Shown here one piece after another: positions 1-64,000 of a stretch of DNA of 64,000 bases; the first letter of the stretch is position 1, and each line of letters begins with the position of its first letter. The notes beneath the pieces are model-generated. The model was not told the DNA's origin. It did not search any database and saw nothing but the letters and a program-made list of their open reading frames with translations. The position numbers and the translations under genes are program-made. The DNA lies in NCBI GenBank assembly GCA_963707215.1, contig CAVPPB010000001.1, positions 736,001-800,000 of the forward strand, given 5' to 3'. Source of the DNA: an uncultured Chloroflexia bacterium. GTDB lineage: Bacteria; Chloroflexota; Limnocylindria; Limnocylindrales; CSP1-4.

Positions 1-149
1 TCGGCCCCCAGGCACATGGTGATCCCCGCGGGAGGGAGTCCCGGCCATGGCACGGTCAGCGTGTCCGCCGAGGCAGCGCCCGCCGCTGCCAGAGACATGG
101 TCAAGCCGGCCACCGCGGCCAGCGCACGACGTCGGGAACCCCTGGGCAA
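1..149 (-). CDS. 5' end of a probable secreted protein (runs off window edge)
   Basis: Minus strand: GGAGGGAGGAG RBS, then TTG at 149, reading (M)PRGSRRRALAAVAGLTMSLAAAGAASADTLTVPWPGLPPAG, a typical signal peptide with an A-S-A cleavage site; in-frame ATG at 170 is an alternative start. Confidence 0.6.
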   Translation of the reverse strand, partial: MPRGSRRRALAAVAGLTMSLAAAGAASADTLTVPWPGLPPAGITMCLGA

Positions 150-285
150 GATTCTCCTCCCTCCGCTCATTCCGGAGCCATCGGCGAGCTGGCACGCGCC
201 ACCGACGTAACGGCCCCTCGCCTCCGACCGTACCCCGGGTCGTCAAGCAGGGCCTGGGACGCCGGAGCGGCGATCCCCATGGCCG

Positions 286-3200
286 TCAGCCAGCGGCCAG
301 GATCTCCCGGGCCTCGAGGAGGTCGACCGTGGCCTCGCCCTCGGTGAATGACGCCGTCACCGCTTCGAGCTCGGCGAGCCGGCCCGCTCGCTCCGCCTCG
401 CTCGCCGAACGGCACAGACGGGTCAGCGCGCGAAGCTCCGTCATCCGCGTCTCGAGATGCCGGGCTTGGGTCAGGGCGATCCCGTAGGCGTCGATCGCGG
501 CCGCGGATCCGGGCCCGTCCGCCGCGAGATGGAGGTCGCCCTGGAGCAGCAGCATCTCCGGCACGAGCACGGCCGGCGACTCGGGCCCGCCCATCATGGC
601 GATGGCGGCACCGACCGGTTCGAGGCCCTCGATGGCGAGCCCGGCTCGATCGCATGCGCCGGCCTCGACGAACAGCAGCATCGGCCAGAAGACCGGCGGC
701 GTGACGAGGCCCCGGTACGCCGTCATGCCCTCCCGGACCCGTGCCAGCCCGGCCTCCGCCTGGCCGAGCGCGGTCTGGGCCGCGCCGAGCAGGCACGACC
801 CGATGGCCGACCAGATCCGGAACTCGTACTCGTCCGCGATCCCCAGGAGCTGCACGGCGCGGTCGCGGACCACCGCGGGCTCCCGCCGCCAGAGGTGGAG
901 CAGGCCGGAGTGGAACTGGGCGTAGGCCGAGGTCCAGGGATGGTCGAGGCGGCGGGCCAGCTCGATCCCGGCGTCGGCCCGTTCGACGGCCCGGTCAGGG
1001 AAGCCCAACAGCCAGAGGCTGAACGCGGAGGTCGTGAGGCAGGCGACCCGGGGCTCGTTGCCGAGTCGCATGCCGACCGCCCGCGGCGGACTCGAATCGA
1101 ACAGGGCGATGGCGCCGTCCAGGCGCGCGAGCCCGTCCCGGAGCCGTCCGCTGAAGACGAACGAGGTGCCGAGCACCAGCTCGCCGTCGATCCGCATGTT
1201 CACGTCGCCCTCGGCGTCGGCGACGGCCAGGATCCGCTCCCCCAGCTCGATCCCCTTGCCGAACTCGGCCCGCAGGACGTGCAGGTTGGCAAGGCCCCGC
1301 AGGACGGAGAACTGCCCCTGGCTCTCCTGGGCCGTCTCCATGCGCTCGAGCACCCGCTCGTACGCCTGCTCGACCTCCGGGGTGAACCCGCGGGTGGCCA
1401 TGAGCGCCCGGGCCAGGCTCATCCGCAGGGCGATCTCCTGGGTCGCCAGCTCCGGGGTCGGGGCGATCCCGGCCAGGACGCCCAGCAGACCCGTGGTGAG
1501 CTCGACCGTCTCGCGGTACCAGCCGCGGGCCTCGTTGAGGATGAGCAGGCAGTCGGCGAGCCGGGTCAGCTGCTCCGGGTCGCGCTCGGCGATCCAGTAG
1601 CGCCAAGCGATCCGCAGGTTCCCCGCGTCGTGGGCCAGCGCCTCGACGACGTGGTCCCGGTGCGGCCCGCCGAGCTCGTGCTGGAGCCGCTCCGCGTGCT
1701 CCGCGTAGTGGGCAGCGTGGGTGCGACGGATGCGCTCGCCGCCCGGCCGCGCCTCGAGTCGCTCGGTCGCATACTCGCGGATCGTCTCGAGCATGAGGAA
1801 GCGAGGCTCGCCGTTCGGCTCGTCGATCTGGCGGACGAGGCTCTTCTCGATCAGCGAAGCGAGCGCCTCGATGACGTCGACGCCGGCGTCGGTGTCGTCG
1901 CTCGCCGTGGCGACGGCCTCCACGGCCGGCAGGTCGGCGTCCGCGAAGACGGAGAGCGTCTCGAACAGGCGCTGCTCGCCCGGCTCGAGGAGGCGGTAGC
2001 TCCAGTCGATCGTCGCCCGCAGCGTCTGCTGCCGCTCCGGCATGTCTCGCGCCGAACTCTTGAGCAGGTCGAGCCGGCTGCCCAGGCGGTCGCGCAGGGC
2101 CTCCGGCGAGAACAGCCGGAGACGGGCGGCCGCCAGCTCGATGGCCAGCGGCAGCCCGTCGAGCCGACGACAGATGTCGGCCACCGCGGCCGCGTTCGCG
2201 TCGGTCAGCGCGAAGTCTGGACGTGTCGCGCGAGCCCGGTCTACGAACAGCTGGACCGCCTCGGAGCGCTCCACCTGCTCGGCCGTGGCCTGCCGCAGGT
2301 CCGCCGGCGGCAGGCCCATCGGGGGCACGGGATAGACGTGCTCGGCACGGACGTGGAGCGGCTCCCTGCTCGTGACCAGCAGCTTGAGGTCGGGACACGC
2401 GTCGAGGAGCTCGGTCGTGATGCCGGCAGCGGCGGTCACCTGCTCGAAGTTGTCCAGTACCAGCAGCACCTGGCGACCGCGCAGGCGGTCGATGACGTCA
2501 CCCAGGATCGACCGGTCCGGCCCCTCGGCCACGCCGATCACCCGACCGAGGGCGATCAGCATCGCCTCCGTGTCGACCGCCGCGGACAGGTCGGCGAAGG
2601 TCACGCCGTCGCGGAAGGACTCGGCCACCTCGGCGGCCGCGTGGACGGCGAGGCTCGTCTTGCCGGTCCCTCCCGGGCCGGTCAGCGTCAGCAGGCGTAC
2701 GGCCGGATCGGCCAGGCGACGACAGATCTCGTCCAGTTCGGCCCGGCGCCCGACGAACGAGGCGGCCTGGGTCGGGAGACCGCCCGCCGCGTGGTCGAGG
2801 GTGGCGAGGGGTGGGAAGGCCTCGTCGAGATCCGGATGGACGAGCTGGAAGACGCGCTCCTGCCGGCCGAGGTCCTTGAGGCGGAACTCGCCCAGGTCCC
2901 GCAGCGCGGCTCCGTCGGCGAGCTGGTCACCGGCGAGCGCCGCGGCCGCCGCCGAGAGCAGGACCTGGCCGCCGTGGCCCGCGGCCATGACCCGGGCCGT
3001 CCGGTTGACGGTCGGCCCGAAGTAGTCGTCGCCGCGCCGCTCGGCCTCGCCGGCGTGGAGGCCCATCCGGACGCGGAGCGGACCCGTCTCGCCCCATGCC
3101 TCCCCGGCCAGCGCCCGTTGCGCGGACAGACACGCCGCCACGCCGGCAGCGACGGTCGGGAAGACGGCCATCATCCCGTCGCCGGTCGTCTTGACGACCT

Positions 3201-3363
3201 GGCCGCCCGCCCCGTCGATCGCCCCGTGGAGGATGGCGTCGTGACGGGCCAGGGCGCCGCTCATCGCCTCCGGCATCCGCTCCCAGAGGCGCGTGCTACC
3301 GGCGATGTCCGTGAACAGGAAGGCCAGCATGCCGCTCGCAGACACCGGACCCTGGGGGTTCAT
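286..3363 (-). CDS. Class III adenylate cyclase + STAND/NB-ARC-like ATPase + TPR-like repeats
   Basis: Cyclase motifs FLFTDIAGST, VKTTGDG, GLHAGE, DYFGPTVNRTAR; Walker A GPGGTGKT; Walker B LLVLDNFE; LDGLPLAIELAA; helical C-terminus. Start placed at MNPQG (3363). Confidence 0.9.
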   Translation of the reverse strand: MNPQGPVSASGMLAFLFTDIAGSTRLWERMPEAMSGALARHDAILHGAIDGAGGQVVKTTGDGMMAVFPTVAAGVAACLSAQRALAGEAWGETGPLRVRMGLHAGEAERRGDDYFGPTVNRTARVMAAGHGGQVLLSAAAAALAGDQLADGAALRDLGEFRLKDLGRQERVFQLVHPDLDEAFPPLATLDHAAGGLPTQAASFVGRRAELDEICRRLADPAVRLLTLTGPGGTGKTSLAVHAAAEVAESFRDGVTFADLSAAVDTEAMLIALGRVIGVAEGPDRSILGDVIDRLRGRQVLLVLDNFEQVTAAAGITTELLDACPDLKLLVTSREPLHVRAEHVYPVPPMGLPPADLRQATAEQVERSEAVQLFVDRARATRPDFALTDANAAAVADICRRLDGLPLAIELAAARLRLFSPEALRDRLGSRLDLLKSSARDMPERQQTLRATIDWSYRLLEPGEQRLFETLSVFADADLPAVEAVATASDDTDAGVDVIEALASLIEKSLVRQIDEPNGEPRFLMLETIREYATERLEARPGGERIRRTHAAHYAEHAERLQHELGGPHRDHVVEALAHDAGNLRIAWRYWIAERDPEQLTRLADCLLILNEARGWYRETVELTTGLLGVLAGIAPTPELATQEIALRMSLARALMATRGFTPEVEQAYERVLERMETAQESQGQFSVLRGLANLHVLRAEFGKGIELGERILAVADAEGDVNMRIDGELVLGTSFVFSGRLRDGLARLDGAIALFDSSPPRAVGMRLGNEPRVACLTTSAFSLWLLGFPDRAVERADAGIELARRLDHPWTSAYAQFHSGLLHLWRREPAVVRDRAVQLLGIADEYEFRIWSAIGSCLLGAAQTALGQAEAGLARVREGMTAYRGLVTPPVFWPMLLFVEAGACDRAGLAIEGLEPVGAAIAMMGGPESPAVLVPEMLLLQGDLHLAADGPGSAAAIDAYGIALTQARHLETRMTELRALTRLCRSASEAERAGRLAELEAVTASFTEGEATVDLLEAREILAAG

Positions 3364-3449
3364 CCCGTGACGATAGCCGGGCCGGGGCGTCCCGTCGCCC
3401 CGAGCGTGCGGTCGCGGCGGCGAGGCGAAGGCGCGGACGGCGCCTTCCG

Positions 3450-4100
3450 CTACTCCTTGTAGCCCGTCATGACGACGCGCGCCAGGAACGGCTCGGTGGT
3501 GATCCGGCGGAACCCCGCCGCCTCCATCGCGTCCCGGTAGTCGTCGCTGAGCACCGCGCGCCCGCCGGGCTTGAGGACGCGGTACATCTCCTTGATCGCC
3601 ACCGGCGCCTTCGATCCGTAGCAGTCCACGCAGTTGCTGGTCACGACGGTGAACGCGTCGCTCTCCCACGGCAGGGTCGCGGCATCGCCGACGACGAACT
3701 CCGCGGTCCCCGCCTCGACCCGCTCACGGTTCTGCCGGAGCGCCTCGTCGATCATCGGCTCCGACTGGTCGAGGCCGGCGATCCGTCGCACGTGTGACGC
3801 GTACTCGCGGAGGAAGACTCCCGAGCCACAGCCGACGTCGAGGACCTCGTCGTCGGGCCGAAGCTCCAGATGGCGGGCGAAGGCCGAGTAGAACCACCGG
3901 TTGAGTGGCGCGTACGTCCGAGCGATGACCCGCCCGACCGGCCCGCTCAGGAAGATCGGCTGGATCTTCTCCTCGAGCGGTTGCCAACCGCCGGCCGCGC
4001 GCACGGCCAGGCGCGTGACCACGACGATTGCGATGACCGCGACGGTGATCCTGAACATGATCGGCATGTCGACGACCTCCCTGGGACGCTTCGTTGGCAT
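3450..4100 (-). CDS. Class I SAM-dependent methyltransferase
   Basis: VLDVGCGSG motif I, GLDQS, GDAATLP, RVLKPGG. Confidence 0.9.
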   Translation of the reverse strand: MPTKRPREVVDMPIMFRITVAVIAIVVVTRLAVRAAGGWQPLEEKIQPIFLSGPVGRVIARTYAPLNRWFYSAFARHLELRPDDEVLDVGCGSGVFLREYASHVRRIAGLDQSEPMIDEALRQNRERVEAGTAEFVVGDAATLPWESDAFTVVTSNCVDCYGSKAPVAIKEMYRVLKPGGRAVLSDDYRDAMEAAGFRRITTEPFLARVVMTGYKE

Positions 4101-4516
4101 GGCGCGGGCTGGGAGCCTCGGAGCCGGCCGATCGCCGCGAGCGTGGCCTGTCCGAGTCCCTGCCTGGTGCTACTCCTGGGACGCCACGGCGGCGGGTCGG
4201 TCTCGCCAGTGGCTCGGCCCGGTCCGGTACGGCGGCCGTGGGCTCGGACCGTGCGTCGGCGCCCCCCGTGCACGTCGGTCAGGGTGCGGTCATAGGACGC
4301 ACGGGTCCAGAGGCCAAGGGCCTGAACGGACCGAGGCAGCCCGAGGGTCAGTCGGCGGTGCCCAGCGGCGGGAGGCTGGCAAGCGGACCATCCGGCCGGG
4401 ATCCTGCCAGCTCGGGCGACGTCGCGGTCGGTCCCCGGATCGGGCCGACCGGGCCTTCCCTCGGGCTTGCCGAGCCGCCATCATCCGCCCAGCGTGCCGC
4501 CACGGAGGTGACGAGA

Positions 4517-5551
4517 GTGGAGACAGGTTCCGGGCCGACGGTGTTCGACCACATCCCCAAGGTCGAGCTGCACTGTCACGTGGAGGGGACCGTCCGGACG
4601 TCGACGGTCGTCGAGCTGGCTCGACGGGCCGGCCGGCCGCTCCCTGCCGCGGACCCGGAGGACCTCTACCGCTACGACTCGCTCGACTCGTTCCTGGCCG
4701 TCTTCTGGCTGATCCAGGAGCTCCTCGCCACGCCCGAGGACTGGGCCCGGATCGCCTACGAATCGCTGGTGGACGGGGCCGCCCACGGCCTCCGCTATCG
4801 CGAGATGTTCTTCACCCCGGCCCGCCACCTCGCCGCCGGCCAGGACCTCGGCGGGATCGTCACCGGCCTGACCCAGGGCATCGAGGCGGCCGAGGCGGAG
4901 ACCGGCGTCCGCTGCCGGCTCATCGCCGCGATGGACCGCGCCTACGGGCCGGCGGCGGGCCTCGAGCTCGTCGAGCGGCTCGCTGAGCTTCGGCGGTCCG
5001 ACACTGCGGAGCGGGTCATCGGGGTCGGCGCCGACTCGACCGAGCTGGGCGTGGACATGCGGGCGTTCGCCCCGGCGTACGCCGCGGCCGGCCGCTCTGG
5101 GCTGCGCCGGACCTGCCACGCCGGCGAGGCCGTCGGCGTCGGGCCGGAGAACATCCGGATCGCCATCGACGACCTCGGTGCCGAGCGGATCGACCACGGC
5201 GTGGCCATCGTCGAGGACGACGCGCTCCTCGCCGAGGTCGCCGACCGCGGCATCCCGCTGACGGTCTGCCCGACGAGCAACGTCATCATCGCCAATCGGT
5301 TCGGCTCGCTCGAGGAGCACCCGTTCGACCGGATGCGGGCCGCGGGGCTCCTGCTGACGATCAACACCGACGACCCGGCCATGGAGCGCCTCGACCTGGG
5401 CCTGGAGTACGAGCGGGTCGCCGCCGCCTACGGCTGGTCAGCAGCCGAGATGGGCCGCGTGGCGGTCGAGGGGATCGCCTCGACCTGGCTCGACGAGACC
5501 GACCGGGCCGCCCTGACACGCGAGTTCGAGGTGGCGCTGGCCTCGCTCTGA
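4517..5551 (+). CDS. add: Adenosine/adenine deaminase family
   Basis: PKVELHCHVEG, HAGE, RIDHG, CPTSN, INTDDP; GGAGG RBS before GTG 4517. Confidence 0.9.
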   Translation: METGSGPTVFDHIPKVELHCHVEGTVRTSTVVELARRAGRPLPAADPEDLYRYDSLDSFLAVFWLIQELLATPEDWARIAYESLVDGAAHGLRYREMFFTPARHLAAGQDLGGIVTGLTQGIEAAEAETGVRCRLIAAMDRAYGPAAGLELVERLAELRRSDTAERVIGVGADSTELGVDMRAFAPAYAAAGRSGLRRTCHAGEAVGVGPENIRIAIDDLGAERIDHGVAIVEDDALLAEVADRGIPLTVCPTSNVIIANRFGSLEEHPFDRMRAAGLLLTINTDDPAMERLDLGLEYERVAAAYGWSAAEMGRVAVEGIASTWLDETDRAALTREFEVALASL

Positions 5552-5736
5552 CCGGAGGTCCCGGAGTGACCCCTCTGCCCGGCCGCCTGGGGCGCGGCGC
5601 TTCGCGGGTCTCCCGGAATCGCCCGCTGCGTCGCATGACGTAGGCGAGCAGTGCCCCATGTCGGTGGTCGCCGCGCGGACCCCAGGCGACGATCCGGACG
5701 CCGACCGCTTCGAACCTGCACCCGAGGAGGCCACCG

Positions 5737-5961
5737 ATGACCGCAGCCAGCAGCTCCCCGATCGTTCGCACGACCGGACGACCCGCCAATGATGGGACCC
5801 GCGTCGCCCTCGGCGCGGTCCTTGCCACCGCCATCGGTCTGGCGGCCCTCCTGGCCGCCGCCCAGGCCGGGATCCTTCCCAAGGCCCCGGCGTACACCGG
5901 CGATCCGGCGGAACAGTACCGCTCCCCGCAGATCATGGGTGAGCGCGCCGCCGACCGCTGA
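5737..5961 (+). CDS. Small hypothetical single-TM protein
   Basis: GAGGAGG RBS immediately upstream; hydrophobic stretch VALGAVLATAIGLAALLAAAQAGIL. Confidence 0.6.
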   Translation: MTAASSSPIVRTTGRPANDGTRVALGAVLATAIGLAALLAAAQAGILPKAPAYTGDPAEQYRSPQIMGERAADR

Positions 5962-6030
5962 CCTCGACGGCCGATCGCCACGACCCGCGAGCGGAGGGTT
6001 CGGCCGGGCAGGGACGCGACCGGGCGGACC

Positions 6031-7167
6031 TCAGGCGGGCGGATCCTCGTCGAGGAAGTGGCGCAGGCTGCCGCGCCAGAGGGCCCGCCCGTGGAACGAG
6101 ACCCCGGGACCGATGGCGGTCGGGCCGCCGTACCAGATGAGCGTCTTGATGAGCGGGGTCATCTGCGAGCCGTAGAGCTCCATGCAGCGCTCCGGCTGGA
6201 CGCCGGGCCACGAGTAGCAGGAGACGACCGTCCGGCGATGGTCGTTCGGGATCCCCGGGGGCAGGCGGTCCCAGGCGGGGTCGTCCGGTCCGAACTCCCA
6301 CTGGTCGAGGTTGCCCTGGGGGATCCCCTCGATCCCGCGGACGACCGGCGGATCGTCGTCGAGCAGGTACGGGTCGACCGCCAGGTCGCAGACGATCGCG
6401 TGGGGCGGCAGCAGCCCGAGCCAGGCGTTCGGGAAGAGTGGCTTCGAGGTGTCGCGGCGGGCCGTGGCGTCGACGAGGATGTCGGTCAGGGCCAGGCGAT
6501 GGCGGAAGTAGGCCTCGTTGCCGGCCAGGTTCCGCTCGGCCACGACGACCTCGACGCCGGGCAGGCCCTCCCGCATGAGCCGCGCGTTGCGCTCCTCGTC
6601 GCCGGCCTTGGTCGCCCACTCGATGGCGAACTTGCCGACCCCGCCGGCGCCCAGGATCGTGACGCTCACCGGCGGCCGCCCGGCGGAGAGGAGCGGCGGC
6701 CAGCGGCGCTCGAGGGCGATGAACGCCGCCTCGAGGCCGTTGCGGGCCACGTCGCGCAGGTTCTGGACCAGCCGACGTCCGTCGTCCCCGGTGACCATGT
6801 CGATGGCGATCGCCTCGATGCCAAGGCGCCGGAGCAGCTCCACGCGCTCGGGCCGCGTGTTGAAGTGGAGCATCGAGAGGAGGATGGCCCCGGGCCGGAG
6901 GAGCTCGTACCGACCCTCCGGGGCCCGGAGCACGACGACGATCTCCTGAGCGTAGGCCGTCGCCTCGTCGACGATGTGGACCCGCGGCGACACGGCCCGG
7001 TAGTCGTCGTCCGAGTACCCCATGCCCAGGCCGCTGCCGGCCTCGACGAAGACGTCCACCTCGAGGTCGGCGAGGAGCCGCATCAACGACGGCAGGAAGG
7101 CCCGCCGTTCGCCGGGCTCGTTGTACATCCGCGGGAAGCCGATCGTCAGGTGACGCTCGTTCGTCAT
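6031..7167 (-). CDS. Alanine dehydrogenase/PNT-family NAD(P) oxidoreductase (N5-carboxyethyl-ornithine synthase-like)
   Basis: IGFPRMYNEPGERRAFLP and VEAGSGLGMGYSDDDY (AlaDh_PNT_N); Rossmann ILGAGGVG; IVCDLA. Confidence 0.8.
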   Translation of the reverse strand: MTNERHLTIGFPRMYNEPGERRAFLPSLMRLLADLEVDVFVEAGSGLGMGYSDDDYRAVSPRVHIVDEATAYAQEIVVVLRAPEGRYELLRPGAILLSMLHFNTRPERVELLRRLGIEAIAIDMVTGDDGRRLVQNLRDVARNGLEAAFIALERRWPPLLSAGRPPVSVTILGAGGVGKFAIEWATKAGDEERNARLMREGLPGVEVVVAERNLAGNEAYFRHRLALTDILVDATARRDTSKPLFPNAWLGLLPPHAIVCDLAVDPYLLDDDPPVVRGIEGIPQGNLDQWEFGPDDPAWDRLPPGIPNDHRRTVVSCYSWPGVQPERCMELYGSQMTPLIKTLIWYGGPTAIGPGVSFHGRALWRGSLRHFLDEDPPA

Positions 7168-7358
7168 TCGGTGCCCCTGTCCTCCGCCATCCGGTCCGAC
7201 CGGTCGCCCGGAACGATGAGAGCATCGCATCGCCGGGGCCAGTGCGCTTGGTCGGTTTTCGACGGACCGAGGAGGGGCCTGCAACCGGCGCAGCGACCGC
7301 GTGTCCCCCGGCGACCTGCGGGTGCCATGCTCCCTTGACCCGTCCGTAGAATGCTCCG

Positions 7359-8723
7359 ATGGACCCCCTGGCGATCGTCGTCGTCTTGTTGCTCGTGGCC
7401 GTCGCGATCGTCGCGGCCGTCGCCGGGTGGTACCTCGGACGGCGCCGCCGGGCGCCCGCTCAGGAACCCGGCCCTGCGACCGAGCTGCGCCGGCTGGAGG
7501 AGTACGAGTCCTACCCGTTCACGACCGACGCGGCCGGCCACGTCCATTTCGATCCCGACGGGTTCGACGTCGCCGTGGGGCACTTCCTCGAGGAGCGCAA
7601 CCCTCGGGCGGCCCGTGAGCTCATCGTCATCGGCGAGCAGAACCTCGTCCGCGATACCTTCCCGACCGACCGGCTGAGCCGCTACAAGGCGCTCTACGCC
7701 GCCTACGACGGCGACGCCGTCGTGTCCGACAACGATGAGTTCCTGGAGAACTACCGGCGGATCGTCAACCAGGTCGGGCGGTCGTTCCCCAACACCGGCA
7801 TCGAGATCCTCCTCCACAACCTGGTGAACCCATCGCGGTCGCTGGTGGCGATCGAGAACGCCGCCGTCACCGGGCGCTCGATCGGCTCCGGGGCGACGAA
7901 CCTGGTCCTGGACCTCAAGACGCGCCGGCAGCGCGGCGAGGACAAGGTCAACTACGAGCTGAACATCGGCTCGCGCCAGTTCAAGTGCACGACGATCCCG
8001 ATCTTCCGAGCCGACTACGGCCTGGTCGGGGCGATCTGCATCAACATCGACACGCGGTTCATGCGCGAGTACGTCATGCAGAGCGAGGAGCGGCTGAACG
8101 CCTTCTTCGACAACCTCCTGCGGACCGACTTCCAGCTCGGCGAGAACATCCTGTCGAAGGACGAGTACACGAGCGCCCTCAACGGCAAGCGTCACTTCCT
8201 CGACGAGGCGATCCGGACCGGCAGCGGGAGCCAGGCCGGCCGGCGGCTTGCGGCGATCTTCTTCTCCGACATCGTCGGCTACACGACCCTGATGGGCGCC
8301 GATGAAGCCGGGACGATGCGGATCATCAGCACCAACGAGCAGATCCACCGGGCGGCCCTGGGGCGCCACCGGGGCCACCTGATCCAGGAGCTCGGCGACG
8401 GGATGCTGGCGAGCTTCGGGAGCGCGTCGGACGCCGTCGCGGCGGGCCGCGAGGTCCAGCGGGCGGTCGGCGAGGACGGCCGCTACCAGGTCCGGGTCGG
8501 CATCCACCTCGGTGAGGTCACCCAGGACGGCGCAAAGGTCGTGGGCGACGGGGTCAACATCGCGGCCCGGATCCAGGCCGAGATGGGACCGGGAGAGATC
8601 GGCATCTCGGGCGTCGTCTACGACAACGTCCGGAACAAGGAGGGCGTCTCGGCCGCGCCGCTCGGCGAGCGCGTGCTCAAGGGCGTCGCCGATCCGATCG
8701 TCCTGTACTCGGTGGCCGTCTAG
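7359..8723 (+). CDS. Membrane-anchored YheO-like PAS domain + class III nucleotide cyclase
   Basis: N-terminal TM; YheO/PAS_6-like EILLHNL..SLVAIEN..VTGRSIG..KCTTIPI..VGAICINIDT; cyclase AIFFSDIVGYT, ELGDG, GIHLGE, GDGVNIAARIQ; TAGAAT -10-like box just before the ATG (possibly leaderless). Confidence 0.85.
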   Translation: MDPLAIVVVLLLVAVAIVAAVAGWYLGRRRRAPAQEPGPATELRRLEEYESYPFTTDAAGHVHFDPDGFDVAVGHFLEERNPRAARELIVIGEQNLVRDTFPTDRLSRYKALYAAYDGDAVVSDNDEFLENYRRIVNQVGRSFPNTGIEILLHNLVNPSRSLVAIENAAVTGRSIGSGATNLVLDLKTRRQRGEDKVNYELNIGSRQFKCTTIPIFRADYGLVGAICINIDTRFMREYVMQSEERLNAFFDNLLRTDFQLGENILSKDEYTSALNGKRHFLDEAIRTGSGSQAGRRLAAIFFSDIVGYTTLMGADEAGTMRIISTNEQIHRAALGRHRGHLIQELGDGMLASFGSASDAVAAGREVQRAVGEDGRYQVRVGIHLGEVTQDGAKVVGDGVNIAARIQAEMGPGEIGISGVVYDNVRNKEGVSAAPLGERVLKGVADPIVLYSVAV

Positions 8724-8762
8724 CGCTCGTCGCGAGCACCCCGGGGCGACCCGGCGGCCGGC

Positions 8763-10709
8763 CTACGCCTCGGCGATGACGCCGATCGAGACCTTGAAGC
8801 CGGCCCGCCGCTGGAGCGTCGGCATGAGGGTGCCCTGGCCGACCGGGGTATCACCGGGGAACCAGCGGATCCACTCCCCGTTGAAGTCCTCGAACTCACC
8901 GGGGTCACGGAGCGACCAGGACGCCCAGACGACCTTGTCGAGCGAGCTGCCCTCGGCCTCGAGCTTGGCCTTGAGGTTCCGCATGCACTGGGCGGCGTGC
9001 TCCTTGATGCCGCCGTTGATGACCCGGCCGGTGTCGGGGTCGACCGGGCCCATCGAAGTGACGTAGATCATCCCGCCGGCCTTGACCGCCTTGCCATGGC
9101 CCACCACGAGCCGGGCCACCTCGGGCGGGGGCGGCGCCTCGCCGGTGATCCAGCGGCTCTTGCCGGCCGGGGTGGGGTTCTTCGGATCCTCGGGCGGGAT
9201 GCCGAACTCGCCGGGCGGCAGCTGGATGCCCCGCTGCGTGAAGCGCGGCATGAAGGTCGGCCGGGCGCCCGTCGGCACGAGGTCGCCCTGGACCTTGCCA
9301 TCGACGAACCCCGTCTGCTGGTACTCGAAGATGTCCTGCATGAGGATCTCGTCGTCCTCGATCCCGTAGACCTCGGTGATGTTGACGATCTTGCGGGAGC
9401 CGTCCTTCAGGCGAGCGGTGTGGACGATGAGGTCGACGGCGGCCGCGATCTGCTCGCGGATGGAGCGGAGCGGCAGGTCCACGCCGGCCATCAGGACCAT
9501 CGTCTCGAGGCGGCGGAGCATGTCGGCCGGGGTGTTGGCGTGGCCGGTCGAGAGCGAGCCCTCCTGGCCGACGGTCATCGCCTGGAGCATGTCCAGCGCC
9601 TCGCCCGCGCGACACTCGCCGACGATGATCCGGTCGGGCCGCATGTGGAGCGAGTTCCGCAAGAGGTCGCGGATGGTGATCTCGCCGAGTCCCTCCAGGT
9701 TCGGTGGACGGGCCTCGAGGGTCACGACGTGCTCCTGGTCGAGCTGGAGCTCGGCGGCGTCCTCGATCGTGATGATCCGCTCCTCCTCGGGGATGAACGA
9801 CGAGATCACGTTCAGGGTCGTCGTCTTGCCGGAGCCGGTGCCACCGGAGACGAAGACGTTGAGCTTCGCCTCGACGCAGGCCCGCAGGAGATCGAACATC
9901 TCCTCGGTCGCCGTCCCGAAGCCGACGAGGTCCTCGACGGTGTACGGGGTGGCCGAGAACTTCCGGATCGTGATGACCGGGCCGACGAGCGACAGGGGCG
10001 GGATGATCGCGTTGACCCGCGAGCCGTCGGGAAGCCGGGCATCCACCCGCGGGCTCGACATGTCGATGCGGCGGCCGATCGGGGTCACGATCCGGTCGAT
10101 GATCCGCAGGACGTGCTCGTCGTTGAGGAAGCTCCGGGGGACCCGCTCGATCTTGCCCTTGCGCTCGATGTAGATCTGGTCGGGGCCGTTGACCATGACC
10201 TCGGTGATCGTCTCGTCGGCGAGGAGCGGCTCGATGGGCCCGAGCCCGCCGATCTCCCCGACCAGGTCCTGGACGAGGCGGCGTCGCTCGTCGCCGGTGA
10301 TGGCGAAGCCGTTCTCGCGGACCAGCCGGTCGACGATGCCCTCCATGCCGGTCTGGACGTCGGCCGCGTCGGCACCCAGCAGCGAAGTGGCGGCGCGGCC
10401 GATCTCCTCCTGCAGCCGCATGCGGATCGAGCGCATGAGCTCTTCCCGGGCGACCGCCTGGGCAGAGGCCCGGGCCGACGGCGGTGCCGATGGGGGTGCG
10501 GTCGGCCGAGCGACCGGGACCGGCTTCGTCGCCGTGGCGGTACTCGAGGGAAGCGTCGGCTCGTCGGGGCTCTCGACGACGGTCGCGGCCGGCTCGTCGG
10601 CAGGAGGAGCGGCCGGCGCCGCCGGCTCCTGGCCGTCCGACTCTTCGAGGCCGGCCTCCCGGGCCGCGGCTTTGCGCTGGGCCGCTTCGACCCGCTTCAG
10701 CAGGGACAT
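8763..10709 (-). CDS. cpaF: CpaF/TadA-family secretion ATPase fused to a C-terminal RidA/YjgF-like domain
   Basis: EVMVNG, DARLPDGSRVNA, Walker A SGGTGSGKTT, TIEDAAEL, MRPDRIIVGECR, STGHAN; C-terminal AVKAGGMIYVTSMGPVDP..QCMRNLKAKLEAEGSSLDKVV..FNGEW..FP (Rid fold); start MSLLKR at 10709. Confidence 0.88.
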   Translation of the reverse strand: MSLLKRVEAAQRKAAAREAGLEESDGQEPAAPAAPPADEPAATVVESPDEPTLPSSTATATKPVPVARPTAPPSAPPSARASAQAVAREELMRSIRMRLQEEIGRAATSLLGADAADVQTGMEGIVDRLVRENGFAITGDERRRLVQDLVGEIGGLGPIEPLLADETITEVMVNGPDQIYIERKGKIERVPRSFLNDEHVLRIIDRIVTPIGRRIDMSSPRVDARLPDGSRVNAIIPPLSLVGPVITIRKFSATPYTVEDLVGFGTATEEMFDLLRACVEAKLNVFVSGGTGSGKTTTLNVISSFIPEEERIITIEDAAELQLDQEHVVTLEARPPNLEGLGEITIRDLLRNSLHMRPDRIIVGECRAGEALDMLQAMTVGQEGSLSTGHANTPADMLRRLETMVLMAGVDLPLRSIREQIAAAVDLIVHTARLKDGSRKIVNITEVYGIEDDEILMQDIFEYQQTGFVDGKVQGDLVPTGARPTFMPRFTQRGIQLPPGEFGIPPEDPKNPTPAGKSRWITGEAPPPPEVARLVVGHGKAVKAGGMIYVTSMGPVDPDTGRVINGGIKEHAAQCMRNLKAKLEAEGSSLDKVVWASWSLRDPGEFEDFNGEWIRWFPGDTPVGQGTLMPTLQRRAGFKVSIGVIAEA

Positions 10710-11035
10710 GTGCTTCGTTGTTCCCCCGAACATTCGGCATGCGTCAAGGGACGGTGACGCTCCGAGATCCGGCGACGCCTGGTCCCGGCCGTCGGCCACC
10801 GAGCCTGAGGAGACGATACCCCGGTGTCGCCCGGCGTGCGAACGACGACCCGGTAGCCGGTGTGGCTTCGACGCACCACCCAGCCTCCGGGAGGTGGGCT
10901 CCGTGGGCCACGACCCGGAGGTCCCGGCCCGGTAGGGCCCGGTCGTCGGGGGTCGGATGTCGGGGGTCGATGCCGTGGTCGACACCTGGCCGCTCGGCGG
11001 GGCATAGCTGGCCGGAGGCGATCTGGCCCTGTCAT

Positions 11036-11057
11036 TCGACTCTGGGCATACGCGCAT
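11036..11057 (+). repeat. Dispersed 22-bp motif, copy 1 (TCGACTCTGGGCATACGCGCAT)
   Basis: Near-identical copies at 29067, 49473 (minus strand) and 51631. Confidence 0.8.
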
Positions 11058-11087
11058 CGGCGGGGGCGGGGGCGGCGACCGGCTGCG

Positions 11088-11150
11088 GCGTCCGGCGGCG
11101 GCGTCCGGCGGCGTCCGGCGGCGTCCGGCGGCGTCCGGCGGCGTCCGGCG
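11088..11150. repeat. Tandem 10-bp repeat GCGTCCGGCG (5 perfect units plus one offset unit)
   Basis: Read directly from the sequence. Confidence 0.95.
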
Positions 11151-11309
11151 GGAACCATGCGCCCTATGGCTCTTGGCGCCGGGCGCATGCATAGAGGACG
11201 CTCTCCGCTGCGGGAGGCTGCGACGCGCGGCCCGACCATCGGCCGCCGGGACCGCGCTGAGCCACTGGCGGGAACGATTCGCGGCAGGCGTCCCGGGGAG
11301 GACCACTCG

Positions 11310-12332
11310 ATGCGCCGCATCACCAAGCTCTCCCTCGTCGCCGGCGGGGCCGCAGCTGCTGTCGCCGGCGGGGCGCTCGTCTGTGGCCGGCTCAGGAGCA
11401 GATCGACGCTCGCTGGGCCCGCTCGCGGCATCTTCGCGAACGGGATGGCCTATCTCCGGTGGGGCACCGGCCCGAAAACGATGTTGTGGATCCCGGGTGG
11501 ACCCGGGAACACGGTCCCCATCGGTGGGCTGGCACTCCGGATGAGCCGGTCCTGGTCCCGGCCGTTCGTCAAGGAGGGCTTCACCGTCTGGTGGGTGACC
11601 AGGAAGCAGAACATGCCCAGGGGGCACTCCTACGCGGACATGGCCGACGACTACGGCCGCCTCATCGCCGACGAGCTCGGCGGGAAGGTCGACCTCGTGC
11701 TCGGCATGTCCACGGGCGGGCAGATCGGCTTCTACGTCGCCGCTCGCCACCCCGGCCGCTTCGGGCACATCGCCATCGCGGCCGCCGGCTACGAGGACAG
11801 CGAGCGGGCCAAGGCCATGCTCCTCCCCTCTGCCAGGCTGCTGAGCGAGGGCAGGATCGGCGAGGCGATGACGCTGATGCTCGAGGACATGTACCCGACC
11901 TGGCCGCGCGCGGTCGTCCGGGTCCTCGGCGCGCTGATGGGGCGGTCGATGTACGGGACGACCCACCCGTACTTCGCGAACGACGTGATCGTCGAGGCCG
12001 AGGCGGAGCTGGCCTGCGACGCGCGGGACGTCCTCTCCGCGATCCCGGTGCCGGTGCTGCTCATGTGCGGTGACCAGGACCCGTACTTCCCGAGGGAGGT
12101 CTACGAGGAGACCGCCCGGCTCATCCCCGATTGCACGCTCAGGATGTACGAGGGGAAGGGGCACGAGGGGTTGCTCTCGGACCCGCGACTCCTCAAGGAC
12201 GTCCGCGACTTCGTTCGGCAGCGGCCGGTGCCTCGCTCCGATGGCGACGCCGACCGGCCGAAGGTCTCCGATCCGCCTGCGGCCACCGCTGAGCCAGCGC
12301 TCGAGGTCGCGCCGGAGGGCGCCGCGGGCTGA
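11310..12332 (+). CDS. Alpha/beta-fold hydrolase
   Basis: Nucleophile elbow LGMSTGG, CGDQDP acid, YEGKGH His; GGAGGA RBS. Confidence 0.88.
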   Translation: MRRITKLSLVAGGAAAAVAGGALVCGRLRSRSTLAGPARGIFANGMAYLRWGTGPKTMLWIPGGPGNTVPIGGLALRMSRSWSRPFVKEGFTVWWVTRKQNMPRGHSYADMADDYGRLIADELGGKVDLVLGMSTGGQIGFYVAARHPGRFGHIAIAAAGYEDSERAKAMLLPSARLLSEGRIGEAMTLMLEDMYPTWPRAVVRVLGALMGRSMYGTTHPYFANDVIVEAEAELACDARDVLSAIPVPVLLMCGDQDPYFPREVYEETARLIPDCTLRMYEGKGHEGLLSDPRLLKDVRDFVRQRPVPRSDGDADRPKVSDPPAATAEPALEVAPEGAAG

Positions 12333-12426
12333 CGTCGGGGGCGGTTCGCCTCTTCCGCACGCCGCACCGGGGGCACCATGGTTGGACCGACCCAGGGGTC
12401 CGTTCGACGAAGCGGAGGTGCGGGAG

Positions 12427-12951
12427 ATGCAGGATGCCGATCTGTTCATGGAGCTCGCCGCGATCGCCGGCGTCTTCGTCGGGTTCGGGGCGCTCATCGC
12501 CGTGCGGAGCGGTGGCGCGAGCGACACCTTCGAGGTCGCCTACATGCGCGGCGTCGTTTCGGCAGGGCTGCTGACGATCGTGGCGGCCCTGGCCCCGGTG
12601 GCCCTCGGGCGCTACACCCTCACGGACCACGAGGTCTGGGTGGCGAGCAGCGCCGTGGTCCTCGTGGGTCTGGCCGCGGTGATCGCCATCAACATGCTGA
12701 CGCCCGAATACTGGGAAGACGCCACTGGCCGGGTGCGGACGACGTTCCCGCGGTGGCTGATCGCCACCGTCATGGTGGTCGTCGGGCTACTGCTGCTGGC
12801 GATCATCCTCCCCCCCATCGTCATCATCCTTGGCCTGGCGCCCGAGCTCGAGGCGGCACTCTACTTCACGGCCGTCGTCCTGACCCTGCTCTGGGCCGCG
12901 TGGCTCCTCTTGCAGATGGTCTTCCGCCGACACCGTCCCGCGGCCGCCTAG
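12427..12951 (+). CDS. Hypothetical multi-TM membrane protein, paralog 1 of 3
   Basis: LAAIAGVFVGFGALIAVR..HEVW..SSA..PELEAALY shared with the next two genes. Confidence 0.85.
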   Translation: MQDADLFMELAAIAGVFVGFGALIAVRSGGASDTFEVAYMRGVVSAGLLTIVAALAPVALGRYTLTDHEVWVASSAVVLVGLAAVIAINMLTPEYWEDATGRVRTTFPRWLIATVMVVVGLLLLAIILPPIVIILGLAPELEAALYFTAVVLTLLWAAWLLLQMVFRRHRPAAA

Positions 12952-12979
12952 GACAGGGCCGTAGCCGGCACGACGGCAA

Positions 12980-13004
12980 GCTTCGCGACCTCCGCATCTG
13001 GTCG
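12980..13004 (+). repeat. Conserved intergenic block GCTTCGCGACCTCCGCATCTGGTCG (second copy 13622-13646)
   Basis: Identical 25 bp upstream of paralogs 2 and 3, each followed by CCGACACTC and TGCGGGAGG. Confidence 0.85.
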
Positions 13005-13066
13005 GGGAGTACCTGCCGCCCGACACTCCCGCCGTGGATGGCGTCCCGATGCGGGAGGTACGGGCC

Positions 13067-13597
13067 ATGCAGGATGCCGATCTGTTCCTGGAGATCGCCG
13101 CGATCGCCGGCGTCTTCGTCGGCTTCGGGGCGCTCATCGCGGTGCGGGGCGGGGGCGCGAGCGGCGCGTTCGAGGTCGGGTTCATGCGCAGCGTGGTGAG
13201 CTTCGGGGCGTTGACGATCGTGGCGGCGCTCGCCCCGGTGACGCTCGCCCGCTACGACCTGACCGAGCATGAGGTCTGGGCGCTGAGCAGCGCCATCATC
13301 CTCCTCGGCTGGGTCATCTTCCTCGCCGCCAGCGCCCGGACCCCGGAGTACCGGGCGAACTGGGCGGCGGAGCTTGATGCGCGGCGGACGGGGTCTCGGT
13401 GGCGCACGGGGGCGTACTGGGTGGTCTACGCTGCCGTCGTCAGCCCGATGTTCCTCCTCCCGGTCGTCATCGTGCTGGGCCTTGCGCCCGAGCTCGAGGC
13501 GGCCCTCTACTTCACGAACGTCGTCCTCATCCTGGTCGTGGCCACGACGACGCTCCTTGGGCTGGTCTACGGGCAGCACCGCCCCCAGGCGACCTGA
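13067..13597 (+). CDS. Hypothetical multi-TM membrane protein, paralog 2 of 3
   Basis: MQDADLFLEIAAIAGVFVGFGALIAVR; GGAGG RBS. Confidence 0.85.
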   Translation: MQDADLFLEIAAIAGVFVGFGALIAVRGGGASGAFEVGFMRSVVSFGALTIVAALAPVTLARYDLTEHEVWALSSAIILLGWVIFLAASARTPEYRANWAAELDARRTGSRWRTGAYWVVYAAVVSPMFLLPVVIVLGLAPELEAALYFTNVVLILVVATTTLLGLVYGQHRPQAT

Positions 13598-13710
13598 GAC
13601 CCGCCGCCTGCCACGGCGGCCGCTTCGCGACCTCCGCATCTGGTCGAGCGATCCCCGACCGGCCGACACTCGCGCCCGTCAGATCCAGCACGGGTGCGGG
13701 AGGTGCGGCC

Positions 13711-14247
13711 ATGGCGGACACCGAGATGTTGATCCCCCTGGCGGAGATCGCCGGCGTGTTCGTCGGCTTCGGGGCGCTCATCGCCCTGCGGAGCGGCGGG
13801 CCGACCGAGCCTCGGGAGGTCGCGCCGATGCGCGCCGTAGTGTCGATCGGGATGCTTACGGTCGCGGTGGCCCTCGCCCCCGGGGTCCTCGGCCGCTTCG
13901 ACCTCTCCGAGCACGAGGTCTGGGCGCTGAGCAGCGCCGTGACCCTCATCGGCTGGAACCTCGTGTTCGTGGCCATGGCCCGGACGCCCGAGTACCGGGC
14001 GAGCTGGGCGTCCGAGCTCGCGGACCAGCGGGCGGGGGCACGCGCGCGGTGGGTCGTGCTGCCCGAGTGGGTGGCCTACGTGCTCCTCATGGCCCTGCTG
14101 ACGATCGCCCCGATCATCATCATCGTGGGCGTGGTACCGGAGCTCGAGGCAGCGCTCTACTACGCGCTGGTCGTACTGCTCCTGCTGGCGGCTGGGTGGA
14201 CCCTGCTCAGCCTGGTCTACGCGCAGCGACGCCCCGCGGTCGCCTGA
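13711..14247 (+). CDS. Hypothetical multi-TM membrane protein, paralog 3 of 3
   Basis: LAEIAGVFVGFGALIALR..HEVWALSSA..RTPEYRA..PELEAALYY; GGAGG RBS. Confidence 0.85.
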   Translation: MADTEMLIPLAEIAGVFVGFGALIALRSGGPTEPREVAPMRAVVSIGMLTVAVALAPGVLGRFDLSEHEVWALSSAVTLIGWNLVFVAMARTPEYRASWASELADQRAGARARWVVLPEWVAYVLLMALLTIAPIIIIVGVVPELEAALYYALVVLLLLAAGWTLLSLVYAQRRPAVA

Positions 14248-14269
14248 GGGACGGCCAGCCCGCCCGACC

Positions 14270-15058
14270 CTAGCGCGGCGGCATCGCCTTGAACGTCCGC
14301 TCGATGTCGTCGAGGTTGCGGATCGTCGCCTCCGTCACGACCTGCAGATAGCGCTCGCCGAACTCTGCGCTCGACTCGCGGGCGTCGCCCCAGGTCCCCG
14401 AGACCGTCGCCCGGTGGACCGAGCCAGGGTTCGAGAAGAAGAAGGCCGTGTGGACCGCGGGCGGGCTGGCGACGTCGGGGAACGGCGGGAACTCGACGTT
14501 GGCGAGCTCCATGTCGACGAGGTCCGGGTCGATGGCCAGGACCGCCGAGGTCTCGCCCTTGTTGGCGTGGAGGCCGTTGGCCGGATCGAAGAACTCGGCG
14601 GCCTGCTCCGGGGTCATGCCGTCCCAGTAGTTGACCGGGAAGGCGTGGGTGCCGGGCGGCAGCCGGTCGGCCACGGCCGCGCAGGCGTAGGCGGTGGCGT
14701 AGGTGTTGTCGTAGTGGCCGTTGAGGAAGACGATCCGCCGGAAGCCCATCGTCGCGAACCCGACGCAGAGGTCCTCGATGAGGGCCATGAAGGTCGATAT
14801 ACGGACGTGGAGGACGCCGGTGAAGCCGGCGTGCGGGTACGAGAGGGCGTAGCTGACCGGCGGCGCCACGACCGCCCCGACCTGTGGCGCGATCCGCCGG
14901 GCGACCTCGACCGGGATGACGACGTCGCTCGCCAGCGGCGCGTGCGGGCCGTGCTGCTCGGTCGAGCCGATCGGCACGATGACCGTGTCGTGCTCGGCCA
15001 GGAACGCCCGGACCTCCGGGTCGGTCATCTCCCCAAGGAACACCGTCGGTGGCTTCAT
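14270..15058 (-). CDS. Creatininase-family amidohydrolase
   Basis: PIGSTEQHGPH..D, FLNGH.DN, HA..GETS metal motifs. Confidence 0.9.
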   Translation of the reverse strand: MKPPTVFLGEMTDPEVRAFLAEHDTVIVPIGSTEQHGPHAPLASDVVIPVEVARRIAPQVGAVVAPPVSYALSYPHAGFTGVLHVRISTFMALIEDLCVGFATMGFRRIVFLNGHYDNTYATAYACAAVADRLPPGTHAFPVNYWDGMTPEQAAEFFDPANGLHANKGETSAVLAIDPDLVDMELANVEFPPFPDVASPPAVHTAFFFSNPGSVHRATVSGTWGDARESSAEFGERYLQVVTEATIRNLDDIERTFKAMPPR

Positions 15059-15092
15059 CGGGACCGCGCCCTCCTATTGTCGATCGATCGTG

Positions 15093-15941
15093 TCAGGCGA
15101 TGATGGTGGTCAGCTCACCGATCCCCTCGACCCAGGCCGTGACCGTGTCCCCGGGCTCGAGGTGCCGGTCCGGGCCCGGCGGGACCACGAGCCGGGCCGG
15201 CGTGCCGGTGGCGATCAGGTCGCCCGGCCGGAGCGTCAGGTGGCGGCTGAGGAACGAGACGATCTCGGCGATCGAGAAGCGCATGCTCGAGGTCCGGTCG
15301 TCCTGGATGGCGGCACCGCCGATGGCACAGGCCAGCCGCAGGTCCCGCGGGTCCAGGGCGTCGGCCGTGACGACCCACGGGCCGACCGGGCAGAAGCCGG
15401 GCATCGACTTGCCGATCAGCCACTGGTCGCCGTCGAGCCAGGGATCCCGCGACGAGACGTCGTTCATGATCGTGTAGCCGAAGACGTGGTCCATCGCCGT
15501 CGCGGGCGTCACGCCGGACGCCGTGGCCCCGATGACCACCCCCAGCTCCACCTCCGGATCCACGTTGGAAGTCAGGTCCCGGTCCCAGGCCAGGGTCCCG
15601 CGGTGGGCTCCGACGGACGACGGCGCCTTGCCGTAGATGAGCGGTCGCTCCGGGACCTCCTCGGCCGATCCACCCGGGGTCCGGTAGTTGCGCCCGACGG
15701 TGTAGATGGCCCCTGGATCCGGCACCGCCGGGCCAAGCTCGACCTCGTCGAGGAGCCGGTAGGACTCGGCCGGCTCCAGGTCGGCCCACGCCTGGATGCG
15801 GGCCAGCCCGTCCCTGCCGGCGCCGGCGATGCCCCGGACCGACGACAGCCACGGCTCGCCGAGCCGCAATGGCAGAGCGAGCCCGTCGCCCACCAGCGCC
15901 GCGATCGGCTGCCCGTCCTCGACGATCGTCGCGAAGCGCAT
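15093..15941 (-). CDS. Fumarylacetoacetate hydrolase family protein
   Basis: VGRNY, DPEVELGVVIG, GYTIMNDVSSRD, GKS, PGDLIATGTP. Confidence 0.92.
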   Translation of the reverse strand: MRFATIVEDGQPIAALVGDGLALPLRLGEPWLSSVRGIAGAGRDGLARIQAWADLEPAESYRLLDEVELGPAVPDPGAIYTVGRNYRTPGGSAEEVPERPLIYGKAPSSVGAHRGTLAWDRDLTSNVDPEVELGVVIGATASGVTPATAMDHVFGYTIMNDVSSRDPWLDGDQWLIGKSMPGFCPVGPWVVTADALDPRDLRLACAIGGAAIQDDRTSSMRFSIAEIVSFLSRHLTLRPGDLIATGTPARLVVPPGPDRHLEPGDTVTAWVEGIGELTTIIA

Positions 15942-15944
15942 CCC

Positions 15945-16802
15945 TCATGCTCCCTTCCCCGGCTCCGCCAGCAACGGCGCCACTGCCTCGCGCATGACGC
16001 CCTCCATGCCACCGATCCCGGTCCAGCGCCGGAAGGCGATCGCCGCCTGGGCGATGAGCATCTCCGAGCCGTTGGCCGCCCGCAGCCCGCGGGCCCGGGC
16101 GGAGGCCAGCAGCGGCGTCTCCGGCGGGACGTAGACCAGGTCGAAGACCGTCGTCCGGGCCGGGAGCAGCTCCACGTCGATCGTCGCGCCGGGATCGACC
16201 ATGCCGACGGTCGTCGCGTTGACCGCCAGGTCCGCCGAGCGGAGCGCCTCGGCGAAGGCAGGGGCGTCGAGGGCGACGGCGGCGGTCGTGCCGGTCCCGA
16301 TCCCGGCGAAGCGGTCGGCCAGGGCCTCGGCCGCCGGCGCGGTCCGGTTGCCGATCGTGACCCGGCGAGCGCCGGCTGCCAGGCAGGCGAAGACGACGGC
16401 ATGGGCGGCCCCACCGGCCCCGGCCACGACGACGTCGGCGCCCTCGAGAGCACGGCCCATCGCGAGCTCGACCCCGGCCCGGAACCCGGGGGCGTCACTG
16501 TTGAAGCCGACCAGGCGGCCGTGGTCGGTCCGGACGACGTTGTTGACCGCCCCGATCGTCGCCGCCTCCGGCTCCACCTCGTCGACGAGATCGGCGACGA
16601 CGCGCTTGTACGGCGCCGTCACCCCGAGCCCCAGCCAGTCGGGCCCTCGCGCCGCGGCGACCGCGGCCTCGACTTCGGCGGGATCGAGCTCCATGAGCAC
16701 GTAGCGGGCATCGATGCCGGCCGCGTCGAAGGCGGCGTCGTGCATGACCTGCGAATGCCGGCGGCGGAGCGGCTTGCCCAGGAGCGCGACGCGGCGGGTC
16801 AC
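15945..16802 (-). CDS. aroE: Shikimate/quinate dehydrogenase family
   Basis: LLGKPL..HS..MH, VTAPYK, GAVNN, GFNSD, GAGGAA, NATTVGM, DLVYVP.ET, MLIAQA; GTG start overlaps the upstream stop (GTGA). Confidence 0.85.
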   Translation of the reverse strand: MTRRVALLGKPLRRRHSQVMHDAAFDAAGIDARYVLMELDPAEVEAAVAAARGPDWLGLGVTAPYKRVVADLVDEVEPEAATIGAVNNVVRTDHGRLVGFNSDAPGFRAGVELAMGRALEGADVVVAGAGGAAHAVVFACLAAGARRVTIGNRTAPAAEALADRFAGIGTGTTAAVALDAPAFAEALRSADLAVNATTVGMVDPGATIDVELLPARTTVFDLVYVPPETPLLASARARGLRAANGSEMLIAQAAIAFRRWTGIGGMEGVMREAVAPLLAEPGKGA

Positions 16803-17854
16803 CGGGCGGTCGACGCCCATGGAGTCGGCGGCCGGCGGACCGGCCCGGCCGTCACAGGGAACCGCACGTTCGGGATGATCCGCTCGACCCAGTCGTCGAG
16901 CTGGCGCGGGTCGGGGGTCATCGTGTGGAGCATGAAGTACTCGACCCCGGCGTCGACCCGGCGCTGGAGCGACTCGATGATCTCGTCGGGCGTCCCGAAG
17001 AGGTAGACCGACTCGAGGTACTGGGGGCCGCGCTCGCCGCTCATGACCTCGAGGAACGCGCGATGCTGCTCCTCGCGGGCCTTGGCCGGGTCGTCGGTGA
17101 GCACGAGGTGGAGGAAGTTCTCGTGGGCGACGAGGACGTCGCGCGGGTCGCGCCCACCCTCGCGGAAGAACGCCTGCAGCTCGGTCCAGTCGCGGGCGAT
17201 GTCCGGCGGCGGGCAGGTGGGCCGGGGGATCCAGCCGTCGGCCCGGAACGTGCGCGCCTTCACGCTCTCCACGAACTTCGGCACGTCGGGCGACTTCGGG
17301 TCGGCCAGCTGCGAGCCGCCGCCGACCCAGAACAGCGGCCGCTGGGCCGTCCGGGGCTCGATGAAGACGTCGTCGACCGAGTAGAAGCGCCCGTGGTAGG
17401 TGACGGTCTCGCCCTCGAGAAGCGGCATCATGATGTCGAGCATCTCGTCGGTCCGCTTGCCGCGCTCCGACTTGTGGACGCCGACCGCCTCGTACTCGGC
17501 GTCGTTCCAGCCCACCCCGGCCCCCAGGACGACCCGGTCGTTCGAGAGGAACTGCAGGGTCGCGAGCTCCTTGGCCAGGACCACCGGGTTGCGCAGCGGC
17601 ATGATGAGGATCGAGGTGCCCAGGCGGACCCGCTCGGTCGCCCCGGCCGCCACGGCCAGGGCCATCAGCGGCTCCAGCCAGTTGACCGAGTAGAAGCGAC
17701 GGGCCGCCAGGAGGTGGTCGGTGATGAAGAGCGAGTCGAAGCCGAGCTCCTCGACCCGCCGAGCGAACGCCTTGATCCCGTTGGCGCGCTCGGGCCCGTC
17801 GCCCTCCCAGATGTACGAGGGCAGGAAGACCCCGAACCGTCCGACGTCGCTCAT
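16799..17854 (-). CDS. LLM-class flavin/F420-dependent oxidoreductase
   Basis: GFDSLFITDH, TERVRLGTSIL, RNPVVLAKELATL, GAGVGW. Confidence 0.9.
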   Translation of the reverse strand: MSDVGRFGVFLPSYIWEGDGPERANGIKAFARRVEELGFDSLFITDHLLAARRFYSVNWLEPLMALAVAAGATERVRLGTSILIMPLRNPVVLAKELATLQFLSNDRVVLGAGVGWNDAEYEAVGVHKSERGKRTDEMLDIMMPLLEGETVTYHGRFYSVDDVFIEPRTAQRPLFWVGGGSQLADPKSPDVPKFVESVKARTFRADGWIPRPTCPPPDIARDWTELQAFFREGGRDPRDVLVAHENFLHLVLTDDPAKAREEQHRAFLEVMSGERGPQYLESVYLFGTPDEIIESLQRRVDAGVEYFMLHTMTPDPRQLDDWVERIIPNVRFPVTAGPVRRPPTPWASTAR

Positions 17855-17936
17855 GGGGCAGTCTCCTCCGTGGGGGTGCGGGCGGGCGGACGCTCGCCGG
17901 CCGCCGTGGGTCGGGCATGTGTGGGGTTCGACGCTG

Positions 17937-18716
17937 TCATCGCCCCTCGTACTCCGGGTCGCGCTTCTCGAGGAAGGACCGGGCCCCCTCCAGCAGGTCG
18001 TCGGTCGCGAAGATGCGGACCGACGCCTCGAGCTCCTCGGCCAGGCCGGTGCCGAGGTCCGTCTCGGTCGCCAGCGCCAGCAGGCGCTTGGCCTCGCGGA
18101 CGGCCAGCGGGCCACGCTCGGCGATCCCGCTGCCGACCCCGCGCGCCCGCTCGATCGCCATGCCGGCGGGGACGACCTCGTGGACCAGCCCGATCGCGAG
18201 GGCCTCGTCGGCGGTCAGCACGCGGCCGGTCAGGATGAGCTCGCGGGCCCGGGCCGATCCCACGACCCGTGGCAACCGCTGGGTCCCGCCGGCACCGGGG
18301 ATGACCGCCAGCCGCACCTCCGGCAGCCCGAGCCGGGCCCGCTCCGAGGCGACCCGGATGTCGCAGGCCAGGGCCAGCTCGAGCCCGCCGCCCAGGGCGT
18401 TGCCCTCGATGGCGGCGATCGTCGGCATCGGCAGGTCGGCCAGGCGCGTCGAGACGCGCGCCTCGAAGGCGAGGCGGTCCCGCCCGCCAGGGCCGCGAGT
18501 CGCCTCGAACTCGCCGACGTGCGAGCCGGCCGAGAAGGCCCGCTCCCCGCTGCCGGACACGACGACCGCCCGGACGTCGCCGGGAGCCGCCGCCTCCAGG
18601 GTCGCCAGGGCGGCGTCGAGCTCGACGAGGAGCTCGGGCGTGACGAGGTTGAGCGGCGGGTTCACGAGCTCCAGATGGGCGACCCGCCCGAGCTCCAGCG
18701 CCACGAGGCCGCTCAC
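17937..18716 (-). CDS. Enoyl-CoA hydratase/isomerase
   Basis: AFSAG, GNALGGGLELALACDIR, GLPEVRL, PGAGGTQRLPR. Confidence 0.92.
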   Translation of the reverse strand: MSGLVALELGRVAHLELVNPPLNLVTPELLVELDAALATLEAAAPGDVRAVVVSGSGERAFSAGSHVGEFEATRGPGGRDRLAFEARVSTRLADLPMPTIAAIEGNALGGGLELALACDIRVASERARLGLPEVRLAVIPGAGGTQRLPRVVGSARARELILTGRVLTADEALAIGLVHEVVPAGMAIERARGVGSGIAERGPLAVREAKRLLALATETDLGTGLAEELEASVRIFATDDLLEGARSFLEKRDPEYEGR

Positions 18717-20329
18717 GAGGCGCTCCCTGGCCCGGCCGACCCGCCCGCCTCGTCGGCGATCCCGTGCGCCGCGGCGCGCCTCGCGAAGTCCTTCGCCAGG
18801 CCCATCGGACCAGCGGCGTAGAGGCGGCGGTCCATCTCCTTGAGGTCGTCGGCGACCCGTGGCCTGAAGCCCATCTGCCCCAGGACGTCCTGCTCCACGT
18901 CGATCCCCGGCGCGACCTCGATGAGGATGAGGCCGTCGTCGGCGAGCCCGAAGACCGCCCGGTCGGTGATATAGCGGACCTGCTGGCCGCGCTCCCGGGC
19001 GAGGTGGCCGTTGAACGAGATCTCCCGCACCTGGGGCACGAACTTGTGGAGGCTGCCCTCCTGGACGATCCGGACGCCGCCGTCGACCTCGAGCCGCAGG
19101 CCCTGGGCGGTCAGCGTGCCGACGAAGTTGATGCGCGGGGTCCGGGCGCTGATGTTCGGGAAGCCGCCCGGGCCGCGGACCCGACCCTCGAAGGCGTGGA
19201 CGTTGACGTTGCCGTGGGCGTCCACCTCGGCGAACGAGAGGCTGGCGATGTCGAGCCCGCCGCCATCGTAGAAGTCGAACATGTAGGGCTGGTCGATCAT
19301 CGCCTGGTAGTTGAAGCCGGCCCCACCCTCGTTGCCGGCGACCGGGACGCCACCGAAGATGCCCTGCTCGACGGTCAGGACGAGCTGGTCGGTGATGCCC
19401 TCCTCCCAGGCGACCCGGCCGATCAGCTGGCTGATCCCGAAGCCCAGGTTGCAGATGGCCCCGGGCGGGAACTCGAGGAGCGAGCGGCGGGCGATGAGCT
19501 TGCGGACGTCGAGGGGCAGGGGCGGCTCGTCGGTGACCGGCTTGCGGAGCCTGCCCGCGTAGTACGGCGAATCCTGGGTGATGTACGTCTGCCACTGGTC
19601 GGGATCGACGTAGACAGCGTCGACCAGGGCGGCCGGGACCCTGACGTCGCGGGCCGGCAGGCTGCCCCGGCGGGCCAGCTGGCGGACCTGGGCGATGACG
19701 AGGCCACCGCTGTTCCGGGCCGCCATGGCCATCGCGAGCATCTCGCCCTGGACCGCCTCGCCCTCCATCGTGATGTTGCCGTCCTCGTCGGCGGTCGTGC
19801 CGCGGATGACGGCGACGTCGATCGGGAAGGCATGGAAGAGGAGCCACTCCTCGCCGCGCAGGCTGACGACCTCGACGAGTTCCTCGGTCGTGATCGCGTT
19901 CTGCTTGCCGCCGGTCTGGCGCGGGTCGACGTAGGTGCCCAACCCGACGTGGGTGACCAGGCCGGGACGGCCGGCGGCGATCTCGCGGACGAGCTGGCTC
20001 AGGACGCCCTGAGGGAACGAGTAGGCCTCCAGCTCGTTCGCCTCGACGAGCGCTCCCAGGCGCGGCTCGTTGCCGATGTTGCTGCCGATCGTCCGGCGCT
20101 GGAGGCCGGGAAGGCCCAGCTGGGAGAAGCCCCGGTCGGCGAAGTCGCCGATGCCGACGATCCGCACCGTCGTCAGGTCTCGCGGTCGGCCCTCCGCCGC
20201 GTAGACCGCGGCCAGCTCGTCGATGAAGCGCTGGGGCAGAGCATGGCCGGCGCCGGAGCCGCCGATGAGGACCGTGGCCCCGTCGCGGACCAGGCCGACG
20301 GCCTCGCGGACGCTGACGACCTTGGTCAC
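18713..20329 (-). CDS. Acyl-CoA:acetate/3-ketoacid CoA transferase (YdiF/propionate CoA-transferase type)
   Basis: HVGLGTYVDPR, RGTTADEDGN, NLGFGI, catalytic VEQG, FYDGGGLD, GGFPNIS. Confidence 0.9.
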   Translation of the reverse strand: MTKVVSVREAVGLVRDGATVLIGGSGAGHALPQRFIDELAAVYAAEGRPRDLTTVRIVGIGDFADRGFSQLGLPGLQRRTIGSNIGNEPRLGALVEANELEAYSFPQGVLSQLVREIAAGRPGLVTHVGLGTYVDPRQTGGKQNAITTEELVEVVSLRGEEWLLFHAFPIDVAVIRGTTADEDGNITMEGEAVQGEMLAMAMAARNSGGLVIAQVRQLARRGSLPARDVRVPAALVDAVYVDPDQWQTYITQDSPYYAGRLRKPVTDEPPLPLDVRKLIARRSLLEFPPGAICNLGFGISQLIGRVAWEEGITDQLVLTVEQGIFGGVPVAGNEGGAGFNYQAMIDQPYMFDFYDGGGLDIASLSFAEVDAHGNVNVHAFEGRVRGPGGFPNISARTPRINFVGTLTAQGLRLEVDGGVRIVQEGSLHKFVPQVREISFNGHLARERGQQVRYITDRAVFGLADDGLILIEVAPGIDVEQDVLGQMGFRPRVADDLKEMDRRLYAAGPMGLAKDFARRAAAHGIADEAGGSAGPGSAS

Positions 20330-21120
20330 GGCATGTACCCCCCGGCGTTCGGATTGAGGGTCTGGCCGAGGAACAGCGACGCCCGGTCGGTCAGCAGGAA
20401 GACGACCGCGTCGGCGACCTCGTCGGCCCGACCGTAACGGCCCAGGGGCATGTCCCGCAGCCGCCGCCGGCCCTCCTCGCTCTCGACGAGCTCGGTCGTC
20501 ATCTCGGTGACCGTCATGCCCGGCGCGACGGCATTGAGCCGGATGCCCTGTGGCCCGAACTCGCGGGCCAGGGCCCGGGTCAGGCCGATGAGGCCGGCCT
20601 TGGCCGCACTGTAGGCGGCGGTCTCTGCGATGCCCATCTGGCCCAACCGCGAGGCGACGTTGACGATCGCCCCGCCGCCCTGCTGGAGCATCGGCGGGAT
20701 GGCCGCCCGGCAGGTGTGGAAGGCGGCCGTCAGGTCGGTCCGGAGGACCTCGTCCCAGTCGGCCGGGTCGATGTCGAGGAACGGTCCGACCTGGGTCCGG
20801 CCGGCGTTGTTCACGAGGCCGTCGATCCGCCCGAAGCGCTCGACGACCCGCCCCACCAGCGCCTCGGCCTGGGACCCGTCGGCGAGGTCGGCCTGGAACG
20901 CCTCCCCCTCGGAGCCGGCCTCGCGCACGCGCGCGAGCGTCCGCTGGGCCCCCTCGGCCGAGGTCCGGTAGTGGACCGCGACCGCGGCCCCCTCGGCCGC
21001 CGCCTTGGCTGCGACCTCCGCCCCGATCCCCCGGCCGCTTCCGGTGACGAGGACGACCCGGCCGGCCAGCTCGCGGCCGGCCACGGTCCGCTCGCGACCC
21101 GTGGCGGGAGTGGCGCCCAT
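20326..21120 (-). CDS. SDR-family oxidoreductase (FabG-like)
   Basis: TGSGRGIG, NNAG, YSAAKAG, NAVAPG. Confidence 0.92.
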   Translation of the reverse strand: MGATPATGRERTVAGRELAGRVVLVTGSGRGIGAEVAAKAAAEGAAVAVHYRTSAEGAQRTLARVREAGSEGEAFQADLADGSQAEALVGRVVERFGRIDGLVNNAGRTQVGPFLDIDPADWDEVLRTDLTAAFHTCRAAIPPMLQQGGGAIVNVASRLGQMGIAETAAYSAAKAGLIGLTRALAREFGPQGIRLNAVAPGMTVTEMTTELVESEEGRRRLRDMPLGRYGRADEVADAVVFLLTDRASLFLGQTLNPNAGGYMP

Positions 21121-22055
21121 CAGGACCGGCCCGCCGTGGCCGGCGCCAGACCGGCGGCATCCAGGGCGGCCCGGATCGCCGCCGTCTCGTCCTCGGAGAT
21201 GGGCAGCAGCGGCGGTCGCATGACCGTGCTCTCGATGACCCCGAGCTCCCGGAGGGCGACCTTGGTCCGGGCCCGGTAGTCGCGGACCGGTGGCCCGTAG
21301 ACGACCTCCTCGAGCGGAAGGATCCGCTCCCAGATCGCCCGCGCCTCGTCCCAGCGACCCTCGCGAGTGAGCCGGACCATCTCGACCTGGAGGTCGGTGG
21401 CGAGCGTCCCGAAGCCGATGAGGGCCCCCTCGGCGCCCATGACGAACGACTCGTAGATGAAGTTGTCGTCGCCGGTCAGAAGGGCGATCGGCCGCTCCAG
21501 GCGCTCGATCATCCGCCGGGTCCGCAGGTAGAGCAGGGCGTCGAAGCTCGCCTCCTTGAGGGCGACGACGCTGTCGATGGCGGCGATCCGCCGGAGCGTC
21601 TCCTCGTTGAAGATGACCCCGCCCAGGGCCGGCTGGAGCTGGAAGGCGATGAGCGGCAGCCCGCAGCCCCGGGCGACCGCCTCGTGGTAGGCGACCGGGA
21701 TGGCCGGGTCGAGCGGGGTGCCCTGGTAGGCCGGGATCGGGAAGACGAGGAGCGCCCGAGCGCCGGCCCCCTCGGCCCGCTTGGCCTCCTCGACCGCCTG
21801 CTCGGTGAACTGGGCGGACAGCCCGGCGACGACCGGGACCTCGCCGGCCTCCTCGACGGCGACCCGGAGGACCCGCTCGCGCTCCTCGGGCCAGAGGTGG
21901 GGGCCCTCGCCGGTGTCGGCGTTGATGGCCAGCGCCACCGGCCCCTGGGGCAGCAGCCATCGGAGGTAGCGCCGGTAGGCGGCCTCGTCGAAGCGGGCGT
22001 CGGCGTCGAGGGTGACGATGCAGGCCGGGATGATGCCGTTGAGGTCGAGGCTCAT
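21120..22055 (-). CDS. DapA/NAL-family aldolase/dehydratase
   Basis: GIIPA, NADTGEG, VPVVAG, Schiff-base Lys in VVALKEAS, LTGDD. Confidence 0.88.
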   Translation of the reverse strand: MSLDLNGIIPACIVTLDADARFDEAAYRRYLRWLLPQGPVALAINADTGEGPHLWPEERERVLRVAVEEAGEVPVVAGLSAQFTEQAVEEAKRAEGAGARALLVFPIPAYQGTPLDPAIPVAYHEAVARGCGLPLIAFQLQPALGGVIFNEETLRRIAAIDSVVALKEASFDALLYLRTRRMIERLERPIALLTGDDNFIYESFVMGAEGALIGFGTLATDLQVEMVRLTREGRWDEARAIWERILPLEEVVYGPPVRDYRARTKVALRELGVIESTVMRPPLLPISEDETAAIRAALDAAGLAPATAGRS

Positions 22056-23233
22056 GAGGTCCCCTTCAGGCTAGTGAGGTTCGGGTCGGCGATCGAGGGG
22101 GCGCGCTGCGCGGCCGGGCCGCGGTCCGGCCCGTCCGCCGTTGCGCTGACGGGCATCGCAAGCGAAGGAGCGGCGGCATCCTGACCCGCCGGTGATCGGC
22201 GGAGCTCCACTGGTACGGCCGGCGGCGGCGCCGTCGAGTCGCGAAGGACGACCTCGGTCGGCATGACCTCGTGGACGGCCCGTTCTCCGGCCAGCTGGCG
22301 CTCGAGGCAGGCGAAGCCGCGGCGGCCAAGCTCGCGGAGCGGCAGCCGGACGGAAGACAGGCTCGGGGCGGTCAGCGCTGCCATCGCGATGTCGTCGAAG
22401 CCGGCGACCGAGACGTCGCCCGGGACGTCGATGCCGAGCTCGGCCAGTCGTCCGAGTGCGCCGAGGGCGAGCAGGTCGTTGGCGCAGGCGATGGCCGTGA
22501 ACGGCGCCTCCCCGGCCAGCAGCCTGTCGACCCCGCGGGCGCCGGCCTCGCGGTCGAAGCCCGCACCGACGACCAGCCGCTCGTCGAACTCGAGTCCGGC
22601 ATCGGCCAGGCCTTGCCGGTAGCCGGCCAGCCGGGCCCGGGCCACGAACAGCCGTTCCGGGCCGGCGAGGAAGGCGAGCCGTCGATGGCCCAGGCCGACC
22701 AGGGCGGCGACCATCGCCGCGATCCCGGCGGTGTTGTCGACGCTGATCTCCGGCTCGCCGACGGCCGGCGGCGAGAGCCGGACGACCGCCGCCCCGTAGG
22801 CAAGCATCCCCTCGAGGTGCCTGCCCAGCTCGAGGTTGGCCGCCGGGTCGTCCAGGCCGCTGCCGGCGAAGATCACCCCGGCCGCCCGCATCGAGCGGAG
22901 CAGCCGGACGTAGGAGCTCTCCCGCTGGCCGTCGCGGTCCGAGCTGCAGGTGATGACCAGGTAGCCACCGGGTGTCGCGGCGTCCTCGACGCCCCGGACG
23001 ACCTCGGCGAAGTACGGGTCGGTGATGTCGTGGACGATCACCCCGACGACCGGGATCCGGCTGGCCAGCAGCCCCCGGGCGAGCGCGTTGGGGACGTAGT
23101 CCAGCGCGGCGGCCGCCTCGAGGACCCGCTCCCGGGTGGCCGGGCTGACCGGGTAGTCGGTCTCGGACACGACGCGCGAGGCCGTCGCGGTCGAGACCCC
23201 GGCCAGGCGGGCGACCTCGGTGATCGATGCCAT
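22052..23233 (-). CDS. LacI-family transcriptional regulator
   Basis: SITEVARLAGVSTATASRV HTH, YVPNALARGL, NDLLALG, DVSVAGFDD. Confidence 0.95.
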   Translation of the reverse strand: MASITEVARLAGVSTATASRVVSETDYPVSPATRERVLEAAAALDYVPNALARGLLASRIPVVGVIVHDITDPYFAEVVRGVEDAATPGGYLVITCSSDRDGQRESSYVRLLRSMRAAGVIFAGSGLDDPAANLELGRHLEGMLAYGAAVVRLSPPAVGEPEISVDNTAGIAAMVAALVGLGHRRLAFLAGPERLFVARARLAGYRQGLADAGLEFDERLVVGAGFDREAGARGVDRLLAGEAPFTAIACANDLLALGALGRLAELGIDVPGDVSVAGFDDIAMAALTAPSLSSVRLPLRELGRRGFACLERQLAGERAVHEVMPTEVVLRDSTAPPPAVPVELRRSPAGQDAAAPSLAMPVSATADGPDRGPAAQRAPSIADPNLTSLKGTS

Positions 23234-23243
23234 GTCGGTCGGC

Positions 23244-24710
23244 TCAGTACGGGAACGGGAACGACTTGGGGTCGTCGCGGACCGTGACCCATTGCCACTC
23301 GGTGAACTCGTCGAGGTTCGCGGCCCCGCCGAAGCGGCCGCCGTTGCCGGACGCGCCCATCCCGCCGAAGGGGATGACCGCCTCGTCGTTCACCGTCTGG
23401 TCGTTGACGTGGACCATGCCCGAGCGGATCCGCTGGGCGAGGGCGAGGCCGCGCGAGACCGACCGCGAGTAGACCGCCCCGCTGAGCCCGTACTCACTGT
23501 CGTTGGCCAGCGCCAGGGCCTCCTCGTCGGTGTCGAAGACGACGACCGGCGCGACCGGCCCGAACGTCTCGTCGGTCCAGGCCGGCAGGTCGGTCGTGAC
23601 GTCGGCCAGGACCGTGGGCCGGTAGAAGAGCCCCTCGTGGGTCCCGCCGATGACGAGGCGCGCGCCGCCCTCGACGGAGCGCTGGACGATGCCGTCGACC
23701 CGGGCCAGCTGCTTCTCGTTGACGATGGGGCCCAGGTCCACCTCCTCGCGGAACGGGTCGCCGAGCCGGAGGCGGGCCGCCTTCTCGGTCAGCAGCTCGA
23801 CGTAGCGGTCGGCGACGCTCCGGTGGACGACGTGGCGGCCGGTCGCGAAGCAGACCTGGCCCTGGAACTGGAACGAGGCGTAGGCCCCGGCCGAGGCAGC
23901 CGCCTCGAGGTCGGCGTCGTCGAGGACGACCAGGGCGTTGTTGCCGCCGAGCTCCAGCGAGACCTTCTTGAGGAGCCGCCCGGACAGCTCGCCGACGCGG
24001 CGCCCGGCCTCCGTGGAGCCGGTGAACGAGACCCGGGTCACGTTGGGGTCGGTGACGATCGCCTCGCCGACGTCGGCCCCGCCCAGGACGACCTGGAGGA
24101 GCCCGTCGGGCAGGCCCGCCTCCCTGAAGACCGCCGCGAACATCGCCCCGCCGCAGACCGGGGTCTGGGGGTCGGGCTTGAGGACGACCGCGTTGCCCAG
24201 GGCCAGAGCCGGCGCGACGACCCGCATCCCCAGGACGCTGGGGGAGTTCCAGGGGGTGATCGCCCCGATGACCCCGGCCGGGATCCGGCGGACCATCGAC
24301 AGCCGCCCCGGCGAGACCGTCGGCACGAGCGAGCCGTACGGCTGGGACGGCATCGTGGAGGCGTTGTGGATCTCGGCGATCGTGAAGTTCTGCTCGTGGT
24401 GCATCTTGTTGTAGACGGCACCGGTCTCCCGCTGCGTCCACGAGCCGAACTCGTCGCGATGGGCCTCGTAGATGTCGGCCGCCCGGCGGAGGATCCGGGC
24501 CCGCTCCGTGTAGGGGGTCTCGGCCCAGGCCGGCTGGGCGGCGGCGGCGGCCGCGGCGGCCCGGGCGACGTCCTCGACCGTCGACTGTGGCAGGGCCAGG
24601 AGGGGCAGGCCGGAGGCCGGCTCGCGGGTCTCCCGCGGCTCGCCCGTGCCCGGGCGCCACTCGGCGAGGAACGGGTCCAGCCAGCTGGTGGCCGGAGCGG
24701 TGGTGGTCAT
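23244..24710 (-). CDS. Aldehyde dehydrogenase (benzaldehyde DH-like)
   Basis: ITPWN, FTGSTEAG, LELGGNN, catalytic QGQVC, ETFGPV, PFGG. Confidence 0.93.
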   Translation of the reverse strand: MTTTAPATSWLDPFLAEWRPGTGEPRETREPASGLPLLALPQSTVEDVARAAAAAAAAQPAWAETPYTERARILRRAADIYEAHRDEFGSWTQRETGAVYNKMHHEQNFTIAEIHNASTMPSQPYGSLVPTVSPGRLSMVRRIPAGVIGAITPWNSPSVLGMRVVAPALALGNAVVLKPDPQTPVCGGAMFAAVFREAGLPDGLLQVVLGGADVGEAIVTDPNVTRVSFTGSTEAGRRVGELSGRLLKKVSLELGGNNALVVLDDADLEAAASAGAYASFQFQGQVCFATGRHVVHRSVADRYVELLTEKAARLRLGDPFREEVDLGPIVNEKQLARVDGIVQRSVEGGARLVIGGTHEGLFYRPTVLADVTTDLPAWTDETFGPVAPVVVFDTDEEALALANDSEYGLSGAVYSRSVSRGLALAQRIRSGMVHVNDQTVNDEAVIPFGGMGASGNGGRFGGAANLDEFTEWQWVTVRDDPKSFPFPY

Positions 24711-24774
24711 GGCATCTCCCGTGGTGCGTGGCGGCGATCCGGCGGCCGTCGGCCGGCAGCCCGACGCCGGGTCG

Positions 24775-25392
24775 TCAGCTCGTCTCGTCCCCGTGCCAGC
24801 TCGGCCGGGGGGCGTACCGGGCCGGGTCGGCAGGCCTGCCCGTCTCGGGGTCCCTCCAGACCGGGCCGCGGGCGAGGACCGGCTCGATGAGCCCCTCCTC
24901 GATGAAGTCCGGGACCTGCCAGGAGTAGATCGTCTTCGCCTCCTGGCCCGGGTAGCCGAGCCGTTCCCGGACGTCCTTGTCGGTGTAATAGCCGAAGACG
25001 ACGGTCGAGACGAGGGCGGAGTGGAGGTCCGGCTCGTCGCGCTCGAGCGCCGCCAGGCGCGCGGCCGGGTCGTCGCCGAGTCCCGGTCGGAGGGCCGCCC
25101 CGAGCGGCTCGATGAGGTCGGGCCGGGACTCCAGGACGAAGCGGATCCGGGCGGCGCCCACGACCTCCCCGGCCGACGGCATCCCGTGGGCCGCCGGGAC
25201 CAGGTGGCCGGCGACCGCGGTGAAGGCAGCCAGCTGGGCCTCGTCGAAGGCCAGCAGCGGGTCGGGTGCCGCGGGCGGCATCGCCGCGCCCGCGACGGTG
25301 GCGGTCCTGGCGGCCTGGACCTGGCTCGTGGCGGCCGCCTCGCTGACGGTGGTCGGATCGATCGGGGTCGTCGTCGGCTCGTCGGGGGTCAT
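24775..25392 (-). CDS. Gluconate 2-dehydrogenase subunit 3-like partner of the GMC oxidoreductase
   Basis: LVPA..GMPSA..FGYY..LGYPG pattern; ATGA overlap with the GMC stop. Confidence 0.65.
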   Translation of the reverse strand: MTPDEPTTTPIDPTTVSEAAATSQVQAARTATVAGAAMPPAAPDPLLAFDEAQLAAFTAVAGHLVPAAHGMPSAGEVVGAARIRFVLESRPDLIEPLGAALRPGLGDDPAARLAALERDEPDLHSALVSTVVFGYYTDKDVRERLGYPGQEAKTIYSWQVPDFIEEGLIEPVLARGPVWRDPETGRPADPARYAPRPSWHGDETS

Positions 25393-27002
25393 GCCGGCAC
25401 CTGCTGGTCGAAACGGGTCTCGACCATGTGGTCGGCGGCCCGCAGGGCGAGGGCGACGATCGTGGAGGTCGGGTTGACGCCGCCGGAGGTGACGAAGGTG
25501 CTGCCGTCGGCGATGTAGAGGTTCGGGACGTCGTGGGCCCGGTTCCATCGATCGACGACCGAGGTCGCCGGGTCGCCGCCCATCCGGGCCGTGCCCAGGA
25601 GGTGCCAGCCGGAGTAGCGCATCAGGGTGTCGACCTCGACCGTGGTGGCGCCGGCTTCCATGAGCAATTCGGTCGCCTTCTGGATGTGGAAGTCGAGCAG
25701 CCGGCGGGAGTTCTCGGAGACCTTGTAGTGGATCTCGGGTGCCGGGATGCCCGACGAGTCCTTGAGGGTCGCCGACAGGCGGACCTGGTTAGCTTCGTCG
25801 GGCAGGTCCTCGCCGAAGAGGCCCCAGTTGGCGCCCTTGCCGAGGTGGGAGCGGACGTGGAGGTGGTGGTCGGGGCCCCAGACCTGGGTCCCGGCCCGGC
25901 TCGGCAGCGCCGCGTTGATGGGGCCGAACGTGGGCGCCAGGCCCCACTTGGCGCCGCGGACGAAGCCGCGCTTCTCGTCGGTCTCGTACCACTCGAACGA
26001 CTCGATCGAGCAGCCGAACTGGCCCTGCCAGGACTCGAGGTCCTCGTCGAAGAGTCCGCCGACGTTGGCGAACGGATGCATCATCAGCCGCTTGCCGACG
26101 AGTCCCGACGAGTTGGCAAGGCCGTCGGGGTGGGTCGGCGAGGCCGAGAGGAGGAGGAGCCGCGTCGTCCCGATGGCGTTGGCGGCCATGACGACGACCT
26201 TCGCCGCCTGGAAGTGCTCCCTGCCGTCGCGATCCACCCAGAGAGCGCCGGTCACGAGGCCCCGGCTGTTCGTCTCCAGGCGGCGGACCCGGGCGCCGGC
26301 GATGAGCCGGGCGCCCAGCGCGATCGCCTTCGGCCAGTGGGTCAGGTCGGCCGAGGCCTTGGCGCCCTCGCTGCAGCCCTGCTGGCACGTGCCGCGCTGG
26401 ACGCAGGGCCGGCGGCCGTCGTACGGGGCGGACAGGATCGAGTTGAACTCCGGCCACCAGTGCCAGCCCAGGCGGGCATGGGCCCGGGCGACCCTGAGCC
26501 CGCCGGGGCCGAGCGGCAGGGGCGGCAGCGGCGGGTCCTCGCCGCCGGGCGGATAGGCCGGGTCGCCGCCCAGGCCCGACACCCCGAACTGGCGGTCGGT
26601 CCGCTCGTAGTAGGGGCGCAGCTCGTGGAAGTCGAGCGGCCAGTCGTCGGCGATCCCGTCGAGCGAGCGGACCCGGAAGTCCGACGGCAGCATCCGCGGC
26701 CAGGCGCCCGCGTAGATGAGCATCGAGCCGCCGACCGCCGAGTACATGAGGGGCGAGATCTCGGCGTCGGTCTCGTCGATCGGGTAGTCCTGGGGAAGCC
26801 CGCGGATGTTCGGGCTGGTAGCCCACTGCTTCCGCATCGTGAGCTCCCAGTCGAGCTCGACGCCGCGGTACTCCGACTTGTCGTGCCAGTCGCCCTGCTC
26901 GAGACAGGTGACCTTGAAGCCGGCCTCGGCCAGGCGCAGGGCGACCACCCCGCCGGAGGCGCCGGCGCCGATGATCAGGACATCCGCGGGTTCCTTGGCC
27001 AA
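25389..27002 (-). CDS. GMC-family oxidoreductase
   Basis: DVLIIGAGASG, CLEQG, VGGS, CVQRGTCQQGC Cys motif, HLLGTARMG, GGVNPT; AAGGAGG RBS before TTG 27002. Confidence 0.93.
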   Translation of the reverse strand: MAKEPADVLIIGAGASGGVVALRLAEAGFKVTCLEQGDWHDKSEYRGVELDWELTMRKQWATSPNIRGLPQDYPIDETDAEISPLMYSAVGGSMLIYAGAWPRMLPSDFRVRSLDGIADDWPLDFHELRPYYERTDRQFGVSGLGGDPAYPPGGEDPPLPPLPLGPGGLRVARAHARLGWHWWPEFNSILSAPYDGRRPCVQRGTCQQGCSEGAKASADLTHWPKAIALGARLIAGARVRRLETNSRGLVTGALWVDRDGREHFQAAKVVVMAANAIGTTRLLLLSASPTHPDGLANSSGLVGKRLMMHPFANVGGLFDEDLESWQGQFGCSIESFEWYETDEKRGFVRGAKWGLAPTFGPINAALPSRAGTQVWGPDHHLHVRSHLGKGANWGLFGEDLPDEANQVRLSATLKDSSGIPAPEIHYKVSENSRRLLDFHIQKATELLMEAGATTVEVDTLMRYSGWHLLGTARMGGDPATSVVDRWNRAHDVPNLYIADGSTFVTSGGVNPTSTIVALALRAADHMVETRFDQQVPA

Positions 27003-27091
27003 GGCTGCCTCCTTCCGTCGGGTCGGCATCGGGGTTCGGGGCGGGGCGGGACGGGGCGGGGGTCGGCGGTGCGGGGCGGCGATCCGTGCCG

Positions 27092-27129
27092 ATAGTAAAG
27101 GTTCTCTGCCGGAGAGTAAAGCTTCTCTG
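27092..27129 (-). promoter_or_regulatory. Probable promoter/operator of the catabolic operon: two AGTAAAG(G/C)TTCTCTG boxes 21 bp apart, overlapping a minus-strand TACTAT -10
   Basis: AT-rich duplicated imperfect palindrome in GC-rich DNA ~90 bp upstream of the first gene; the operon encodes a LacI protein. Confidence 0.6.
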
Positions 27130-27229
27130 TCGCCGGGTGGAGGCGGTCGACGTGCCTGACCGTGGCCTCGCCTGATCACGCGCGCCTGAGCGGGCGCGCC
27201 TGAGCGGGCACGGCGCCTGACAACGCGCC

Positions 27230-27404
27230 GTTCTTCTCGGCTACCAGCCTGGCTGGTGCTATCGAGGACGGATCCGTCAATCACCAGTCCGACTGGTGGT
27301 GTGGAAGGTCCATCGAGCGAGCCGTGCGTGGAGCCGACCGCAACCTGGCCCACGAACGGCGCGGCGCCGGGTTGCCACCAGCCACACTGGTAGGAGCGAA
27401 GAAC
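27230..27404 (+). ncRNA. Candidate structured RNA of unknown family (multi-stem junction with possible pseudoknot)
   Basis: Three-segment terminal stem (GTTCTTC/GAAGAAC, CTACCAG/CTGGTAG, TGGCTGGTG/CACCAGCCA) enclosing four hairpins; G-U wobbles favour the + strand. Confidence 0.5.
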
Positions 27405-27542
27405 CGAGGGCCGGTCAGCGGGCCGGATCCGGGGTGCCGCGGGGCGACGCGAGGACCCGGCGGCCCGGTAGCATCGGCGCCACGGGTCTCGCCGGATCGG
27501 CGGTCCCGACGGCCGGATCGAGGAGCCCGAGCAGCTCGAGCG

Positions 27543-28919
27543 ATGAGTACCGACGACGCGATGACCACCGGGACTGTCCAGCCCTCCATCGAGGCCCGGC
27601 TGGCCCGGGCCGGGCTGCCCCCGCTCCTCCGCCAGGCCTGGCTGGAGGTAGACCTCGACGCGCTCGCCGGTAACGCCCGGGCCCTGCGGACGCTCGTGCC
27701 GGACGGGACGCGCCTCGGGATCGTCGTGAAGGCCGACGGCTACGGCCACGGGCTGGAAGCTGCGGCGCGGGCAGCGGTTCGTGGCGGGGCCGACCTCCTG
27801 CTGGTCGCGACCCTTGACGAGGCGCTCGCCCTGCGGGGCTTCGATTTCGGGGGGCGCGTCCTGGTGCTGTATCCGATCCCGTCGGGATCGATCGGGGCCG
27901 CGGTCGCGGCAGACCTCGAACTCGTCGTCGCCGATGACGCGTCGGTCGAGGTGATGGCGGCATGGCTGCGGACATCGGGTCGGTCCGCCGCGGCGAGCGC
28001 GGGTCGGTCCGCGACTGCCTCCCCCACCCCACGCGTCCACCTGGGCATCGACAGCGGCATGGGCCGAGGCGGCCTGGCGCCCTCGGAGGCCGGCTCGGCG
28101 GCCCGTCGGCTGCTCGATGCCGGGCTGTCGAGCCTCGCCGGTACCTGGTCCCACCTCGCCTCGCCGGAGGATCGGGCGGTCGCGGCGGGGCAGGTCGAGC
28201 GGTTCGAGGCGGCGCTGAGGGCGCTCGGCGCAGCCGGCATCCACCCGGGAGAGCGCCATCTCGACGCGACCGGGGGCCTGCTCAGCGGTGGTGGCCCGGC
28301 GTACGACCTCGTCCGGATCGGGCTCGCGTTCTTTGGGCTCGTGCAACCGGAGCTGACCATCCCGGAGGCACCACCCGAGCTGCGGCGCGTCGCGGACGGC
28401 CTCCGGCCTGCCCTCGCGTTGCGTGGACGGGCAACCACGATCACCACCATCCCCGCCGGCTCGAGCGTCGGGTACGCGGGCACCTGGACCGCCGGACGCG
28501 AGTCGGTCGTGGCGACCATCCCGGTCGGCTACGCGGACGGCTGGGCGCGGGCCTACTCGCCGGGAAGCTGGGCCCTTGCGCGTGGCATGCCGATCCCGGT
28601 CATCGGGCGCGTCAGCAGCGATGCCCTTGCCCTCGACGTGACCGACGTGGCGGGGTTCGGGCCGGAGGACGAGGTCACCATGATCGGCGTCCAGGCGGCG
28701 GCCGATGGTGCGGACACCGCCGGCCCGGCGGACCCGGCTGCCCCGGCGGGCGCGAACGCCGCCCCGATGACCGTCCACGACCTGGCCACGCTGCGCGGCT
28801 CGATCGCCTGGGAGGTGCTCGACTCCTTCAGCCCGCGGCTCTCGCGGGTGTACCTGGAGCGCGGCCAGGTCGTCGGGGTCCGCCACCTCGATGGCGTGAC
28901 ACGCTTCGTCGGACGCTGA
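27543..28919 (+). CDS. alr: Alanine racemase
   Basis: PLP Lys motif VVKADGYGHG, HLGIDSGMGRGG, WSHLA, LVRIG, VGYAG, PVGYADG, IGRVSSD. Confidence 0.93.
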   Translation: MSTDDAMTTGTVQPSIEARLARAGLPPLLRQAWLEVDLDALAGNARALRTLVPDGTRLGIVVKADGYGHGLEAAARAAVRGGADLLLVATLDEALALRGFDFGGRVLVLYPIPSGSIGAAVAADLELVVADDASVEVMAAWLRTSGRSAAASAGRSATASPTPRVHLGIDSGMGRGGLAPSEAGSAARRLLDAGLSSLAGTWSHLASPEDRAVAAGQVERFEAALRALGAAGIHPGERHLDATGGLLSGGGPAYDLVRIGLAFFGLVQPELTIPEAPPELRRVADGLRPALALRGRATTITTIPAGSSVGYAGTWTAGRESVVATIPVGYADGWARAYSPGSWALARGMPIPVIGRVSSDALALDVTDVAGFGPEDEVTMIGVQAAADGADTAGPADPAAPAGANAAPMTVHDLATLRGSIAWEVLDSFSPRLSRVYLERGQVVGVRHLDGVTRFVGR

Positions 28920-29066
28920 GCGGTCGAGGGCGGCGGGTCGATCCGAGGGCCTGACGCCCACGACAGTCGGGTCGGCGCAACCCCCGGTACGTGCTCTCGG
29001 CGCGACGAACGTCGGCCCTGCATGCCCCTGCCCGCATGACGGGCGGGAGCGCCCGCGATCCCCCGG

Positions 29067-29088
29067 TCGGGTCTGGGCATACCCGCAT
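29067..29088 (+). repeat. Dispersed 22-bp motif, copy 2 (TCGGGTCTGGGCATACCCGCAT)
   Basis: Matches copies at 11036, 49473 and 51631. Confidence 0.75.
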
Positions 29089-29140
29089 ACAGCAGCCGGG
29101 CGACGATCGCGCCGCGGTCCTGGGCATGGCGCTAGACGGG

Positions 29141-29222
29141 CTGCGGCGACCGAGCGGCGGCAGTCGGGCGGCGACCGAGCGGCGGCAGTCGAGCTGCGGC
29201 GACCGAGCGGCGGCAGTCGAGC
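29141..29222. repeat. Tandem ~26-29-bp repeat GCGGCGACCGAGCGGCGGCAGTCG x3
   Basis: Read directly; lies between the convergent alr and pckG genes. Confidence 0.9.
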
Positions 29223-29233
29223 CGCCGCGACGG

Positions 29234-31094
29234 CTAGCCTCCCAGGCGCTCCCCGAGCTGGGTGAGGTGCCCGGCCAGCTCGGCGCGGGCAGCCGGTCGC
29301 CGAAGCGCGCGTAGTGCTCCTCGAGCTGGGGCAGCTCCCGGGCCCAGGCGGCCTCGTCGACCCGGAGGAGCTCGGCCAGGTCGCTCGCCGTCGATCTCCA
29401 GGCCGATCGAGGCTCAGGTGGTCCGGTCGCGGGCAGCCAGCCGATCGGCGTCTCCTCGGCCTCGACCTCGCCGTCGCAGCGGCGGAACATCCACTCCAGG
29501 ACCCGGCTGTTCTCACCGAAGCCCGGCCACAGGAAGCGGCCGTCGGCATCGCGGCGGAACCAGTTGACGTAGAAGATCCGCGGCAGCTTGTCGGGCGACG
29601 TGGCCCGCCCGACATCGAGCCAGTGGCGCCCAGTAGTCGGCCATGTTGTAGCCGCAGAACGGGAGCATGGCGAAGGGGTCGAAGCGCAGCTTGCCGACCT
29701 CGCCGAAGGCCGCCGCGGTCGTCTCCGAGCTCATGATCGAGCCCATGAAGACGCCGTGCTCCCAGTCGAAGGCCTCGCGGACCAGCGGCACGACCGTCGG
29801 CCCGCCGGCCACCGAACATGATCGCCGTCGATCGGCACGCCGGCCGGGTCCTCCCACTCGGGGGCGATCGCCGGGTCCTGGCTGGCCGGCACCGTGAAGC
29901 GGGCGTTCGGGTGGGCGGCCGGGCGGCCGGCCTCGGGCGTCCAGTCCTGGCCCTTCCAGTCGATGAGGTGCTCCGGCGGCGCCTCGGTCAGCCCCTCCCA
30001 CCAGACGTCGTCGTCGTCGGTGAGGGCGACGTTGGTGAAGATGGAGTTGCCGTGCAGCGTGCGGATGGCGTTGGGGTTGGTCTTCTCGCTGGTGCCCGGG
30101 GCGACGCCGAAGAAGCCGGCCTCGGGGTTGATGGCGTAGAGCCGGCCGTCCTCGCCGAAGCGCATCCAGCAGATGTCGTCGCCGACCGTCTCGACCTTCC
30201 AGCCGGGCAGGGTCGGGACGAGCATCGCCAGGTTCGTCTTGCCGCAGGCGGACGGGAACGCCCCGGCGAAGTACTTCACCCGGCCCTCGGGCGCGGTGAC
30301 CTTGATGATGAGCATGTGCTCGGCCAGCCAGCCCTCGTCGCGGGCGATGACCGAGGCGATCCGCAGCGCGTAGCACTTCTTGCCCAGCAGGGCGTTGCCG
30401 CCGTAGCCGGACCCGTACGACCAGATCTCGCGGGTCTCGGGGAAGTGGACGATGTACTTCGTCTCGGCATCGCACGGCCAGGGCACGTCGGCGTCGCCGG
30501 GCTCGAGCGGCGCGCCGACCGAGTGGAGGCAGGGCACGAAGTCGCCGGTCGCGCGGATCGCCTCGAGGGCCGCGCGCGCCCATGCGGGTCATGATCCGCA
30601 TGTTGGCGACGACGTAGGCGCGAGTCGGTGATCTCGACGCCGAGGCGGCTGATGGGCGAGCCGAGGGGGCCCATCGAGAACGGGATGACGTACATCGTGC
30701 GGCCGCGCATCGAGCCGCGGAAGAGGTCGGTGAGCGTCGCGCGCATCTCGTCGGGGTCGTGCCAGTTGTTGGTGGGGCCGGCGTCGACGGCGTCGCGCGA
30801 GCAGATGAAGGTGCGGTCCTCGACGCGCGCGACGTCGCTCGGATCGGAGCGGGCCAGGAAGCTGTTCGGGTCGCTTCGACGGGGTCGAGCGGGATGAAGG
30901 TGCCCGGCCGCGACGAGCTCCTGGCAGAGCGCCTCGTACTCCTCGTCCGAGCCGTCGCACCAGTGGACGCGCTCGGGCCGGTCAGCGCGGCGACCTCGTC
31001 GACCCAGCGCGACGAGCTCCGGCATCCCCTCCGGCCGGTCCATGCCGCGGTGCCGCTTCGCCGCCGCGCCGCTCTCCGTCGCCAGTGCAGTCAT
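29234..31094 (-). CDS. pckG: Phosphoenolpyruvate carboxykinase (GTP), with several frameshifts
   Basis: Fragments over three frames: [97 protein letters not shown]. Confidence 0.9.
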
Positions 31095-31364
31095 GTCCGT
31101 TTCACTCCCGATCGACGCGTGCTCGTTTGACACATTCCATCCGGGGACGCAGTCCGACCCGGACCCGCTCGGCCGGGGCCGGATGATGGCGACCGTACCG
31201 CGAGATGCGGCGTCCGGCCGTGGGCCGACCCGCCCTCCGGGCATGGGCCGAGACGCCCGAATGGCCGTGGGGTGGTGGGCTCGGCGGCGAGGTGACTCGC
31301 TCATGCGGGCATCAACCGGCGGCCACTTCGCGCTCGGTCGGGCGCTCGGTCTGTGGTCGGGGTT

Positions 31365-31664
31365 CTACCCCTCCTGCCGAGGCCGCCGCGGGCGGAGGAA
31401 TGGTTTCGGGCGTTCGGACGTCGGGTCGGGCGGGTACGGGCCGTCCCAGATGATCGTCTCGGGAGCGAGGTCGAGGCCGCCCGGCCAGACGAGGGTGCCG
31501 TAGTCGACCGAGACCCGGCGGAACAGGTCCTCGTCCCGAGCGAGCGGCTCGAGGACCCCCTCCCCGAGGAGGTCGGTCAGGTCGCGGTCCACCACGGAGC
31601 CATCGGTCAGGGTCAAGCGGACCGACCGGCCTTCGAGCGGCTCGACGGACTGGATCTCGATCAT
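31365..31664 (-). CDS. DUF2442-family protein (putative antitoxin)
   Basis: VEPL...LTLTDG...F..V.V..GTLVWPGGLDLAPE pattern; directly downstream of a DUF4160 gene. Confidence 0.85.
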   Translation of the reverse strand: MIEIQSVEPLEGRSVRLTLTDGSVVDRDLTDLLGEGVLEPLARDEDLFRRVSVDYGTLVWPGGLDLAPETIIWDGPYPPDPTSERPKPFLRPRRPRQEG

Positions 31665-31673
31665 GCCGGGATG

Positions 31674-31931
31674 CTAGTCCAGGGGCGCGATCGGGACCAG
31701 TGGCCGATGGTGCCGCGCGAGCTCCCAGTCGGCGACAAGCTCATCCCGGTGAAGCCGAGCCCAGACGCGCACCAACTCGGTCGCCCGGCGAGGGAACGCA
31801 CCGGCCATCGGCTCGCCATCGATGAAGAACGTCGCGCGGGCGTCGCCGTACCGAGCGTGGAAGTGGGGCGGATGGTGATCCGCGTAGTCGATCGTGATCA
31901 CGATGCCGTAGAAGCGAGATATCTCGGGCAT
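31674..31931 (-). CDS. DUF4160-family protein (putative toxin)
   Basis: MPEISRFYGIVI..DHHPPHFHARYG..W..LH..EL..W..IAPL signature. Confidence 0.9.
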   Translation of the reverse strand: MPEISRFYGIVITIDYADHHPPHFHARYGDARATFFIDGEPMAGAFPRRATELVRVWARLHRDELVADWELARHHRPLVPIAPLD

Positions 31932-32056
31932 GCTCCGGACGGTGGTGGCGATCGATCACCCGAGGCTTCGCGGCCGCTCACCCCGCCCTCACCCGACGGC
32001 GCCGGCAGTGCCCGGCGGATGTCTTCGCCGCGCTGCCCGTCCACGCAACGCGGCGG

Positions 32057-32476
32057 TCATCCGCCGCCCTCCCCGTCGCCTCGGCGCCGTCGTGCCCGCT
32101 CCTCGACCTCGGCCCAGGCGGCGGCCGTCACCCGATCCTGGTAGCGGCGAAGGTCGTCGTCGAGGGGAAGCGAGGTGAACTGCGGCGAGGGCCGGCGGCC
32201 GGGTGGGGTGTCGCAGGCGTGGCCCATGATCCCGAAGTACGGCACGTGGCGCCAGCGCCGGCTGTGCGGGTCGTAGTAGTCGCTGATGGGCCGGTGCAGG
32301 TTCGTCCCGCACCAGTTGCAGCGGACGCCCTGGCAGGGGCACGCGGACACGGCGCCGGCGCGTGTGGTCCCGCGGACCTCGCCGCAGGTCTCGCACCAGC
32401 GGAGCCCCGCGGGGAGGGGCCGACGCGGGCGCGGCCGACGTCCCTCCGCCCCGACGCGACGGTCCGGCCCGCTCAC
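32057..32476 (-). CDS. Hypothetical Cys-rich (zinc-binding) protein
   Basis: CETC, CPC, CNWC, HAC motifs; GTG start overlaps the stop of the SWIM gene. Confidence 0.55.
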   Translation of the reverse strand: MSGPDRRVGAEGRRPRPRRPLPAGLRWCETCGEVRGTTRAGAVSACPCQGVRCNWCGTNLHRPISDYYDPHSRRWRHVPYFGIMGHACDTPPGRRPSPQFTSLPLDDDLRRYQDRVTAAAWAEVEERARRRRGDGEGGG

Positions 32477-32999
32477 CGGGCCACCGCCTTGCCGGCTTCG
32501 CGGGCGTGGGTGCAGTTGCCGCGGTAGCTGAAGCCCGGGCAGGTGCACGAGGCGACCCCGGCGACGATCCGGACGACGTTGACCTCGCCCGGGCGCGACT
32601 TGCTGGGGAACTCGATGACCCGCTCGACGTCGGTCACCGAGGCGAGCCCCCGGCCGCTCCGGGCGAGCAGGTCCAGGACGTCGCCGAGGAGGCCCATCGA
32701 GCCGCCGTCGGTCGCCGCGGCGACGCGCTCGGCCTGGACGATGCCGAGCTTCGCCCAGTCGGGCCGCTCGCCGGTCACGGCCGCCTCCACGACCGCCTCG
32801 ACGAGGCTGGCCCGGTCGGCCGCCTCGGCATCGAGGACGCCGATGAGCCGGGCCTTCTGCTCGAGCAGGGCGGCGACGAAGTCGTCGAGGGTGCCCTCGG
32901 CCACGAGGTAGGTGACGAACGCCGGCCGGGTCTGGCCGATGCGGTAGATCCGGTCCTCGGCCTGCCAGTGGTTGGCCGGGACCCAGTCGAGGTCGTTGC
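32473..32999 (-). pseudogene. 3' remnant of an SNF2-family helicase with C-terminal SWIM zinc finger (5' part missing)
   Basis: NDLDWVPANHWQAEDRIYRIGQ (SNF2 motif VI region), VTYLVAEGTLDD, SWIM CTCPGFSYRGNCTH; homology stops abruptly at ~33000. Confidence 0.8.
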
Positions 33000-33030
33000 A
33001 CCTCGGGATGGCGCGCCGGTTGCCGTGCCG

Positions 33031-34679
33031 TCAACTGCCTCGACCAACGTCCCACCCTCGATCGAGGTCCTCGCCGAGGCCGGCCGCCGCGTCGCCGACG
33101 CCTACCGAGTTGGATCCAGCGTTCCTCACGTACCTGTGAGGGCCGATGAACCCGATGTGGACCTTGCCGGTCACGCCCCCGGTGTCGTCGTAGAAGTAGA
33201 TACGCGGCGTGAGGGTCCCACCGGCTTGGGCTACCTTGATGTGCGCGTCCATCAGCTGCGTCTTCTCCCCGCGCACGCGAGGGTCGATCGGGAAGCGGCG
33301 ATCGCCGACGAACGCCTGCATCGCGGTGTCGCTGTCCGACATGGCGAGCGTGCGAGCAGTCGCGGGCCATGCAAGCGGGTGGCCCGAGTGCTCACACCAC
33401 TCCCAGAACCCGCCAGGGCGGTCGCGGTCCACGGCGTAGAGGTGCAGCGCTCGCAGAGCGTGCCAGATCTTGCGTCCCCAGACGGCGGCCTGGGGAGCGG
33501 TGTCGAGCTCGCCGACCGTCGAGGTCGCGGTCTCCGGGACGACGACGAGAGAGAGGTGCTGGCGCGCGAGACGCACGGCATCGCTGGGATCCCCAGCCGT
33601 GTCCGGCAACCCGGCTCCTGCCTGTTCGGCTGTGAGGGCTCGCTCTCCCTGCAGCTGTTGCGCGATGTACGCGACGGTGCCGCGCAGGTGCTCGTTCTCC
33701 CTCGCCGCGTCCTCGAGGTCCATGATCGCAAGGATCTTCTCGTCCTCGGCCTGCTTGGCGACGGAGCGTAGCCGTTCCGTCTCCATGACAGCCTCGTCCC
33801 ACAGCGACTCGAGTTCCTCGACCGATCGGTGCGCTCCGCTGCCCGTGAGTAGCCGGCGGACCTGCTCGTACTCCGCGGGCGCTCGACGGGCAGCGATCGA
33901 GAGTGCGAGTCTCTCCGCGATGACGCGGCCAGCGGTCTCCCACGACCTCGACGCGACGGCCGGAGGAACCACGAAGTGTCGCCATGGGGCTTCGTCGCTC
34001 CCGGCACCGGGCAGGAACACGCGCACGGCGCCGGGATCCACTGTGAGGTCCGGTCCGAGCGCCTCTGCAAGAGCCGCGACGGCATCGGACTCGAGCAGCC
34101 CGACCGACGCGACCCCCGTCAGCCTCCGGATCGTCATTCGCGCTCGCCCCTCGGCCTCGCGCTGGTCACTGCCATCGGGCGTGACGACCACGACCGGCAT
34201 GTCGCGGCCAGGATCGAGGATGAAGTCAGCGGCGATCCGAGCGGTCTCGGCGTCCCAGACCCGGTACTCCGTTCCGATCGGAACGGACCCCGCTCTGCGG
34301 GTTGCGGGCGGCCCGGAGGAGCTCCCTCACGAGCCTCGGGGGGTGAGCCTGCGGTGCTGCGAAGGCGTCCACGCACACCATCTCGAGGTCGACCCAGAAC
34401 GCCGGTCGCGCCTCCGGCGACTCCAAGACCACCAGGGTGGTGGTCCACCGCTCGTCATCGGTGTCCTCGTGGAGCACGCAGCGTAGGGCCTCCACGCCGC
34501 CCGAGGAGGCGCGAGTGACGATCACGTCCACCTTGGCACCGTCAGGCTTGCTGGCCACGCCCTCGGTCGGCGGCATGAACTGGTGCTTGCTCGCCAGCCA
34601 GTCGGCGAACTCGGCGAAGCCGCGATCGATCGCGCCTCCGGCATCCTCGCGCCAGATCGCCCGGTACGACGAGCGCCAC
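33031..34679 (-). CDS. Hypothetical coiled-coil protein with a putative RelE-like C-terminal nuclease (frameshifted)
   Basis: GGAGGAG RBS before GTG 34679; fragments YRAIW..WLASK, WTTTLVV..WVDLE..PRLVREL, PVVVVT..GAVRVFLPG, coiled coil, then HIK..PRIYFYDD..KVHIGFIGPH; the RelE call is inference. Confidence 0.6.
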
Positions 34680-34968
34680 TGCTTGCTCCTCCGTGGCTAT
34701 GCCGCAACGGCCCCGCACGTTCGGCAGGCGTACTTGAGCGTGCCCCGGACCATCCGAGGTGCCGCCAGGACATCTGCACCGAACATCCTGTCCACTCAGC
34801 CCTCTTGGGGCAAGTCGGCGCGGAGCTCCTCAACCTTGTGGTCGGTCACCAGCACGGGTCTGGCGACCACGTTGGCCGTCAGATCACGAAGCGCCCAAAG
34901 CGCGGGTCGCGCAGGCAGAGATCGCTTCCACGGCTTCGTTCTGAGCAGGACATGAACCAGTCGAGCGG

Positions 34969-37176
34969 TCACCGGGCCCCGCACGACTGGCAGATGAAGG
35001 CGAGCTTCACGCCCCGTCCCACTCGGGCGACGCGAGCACGTCCGCCCCGAACATCCGGTCGACCCAGCCCGGCTCGGATGAGCCCGACTCGAGCGACGCA
35101 GACTCGCCGGCACGAGGACCGGGACCCAACCCCGCATGTCGCACACGCATCGAGGCGCCACTGCGTAGAGCACTCTGGGCATTCGGCGGTGAAACGGCCG
35201 GCGCTGCCGTCGAAGTCCCGGTTGGCGTCGATGCGGTGGCGGACACCGTGACAGTAGTATATGCAGCAACCACGATCCAGCAGCATCGACGCCGAGCCGA
35301 CACCGTCGACGAAGGCCTGGAGACGCTCGGCCTCTGCCCGCGCCTCCATCACCGGCTCCGCGGCGGCGCAAGGACATCGGCCGGCGAAGGTTCCGCCCTC
35401 CGCGGGCCGAGCGTCCCGCGCGCTGGGCCTCGCGCAATGCCACCCCCGCGGATTCGTACTGGGCCTCGAGCTCAGCCAGGCCGAACTCGTCCCAGGCCTC
35501 GGCCGCCGCGGTGAGCATGCGGTCGATGTCCTCCCTCGGCGGGAGCGCGACCACTAGGGTCGTGCCGGCTTCCACGTGTATCCACCGGGCGCGGCGCATC
35601 GCCTCGGTGGGCGGCGTTGTGGTCGCCGGCGGATACGCCTCGAAGCGCCCGGCCATCACCGACCAGCGGAGCTGTCCGGCCGCTCGTTCCGACGCTCCCG
35701 ATGTCCCACGTCGAGACCGGGATCAACCCGGCGCGTCGGCTGGGATCGCCGGGGACCTCATGGGACAAGGCGAAGAGTCGGCGCCACAGATCGGCGTCGA
35801 ACCGACCGCTGCCTCGGCTGACGGCAGGGGTCGGGTACAGGACGACGGTCGATCGCCCGGAGTCGGCTGCCCTGACCAAGGCGTCGGCGTCGCCGGGAGC
35901 GAGTTCGGACAGCGCCGCGCACATCGGCACGATGCGTAGAGGACCGACGTCGGCGCCGTTCAACTCGATGACGCGCATCTCGTCGTCCCACGCCGCGAAC
36001 AGTGCATCCTGGCCCCGGGCACGGATCGCAAGGCGCCCGGAGTCGAGCCGGTCTTCGAGGTTGACGGGTTCGAACCCCAGTTGCTCCAAGCCGCGAAGGA
36101 CGAGCAGAAGCGCGAACCGGTGGAAGGCCAGCGACAGCTGCTGCATGTCTTCGTAGACTCCCGAGGCGTGACCCGCTCCCGGCCTAGATGCGCCCAGTCG
36201 CGCCAGAGGTCGGCGACCCGCCGATATCGGAGGTCGTCCGTAGAGGAGGTTCGTGGCGGTCAGTGATGCCCCCGACCTCGGCGCGTCTCGGGACTTCCCG
36301 GTAGAGGACCGAGTCCTTGAGGCCGCCGACACGCTGGCGGAGCAGGTCCAAGTCGCGGAGCGTTCGCTCTGCGGTCCGGCGTGCCTCGCTTGCGTCGATC
36401 GACTCGCCCCAAAGGCGATAGAGGCGTTGCTGTCGCCAGATCGAGCCGCCGGCCGTGCTGGCCCGGTAGTCGCTCGCCTCCTGGAAGACGCGGATGAGGC
36501 GAGTGACCTCCTGGATGCGATGCTCGAGGTACGTGGAGAGACGGTCGACGAGACGCGCCGCGACCCGGTTCTCATAGATGTCGAACCTGTCGTCCCGGAC
36601 GACGGCGAGGATCCGGCGCGGGACGACGGAGCGCAGCGTGCGCCGCTCCCAGTCCTCGGTGTGCGCCGCGAGGTAGTTGGCCGCGCCGGGCGCGACACGA
36701 CGGGCCCGGGAGACGGCCATCCGCTCGACCTCGACGTCGAGCTTGGTCCGGGGACGCCGGCACACCGCCTCCAGGTGCCTCAAGCGTTCCCCGAGCTGAC
36801 GCTCGTGTGGCTGGAGGTCCGCGCGTTCGGACATACCCGGCTGGAGCGGTGAGAGCTCGGTCGCGTCGAGCCACGAACCGCCCGCCTCTATGGCCTCGCC
36901 GAGTGCGCCACCCACGGCCGTGAAGCCGCGCACGTCGAGCGGATCCGGGATCTGAGCCTTGCCTATCGAACCCTCGGTGCGGGCGGCGCCATCGCCGGCG
37001 AGCGTCCAGCGGCCGCTGGCATCGGGGACCAGGAAGCTCGGGGACGTGACCGGGAACGTGTTCTGGAGAAGCAGGCCCTCTCCCGAGGGTCGCACGAGGA
37101 AGCGACCGAGGACGACGGGCTCGGTCGGTCGGTCGTCGCTCGTCCCTGTCAGCCGGTCGCGGACCTCGGCGGTCAC
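34969..37176 (-). CDS. McrC-like/DUF2357 protein with C-terminal Zn ribbons (CnuC/CnuCD-like), frameshifted
   Basis: HLEAVCRRPR..L..VSRARR..YLAAHTEDW..P.RIL...DIYENRVAARLVD (DUF2357-like); C-terminal CPEC, CATC, CQSC; GTG start overlaps the McrB stop. Confidence 0.7.
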
Positions 37177-39514
37177 GCCGTCTCGCCAGCCCCGAGTCGC
37201 CGCAGTTCCTCCCCGATGATCTGCGTCGAGCGATCCGGCTCGGTCCCTTTGCCGAGGGTCGACCACGAGTCGGTGATGCGGTCGCGGAGGGCTATCAGGT
37301 CCTCGGCCCGGTTGTCGTGTCGATCCCTGATCTTGCGCAGGAGCTTGGTCGCGAGCAACGTGGTCGACCGCCTCGCCAGCCGTGCCCCCGGAGGCCACGA
37401 CTACCGGGACGAATGCCAGCATCTGCCGCTCCAGGCGATTGCCCCAGCCGATCCCGAAGCGGCTGCCGAGGTCCTGGGCAAGCTGGTCCCGCAGGTACGC
37501 GAATGCCAGGCCGGCGACCTTGCGGTGCTTGCGCCGAGCGTCGGCAAAGGCCTGGTCGAGCGCCTGCATGGAGATCGGGTCGCGTGGTGTCGTCTCCTTG
37601 AGATCGAAGGGCTCCGGGCGGATCGGCAGCTCCATCACGTGGGCCCGGTCGAAGGTCTTGTCGGCGAAACCCATCGTCGTTTCATCGTGGTTCGCGGTGC
37701 CGAGGAACCAGACATTCGGGGGGATGGGGAGCTTCCGCCCTTCGCTGAAGAGCCGTGGCGCAGCATCGACGGCTGCCTCCATCAGGTCGAGCCTCTGGAG
37801 CTCCGGCCGCTGCTCGAGGGCCGACAGCAGGTCCGCGAAGTACTGCTCAGGGTGGGAGAGGTTCATCTCGTCAAGCACGACGAAGAACGGCCGATCTGCG
37901 TACTCGGGGCATCCCGCCTTGTAGAGAGCCTGGAGGAACTCGCTCTCGTAGTAGCGCCGCTCGAACTCGTTGAAGTGGCCGATCAGATCGTGCCGATCGC
38001 GCCAGCCGGCCTGGACCTCGATGAGCTCCATCCCGGCGCCGATAGCGCGCGCGACCGCGATCGGCAGGCTGGTCTTCCCCGTACCGCTGATGCCCTGCAG
38101 GATGTGGAGGCGGCTCATCGCCATGCCGCCGAGGAAGGCCCGCACATCTCGAGGGGAGTAGTAGAGGACGACGTCTGACCCGGGCGACGGCGACGCGATC
38201 GCGCAGATCGTCCGCGAACGCCGCTAGGTCGATCGGTTCGTCGCTCAGTCCGACCGACGACTGGAGTACCCCGCTTGCGTCCATCCCCGCGCACTGCGGG
38301 AAGGGGCTGGCGTCCTGGGCTCGGGCGATCCGCTCATCGACGTCCTGCCGCAACTCGTCGAGCGTGGCCCGCAGTGCGCTCACGTTGGTTTCGAGCGCAT
38401 CCTTGCGATCGCGCAGCGTCTCGAGTTCGAGGACCCCGATCGTGGAGCGGTCCGACAGCTCGCGTAGGGCGTTGTTCTCTTGGCGGAGTCGCCCTAGGTC
38501 CGCCTGGGCTGCCTCGAGCGCCCGTGCGAGTCCCTCGTAGCGGACCTGCTCGTCCGGGCTGAGCCTACGGGCGAGTTCGTCTCGCAGGCGGTCACGCTCG
38601 TCGGTCAGCGCGTCAATCTGGCGCTGCACTTCCTCGAGTGGCCGGTTCCCGAGTCGTCGGACCGCTTCGTCGCGATCACGCAGCTGGGCGAAGAGCCCGT
38701 CGCGCTGCTCGCGAGCGGCGGCAAGCTGTTCCTCCAGTGCGCGCTGCGTCGCTGCGGCCTGCTCGAGGGCAGCGGCCGCCATGCGCTCGACGCGAACGTC
38801 GAACTCGGCCCGATCCTCCGCGAGCAGCTGGCGGTCGATCTCCACCTGCCCGGCGAGCTTCCTTGCCTCGAGTCGCTTCGCTTCGAGTTCGGCGGTGATC
38901 CGCTCGTCTTCCTCGCGCCGCTGCTGTGCCCATGCCGCCCGCTCGGATGCGATGGTGGACCGTGCCTGGCTCAGCTCCTTCTGTGCCGCGTGGATCTCCG
39001 ACTCGAGCACGGCGAACGACTCGCGTCGCGCCGCCGCGGCCTCGGCGATGAAGCCGGCCTCAGCGTTCAGCTCGCGTGCCCGCAATTCCTCCTCGCGTCG
39101 GGAGATCTCGGTCGCCTTGTCGGCGAGGCTGGCGTCCTCGGCCTTGGCCCGTTCGAGCAGTTCCTTCGCGAGGGCATGTTGGGCCCGGGCTTCCTCTTCC
39201 CGCCCGCTGACCTCGCTCGCTCGCCGATCCAGATCCGCCTCGCGGCCGTCGAGCCGCTTCTCTCGGGAGTCGCTCAGGGTGACCGCCTCTTGCGCCTTCT
39301 TCGCAAGCTCGCCGAGACTGCCCTCGTCGCTCGGGCCTGCCGAGCGTGCGGCGGCTTCGATCTCGTCCGGGAGCGCTGCGCCGCGAGCGGTCTCGAGGGC
39401 CTGGGTGATCTGCGCGGCCGCGTTCTGCTGGACCTGGGGCCGCTGCACGGGCCGCTGCGGACCAGCGGGGCGGGGCTGCTGACCCGTCCGGGACCGACTC
39501 CTTCTCTTCGTCAC
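37173..39514 (-). CDS. Coiled-coil + McrB-family AAA+ GTPase (CnuB-like), frameshifted near 38160 and 37360
   Basis: ~400-aa heptad-rich N-terminus; Walker A LQGISGTGKTSL, Walker B VVLDEMNL, EQYFADLLS, GTANHDET (NxD), DKTFDRA. Confidence 0.85.
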
Positions 39515-39542
39515 GATCTCCTCCCCTTGAGGTCAGTCTCCC

Positions 39543-41085
39543 CTAGTCGCAGAGGCCTGTCAGCAGCCCGACGGTGCTGTACACCTCGTCGGCGACGGCG
39601 AGCGCATGCTCCCTCGTCACGCCACCTGGTCCGTGGACCGCGCCCCCGCCGCTCTCGGCGAGTTGGTCGAGGCGTTCGAGGAAGTCGGGATGCGTCACGC
39701 CGATCCGCCTGAAAGGGTGGGCCTCGTCCGTACCGGCCGCTAGGACCGAAGCCACGATGCTCGGTCGGAGGCGCCACCCGTTGCCCTCGCACGCCGCCTT
39801 GACCTGAACCGCTCTTACGCGCACCAGGGGTCTCGGGATCGGCAGCCGGAAGGCCGAGAGCGCTCGCCGTCGCCTCGAGGATCTCGCGACACAGCTCCTG
39901 GTCCTTGATCGGCTCCCTGCCGTTGTAGAGGGCACGCCATGCCTTGGTCACCGGGTGCTCGGAAGCGACGGCCGCGAGCGCCTCCTCGAGGACCGTCCGT
40001 GCCGTCTTGACGAGATCCTGGAGGCGGAAGCTCGGGTATGAAGCGCCCAACTGGCCGGCCTCGACGCAACCGATCTCCATCTCCACCAGGCGCTCGAAGT
40101 ACGAAAGGCTCCGCGCAGCCAGCGAGAGGCGCCGCTCCACGTTGCCCTCGGCCTCGGTCCGTACCTCGGCGGTCCACCGGCGCTGGGCCTCGACCTGGGC
40201 GGCGAGAGAGTCACCGATCATGTGCCCGATGAAGTCGTCCAGGCCCGTCGAGCGTTCGGCCTCGCGCTCGATCGCACGGCGCAGGTCCATCGAGAGGCCG
40301 AGCCCGAACGGATCGCACGTGAGCCACTCGCCAGGGGCGTCGCTGCCCTCCTGAAGGTAGACGTACGTCGTGAGGAAGACCGGCGTCGGCTCGCTGTCGA
40401 CGACCGAGACCCGGTCGAACCGGCCCGCGTGGGTGCCGGTCGGCATCTCGTCATCGTCGCCCTCGTCATCCCCCGGCTCGAGGCCTCGCAGCGCCCATCG
40501 GTGGCGGCGAACGGCGCGAAGGATCTCGGCAGTCCCCGGGATAGCTGCGACCGACTCGCGAGGGAAGACCCAGAAGGCCGTCTCTCGGCGGGGACGACCC
40601 TTCGAGCCGAGCACGAGCTTCGGGTAGGCCGTGCCCACATGCTCGACGTCGGCGTAGCTGAGCGTCTCCATCACCCTGGGCCATAGGGACCCCGTCCAGG
40701 GGTCCTGGAAGACGTGGCTGGCGACCAGCGTCTGGGAGCCGAACGCCTCGTCCTCGAACATGGCACGCCCTTCCTCGGTGGGTAGTCCGTGCTGGTCGAG
40801 GAGCCTCCGTTCCTGGAGCTGCAGGACGATCTGTGCCACGAGGTCACGCTCGATCCGCATCAGCGACCCGATCCGGTCCAGGCCCGTGGTGCCCGACCGG
40901 CACAAGCCGATGACGGCCTTCTCGATCACGTTCAAGCGCCGCTCGCGTGCCTCCGGCGCCACGACGCGATACAGGAGCGCGGGCCACAGGAGGAAGCGAC
41001 GCGCGGAGTACCGCGTCCCCGCCGGGTGGCGGGGCCCGAAGTACAGGACCGAACAGTCAACCCCGAACGATCGCACCGAACTCAC
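39543..41085 (-). CDS. wHTH + degenerate HEPN-like protein (CnuE-like), frameshifted near 39850
   Basis: N-terminal wHTH-like LNVIEKAVIGL..IGSLM.IERDLV..IVLQLQ..LL..PTEEG; VFQDPWTG.LWP; helical C-terminus ending LDQLAESGGGAVH; lies between helicase and McrB. Confidence 0.6.
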
Positions 41086-44000
41086 CGCTGCACAGCTGAT
41101 GGAAGGCGACGAGCCCGCGGACGTGCTCCCGAGCCGCCTGCCCGGTCAGCATCCCGGCATCGCCGACGGCGACGAGGAGACACTGCTGCCGACTCATCGC
41201 GACGCACATCCGGTTCTCGAGCGCGATGTGTCCCCACTTGCGCCGGGCCGCCTTCTCGTCGACGGGATCGATGTCGTTCGAGCGGGTGACCGACAGCAGG
41301 ACGACGTCGAACTCCTTGCCCTGGAAGGCATCCACCGTCCCGACACGCAGTCGTTCCCGAAGCTGACCATCTGCACCGCGTGTCTCGAGCCACGGGCTCG
41401 CGACGCGGTAGTAGCCCTCGTCGGTCCGCTCCGAGAGCCCGAGCGGCTCCATGGCGCGCAGGATCTCGTCGACCTGAGCGGAGTAGAACGAGATCACTCC
41501 AAAGCTCAGATCTGGGCGGGCTCGGCTGAGGCGGTCGATCTCCTCGGCGATCCATCGTGCCTCAGGGGTCCGCCGTTTGCTCAGCCCGCCCGACTCGTGG
41601 CCCCGCTCGAGCGGGATGTCGACCCACGCGGCGACGAGCCCTTCGTAGCCGGGGAGGTCGTTGGCGAACCCTTCCGCCGGCCTTCCAGAGGCGAAGCTCT
41701 CGCCGTACGGCTCGTAGAAGGTCGCGCTGACGAAGTTGCCCAGCGCGGGGTGCATCCGGTACTGGACGTCGAGGGTGACGGTCGCTTTCACGCCGTCGGA
41801 CGCCTCGCGCGCGCGTAGCTGGACGAAGAGCCTCTCGAAGAGGCTCTGCTTGAGCGCGTCTCGCGTCGCTTCGACGATGGACCGGTCCGCCTGGCGCTCG
41901 ACATCCGGCTCGAGGATGTGGGGAAGCTGACGGTGATCCCCGACGAGGATGATCCGGCGTCGTCCACGCGCCATCGGGATGAGCAGATCGAGCGGGTTGG
42001 CGCGCGCGGCCTCGTCCACGATCACGTTGGCGAACGCTGTGCCCTCGGTCTTTTCCACTCTCATCTGCGAGCCGACGGCCTGCTGACACGTTGCCGCGAG
42101 CACCGCGGTGTAGGCGCGGACCGCCGACCTGACGCCCTCGACGTCGTTATCGAGATCGTCGAGGTACTCGTTGAGCGCGATCGCCTCACCCCCCGCGCTC
42201 TCGCGAGCGACGCGGGAGAGCTCGTCGGTGAGCTCGATCAGCAGATCCGCGACCTCTCCGTGAACGGCGGGTGCGCCCGGCGACATCTCCGGGGTGAGCC
42301 GATCGACCAGGGCGCCCTGGAGCGCCGCGATCTCGTGCAGGAAGGGGGGAGGATCGGCCGAGTCCCACTCGGCCGCGGCTCTGAGCAGTTGCGACGACTC
42401 GTCATCCGCGAGCCCGGCGAGCTCCAGGCGTCTGAGGGCGCGTGCGGCATTGTGTGGCCCATCGTCCCCGAAGCCGGCCGGCTCGGTACGGAGGGCCCGG
42501 ATGGCGCGCAAGAGGGCTTCGCGCTCGTCGTCGGCTGACCCGACGATCGGCCGCTGCGAGCGCGACAGCTCCATTCGGAGCTGCGCGACGCGGTCCAGCA
42601 GGCGAGGCGGGATGAACTCACGAGAGATGTCGGCGACCTCGTCCAGAACGCGCAGGCCCTCCCGGCGATCGATCGGAGCCGCGACATAGGCGGCCGTCAG
42701 GCGGCGGATCCGGCGGAGGGCGGCGTTCACGGGGTACTCGTCGATCGCAGCGAGGTCGCCCCGGAGCGCGTCGATCCGCTCGCGTCGCCATCGGTCCACG
42801 CCGTCGTCCGGTTCGCGGCCGAGCCGACCGCCGACCTTGACCGCCGGCAGCCCGAATACGATCGTCTTGGACGCCGCGTTCTCCACCGCATCGTGCTGGT
42901 AGCTCGTCAGGAGGGTCTGGCCCGCGAGGTCGAGCTGCTCGCCGAGTTCCGCAAGTCGGACCTCGAGGGCAGCGATCATCTTGGTCTTCCCTGTTCCGGG
43001 AGGACCCTGGATCAGGGCGATGTCGGGCGTGTTGAGCGCGACTCGCAGGGCCTCGATCTGGCGCGGGGTCGGATCTGAGCCGAAGACCGAGCGGACACCG
43101 CGCGACAGCGGGCTCTCCATCCTCCGGCGCCGGAGCGGCACGGGCCGGTCCTCCAGGATCAGGCCGAGCTGAGGCATCGCGGCCTCCGCAGAGACCACCC
43201 GGGCCAGAGCTTCTTCTCGGCGATTGAGGCGGGTGCGGTCCCCGCTCAGGCTGAGGAACAGCAGCCCACGCTCAGGCGGGTCGACTGCGTCGTCGCCGCC
43301 CTGCGGTTGCACGAACAGCAGTCGCCGTGGGACATCCCGGTGGGCGTAGGCGCCGACGAAGGTGCGCGGACGACGCTCCGCGCGCGTGATGGCGGCGTCC
43401 GGGCCGGCGGTCACCTCTTCATCGGTGGCGAGCTCGAGCGGGAGACTCGTCGCGGCCTCGAGGTCGGTGATCTCCTCCGCGCCTCGCAGGACGTCGAGGG
43501 CCCGTTCGAAGCGCGCTGCGTCCTCGATCCGAAAGCTCCAGCGGCCATCCGCGAGGCGCTGGCGGCTGTCGTATCGGAGGACGCCGAGCTCGCGCGCCCG
43601 TCTCGCAACGCTCGCCCGCTCGAGTTTGTTGTACTCGCTCCACAGACCAAGGTAGCTGCCAGCACGCGCCACCAGTTGGTCGAGCTGGGTCTCGGCGGAT
43701 CCGCGGAATGACCCTGCGATCGTGGCGTCACGAAAGATGACCGGCGCTCGGACCACCTCGATGGCGCTGGAGAGCTCTGCTTCGCGCCCACGCTTGGCGG
43801 CAACGACGCGGCTAACGAGGAGGCGGTCCTCTGCGTCGCGAGTGACGTCGATCGCGAACCCGCGGCCCATCAGCCGGAACTGCCGACGCTCCTGTGCCCC
43901 GCGATCCGGGCCGCCCGTCAGGAAGATGCAAGGCGGTCCGTTCGACGATGTCAGCGTCAGGTGGTCGTCCAGCCATCGGGCGACCTCGTCGACGGCCATG

Positions 44001-44389
44001 ACATGACCGAGCCGCTCCCCGAGCGACTCGACGATCTTCTCGTCGACCCCGATCTCGATGGTGTCGGACCAGTCCTGCCGAGCCGGGAACTCGTGCACCT
44101 GGACGAGCGCGGACTCGCTCACGCCCGCCCTCGGTCGCGTCCCGAGGATCCATGCGATCCTTGGCAGGTCTCGATCCCGCAGCTCCGATAGGGCCAGCTT
44201 GGCGCGGACATCGACCCCGTCGACGTGCCAGCCGTCCTGGCCGACGCGCAGCAGCGCGTCGCCCGTGGCGTCCGAGAAGAGGAGCTCGGCCTCGGTCTTC
44301 GGAGCCAACCCCGTTCCGAAGTCGGCATCGAGTGCGGGCCGGACCTCGACGGTCCTGGTCTGGCCGTACGGCAGCTCGTGGAACCTCAC
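41057..44389 (-). CDS. UPF1/DNA2-like superfamily 1 helicase (CnuH-like)
   Basis: QGPPGTGKT, IVDEAAR, VGDHRQLP, SLFERL, QYRMHP, ISFYSAQ, GTVDAFQGKEFD, NRMCVAMSR. Confidence 0.92.
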   Translation of the reverse strand: MRFHELPYGQTRTVEVRPALDADFGTGLAPKTEAELLFSDATGDALLRVGQDGWHVDGVDVRAKLALSELRDRDLPRIAWILGTRPRAGVSESALVQVHEFPARQDWSDTIEIGVDEKIVESLGERLGHVMAVDEVARWLDDHLTLTSSNGPPCIFLTGGPDRGAQERRQFRLMGRGFAIDVTRDAEDRLLVSRVVAAKRGREAELSSAIEVVRAPVIFRDATIAGSFRGSAETQLDQLVARAGSYLGLWSEYNKLERASVARRARELGVLRYDSRQRLADGRWSFRIEDAARFERALDVLRGAEEITDLEAATSLPLELATDEEVTAGPDAAITRAERRPRTFVGAYAHRDVPRRLLFVQPQGGDDAVDPPERGLLFLSLSGDRTRLNRREEALARVVSAEAAMPQLGLILEDRPVPLRRRRMESPLSRGVRSVFGSDPTPRQIEALRVALNTPDIALIQGPPGTGKTKMIAALEVRLAELGEQLDLAGQTLLTSYQHDAVENAASKTIVFGLPAVKVGGRLGREPDDGVDRWRRERIDALRGDLAAIDEYPVNAALRRIRRLTAAYVAAPIDRREGLRVLDEVADISREFIPPRLLDRVAQLRMELSRSQRPIVGSADDEREALLRAIRALRTEPAGFGDDGPHNAARALRRLELAGLADDESSQLLRAAAEWDSADPPPFLHEIAALQGALVDRLTPEMSPGAPAVHGEVADLLIELTDELSRVARESAGGEAIALNEYLDDLDNDVEGVRSAVRAYTAVLAATCQQAVGSQMRVEKTEGTAFANVIVDEAARANPLDLLIPMARGRRRIILVGDHRQLPHILEPDVERQADRSIVEATRDALKQSLFERLFVQLRAREASDGVKATVTLDVQYRMHPALGNFVSATFYEPYGESFASGRPAEGFANDLPGYEGLVAAWVDIPLERGHESGGLSKRRTPEARWIAEEIDRLSRARPDLSFGVISFYSAQVDEILRAMEPLGLSERTDEGYYRVASPWLETRGADGQLRERLRVGTVDAFQGKEFDVVLLSVTRSNDIDPVDEKAARRKWGHIALENRMCVAMSRQQCLLVAVGDAGMLTGQAAREHVRGLVAFHQLCSGEFGAIVRG

Positions 44390-45763
44390 GCCTGTCTCGC
44401 TCGTTCCATGCGGAAGGTCGCCACCCGATGCAGGACGCCCGCGTCGCCGAGGTGAAGTCGCCAGGACGCGCCCCTGAGGTCGATCTCCCGAGTCCGCTCG
44501 TCCAGGTCCACCGACTTCCCGCCGCTCGGTGGCACGAGGCGATAGGAGGACTCGTCGAGGGCCCGCAGCGATACGCGCGTCCCGTCAAACGCCATCGCCA
44601 GGACCGGCAGCTGCCCGGCCGAACCGCTTCGCCCTCGGGCGATCCGGTCGGTCACGATCACGGTCTCCCCGGGGGGCAGGGCGAGGGTCGCAACCGACGG
44701 ACGGCGCCTCTTCGCTCCGGCCTCGGCCTCGGGGTCCGAGAGGATGAATGAGGCGAGCACGAACGTCGGCCTTGCCTCGTCGCACCAAGGGCAGACGGTG
44801 GCGTTCATGTAGTAGGTGGCCCCACAGGTGGGGCACGTGAGGGTCGCGTCAGACGCCGCGTGCAACCGCAATGCCCACTCGGCGACGCCGGGCCTGCGTT
44901 GCGGGTCCTGTAGGCCGAGCCCGAATGATCGGGCCGCAAGGTCGGCGAGGAGGCGCGAGAGCACGACCGGTCGAGCGATGCCCACTGAGGCACGGTTCCG
45001 CGAGTCGGCCGCGTCATCGATCCAGGGTAGGTCTCCGGCGAATGCGGCATCCTCGAGCTCCGGGGGGCCTTCGGCCACCAGGTCGCCGATGAGCGGATGG
45101 GCGAGCGAGAGTGTCTGGAACGCAATCACGGCGAATGCATGGGCGTCGCTCCAGCGAGCTCGCACCGGTCCTGGCCCGAACCAACTCGGGGGCGCCGAAC
45201 CCGGGCGTGTACACGACCCCCGCCCCGAGCGAGGAAGCCGATCTCAGGTTGTCGGCGTCGATCATGCGGACCTCGACGGCGTCGCTCGGTGCGGAGACGA
45301 AGATGTTCTGCGGCGACGGGTCTCCGTAGATGAGGCCCTTGCCGTGGAGGGCCGCGAGCGCGTCCGCGGCACGAGCGAGCAGTCGCAAGCGTCGCCGCAG
45401 TCCGCCCGCGGCGAGGTACCACGCCGCCGGCGACTCCATCCCCCTGGGCACGTAGGCGAGAGAACCCAACGGCTCCATCCCGGTGAGAAGCTCCATGACG
45501 TACCCAAGGTGAGGCTCCTTGAGCACCTCGATCGGACGCGCCACGTCCAGCCCGCCGAGATCCAGCCTGCGCACACGGGTCAGCTGGTTGCGGAGACGGT
45601 CTCGCGTGGAGGGAGCGGAGTCGGCGAGAAGCTTCGCCGCGAGAAGGCCGCCCTCGACCTCGTACACCACTCCCTGGCCCCCACGGCCGATCTCGCGAAC
45701 GAGTCGGTACCGGACGCCTGTGTCATCGGTCACGATGAGGTCGCGCGTTCCGCCCGCGGTCAT
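44386..45763 (-). CDS. Ser/Thr protein kinase with Zn ribbon (TerY-P kinase), frameshifted near 45150
   Basis: GRGGQGVVY, AAKL, YGDPSPQNIF, IDADN, TPGFGAPE, SDAHAFAV, CPTC..CPWC. Confidence 0.88.
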
Positions 45764-46470
45764 GAGTCCCGGGCCCACAGAACCGCGAGTGTCTTGTCGT
45801 CAAGATGTCGAGGCGTCGGCCAATCGGTCAGCTCGCTCCGGAGGGCACGCAACCGGGGAACGGGGTCGAGCCCAGCGAAGGACTCGACGAGCCACGCCGC
45901 GAAGTCACCGACGCGGTCGGGCAGCAGATCGTCCGAGACACCGTCCGTGGCGAGCACGACGGTGTCGCCCGGGCGCCACGGCTGCGTCCGGAGGCTCCAC
46001 GTCGCCCCTGAGCCGAGTGCCGTGGCATCGGTCGCGAAGCCCGCTCGCGGCCCACTCACCCACTCGACGGCGCCGTCGGCGCTGCGTACGACCGCCAGGC
46101 CGTCGCCCACTGCCCCGATGTGGACGGCCCCGTCCGGGCAGACCACTGCGAAGAGGCATGTCGCCGCGCAGTCGTCCCCGGTCGCCGGCGCGATCTCCTC
46201 GAGCCACAGCTCCTCGATCAGCCGAGGGAGTTCATCGGGTGCACCGTGCCCGGCCTTGTGCCACAGGCGCACGGCTCTCGCGCATGCACGACACGCCGCG
46301 GCGGCCCCTCGACGAGCCAACGGTCGCGATCCCACCCCATCACTCACGACAGCGAGGCTCCCATGCGAGCCGGTGGCAGAGAGCCAACGATCCTCGTTCG
46401 GGAGGCCGAGATCGCGGTGTGCCGGGCCGATGACGCTGGCCCCGAAGCAGACCGTCGTCACGTGATCCAC
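45760..46470 (-). CDS. PP2C-family phosphatase (TerY-P)
   Basis: GASVIGPAH..PNED, VSDGVGS, VGDG, LATDGVSD, DDKT. Confidence 0.9.
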   Translation of the reverse strand: MDHVTTVCFGASVIGPAHRDLGLPNEDRWLSATGSHGSLAVVSDGVGSRPLARRGAAAACRACARAVRLWHKAGHGAPDELPRLIEELWLEEIAPATGDDCAATCLFAVVCPDGAVHIGAVGDGLAVVRSADGAVEWVSGPRAGFATDATALGSGATWSLRTQPWRPGDTVVLATDGVSDDLLPDRVGDFAAWLVESFAGLDPVPRLRALRSELTDWPTPRHLDDKTLAVLWARDS

Positions 46471-46478
46471 GACCGGAC

Positions 46479-47142
46479 CTAGAAGAGGATCTCGTCGAGC
46501 GGCGGAGGATCGATCGCGATGATGGAGTCAGGACTCTCGCTGCGGAGTCGCGTTGTCACGCTCATCGTCACCCACCGGAAGAAGGCCCGGATGTGGCGGG
46601 CCTCATGTGCTGCGAAGACTCTCGCTTCGGGGGTGGCAAGGAACCTTGCGAGCATCGCCCCGTCCGCATCGTCTCCGATCCCGAGCGCGAACCGGGAGGC
46701 CTTCATCGCCCGTTCCGAGTTCAGCAACCGCTCGAGGGGCGCCTCCCATTCGTCGTTCGGCTGGCCATCCGAAACCAGAACGACGGTCGGACGGTAGGCG
46801 CGACCGGGAATCTGGTCACGGTCCTCCAGAAGGTCCGTGACCAAGTCGAATGCGGCTCCCATCGGAGTGCCCCCCGCGGCTTCCATGGGCACCCAATCGA
46901 CGGCGGGCGCGGGCGTTAGCTCCTGGTGGAGCCGCGCAGCCCCTCCGCCGAAGGTGATGATCGCGACCTCGATCGAGGCGCGCGTGTCGTCCTCCTCGGC
47001 AAAGGACCCCAGCATCTCCTGGACGGCCAGGTTGAGCGCGTCGATCTTCCCGTTCGTGCTCATGCTGCCGCTGACGTCCGCGAGGATGAGTACGGGGAAG
47101 CGGACGTGGGGTCGAAGCCGTGAACTCACGCAATCCGCCCAT
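46479..47142 (-). CDS. terY: TerY-like vWA-domain protein (frameshift near the 5' end)
   Basis: GGGAGGGGG RBS + ATG 47142 (MGGLREFTASTPRP..); MIDAS DVSGSM, GGTPMG, YRPTVVLVSDGQPND, FFRWVTMSV. Confidence 0.85.
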
Positions 47143-47552
47143 GATTTAATCCCCCTCCCGAGTCCGGCTCTGCCGCGCCCGCTGATGCTGAGACGAGGCC
47201 TCGCCTGTCACGCTATCTGCCGTCGGTGCCAGCTGTGTGGCACCGTGAGGGTCGGTCACGCGCATCTAGAGACGCCCGTCAGCCGCCAGTATCCCTCCTT
47301 GAGAAGGCGCAGCGACGGTCGCTCCGGCCTGACTCACCTGTGCGACTCGTCCCAACGTATCGGCTGTTCTCTGGCCACGAGCAGCTCGACGCGGCTTCCT
47401 GTGGCTCCGAATCCCGCTTCGGCCGACTCTGTGCGCCACCACACGAACCCGCACGCCTGACATGCGGACGGCCACATGGAAGATTCGCGGGCGGAAGACT
47501 GGGCTCGGACCCGAGTTGCTGTGCCGCAGAGCCAGGCCTGCACGGTCCATGC

Positions 47553-50500
47553 CTACCCCGCCCTCGCCGGGCACATCGCCCGGAAGTCGCACCAGCTCGC
47601 AGGTCTTGCCGCCCTTGACCGGCGTCGCCGCGAAGTCGCCCGAGCGGATCCGGGCCGCCCGCGCCAGGATGTCCTCGCGGGCCGCGTCGAGCTGCTCGTC
47701 GGTCCGGGTCGTCGTCATCCGGGTCGCCGCCTCGGTGAAGTAGAGGGTCACCCGCTCCGGCGTCCCGAGGCCCAGCGCGTCGCGGCAGGCCAGCGCGTAG
47801 ATCGACAGCTGGAGGCTCTCGTCCACGCCCTTCTGGCTGCCGGGCCGGCCGGTCTTGTAGTCGAGGACCTCGATGCCGCCCGAGGCCAGCCGGTCGATCC
47901 GGTCGATCGAGCCGTGGACGCGTCACCGGCGGCCGACCCGTCGGCCGGCTCGAGGACGAGCTCGAACGGCTCCTCCTCGCCGAGCACCTCGCGGCCGTCG
48001 GCGGCGAGCTCGCCCTCCCAGAACGCGTCGAGCAGCGGGCCGGTCCGGGCCCGGTAGCCGTCCTCGGCGGCCTTGGTCGCCGTAGGTGCCGGGCTTCCAC
48101 TCCTCGGCGAAGAAGCCGCTCGAGGTCCTCGCGGGTCGGCGGCGGCTCGCCCCGGGCCGCTCGCTCGCGTCGCTCCTTGGTGAACCGCTCGAAGGCGGCG
48201 TGGGCGGTCGAGCCGAACGTCAGGGCGGCCCGACCCTCCGGCTCGGGGAAGCGGTAGACGTGGCGGAAGGCGTACTGGAGCGGGCAGCGCTCGTAGACGG
48301 TCGAACTGGCTGTAGCTGAAGCTGCCGGCGGAGGGCGGCGACCTCGAGCAGGTTCGCGCCCGAGCCGCTGTCGAGGGCGACGGTCCGCATCGTCAGCGGA
48401 TCGAGGCCGCGGTCTCGGGCCTCGTCGGCGGTCATGGCCGCCGGTCCCCGATGCGGGCCAGCTCGGCGGCCAGGGCGCGGCGGGCGTCCTGGGTCTCGGG
48501 GTCGGCCGGGCGGGTGCCCTCGATGAGCCCGAGCAGCTCGGATGCCCGTGACACGCAGCGCCAGGCGGTGCTCTCGGGCGGTCGGCAGGGGCATGACCTG
48601 GCGGAGGGCGCGGTCCTGGGTCCGAGCGGCCGCCTCGTCCGTCTCCGCCTCGTCCTCGTCCGTCGTCCTCCGCCTCGGCGGCCTCGCTCCGCCTCGCCCG
48701 CCTCGATCTCGCTCGACATCCGCTCCGGAGCTCCGGCCCCGCCCCCTCCCGCAGCTCGAGCACGAACGGCGAGACCCGCCGCTCGACCGTCGGACCCTCG
48801 TGGGTCGTGAGCATCAGGCGCTCCCGGGTCCGGGTCATCGCGACGTAGAGGAGGCGGCGCTCCTCCTCGTTCAGCAGGTCGCCGACCGGGACCGGCTCGC
48901 GGAGGAGCTCGCGCGGGAGGATCTCGGCAGACTCACGGCCCACCGGCCACTCCCCGTCGAGCAGGCACGGGACGAAGACGAACGGGAACTCGAGCCCCTT
49001 CGCCTGGTACAGGGTCATGAGCCGGACCCCGTCCACGTCCTCGGTCAGCTCGACGCTCGTCGGCAGCTCCCCGCCGGCGGTCTTGTACGCATCGAGGTAG
49101 TCCACGAAGGCCGCCAGGCTGCCCTGCGGGTGCTCCTGCTGCCAGTCGGCCGCGAACCGCAGGAACGAGGCGACGTTGGCCGCCTGCCGCTGGCTCTCTC
49201 GCGTGTCCGCCGCGATCGAGGTCGAGGACCGTGCCGGTCCGCTCGAGCAGCTCCTGGAGGATCGTGTGCGGCCCCTCGCGCCAGGTCCTGGGGGCGAGGT
49301 CGTCGATCGTGTCGAGGACGCGGCGCAGCTTGGCGCGGGTCAGCGGGGCGATGGGCTGGCGGGTAGGGGGCGCATGGCCGGCGGGGGGCGCTGGCGGCGG
49401 GGCTCCGGGGTGGGGTCTCCTCCTGCGGTGCCCGTCCACGCAACTCGACGGCCTCGGATGCCGCGTCCGGCCATGCGGGTATGCCCAGAGTCGAATAGCG
49501 CTCGGAAGGGTCGCCCCCCTCCTCGCCCTCCTCCTCGGAGTCGCGCCGCATGTCGCGCTCGGCCAGGAGATCGAGGGTCCGAGGCTGGAAGCCGCCACCG
49601 ACCCCGCCCTGACCGTCGCCGCGACCGTGGCCGTCGTCGCCGTTGTCGCCGTTCTCGCCGTCGGCCCCGGCAGCGCCGCTCGCGCCGATCTCGCCCGGAC
49701 GCGTCGTCAGCACCGACCCGGTCTCGACGACGTCGCGCATGGCCTCGACGATGTGGCGCCGGTCGTAGCGGGCCATCCGGGCAACGGCCAGGATCTCGAG
49801 CGCGTCGAGCCGCCACGGTGCCGGCGGAGAGCATCCGCAGGAGCGCCACGTCCTGGTGCGGGTCGGCGATGGCGCGGAGGGTCTGCTCGAGGTCGCGGAT
49901 CTCGGGCGTCTCGAAGAGCGACAGCCCGACCGACGACGGTGTACGGGATGTCCTCGTCGCGGAGCCGGGCGACGATCGCCTCGCGGTGGCGGTGCTTGCG
50001 GTAGAGGATGGCGACGTCCCACGGGAGGGCCGGGGCGCGGTCGGGGCCGGGGTCCCACTCCGGCGGGCCGCGATGCGGTCCACGATCGTGACCGCCTCGT
50101 CGGCCGGGCCGGTGCAGACCACCAGCTCGACCGGGGCCTCGTCGCCGCGCCGGGTCCGCAGCCGCTTGTCGGGCTCGTAGCGCATGACGTTCCGCTCGAT
50201 CAGCCGGTTGGCCGCCGCCAGGACGTGCCGCCGCGAGCGATGGTTCTCCTCGAGGCGCAGCCGCGTCGGCGGCCCGGGCGGCGGTCCGCCTCGGGATCGT
50301 GGATCGGCGGCAGGGCGAAGCGGCGGTCCATCTCCGCGAACGCCGCGTAGCTGGCGCCCCGGAAGCGGTAGATCGACTGGTCGTCGTCGCCGACGACCAT
50401 GACGTTGTCGGGCCGGTCGGGCGTCCGGCCGAGCAGCTCGACGAGCTCGATCTGGGCGACGTTGGCGTCCTGGAACTCGTCCACCAGCAGGTAGCGGAAC

Positions 50501-51621
50501 TGGCGCTGGTAGCGGCGCAGGACGTTGGGCCGCTCGCGGAAGAGGCGGATGACGGCGGCGATCTGCTCCCCGAAGTCGAGAGCCCCTCTCCGGTGCAGCT
50601 CCTGCTGATACGCCCGGTACACCAGGGCGAGCTCACGGAACCGGAGGACCTCGAGGGCGGCGCCGTCTACCACGTACGTCCGGGCGAGCTCGGCGATCTC
50701 GGCCTGCTCGTCCTCGGTGAAGGTCTTGATGTTGCGGACCTTTCCGTCGCCGGCGACGCTCCGCCGTGCCTCTCGGTCGGCCGTCTTCCAGACGTCCTCG
50801 TCGGAGGGCTCCAGGCCGAACGGCTTGGCGGCCTCGGCTCGGACATCGCGGCGGTAGCGGGCATAGGCACTCCGGACATCCCGGACCGGCCGCAGGTTGC
50901 CCATCGCCCCGAGGCGCTCGATCGCCGGCTCGAGCGGGCCGTGCTCGGCCTCGAAGGCTTCCTGCTCGGCCTCGGCGAAGGCCTCGACCTGGTCGGGCGT
51001 GACGAGCTCGTCCTTGGCCCGGTTGATGAAGGCGACCATCTGGCCGAGCCAGAAGCCACCGTCCCCGCCGCGGCTCGAGTGGTAGACGAGCGGCAGGTCG
51101 GGCCACAGGTCGCGCAGGAGGAGCAGCTGGCCGACCCCGTCGAGGACGTCGGGGCGCTGGGAGAGGCCCGCTTCCGCGGCATGCTCGGTGAGGATCCGGT
51201 GGCAGAAGCTGTGGAAGTTGCTGACTGCAAGACGGGCAAGGGTCGCCGGCCCCAGGGCGGCCTCGAGGCGGTCCTGGAGCTCCTTCGCGGCCTTGACGTT
51301 GTAGGTCAGGACGAGGATCTGCTCGGGGACGAGGGGGCCGTCGAAGGGCGGCGCGTGGCGGCCAGGTCGTGCGGCTGCCGCGTCGGGGGGCGCGTCGGGG
51401 GCCCCGGCCCAGGCGGCCTCCCCCTGCGTCTCGAGCAGGTGGCGAACCCGTTCGACGATGACCCGCGTCTTGCCCGTCCCCGCACCGGCGATGACGACGA
51501 GCGGCCCCTCGTCCCACTCGACGATCGCCCGCTGCTCGTCCGAGAGCGCGGGGCGGCCGGAGGTGGGCTCCGTCGGCTCGGGCGATGCGTCGGGGGGCAT
51601 GAGCGGGGGGAGAGAGCTCAT
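47553..51621 (-). CDS. UvrD/PcrA-like SF1 helicase fused to a PD-(D/E)XK Fe-S nuclease (AdnB/AddA-like), several frameshifts
   Basis: AGAGTGKT, LVDEFQD, VGDDDQSIYRFRGA, MTLYQAKGLEF, EERRLLYVAMTR; nuclease YERCPLQY, IDR, DYKTG, QLSIYA, C..WCDFRAMC. Confidence 0.88.
49473..49494 (-). repeat. Dispersed 22-bp motif, copy 3, inside the UvrD CDS
   Basis: Reverse complement TCGACTCTGGGCATACCCGCAT, read in frame as YSTLGIPA. Confidence 0.8.
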
Positions 51622-51630
51622 CGGCGCCAG

Positions 51631-51652
51631 TCGGCTCTGGGCATACCTGCAT
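51631..51652 (+). repeat. Dispersed 22-bp motif, copy 4 (TCGGCTCTGGGCATACCTGCAT)
   Basis: 10 bp from the uvrD start codon. Confidence 0.75.
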
Positions 51653-51741
51653 GGTCCGTGCCGGGCTGTTGCACGGGCACGACGACGATTGCCGCCTCGC
51701 ATGTTGCGTAGACGGGCATCGCGCCAGAAGGTCTTCCCTGC

Positions 51742-51805
51742 CCGCTCATGCTCGTGGCCCGCTCATGCGCGTGGGCCGCTGATGCGCGTGGGCCGCTGAT
51801 GCGCT
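51742..51805. repeat. Tandem 17-bp repeat CCGCT(C/G)ATGCGCGTGGG, 3-4 units
   Basis: Read directly from the sequence. Confidence 0.85.
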
Positions 51806-52038
51806 CGTGCGCGGTCGTGCGCGAGGCCATCGGCGTCCTCCTCGCCAGGTGCATCGGCGGCCATCGGTACGCCGCCGCGGTGCCCCGGTCGGCACCCCCC
51901 AGCACCGGCCGGGGCAGGCCGATCCTCCCCCACCGCTGCGTCACCTCTGGTGACACGACTGGTGCGTAGAAGCACCGGTGAGTCACGGGTACGCCCTGGG
52001 AGGCCGCGAGCGAAGCGGGCCGCACTAGCGTCGGCCGT

Positions 52039-52312
52039 GTGCGCTTCGAGTGGGATCCGGACAAGGCGAGGGAGAACCTGCGGCGCCACAGAGTGTCCTT
52101 CGGCTGCCTCGATCGTCGTGTTCCACGATCCCCTCGGCGTGTACGAGCCGGACCGGGAACACGGCCTCGGAGAAGAGCGAGAGCGGCGGATCGGCCATCT
52201 CGCCGATGGGAAGCTCGCGATGGTGACGTTCACCCGACGCGGGGATACCATCCGCATCATCTCCGCACGGCGCGCCACGAAGCGCGAACGCCATGACTAC
52301 GAGAACGGTTGA
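52039..52312 (+). CDS. brnT: BrnT-family toxin (frameshifted)
   Basis: MRFEWDPDKARENLRRH.VSF joined to F.DP..EER..IG..VTFTRRGDTIRIISARRATKRER. Confidence 0.88.
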
Positions 52313-52690
52313 TCCGGGCCCGGCCGGCCCCGCGGGTCCGCGGCCCCTGGCCTGGCATCGAGGATGGCTACGACATCGCGATCGACGGAGCCGTCGGATA
52401 CGCGGTCCGGCTGCTGCCATCGGGCAAACGGCTCGCCAGGTACCCCACCTGCCGACGCGCGCTCGAACGGGTACTGGGCGAGATCGAGGTCCGCGGGCGA
52501 CAGGAGCGCACCCTCGCGCTCGACGTCATCTTCCCGGGCGATCGGGCCGAGCTGTTCAGCGGCGGGCGTCGACTCCGCCGGACAGCGGAGAGGGCCACCG
52601 GGCGGCCGTCGACTCGACGTGGAAGACTCCAGCGAAGGGCGAGCAAGCTGGTCATCGCGGGGCCGCGGATCCTGGCGCCGAGGCACGGCG
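52293..52690 (+). CDS. Hypothetical protein in the antitoxin position (frameshifted, 3' end uncertain)
   Basis: ATG 52293 overlaps the brnT end; coding-like frame WPGIEDGYDIAIDGAVGYAVRLLPSG..ALERVLGEIE..LALDVIFPG. Confidence 0.45.
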
Positions 52691-52698
52691 TAGCCGGC

Positions 52699-54460
52699 TC
52701 AGCGGTCTTCGACCGGGCTCGCAGCTGCCTCGCCAGGTCGGCCGGCGCCACGACGACCAGGTGGTGCTTGGCTCGGCTGGCCCCGATGTAGAGGAGCATC
52801 CCGAGGCGCTCGTCTTCCGGGCGCAGCTCGGCCAGGACCACGACGTCCCACTCGAGCCCCTTCGAGCGGTGGATCGACTCGAGACGGACGGTCCGCGGCG
52901 GCTGGGCCGGCGCTTCGTCGGCCGACAGGCCCAGCGACTCGCCAGCGTCGTCGTAGCTGCCGTTCCAGAGGATCAGCCCGCCGTGGAAGCGACGCCGCCG
53001 CCACAGTCCGGAATCGCGCACCGAGCCGCCGGTCAGCACGCCGATCCGCTCGGGCTCCACCCCCTCGGTCTTGACGAGCTCGTCGAGGACCGACCCGACG
53101 GCCTCGACGGTGGGGCTCCCGGGCTCGGCGACGACGATCCGCGGCTCGCGACCGTCCTCGCGGAGCGCCTCGGCGACCAGCTCCCCCGTGTACCAGCGGT
53201 AGGCGAACTCGTGGATCGGCAGGGAGTTGCGACAGTTCTCCGGCAGCTCGTACTCGGGCAGCCCCAGGATCGCGACGGCATCCTCCCGATAGAGCGCCTG
53301 GGCGGGGTCGTGGAAGACGTAGAGGTCGTCCTCGTCGGGGTCCGACAGCAGGTATGTCAGCCGCAGCAGCCAGTCGGCTTCGAGGTCCTGGCCCTCGTCG
53401 ATGACCAGGGCCTGCCAGCGTCGGTCGAGCGACGGCATCGCGGCGTCGAGCGCCTCCGGCAGGATCCGCTCGAACCAGTCCCGCCCGGGCCGCGGCCGGC
53501 TGCGGCGGCAGGGTCCCGGCCGCGGCGGCCAGGCTGCGGCACAGCTCGTGGAAGGTCGAGATCGTGAGCCGGCCCCGCTCCCGAAGCTCGGCCAGGTCGT
53601 CACGGTCGGCGAACGCGCGGGCCAGCGGCTGGTTGAAGCAGACGAGCAGGACGTCGAAGCCGAGCGCCGCCAGGCTCCGCGCCTTCTCGGCGGCGAGGAG
53701 GCTCTTGCCCGAGCCGGCCCCGCCGACGATCGATGCCCGATGGAACCGCCCGAGCGTCCTGAGGACCGCGAGCTGGGCATGCGTCGGCGCCAGCAGCTCG
53801 TGCTCGCCGGCCTCGAGCTCCGACCGAAGGAGCGGCTCGAGGCGGACCTCGGGCTCGATGACCTCGTGGACGATCTCGAGCTGCCGTTCGTCAAGGGGCG
53901 TGTCGCGGGCACCGCTGCTCGACCAGTGGGCGAGGATCCGTTCGAGGGCCGCGCGCGTCGCTCCGGGGGTGGACAGGTCGGTCGCGATCGAGGACGAGCT
54001 CGAGCGGCGCCTCGGGACCCAGGTCGAGGCCGTCGCGCACGAGGCGGGCCCGATCGCTGTGCGGGAAGGCGACGGCGTGAACGGCCCTCGGCGCCGGGGC
54101 ACGGAGCTCGCGCCAGCGGGGGTCCTCGGCGACCCGGCGAGCGATGACCCTCGCGCTCGTCTCGGCCTGGTCGAACGGGGTGACGTCGAGACGGCGCTGG
54201 CCCGCGTACCAGCGGCCGTGGCCATCGCGCGAGACGACGCCGCCCTTCGTCTCGATCGCCAGCAAGCCGACTTGGGGCAGGAGGAGCAGGTGGTCGATCT
54301 CGCCGCTGCGGAGCGGCGAGCCATCGTGGGTGCGGTCCACCCAGCGGACGTTCGGGTAGACGCGGGCGCCGCTCGGCGCGGGCTCACCGGGCTCGACCAC
54401 GCCGAGGGCAGCTTCGAGCCGGGACTGGACGAACGGCTCGGGCGCCTGGTCGTTGGGCAT
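52699..54460 (-). CDS. NERD nuclease domain + SF1 (UvrD-like) helicase, frameshifted
   Basis: GEIDHLLL..LAIETKGG..PFDQA (NERD); GGAGSGKS, CFNQPL, IDEGQD, ENCRN, SIHRSKGLE, YIGASRA. Confidence 0.85.
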
Positions 54461-54660
54461 GGGCCCCTCGGGGCGTGGCCGTCCTTCGGAGCGGGTCCGG
54501 GCATCCCTCCCCCCTGCACTGCCCGGAGTATCACCGGCATGCCCGGGCGCGCCGACGGCCCGGATGGCCCGCGGATGCCGGGACGAACGTCCCGACCGGC
54601 CCACCTGCGGGACCGCTCGACGCATGGCCCGGGCAGCGGCCGTCCCGGTGCGCCTCCGCC

Positions 54661-55104
54661 TCAGTACCGGTAGAGCGAGGCGAGGAACGGCGTCCGGTTG
54701 AACATCAGCAGGGCGATCGGCAGGCCGATGACCGTCAGCTGGATCAGCCAGGCCAGGCCCATCCAGAGCGCCGAAGCCCACCAGCCGACGAAGACGAACC
54801 AGAGCCCACGGACGGGCCAGGCGACCTGGGGCCGACCGGCCTCCGCCACGACGGTGTTGCCGGCGGCATCCTGGCCGAGGGTCCAGTGGCGGGTCCGCGG
54901 CCGGAGCGTCAGGACCGTCGGCAGCCGGTTGATGATCCAGATGCCGAGCGGGATGCCGACGATCGTGATGAGCGCGAGCCAGGCCACGGTCACGGCGATG
55001 CCCGACGCCCACCAGCCGACGAAGAACCACCAGATCGCGCGGATGAGCAGACCCGGACCCTGCTTGCGCTCGATCACGGCCGGCGGCGGCTGGGGTGGCG
55101 CCAT
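54661..55104 (-). CDS. YccF-domain membrane protein (two repeats)
   Basis: Duplicated W..FVGWWAS..W...T.(V/I)G.P.. motif. Confidence 0.85.
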   Translation of the reverse strand: MAPPQPPPAVIERKQGPGLLIRAIWWFFVGWWASGIAVTVAWLALITIVGIPLGIWIINRLPTVLTLRPRTRHWTLGQDAAGNTVVAEAGRPQVAWPVRGLWFVFVGWWASALWMGLAWLIQLTVIGLPIALLMFNRTPFLASLYRY

Positions 55105-55112
55105 TGACGACC

Positions 55113-55352
55113 TCAACGGTCCTCGGCCCACTCGACCAGCTCGATGGCGTCGAAGTTGCGGGCCCGGTTGCACTCGCCGCAGATCGGCATCCCGGCGTCG
55201 CCGTCGGGCTCGTCCTCGGGGTCGGTCCCGAGCTCGCGGCCGCAGGTGGCGCACTCGATCGCCTCCTCGCCGAGGATGCCCGAGCCCGCCAGGAGGACGA
55301 GCTCCTGGGGCTCGTCGAGGTCGAACGGGTTCTCGTCCCAGATGTCGCCCAT
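55113..55352 (-). CDS. Small acidic zinc-ribbon protein
   Basis: CATC..CGEC; GC-rich codon usage; 8 bp from the yccF start. Confidence 0.6.
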   Translation of the reverse strand: MGDIWDENPFDLDEPQELVLLAGSGILGEEAIECATCGRELGTDPEDEPDGDAGMPICGECNRARNFDAIELVEWAEDR

Positions 55353-55696
55353 CTCGATCACCCTGGTCACGCGCCCCGGCGCCCCGACGGCGACCGGCGG
55401 CTCGATCGGTCGCAGCATGGCAGGGTCCGGTGCCACCTCGCCTGTCACGGCTGCGGAGATGCGGCGCAGCCGAATGGCGGGGGCACGGCGGCGGGGCCCG
55501 GCGGGGGCGCGACGGCAGCCGACGGACGTGCGGCAGCCGAGTGGCGGCCTCGGGCGGTACGTTCGGCCGGTTCCCTCCCGGCTCGAAGCGCGCGATGGTC
55601 CGATGGCGCCCGGACGATCGGTCGCTGCGATGACGAGGGGATGCCATGGGACCAGGCCACGCGACGCGAACCCGAGACCGCTTCGAGCTCGGGGGC

Positions 55697-55846
55697 ATGG
55701 ACGAGGCCGCATCGGCGGAGCTCGAGGCCGTCGTCGACCGGATCCTCGCCCAGCACGCCGGTCGGCACGAGGCGGAGCCCGGCTGGTTGAGCGAGTCGTT
55801 CGACGCTGCCTGGACGTGGCTGATGCTCGATCCGCTCGCGTTCTAG
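55697..55846 (+). CDS. Small hypothetical protein
   Basis: MDEAASAELEAVVDRILAQH..; stop lies 2 bp before the next ATG. Confidence 0.45.
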   Translation: MDEAASAELEAVVDRILAQHAGRHEAEPGWLSESFDAAWTWLMLDPLAF

Positions 55847-55848
55847 GC

Positions 55849-56538
55849 ATGGCGGTCGGCGACGCGCGCTCCAGGCATCGGGACCTCACCGAGGTCGAGG
55901 CCCGCCGCGCGCTCTACATCGACTTCGAGGGTCAGAAGGATCGGCCTCCCGTCCTGCTCGGCGTCCTCCGCCGGCGCGGGAAGGGCCGCGAGCCGTCCGT
56001 CTTCCAGGTCGTCGTGGACCCGCTCTTCGCGCCGGCCGGGCCGGACGAGCGTCCGCTGGCCGAGGCGATCGACGTCGTGGTCCGCCGGGCCGAGCGGGGG
56101 GACCGCCGGATCGTCGCCTGGAGCGAGCACGAGCTCGCCCTGGTGCGGGACCTGCCGGGCATCGATCCGGACCTGGTGGCGCGGTTCGAGCGCCGCTACG
56201 TGAACGCCCTCGCAGTGGCGAAGCGCTGGACGGGCCGACTGCACCCGGACACCAGGCCGCCGGACGGCCGGCTGGCCGACTACCTCGCCTTCATCGGCTA
56301 CGAGGTCCCCGACGACGCGCGCCCGGGTCACGTCGGGGAGGCGATCCGGGCCCTCCGGCCGACCCTCGAGCGGGGGCGACCGCCGACCGAGCGGCAGCGC
56401 GAGCGCTGGGCCCACCTCCTGGAGCACAACCGCCACGACTGCGCCGGGATGCGCGAGGTGTGCCTGCGGGCGTCGCGGGAGCTCGACGGCGCCGGGCGGG
56501 CGCGGCGAGGGAAGAAGCGCCGGTCGAAGCCGCACTGA
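55849..56538 (+). CDS. RNase H-like/DEDD 3'-5' exonuclease-like protein
   Basis: ExoI-like LYIDFEG, AWSEHE, ExoIII-like HNRHDC. Confidence 0.6.
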   Translation: MAVGDARSRHRDLTEVEARRALYIDFEGQKDRPPVLLGVLRRRGKGREPSVFQVVVDPLFAPAGPDERPLAEAIDVVVRRAERGDRRIVAWSEHELALVRDLPGIDPDLVARFERRYVNALAVAKRWTGRLHPDTRPPDGRLADYLAFIGYEVPDDARPGHVGEAIRALRPTLERGRPPTERQRERWAHLLEHNRHDCAGMREVCLRASRELDGAGRARRGKKRRSKPH

Positions 56539-56552
56539 CCGCTCGAGGGCGG

Positions 56553-56645
56553 CGGTCGGTTCCGCCGCCTCGGTTCCGCCGGTCGGTTCCGTTCCCCCGG
56601 TCCGCCGCCCCTGTTCCGCCGGTCGGTTCCGCCGGTCCGCCGCCC
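56553..56645. repeat. Imperfect tandem GGT(C)GGTTCCGCC repeats
   Basis: Read directly; lies between convergent genes. Confidence 0.7.
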
Positions 56646-56926
56646 CTGTACGGATCCGTATCGGCGTGTCCGATGCGGACCAGACTCAGCGAGCGTGCAC
56701 CTGCCTGATCCCTGCCGCTCCCGGGAATCCTGCACCCTCACTGAGGGCGATCGGCATCGGCCGCGCCGATACCGCTGACCTGGCCGCGGCCGTGGGGCGA
56801 GCGTCAGGTGTGGCGGCGAAGCGGCGTGGCAGCTCGACCGGGCGGGAGGGCGCGCCCCCCGGCACCCTCCGCCTCGGTCCCCCCGGTCCCAGGCCCCCGT
56901 GAGCTCGTCGGCTCCCGGATGCGGCC

Positions 56927-58228
56927 TCACGACCGCCGAGTACGGTCGGGCGCTGGCCGGCGCATCGCCGCCCCGGACGGCTCGCGGAGGTTCATCGCGT
57001 ACGAAGCCTGGGCGAACGCCGCCTTGCGGAGCATCTCCGGCTGGACCCGGGACCAGCTCTCGGCCTCGCGCTCGAGCTCGGCGACGATGCCCCGCAGCAC
57101 GGGGTCCTGTCCCGCGTACTCGCGGATCCGGCGGGCGACGCCCAGGAGGAGCTGGCGCGCCTCGTCGAACCGCCCCTGTCGGTTCAGGGCAACGACGTCG
57201 GACAGGGCCCGGTCGGCGAAGACCCGGGCCACGACCCGGTCGACCTCGCGGTCCCGCCGCTGGCGGTCGTTGGCCGGGTTGTCGGCGTACCGCCAGGTCA
57301 CCGTCGCGGCGTCGGCCCCGAACGCGCCCTCCCGGTCGGTCACCGCGAAGAGCGCCCCGACCTCGCGGCCGGACTCGCCCATCGGGAAGCGGATCCGCAG
57401 GATCACCCGGACGAGCTGGTCGGCGACGAGGTCGCCCAGCTGCACCATGGTCCGGTTGCCGCGGGCGTCGAGCGGCCTCGGCGTCAGGCTGTCGATCCGC
57501 AGGCCGTCGGGCGTCGTCACCTCCAGGACGACGTCGCGGGCGGTCACCTCGAGCGCCTCGCCGACCTCGCCGGCCAGGTGGTCGGGGATCTGCTCGGCCC
57601 GTTCGATGTAGCGGAACGAGCCGCCGCCGGCCGAGGCCATGCCCTGGAGGAGCGCCTCGTTGAAGTCGTTGCCCAGCCCGAAGGTCGAGGTGGCGATCCC
57701 CCGCTCGCGGAGCTGGCCGGCATGGTGGATGAGCTCGTCGGGATCGGTCATCCCGACGTTGGCCAGCCCGTCGGTCAGCAGCAGGACGCGATTGACGCCG
57801 TCCCGATCGAGGTTCTCGGCGACCTGCTCGGCCCCACGGAGCCAGCCGGAGCCCAGGTCGGTCGACCCCCGGGCGTCGATCCGGCGGAGCCGCTCGAGCG
57901 CCTCCCGGCGGGCCTCCGGCGTGGCCAGGGTCGTCGGCATGACGACGTCGATCTGGTCGTCGTAGACGACGAGGCTGAAGCGATCGCGGGCACCGAGCCG
58001 CTCGATCGCCTGGCGGACGGCCTCGCGGGCGAGCTCGATCTTGCGCCCGGCCATCGAGCCGGAGCGGTCGAGGACGAAGGCCAGGGTGGCCGCCGGCCGC
58101 TCTCGCCCGTCTCCCTTCGGCGGGGCAGGCGGCGCGACGAGCTCGGCCACGACGAAGCGGGCGCTGTGGTAGGTGGTCCGGACGAGCTCGCGGTCGGCGC
58201 GGATCGTCAGGGCTTCGGGTCGGGTCAT
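56927..58228 (-). CDS. vWA-domain protein (YfbK/CLCA-like)
   Basis: MIDAS VLDRSGSM, GSTDL, LLLTDGLAN, FGLG.DFNE.LL. Confidence 0.88.
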   Translation of the reverse strand: MTRPEALTIRADRELVRTTYHSARFVVAELVAPPAPPKGDGRERPAATLAFVLDRSGSMAGRKIELAREAVRQAIERLGARDRFSLVVYDDQIDVVMPTTLATPEARREALERLRRIDARGSTDLGSGWLRGAEQVAENLDRDGVNRVLLLTDGLANVGMTDPDELIHHAGQLRERGIATSTFGLGNDFNEALLQGMASAGGGSFRYIERAEQIPDHLAGEVGEALEVTARDVVLEVTTPDGLRIDSLTPRPLDARGNRTMVQLGDLVADQLVRVILRIRFPMGESGREVGALFAVTDREGAFGADAATVTWRYADNPANDRQRRDREVDRVVARVFADRALSDVVALNRQGRFDEARQLLLGVARRIREYAGQDPVLRGIVAELEREAESWSRVQPEMLRKAAFAQASYAMNLREPSGAAMRRPAPDRTRRS

Positions 58229-58914
58229 GGCTTGTCCCCCTCTTGGAGCTCCCGGGCGAACGCGATGAGGCGCTCGACCCGCCTGTTCTGGTGGCGTGTC
58301 AGCGGCCGCCGGACGTGCAGCTCGACGCCCGGCTCGACGACGATCCGCTCCCACTGGGAGCGCTCGGGCGTGGCCGGCCGGGCCGGTGTGGCCGGCCGGG
58401 CCGGCAGGGTCGCCTGGGCCTCGGCCACGGTCGCGGACTCGATCCGCTGCAGCAGGGACGGCGGCCTTGCGGCACCGGCAGCGGTCTCGGTCTCGGGTGG
58501 TTCGCCCAGGGCCGGGGGCGGCTCCTCGGCCAGGCGCATCGCCAGTGGGGCCGGGGCCGGCATCGACGGTCGGGCCGCGTCCACCGGCGACCCCTCGGCG
58601 CCACCGAGCAGCGATCGAACGTACTCGAGCGCGCTGTCGGGCGGCTGGAGCGTGGGCGTCTGCGTCAGGGCGATCGCCTCGTCGTCGGTCAGCTCGGCCA
58701 GGCGGCCCCGGATCTCGGCCAGCGGCAGGTGCGCAGCCCGGAGCTGTCGGATCAGGCGGAGCCGCGCGGTGAACCCGTCGTCGTAGCGGGTGGACGGGCC
58801 CTCCCGCCCCGGCGCCGGCAGCAGTCCCTGGGCGATGTAGTAGCGGATCGTCCGCACGGGGACGTCGACGAGAGCGGAGAGCTCGCTGAGGGTGAGGCCG
58901 GCATCGGGTGGCAT
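58225..58914 (-). CDS. MerR-family HTH regulator
   Basis: LSELSALVDVPVRTIRYYIAQGLLPAP..Y..RLRLIRQL..LPLAEI. Confidence 0.88.
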   Translation of the reverse strand: MPPDAGLTLSELSALVDVPVRTIRYYIAQGLLPAPGREGPSTRYDDGFTARLRLIRQLRAAHLPLAEIRGRLAELTDDEAIALTQTPTLQPPDSALEYVRSLLGGAEGSPVDAARPSMPAPAPLAMRLAEEPPPALGEPPETETAAGAARPPSLLQRIESATVAEAQATLPARPATPARPATPERSQWERIVVEPGVELHVRRPLTRHQNRRVERLIAFARELQEGDKP

Positions 58915-58921
58915 GGGACAT

Positions 58922-58950
58922 AAGTTAGCAGTCAACATGGTTACTGTCAA
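58922..58950 (-). promoter_or_regulatory. Sigma70-type promoter TTGACA-N17-TAACTT with an inverted repeat across the spacer; likely leaderless merR
   Basis: Minus strand TTGACAGTAACCATGTTGACTGCTAACTT; dyad CAGT(C)AAC..GTT(G)ACTG; ATG 7 nt after the -10 box. Confidence 0.7.
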
Positions 58951-59143
58951 GACTTCTCGATGCCAGGGATCGCTTCGACGGGACGAGGCGCAGTGTTCGG
59001 GGGCGCGACAGACGACCACGACGGACGGGACCTCCCCTCCCATCCGGCCCGGTCGGAGGCGACCTCTTCGGGACCACGGTCCCTTGGCGGCACCCGGCGC
59101 GCCGTGGGATACGAGTGGGGTCATCCCGCAGTCCGGAGCATCG

Positions 59144-59638
59144 ATGGATCCACTGGAGGTCGGAGCGACCTGGCTCCACGCCGTCGCGATGGTGATCGCG
59201 CTCGGCTACTACGCCGTCCTCGGCTGGATCGTCTTGCCGGCCCTGGAACGAGGCGGGGTCGCGGACGCGTCCGTCGTCGCCATCGAGCGCCGGGCCCTCC
59301 CGCTCGTCGCCCTCTCGATCGTCGTCTTCACCGCAAGTGGCCTCTACCTCATGCTCGGCGACGGCCGCTACGCCGGCCCCGGCAACGTGACCGCCTCGAC
59401 CTGGACGATGCTGATGCTCCTGAAGCACGTCGTCGTGGCCGTCATGGTCGGCCTGGGGGTCAGCCTCCACTTCATCGCCACCCGCGGCGAGCGGGACGGC
59501 CCCGCCAGCGAGGCGCTCCAGGCAGGACCCACCCCGGACCCGGGCCGGATCCGGACGATCCGTTGGCTCGCCGACGGCATCGCGATCCTGGGGGCCGTCG
59601 TCCTCCTCCTGACGGCGGCCGCCCAGGTCAGCTCCTGA
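59144..59638 (+). CDS. CopD-like 4-TM membrane protein
   Basis: WLH..A...G, TASGLYL, LLKH pattern. Confidence 0.6.
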   Translation: MDPLEVGATWLHAVAMVIALGYYAVLGWIVLPALERGGVADASVVAIERRALPLVALSIVVFTASGLYLMLGDGRYAGPGNVTASTWTMLMLLKHVVVAVMVGLGVSLHFIATRGERDGPASEALQAGPTPDPGRIRTIRWLADGIAILGAVVLLLTAAAQVSS

Positions 59639-59671
59639 CCAGGCCACGGACACGGCGCAGAATGGCGCGTC

Positions 59672-60937
59672 GTGAAGCGCATCACCATCCTGGCCAGTGG
59701 CACCCGGGGCGACGTCCAGCCGGCGATCGCGCTCGGTAAGGCGCTCGTCCGGGACGGGTACGCCGTTCGCCTCCTCGCCAGCAGCGGGTCCCGCGAGTGG
59801 ATCGAGGGTCACGGGCTGGAGGCGGCCCCGTCCGAGGTGGACATGCAGGCGGTCATGGCCAGCGAAGGGGGCCAGGCCTGGGTCGAGCGCGGCCACGACC
59901 AGCTGGCCCAGCAGCGCCTGATGCGCGACCTCTTCGCCCGGTTCGGGCCGCAGCTCATCCGGGAGGCCTGGGAGGCCAGCCGGGATGCCGACGCGATCAT
60001 CGGCAGCTTCACCTCCGACGCCTACGCGATCGCCTTCGGCGAGCGGCTCGACGTCCCGGTCCTGAGCATGCCCCTCCAGCCGACCCTCATCGCGACCCGG
60101 GACGGCCGGGCCATGACGAGCGCGCCCTTGCCCGGGCGAGTGAGCCGGATCAACGCCTGGTTCGGGCGACTCCTGCTCGAGCCGTTCCCGTGGCGGCTCT
60201 ACGGTGGCGCGGTCAACGACTTCCGCCGGGAGATCGGGCTACCGGTGCAGTCGAACCGGGAGAACGTCGACGCGCGGCGTCGGATGACGATGCTCCACGC
60301 GGTCAGCCGCCACGTCATGCCCCACCCAGCGGACTGGCCCGACCACTTCCACGTGAGCGGCTACTGGTTCCTCGACGAGGACGCGGGTCGGACGCCGCCG
60401 AGCGAGCTCGTCGACTTCCTGGCCGCCGGCGCTCCGCCGGTCGTCATCGGCTTCGGGAGCATGACCGGGAGCGACCCGGAAGGCCTCACCCGCCTCATCG
60501 TGGATGCCGTCCGGGCCAGCGGACGACGAGCCGTGCTGCTCGCGGGCTGGGCCGGGCTCGGCGCCCTGCGGCTCCCACCCGGGATGCTGGCCCTGCCCGC
60601 CGTCCCCCACGCCTGGCTCTTCCCGCGGGCCGCGGCCGTCGTCCACCACGGCGGCGCGGGCACGACGGCGGCCGGGCTTCGGGCCGGGGTCCCCAGCGTC
60701 ATCGTCCCGGCGATGGCCGATCAGCCCTACTGGGGGCGCCGGGTCAGGGCGCTGGGCGTCGGGCCGGCCCCCATCCCCCGCCACCGGCTCACGGCCGAGC
60801 GGCTGGCCGATGCCATCCGGGTCGCCACGAGCGACGAGGTGATGGCCGAACGAGCCCGCGCGCTGGCGGCACGGATCGGCGACGAGGACGGCCCTGGGGC
60901 GGCCGTCGGGATCATCGACGGGGTCGTCGGCAGGTAG
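59672..60937 (+). CDS. Glycosyltransferase family 1 (sterol glucosyltransferase-like)
   Basis: GTRGDVQP, IGFGSM, PHAWLFPR..VHHGGAGTT, DQPYWG. Confidence 0.93.
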   Translation: MKRITILASGTRGDVQPAIALGKALVRDGYAVRLLASSGSREWIEGHGLEAAPSEVDMQAVMASEGGQAWVERGHDQLAQQRLMRDLFARFGPQLIREAWEASRDADAIIGSFTSDAYAIAFGERLDVPVLSMPLQPTLIATRDGRAMTSAPLPGRVSRINAWFGRLLLEPFPWRLYGGAVNDFRREIGLPVQSNRENVDARRRMTMLHAVSRHVMPHPADWPDHFHVSGYWFLDEDAGRTPPSELVDFLAAGAPPVVIGFGSMTGSDPEGLTRLIVDAVRASGRRAVLLAGWAGLGALRLPPGMLALPAVPHAWLFPRAAAVVHHGGAGTTAAGLRAGVPSVIVPAMADQPYWGRRVRALGVGPAPIPRHRLTAERLADAIRVATSDEVMAERARALAARIGDEDGPGAAVGIIDGVVGR

Positions 60938-61010
60938 CGGCGGTCGGACCTCGGCCGTCGGCCACCGGGCGCACCGCGGGCGCCTCGCCCGGCGGCGCCG
61001 TCCCGCTCGG

Positions 61011-61490
61011 TCAGATCGACTTCGGCAGCTGTCCGAAGAGCCCGGCGAGGACCTTCATGAAGCGATGGCCGCCGTCGGAGGTGGGGCCGTACATCAGCGG
61101 GCAACCGCCGGCGATGCAGTCGATGCCGCTCGACCGGCAGAGCTCGTGGGCCTCCTTCGAGACGCTGCCGCCGCCGAACGAGCGGTGCATCCAGACCCGC
61201 TTGATCCCGAGGTCCGCGCACTCCTTGGCGACCGCGGGCGCCACGTCGGGCGCCGTCGCGATGACGACGGCGTCGACGCCGCCGGGGATCGACTTGAGGT
61301 CGTGGTAGCAGGGGTCGCCCTCGACCGTCTCGGCGTTGGGGTTGACGGCGAAGACCTCGTAGCCGCGGGCCTTGAGGCGCAGGTACACGGCGTTGCCGCT
61401 GTGCGCGCCGCCGGTCTGGCGCGAGACGCCGGCGACGGCGATCCGCTTCTGGGCGAGGAAGTCGTCGATGGCCTGGTCGACCGTGGGCAT
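61011..61490 (-). CDS. CoA-binding protein (YccU-like)
   Basis: IAVAGVS, VFAVNP, VDAVVI, VWM, GGCP. Confidence 0.88.
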   Translation of the reverse strand: MPTVDQAIDDFLAQKRIAVAGVSRQTGGAHSGNAVYLRLKARGYEVFAVNPNAETVEGDPCYHDLKSIPGGVDAVVIATAPDVAPAVAKECADLGIKRVWMHRSFGGGSVSKEAHELCRSSGIDCIAGGCPLMYGPTSDGGHRFMKVLAGLFGQLPKSI

Positions 61491-61568
61491 GGCGCGGCTC
61501 CGGGACTACGGGTGCTGACCGGCGTATCGACCGCGAGCGGGCGATCGATCCGCCACGCCTGAGGCTAG

Positions 61569-64000
<2,432 letters not shown>

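Follow-up and report, generated by a model that had tools for sequence, protein, structure and literature searches.

The 64,000-nt stretch of DNA analyzed here (the window) carries, on the minus strand between positions 34969 and 47142, seven co-oriented, abutting or overlapping genes that in all likelihood make up a Type II CoCoNuT predicted to act by RNA-directed restriction or abortive infection, with reading frames broken, most likely, by assembly indels. CoCoNuTs (coiled-coil nuclease tandems) are a McrBC-like subclass of Type IV systems that was defined computationally (Bell, Koonin et al., eLife 2024, PMC11090510). Literature term searches found no paper reporting experimental work on any CoCoNuT, in agreement with the initial annotation, where the system was described as computationally defined and apparently untested. 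The operon is of an ordinary kind, an already catalogued anti-phage type.

Gene content and organization of the locus

In transcriptional order, the features of the locus are as follows.

46479..47142, minus strand: TerY-like vWA protein with the MIDAS motif DVSGS (Pfam VWA_2, 3.6e-10; VWA, 5.5e-9; PADLOC TerY, 4e-5)
45760..46470, minus strand: PP2C-type protein phosphatase, 236 aa, unbroken (Pfam PP2C_2, PF13672, E = 1e-35)
44386..45778, minus strand: Ser/Thr kinase with a C-terminal zinc ribbon (STK-ZnR; Pkinase, E = 6.4e-7)
41057..44389, minus strand: CnuH, UPF1-like SF1 helicase, 1110 aa, unbroken (AAA_11/AAA_12, E = 4e-25 and 2e-29)
39543..41085, minus strand: CnuE, probable elongated wHTH with one HEPN-like C-terminal domain, ~513 aa
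37173..39514, minus strand: CnuB, coiled-coil McrB-like GTPase (AAA_5, 2.5e-5; PADLOC PDC-M26A, 8.6e-36)
34969..37176, minus strand: CnuC, DUF2357/McrC-like protein with a C-terminal zinc ribbon, ~735 aa (DUF2357, 1.2e-3, below cut-off)
34700..34807, minus strand: diverged second copy of the last ~35 cnuC codons (direct repeats and tblastn)

The Pfam matches to Pkinase (29.5 bits versus a 31.7-bit cut-off), DUF2357, and the wHTH family lie below the curated cut-offs. The seven genes are co-transcribable: 8 nt separate the vWA gene from the PP2C gene, the PP2C and kinase genes overlap by 19 nt, the kinase and helicase genes by 4 nt, and the helicase gene and cnuE by 29 nt, cnuE is followed after 28 nt by cnuB, and the cnuB stop and cnuC start overlap in GTGA. 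The ATG of the vWA gene at 47142 is preceded by a Shine-Dalgarno-like run, GGGAGGGGG, and the first 16 residues read from it agree with the orthologues; the gene directly upstream encodes a UvrD/PD-(D/E)xK helicase-nuclease. The order and spacing reported in the initial annotation were confirmed, and Pfam and PADLOC profiles together with tblastn comparison to orthologues bore out the gene identities it had proposed.

Classification as a Type II CoCoNuT

Type II CoCoNuTs are drawn in PMC11090510 with the gene order seen here, and gene content, order, and overlapping frames are the same as in the window. Of 70 related genome loci, 30 carry all seven genes in this order and none has them out of order, an arrangement far beyond chance, and the ORFs of three loci (L010, L015, and L009) map all seven window genes in order (tblastn). 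Another locus, L013 (contig JABFRG010000827.1), is listed in PMC11090510, where Supplementary file 3 includes a "Type II CoCoNuT" sheet that carries this accession and has columns for RtcR, TerY, PP2C, STK-ZnR, and SPB-RTL-OB-CoCo-Helicase; its CnuH and GTPase are 58% and 65% identical, respectively, to those of the window. In a GTPase tree obtained by a quick maximum-likelihood search and lacking Type I, III-B, and III-C references, the window falls with L013 into a 39-row clade (SH-aLRT 100). This clade also includes three Actinomycetota loci, one of them from Microbispora, and another Microbispora strain appears on the Type II sheet. The CoCoNuT assignment made earlier is borne out, with L013 and the shared GTPase clade narrowing it to Type II. 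The window GTPase sits on a long branch (0.55), without a well-supported nearest neighbor, and the best CnuH identity among the loci compared (70 from genomes, 79 from metagenomes) is 59 to 60%; no contig near-identical to the window was found. The locus is, as had been supposed, a divergent copy.

According to PMC11090510, TerY-P is also part of nearly every CoCoNuT with cnuHE. The initial annotation, in which the triad was said to occur sometimes next to CoCoNuTs and to be newly joined to one here, has to be revised on this point: because order and content are canonical for Type II, the locus is a standard Type II CoCoNuT and not a new joining. Compared to the Type II systems described there, the window copy is distinguished by the failure to find RtcR and a sigma-54 DNA-binding domain, by the lack of the HEPN arginine, by 10 frame breaks, and by a cnuC relic; its host, from a lineage with 72% GC, does not belong to the phyla in which its nearest relatives occur. 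RtcR, a CARF-sigma54 activator, is frequent but not defining upstream of Type II operons, as described in PMC11090510. No RtcR (PF06956) match was found upstream of the operon or elsewhere in the genome (completeness, 84.8%), and no Sigma54_DBD was found in the genome either; hence, expression cannot depend on RtcR/sigma-54.

The Type III-A CoCoNuTs share TerY-P, CnuH, CnuE, and a coiled-coil NxD CnuB with the window, in the same order. However, as characterized in PMC11090510, their CnuE carries two HEPN domains, and their CnuCD is long, includes Hsp70-like and HEAT-like units, and lacks the zinc ribbon. Accordingly sized proteins are encoded by L074 (CnuE, 679 aa; CnuC, 1243 aa), which belongs to a 5-row III-A-like clade apart from the 39-row clade of the window, whereas CnuE and CnuC of the window are ~513 and ~735 aa long, the latter with a zinc ribbon.

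The TerY-P triad, CnuH, and CnuE

The triad, with its STK-ZnR, is a frequent but not a core feature upstream of Type II systems and is present here. The vWA protein is 66 to 68% identical to those of L009 to L015, the phosphatase 57 to 58% identical to its orthologues (tblastn), and the kinase 53 to 68% (tblastn; ORFs of L010, L015, and L009). The kinase translations show GRGGQGVVY and YGDPSPQN, followed behind the kinase domain by CPTC...CPWC. A stand-alone TerY-P defense triad was reportedly described by Gao et al. in 2020, with the same set of vWA protein, PP2C, and Ser/Thr kinase; unlike it, the triad in the window is embedded in a larger operon. Furthermore, an OB fold follows the kinase in the stand-alone defense version according to PMC11090510, in place of the zinc ribbon found here.

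CnuH is 56 to 59% identical to the orthologues in L010, L015, and L009 (tblastn). Its helicase core appears to be preceded by an N-terminal small beta-barrel, an RNase-toxin-like domain, and an OB/stalk region, and a fold search identified a barrel like that of EF-Tu domain 2/Upf1 as well as a domain resembling colicin-D tRNase; the Type II cnuH product is described in PMC11090510 as having a helical insertion in addition to SmpB-like, RNase-toxin-like, and OB/stalk domains. CnuE is less conserved, at 38 to 48% identity to the orthologues (tblastn), in one of which the wHTH and HEPN folds were found. The same source describes Type II CnuE as an elongated wHTH protein with a single HEPN domain, whose RxxxxH motif is conserved "in most cases." In the window, the motif reads ESGGGAVH, with no Arg 4 to 6 residues before the conserved His; two invariant histidines are retained at this variant site. 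Among 42 CnuE orthologues, Arg occupies the canonical column in 18, Rx5H is found in 3, and the remaining 21 lack the Arg, as the window does.

CnuB and CnuC

The GTPase is 66 to 69% identical to the orthologues in L010, L015, and L009 (tblastn), with Walker A GISGTGKTS, Walker B VVLDEMN, and the sequence GTANHDE. The NxD signature noted at the outset (GTANHDET) is present: in a HMMER alignment it matches GTMNTADRS of Thermococcus McrB (6ut3) gap-free, with Asp one residue earlier, and the CnuB motif is therefore NxD. CoCoNuTs are defined in PMC11090510 by a McrB-like GTPase with this variant, usually followed by E or D, and N-H-D is indeed followed here by E. In another defining feature, the GTPase is joined to a long coiled coil, predicted here for the ~430 aa N-terminal to it. 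Within this region, residues 61 to 400 (340 aa) consist of 61% A/E/R/L with 3 Pro, and the windowed 3.5-residue hydrophobic periodicity is 0.48 versus 0.16+-0.06, a value reached by none of 1000 shuffles; residues 122 to 396 weakly match the PADLOC profile of LmuB (SMC-like).

The third defining component, a DUF2357 McrC homologue, is encoded downstream of the GTPase. The first 300 aa of CnuC are 55 to 60% identical to CnuC of L009 to L015, after which weaker collinear segments in changing frames continue up to the stop at 34969; overall, the protein is collinear with orthologues of 733 to 764 aa. The zinc ribbon comprises CPEC, CATC, and CQSC. Among 27 CnuC rows, no conserved D...(D/E)xK appeared in the near-invariant columns, and a CnuC profile matched no McrC among solved structures. 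Type II cnuC is described in PMC11090510 as a reduced McrC that has a beta-sandwich at its N-terminus, a PD-(D/E)xK domain that is inactivated, and a zinc ribbon but no Hsp70-like unit, and the window gene has the same reduced form, zinc ribbon, and lack of a nuclease signature.

Canonical McrBC systems (E. coli; Thermococcus gammatolerans, 6ut3-6ut8) have an AAA+ GTPase core with Walker A/B and a sensor Asn like that of CnuB and, immediately downstream, a DUF2357-bearing partner as in the window. The locus might thus be imagined to work in the classical manner, as a modification-dependent DNA endonuclease driven by GTP, to which the helicase and TerY-P would be accessory: the CnuB core aligns to solved McrB, and CnuC has the N-terminal DUF2357 of McrC. 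This is highly improbable, given NxD in place of NxxD, a coiled coil in place of the DNA-reading N-terminal domain, a PD-(D/E)xK signature unconserved in the 27 CnuC rows, a CnuC profile without a solved McrC match, and the description of Type II CnuC nucleases as inactivated (PMC11090510). Five extra genes further set the window apart from canonical McrBC, and identity with the latter is ruled out by the NxD motif, the lack of a conserved nuclease signature, and the failure of the CnuC profile to match a solved McrC.

Proposed mechanism and relation to Mokosh

The mechanism proposed for the Type II CoCoNuT follows PMC11090510 step by step, as deduced from the protein families. The kinase, phosphatase, and vWA protein would form a phosphorylation switch licensing a complex; in this complex, the UPF1-like helicase would be loaded onto RNA and act with CnuE, and a CnuB hexamer with CnuC would provide a GTP-driven motor tethered via the coiled coils. 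The outcome would be RNA-directed restriction or abortive infection. Candidate cutters are the variant HEPN site, which keeps its two invariant histidines, and the RelE/colicin-D-like domain of CnuH. Because the HEPN Arg is missing and CnuC has no nuclease signature, there is less certainty about the cutting step in this copy; for the same reasons (no CnuE Arg, no CnuC D...(D/E)xK), neither an RNase- nor a DNase-based mechanism is secured for the window copy, and the nuclease complex invoked in the initial annotation is shakier here than for the type as described.

Among relatives for which anti-phage activity has been shown experimentally, Mokosh type I is the nearest; like the operon, it combines a UPF1-like COG1112 helicase and an associated Ser/Thr kinase with an effector gene located downstream. 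The PADLOC MkoA profile matches CnuH (7e-87) and the kinase (2.6e-4), and MkoB matches the N-terminus of CnuE (2.7e-4). Mokosh type I is reported to protect E. coli from phages in a manner requiring the helicase ATP site, and its kinase is fused to the helicase (MkoA), with a PLD nuclease as the effector (MkoB) (Millman et al. 2022, 10.1101/2022.05.11.491447). In contrast, the kinase of the window is a separate gene and no PLD domain was found in any of the seven products, which rules out Mokosh identity; conversely, Mokosh type I has no vWA protein, no PP2C, and no McrBC-like pair.

The homology between the helicase/kinase/wHTH-effector core and this phage-protective system bears on whether the locus is primarily anti-phage at all. 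TerY-P has been connected with tellurite resistance and the sensing of metals, and the SmpB-like and RelE-like domains of CnuH point to the translation apparatus (PMC11090510); the fold search adds the barrel and the tRNase-like domain. With the canonical nuclease motifs degenerate in the window copy, the operon could be a stress or RNA-quality-control device, in which TerY-P would sense metals or stress and the helicase would act on stalled ribosomes or aberrant host RNA. Apart from the Mokosh homology, however, the foreign composition, patchy distribution, and defense-like neighbors are typical of defense islands, and such a role seems quite unlikely compared to that of a Type II CoCoNuT defense system.

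Frame breaks

Ten frame breaks affect five of the seven genes, leaving PP2C and the helicase unbroken.

near 47093, minus strand: vWA gene, 1 break in a C-run
~45151, minus strand: kinase gene, 1 break
~39840, minus strand: cnuE, 1 break
~38200 and ~37358, minus strand: cnuB, 2 breaks
~36280, ~35695, ~35370, ~35120, and ~35018, minus strand: cnuC, 5 breaks

All 10 disruptions are indels, 3 of them in C4, G4, or G5 runs. For example, the vWA frame from ATG-47142 reads MGGLREFTASTPRPLP and then switches to the 47129 frame, and two collinear tblastn segments of the kinase, in different frames, match single orthologues of 466 to 489 aa. A codon-usage HMM detected 525 frameshift-like switches in the 2.94 Mb of coding sequence (0.18/kb). 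In the window, these include 10 in the UvrD/PD-(D/E)xK helicase-nuclease, 6 in pyruvate:ferredoxin oxidoreductase, 3 in PEPCK, and 4 in the operon, where 2.2 would be expected; by homology, the operon has 10 breaks in 12.2 kb, somewhat above the genome mean.

The breaks are most likely assembly indels and not gene decay, because neighboring housekeeping genes are broken as badly or worse. It appears unlikely that a CoCoNuT gained by horizontal transfer has escaped selection and is decaying via real frameshifts, even though half of the breaks fall within CnuC, the HMM count exceeds the genome-wide expectation ~1.8-fold, CCIYYCHG stands in place of the first CPxC in the zinc ribbon of CnuC, the system is not shared with 40 relatives, and a relic of a second cnuC 3' end lies directly downstream. 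The Poisson probability of at least 4 with 2.2 expected is ~0.18, the genome has ~525 such events and, in 5 contigs, reaches a completeness of only 84.8%, no in-frame stop was found in any homologous piece of the operon genes, coding periodicity and 40 to 70% identity run on across every break, and the 3.3-kb helicase and the PP2C genes are intact. The second cnuC tail, 266 to 268 nt downstream of the real 3' end, is marked by direct repeats D1 (78%) and D5 (84%), and orthologous CnuC tails match both copies (tblastn); it probably represents either what is left of an earlier cassette or a scar of recombination.

Probable horizontal acquisition and genomic neighborhood

The codon composition of the operon is foreign to the host genome. 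Its GC3 of 0.82 to 0.885 corresponds to the 0.4th to 13th percentile of 2055 genome segments (median, 0.92), whereas the flanking genes reach 0.92 to 1.0, and this low GC3 suggests that the operon was acquired horizontally. No CnuH orthologue was found in 40 related genomes, 6 of which gave only weak partial matches of 30 to 38% identity. The defense-like neighbors are a HEC-07-like gene, a SNF2 fragment, and a NERD-UvrD helicase. With regard to the host itself, WhiB was not found in its genome, and its RpoB scores highest against Bacillota enzymes.

Operon organization and conservation in other genomes

The ORFs of the window (G+C content, 72%) were read against orthologues, and the seven-gene operon noticed in the initial annotation was borne out, down to its exact ends. 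The stop codon of cnuC ends at position 34969, and 47142 is the vWA ATG, which is preceded by the run GGGAGGGGG. In the order of transcription, the genes are as follows:

46479-47142, minus strand: vWA (TerY) gene
45760-46470, minus strand: PP2C gene
44386-45778, minus strand: Ser/Thr kinase gene with a CPTC...CPWC zinc ribbon
41057-44389, minus strand: SF1 helicase (CnuH), 1110 aa
39543-41085, minus strand: wHTH protein (CnuE)
37173-39514, minus strand: CnuB, a coiled coil of ~430 aa followed by an McrB-type GTPase
34969-37176, minus strand: DUF2357/McrC-like protein (CnuC)

The junctions consist of 4-, 19-, and 29-nt overlaps, one GTGA overlap, and two gaps (8 and 28 nt). A scan of 34300-47600 returned no promoter-like sites and two terminator-like sites, both on the opposite strand and the same as in shuffled sequences; no tRNA genes were found in a window-wide scan, and no integration site was found.

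A search of species-representative genomes with CnuH retrieved 70 loci, the best of them from Myxococcota, Betaproteobacteria, Planctomycetota, and Cyanobacteriota at 40 to 59% identity, and a metagenome scan with the same query yielded 79 loci with best identities of 57 to 60%. No intact or near-identical twin of the operon was present among these 70 genome and 79 metagenome loci. The gene order is nevertheless conserved elsewhere: when the window's protein pieces were used as queries, 30 of the 70 genome loci were found to have all seven genes on one strand and in the order of the operon, none of the 70 showed them out of order, and the remaining 40 were either cut by a contig end or beyond the range of tblastn. 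The NxD signature read in the GTPase was also confirmed: GTANHDET and GTMNTADRS, the latter from the solved Thermococcus McrB, align with no gap, which gives NxD followed by Glu.

Assignment to Type II CoCoNuTs

Gene order, the published listing of a related locus, and the GTPase tree show that the earlier label “CoCoNuT-like” was right and narrow it to Type II. In the portions of the CoCoNuT catalogue (Bell et al., eLife 2024, PMC11090510) that describe the types, systems of Type II and those of Type III-A possess cnuH, cnuE, cnuB, and cnuC, and the window operon matches this description exactly; the same portions describe the joining to TerY-P for the type, so this arrangement, which had been taken as a novelty, is not one. 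The sheet “Type II CoCoNuT” in Supplementary file 3 of that paper includes contig JABFRG010000827.1, which is one of the related loci retrieved here (L013) and is identical to the window at 58% of CnuH, 65% of GTPase, and 58% of CnuC N-terminal positions. Accumulibacter, Microbispora, and cyanobacterial loci resembling those retrieved here are on the same sheet. In a GTPase-domain tree from a quick maximum-likelihood search (44 rows), the window sequence groups with this published Type II locus, inside a 39-row clade (SH-aLRT, 100) that also holds three Actinomycetota loci; one of these is from Microbispora, another strain of which appears on the sheet of the paper. Long branches part this clade from one of five rows (Acinetobacter, Alishewanella, Methyloprofundus, Marinospirillum, and Treponema). 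The window GTPase itself sits on a long branch (0.55), and no nearest neighbour is well supported.

Type III-A, which has the same four genes, was weighed on protein length. L074, a locus of the five-row clade, encodes a CnuE of 679 aa and a CnuC of 1243 aa in which DUF2357 and a weak cold-shock match were seen, and long CnuE and CnuC proteins are features that the catalogue, where it treats Type III-A, gives for that type (PMC11090510). In contrast, the window CnuE (~513 aa) and CnuC (~735 aa, with a C-terminal CPEC...CATC...CQSC) fit Type II, and membership in Type III-A was dropped on the shortness and zinc ribbon of CnuC.

The description of the operon as a divergent copy holds in that it is a fairly divergent new member, with CnuH identities of 60% at best across genome and metagenome loci. 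Nevertheless, it adds little new in kind, being a Type II system that has probably moved into a lineage of very high GC content, where neither RtcR nor sigma-54 was found. As the initial annotation had stated, CoCoNuTs are computationally described and largely untested: a literature search gave no experiment on any of them. Because these systems are widespread, large, and without experimental test, any well-described member helps in the choice of constructs.

Frame breaks in the operon and across the assembly

Of the seven genes, the PP2C and helicase genes alone have a single open frame. In tblastn searches and alignments guided by orthologues, ten frame changes were mapped in the operon: one each in the vWA (~47093), kinase (~45151), and CnuE (~39840) genes, two in CnuB (~38200 and ~37358), and five in CnuC (~36280, ~35695, ~35370, ~35120, and ~35018). 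These breaks could reflect decay of the operon or indels in the assembly (3.26 Mb in five contigs, with a marker-gene completeness of only 84.8%). No piece of any operon gene contains an in-frame stop, and both similarity and codon periodicity run on across every break. Homopolymers were dropped as proof of artefact; only three of the ten breaks are clearly in such runs (C4 in the vWA gene, G5 and G4 in CnuC).

A census of 22 orthologue pairs over 346 kb of two relatives found four frame changes in two of the 22 genes, too small a sample, and a codon-usage hidden Markov model (HMM), trained on 582 long ORFs and counting same-strand frame switches, was therefore used instead. Genome-wide, it counted 525 frameshift-like switches, a rate of 0.18 per kb over 2.94 Mb of coding sequence; as it caught just four of the ten homology-mapped breaks, its counts are lower bounds everywhere. 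The operon count does not stand out (four switches, with 2.2 expected). The window total is 26, including ten in a UvrD/PD-(D/E)xK helicase-nuclease gene (47.9-50.3 kb), six in pyruvate:ferredoxin oxidoreductase (62.8-63.8 kb), three in PEPCK (29.6-30.6 kb), and three others, at 34280 and, in a NERD-UvrD gene, at 53480 and 53987. Judged from these sequence patterns, assembly indels are probably the cause of the operon frame breaks, and decay is considerably less likely. Scans should accordingly be read with caution, since the many “indels” are more likely a trait of this assembly than of the operon. Gene-level reading of this assembly requires frame correction.

Domain architecture and proposed mechanism

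The ATPase and GTPase motifs of the operon are intact. CnuH possesses all the expected motifs (Walker A GPPGTGKT, DEAAR, VGDHRQLP, QYRMHP, and the C-terminal motifs). The strings GRGGQGVVY, AAK, and YGDPSPQN of the kinase, SDGVGS and ATDGVSD of PP2C, and DVSGS of vWA were all seen in the translations; they correspond to the kinase, PP2C, and vWA MIDAS catalytic residues. The coiled-coil region of CnuB consists of 61% A/E/R/L, with three prolines among 340 residues, and its 3.5-residue periodicity was matched by none of 1,000 shuffles.

An AlphaFold2 model of residues 1 to 450 of CnuH (36-row alignment; pLDDT, 77.6) has three beta-rich domains. In their number and order, the domains of this model, which was compared with 48,161 chains by VIA-align, agree with the SPB-RTL-OB-helicase scheme, as far as the catalogue sets it out (PMC11090510); the N-terminal barrel looks no less like HIRAN, which reads 3' ends, than like SmpB. 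CnuE was modelled from an intact orthologue (L015, 48% identical to the window CnuE; pLDDT, 84.5). Foldseek comparison of the CnuH N terminus and CnuE with the PDB gave nothing at an E value of ≤0.001, the best matches being Upf1 (3.4e-3) and MarR/Csm6 (0.2 to 0.8).

The kinase/helicase/wHTH-effector core is homologous to Mokosh type I (PADLOC MkoA, 7e-87; MkoB, 2.7e-4). According to the part of the Mokosh preprint that bears on this system (Millman et al. 2022, 10.1101/2022.05.11.491447), it protects E. coli and requires both the helicase ATP site and the nuclease. Following the model in the sections of the catalogue that deal with function (PMC11090510), phosphorylation by TerY-P would switch the system, CnuH would move along RNA and pass it to CnuE, and CnuB and CnuC would make up a ring, driven by GTP and linked through coiled coils, the end result being RNA restriction or abortive infection.

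Variation of the predicted nucleases

The prediction of RNA cleavage rests on the HEPN Arg, which about half of the sampled orthologues, including that of the window, do not have. When 42 full-length CnuE orthologues were aligned, every one had the His of the HEPN Rx4-6H motif (in locus L039 it is shifted by one position), and a second His, that of the HP motif (H468 in L015), varies hardly at all. The Arg occupies the canonical column in 18 of the 42, mostly cyanobacterial (R[ND]xxxH); three others have Rx5H, and 21 have no Arg 4 to 6 residues upstream of the His. The window CnuE (ESGGGAVH) belongs to this last class, along with its nearest relatives. Across loci L009 to L059, the Arg follows lineage: R[ND]xxxH is retained in loci of the cyanobacterial type, and in most of the myxobacterial, proteobacterial, and planctomycete loci the Arg has been lost and the His and the second invariant His remain. 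As for CnuC, no D...(D/E)xK pattern occurs in the near-invariant columns (LPVSPxDIxSVER) that lie between its DUF2357 and its zinc ribbon, and its profile did not find solved McrC among solved structures (best E value, 0.063, at chance level). Where the catalogue treats these domains, the HEPN motif is said to be conserved only “in most cases” and the CnuC nucleases to be inactivated (PMC11090510); the loss of the Arg is a point that these parts of it pass over quickly.

With the HEPN Arg missing and no PD-(D/E)xK in CnuC, the cutting activity of the RNA-restriction model is unbacked by canonical motifs in this subclade. It is conceivable, although unlikely, that in the window copy and the myxobacterial, proteobacterial, and planctomycete subclade from which it derives neither recognisable Type II nuclease is canonical, and these systems may then differ from the published RNase model. 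If so, they might use a variant HEPN chemistry, or the RelE/colicin-D-like domain of CnuH might act on ribosome-bound RNA, or the helicase and GTPase might drive arrest without cleavage; the window copy would also operate without RtcR/sigma-54 control, neither of which was found in its host. Since about half of the orthologues have no HEPN Arg, testing of Type II CoCoNuTs should take both motif classes. Two points are thus worth retaining, namely, the Arg missing from half of the sampled orthologues and a host without RtcR or detectable sigma-54.

Horizontal acquisition and the host

The GC3 of the operon (0.82 to 0.885) lies between the 0.4th and 13th percentiles of the 2055 coding segments of the genome (median, 0.92), and that of the flanking PEPCK and helicase-nuclease genes is 0.92 to 1.0. 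No CnuH orthologue was found in 40 related genomes, six of which gave weak partial matches at 30 to 38% identity. Together, the low GC3 and the lack of a CnuH orthologue in these relatives point to horizontal acquisition of the operon.

Related loci are often accompanied by RtcR, both on the sheet of the catalogue that lists Type II loci (PMC11090510) and here, where PF06956 was found in three of the five genomes behind the closest loci. In the 84.8% complete genome containing the window, no RtcR, Sigma54_DBD, or convincing sigma-54 activator was found, and there was no match to WhiB. Among solved structures, RpoB scored 1357 to 1490 bits against Bacillota enzymes versus 1307 to 1344 bits against actinobacterial ones. 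An actinobacterial host was therefore dropped: because no WhiB, RtcR, or sigma-54 DNA-binding domain was found and RpoB matched Bacillota best, this host of 72% GC is probably not an actinobacterium. The order of the host also includes a genus with genomes of 1.0 to 1.4 Mb.

Genomic neighbourhood

Downstream of the operon lie a second cnuC tail, an HEC-07-like gene, an SNF2 C-terminal fragment, and a DUF2442 gene; two helicase genes lie upstream. The features are as follows:

34700-34807, minus strand: second, diverged copy of the cnuC 3' end (last ~35 codons, final CxxC included; 78 to 84% nucleotide identity)
33031-34281, perhaps to 34684, minus strand: gene with a match to PADLOC candidate HEC-07 (1.6e-15) and a weak one to NsnC
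32479-33021 and 31434-31667, minus strand: 181-aa ORF, with a DUF2442 gene beside it
29290-31085: PEPCK (GTP), housekeeping, split by three frame switches
47279-51579, minus strand: UvrD-type helicase carrying a PD-(D/E)xK nuclease at its C terminus, AddA/AdnB-like
52575-54454, minus strand: NERD and UvrD-like helicase, beyond the helicase-nuclease
61938-64000: pyruvate:ferredoxin oxidoreductase, housekeeping, split by six frame switches
295-3453, minus strand: 1053-aa adenylate/guanylate cyclase fused to a STAND/NB-ARC-type NTPase
7359-8720, plus strand: PAS-cyclase

The second cnuC tail, at 266 to 268 nt downstream from the true 3' end and with a stop in front, has the look of a remnant of an earlier cassette or of a scar left by recombination. 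The HEC-07-like gene (GC3, 0.829; 0.7th percentile) is foreign to the same degree as the CoCoNuT genes, and no homologue of it adjoins any of the 70 related loci; given the HMM switch at 34280, it may form one gene with a 134-aa segment upstream. The 181-aa ORF has a very high GC3 (0.99) and is, on its matches, probably a gene fragment, because these are limited to the C-terminal ~60 residues of the SNF2 defence helicases DpdE, ZorD, and DrmD (best, 9e-10). The AddA/AdnB-like gene carries the densest cluster of frame switches in the window, at least 10 in 2.4 kb. Two frame switches split the NERD-UvrD gene, three pieces of which resemble the PADLOC model RTasNERD-Hel (1e-18, 5e-12, and 1e-9). 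Finally, the cyclase-NTPase fusion has a weak match to PADLOC PycC (2.8e-6).
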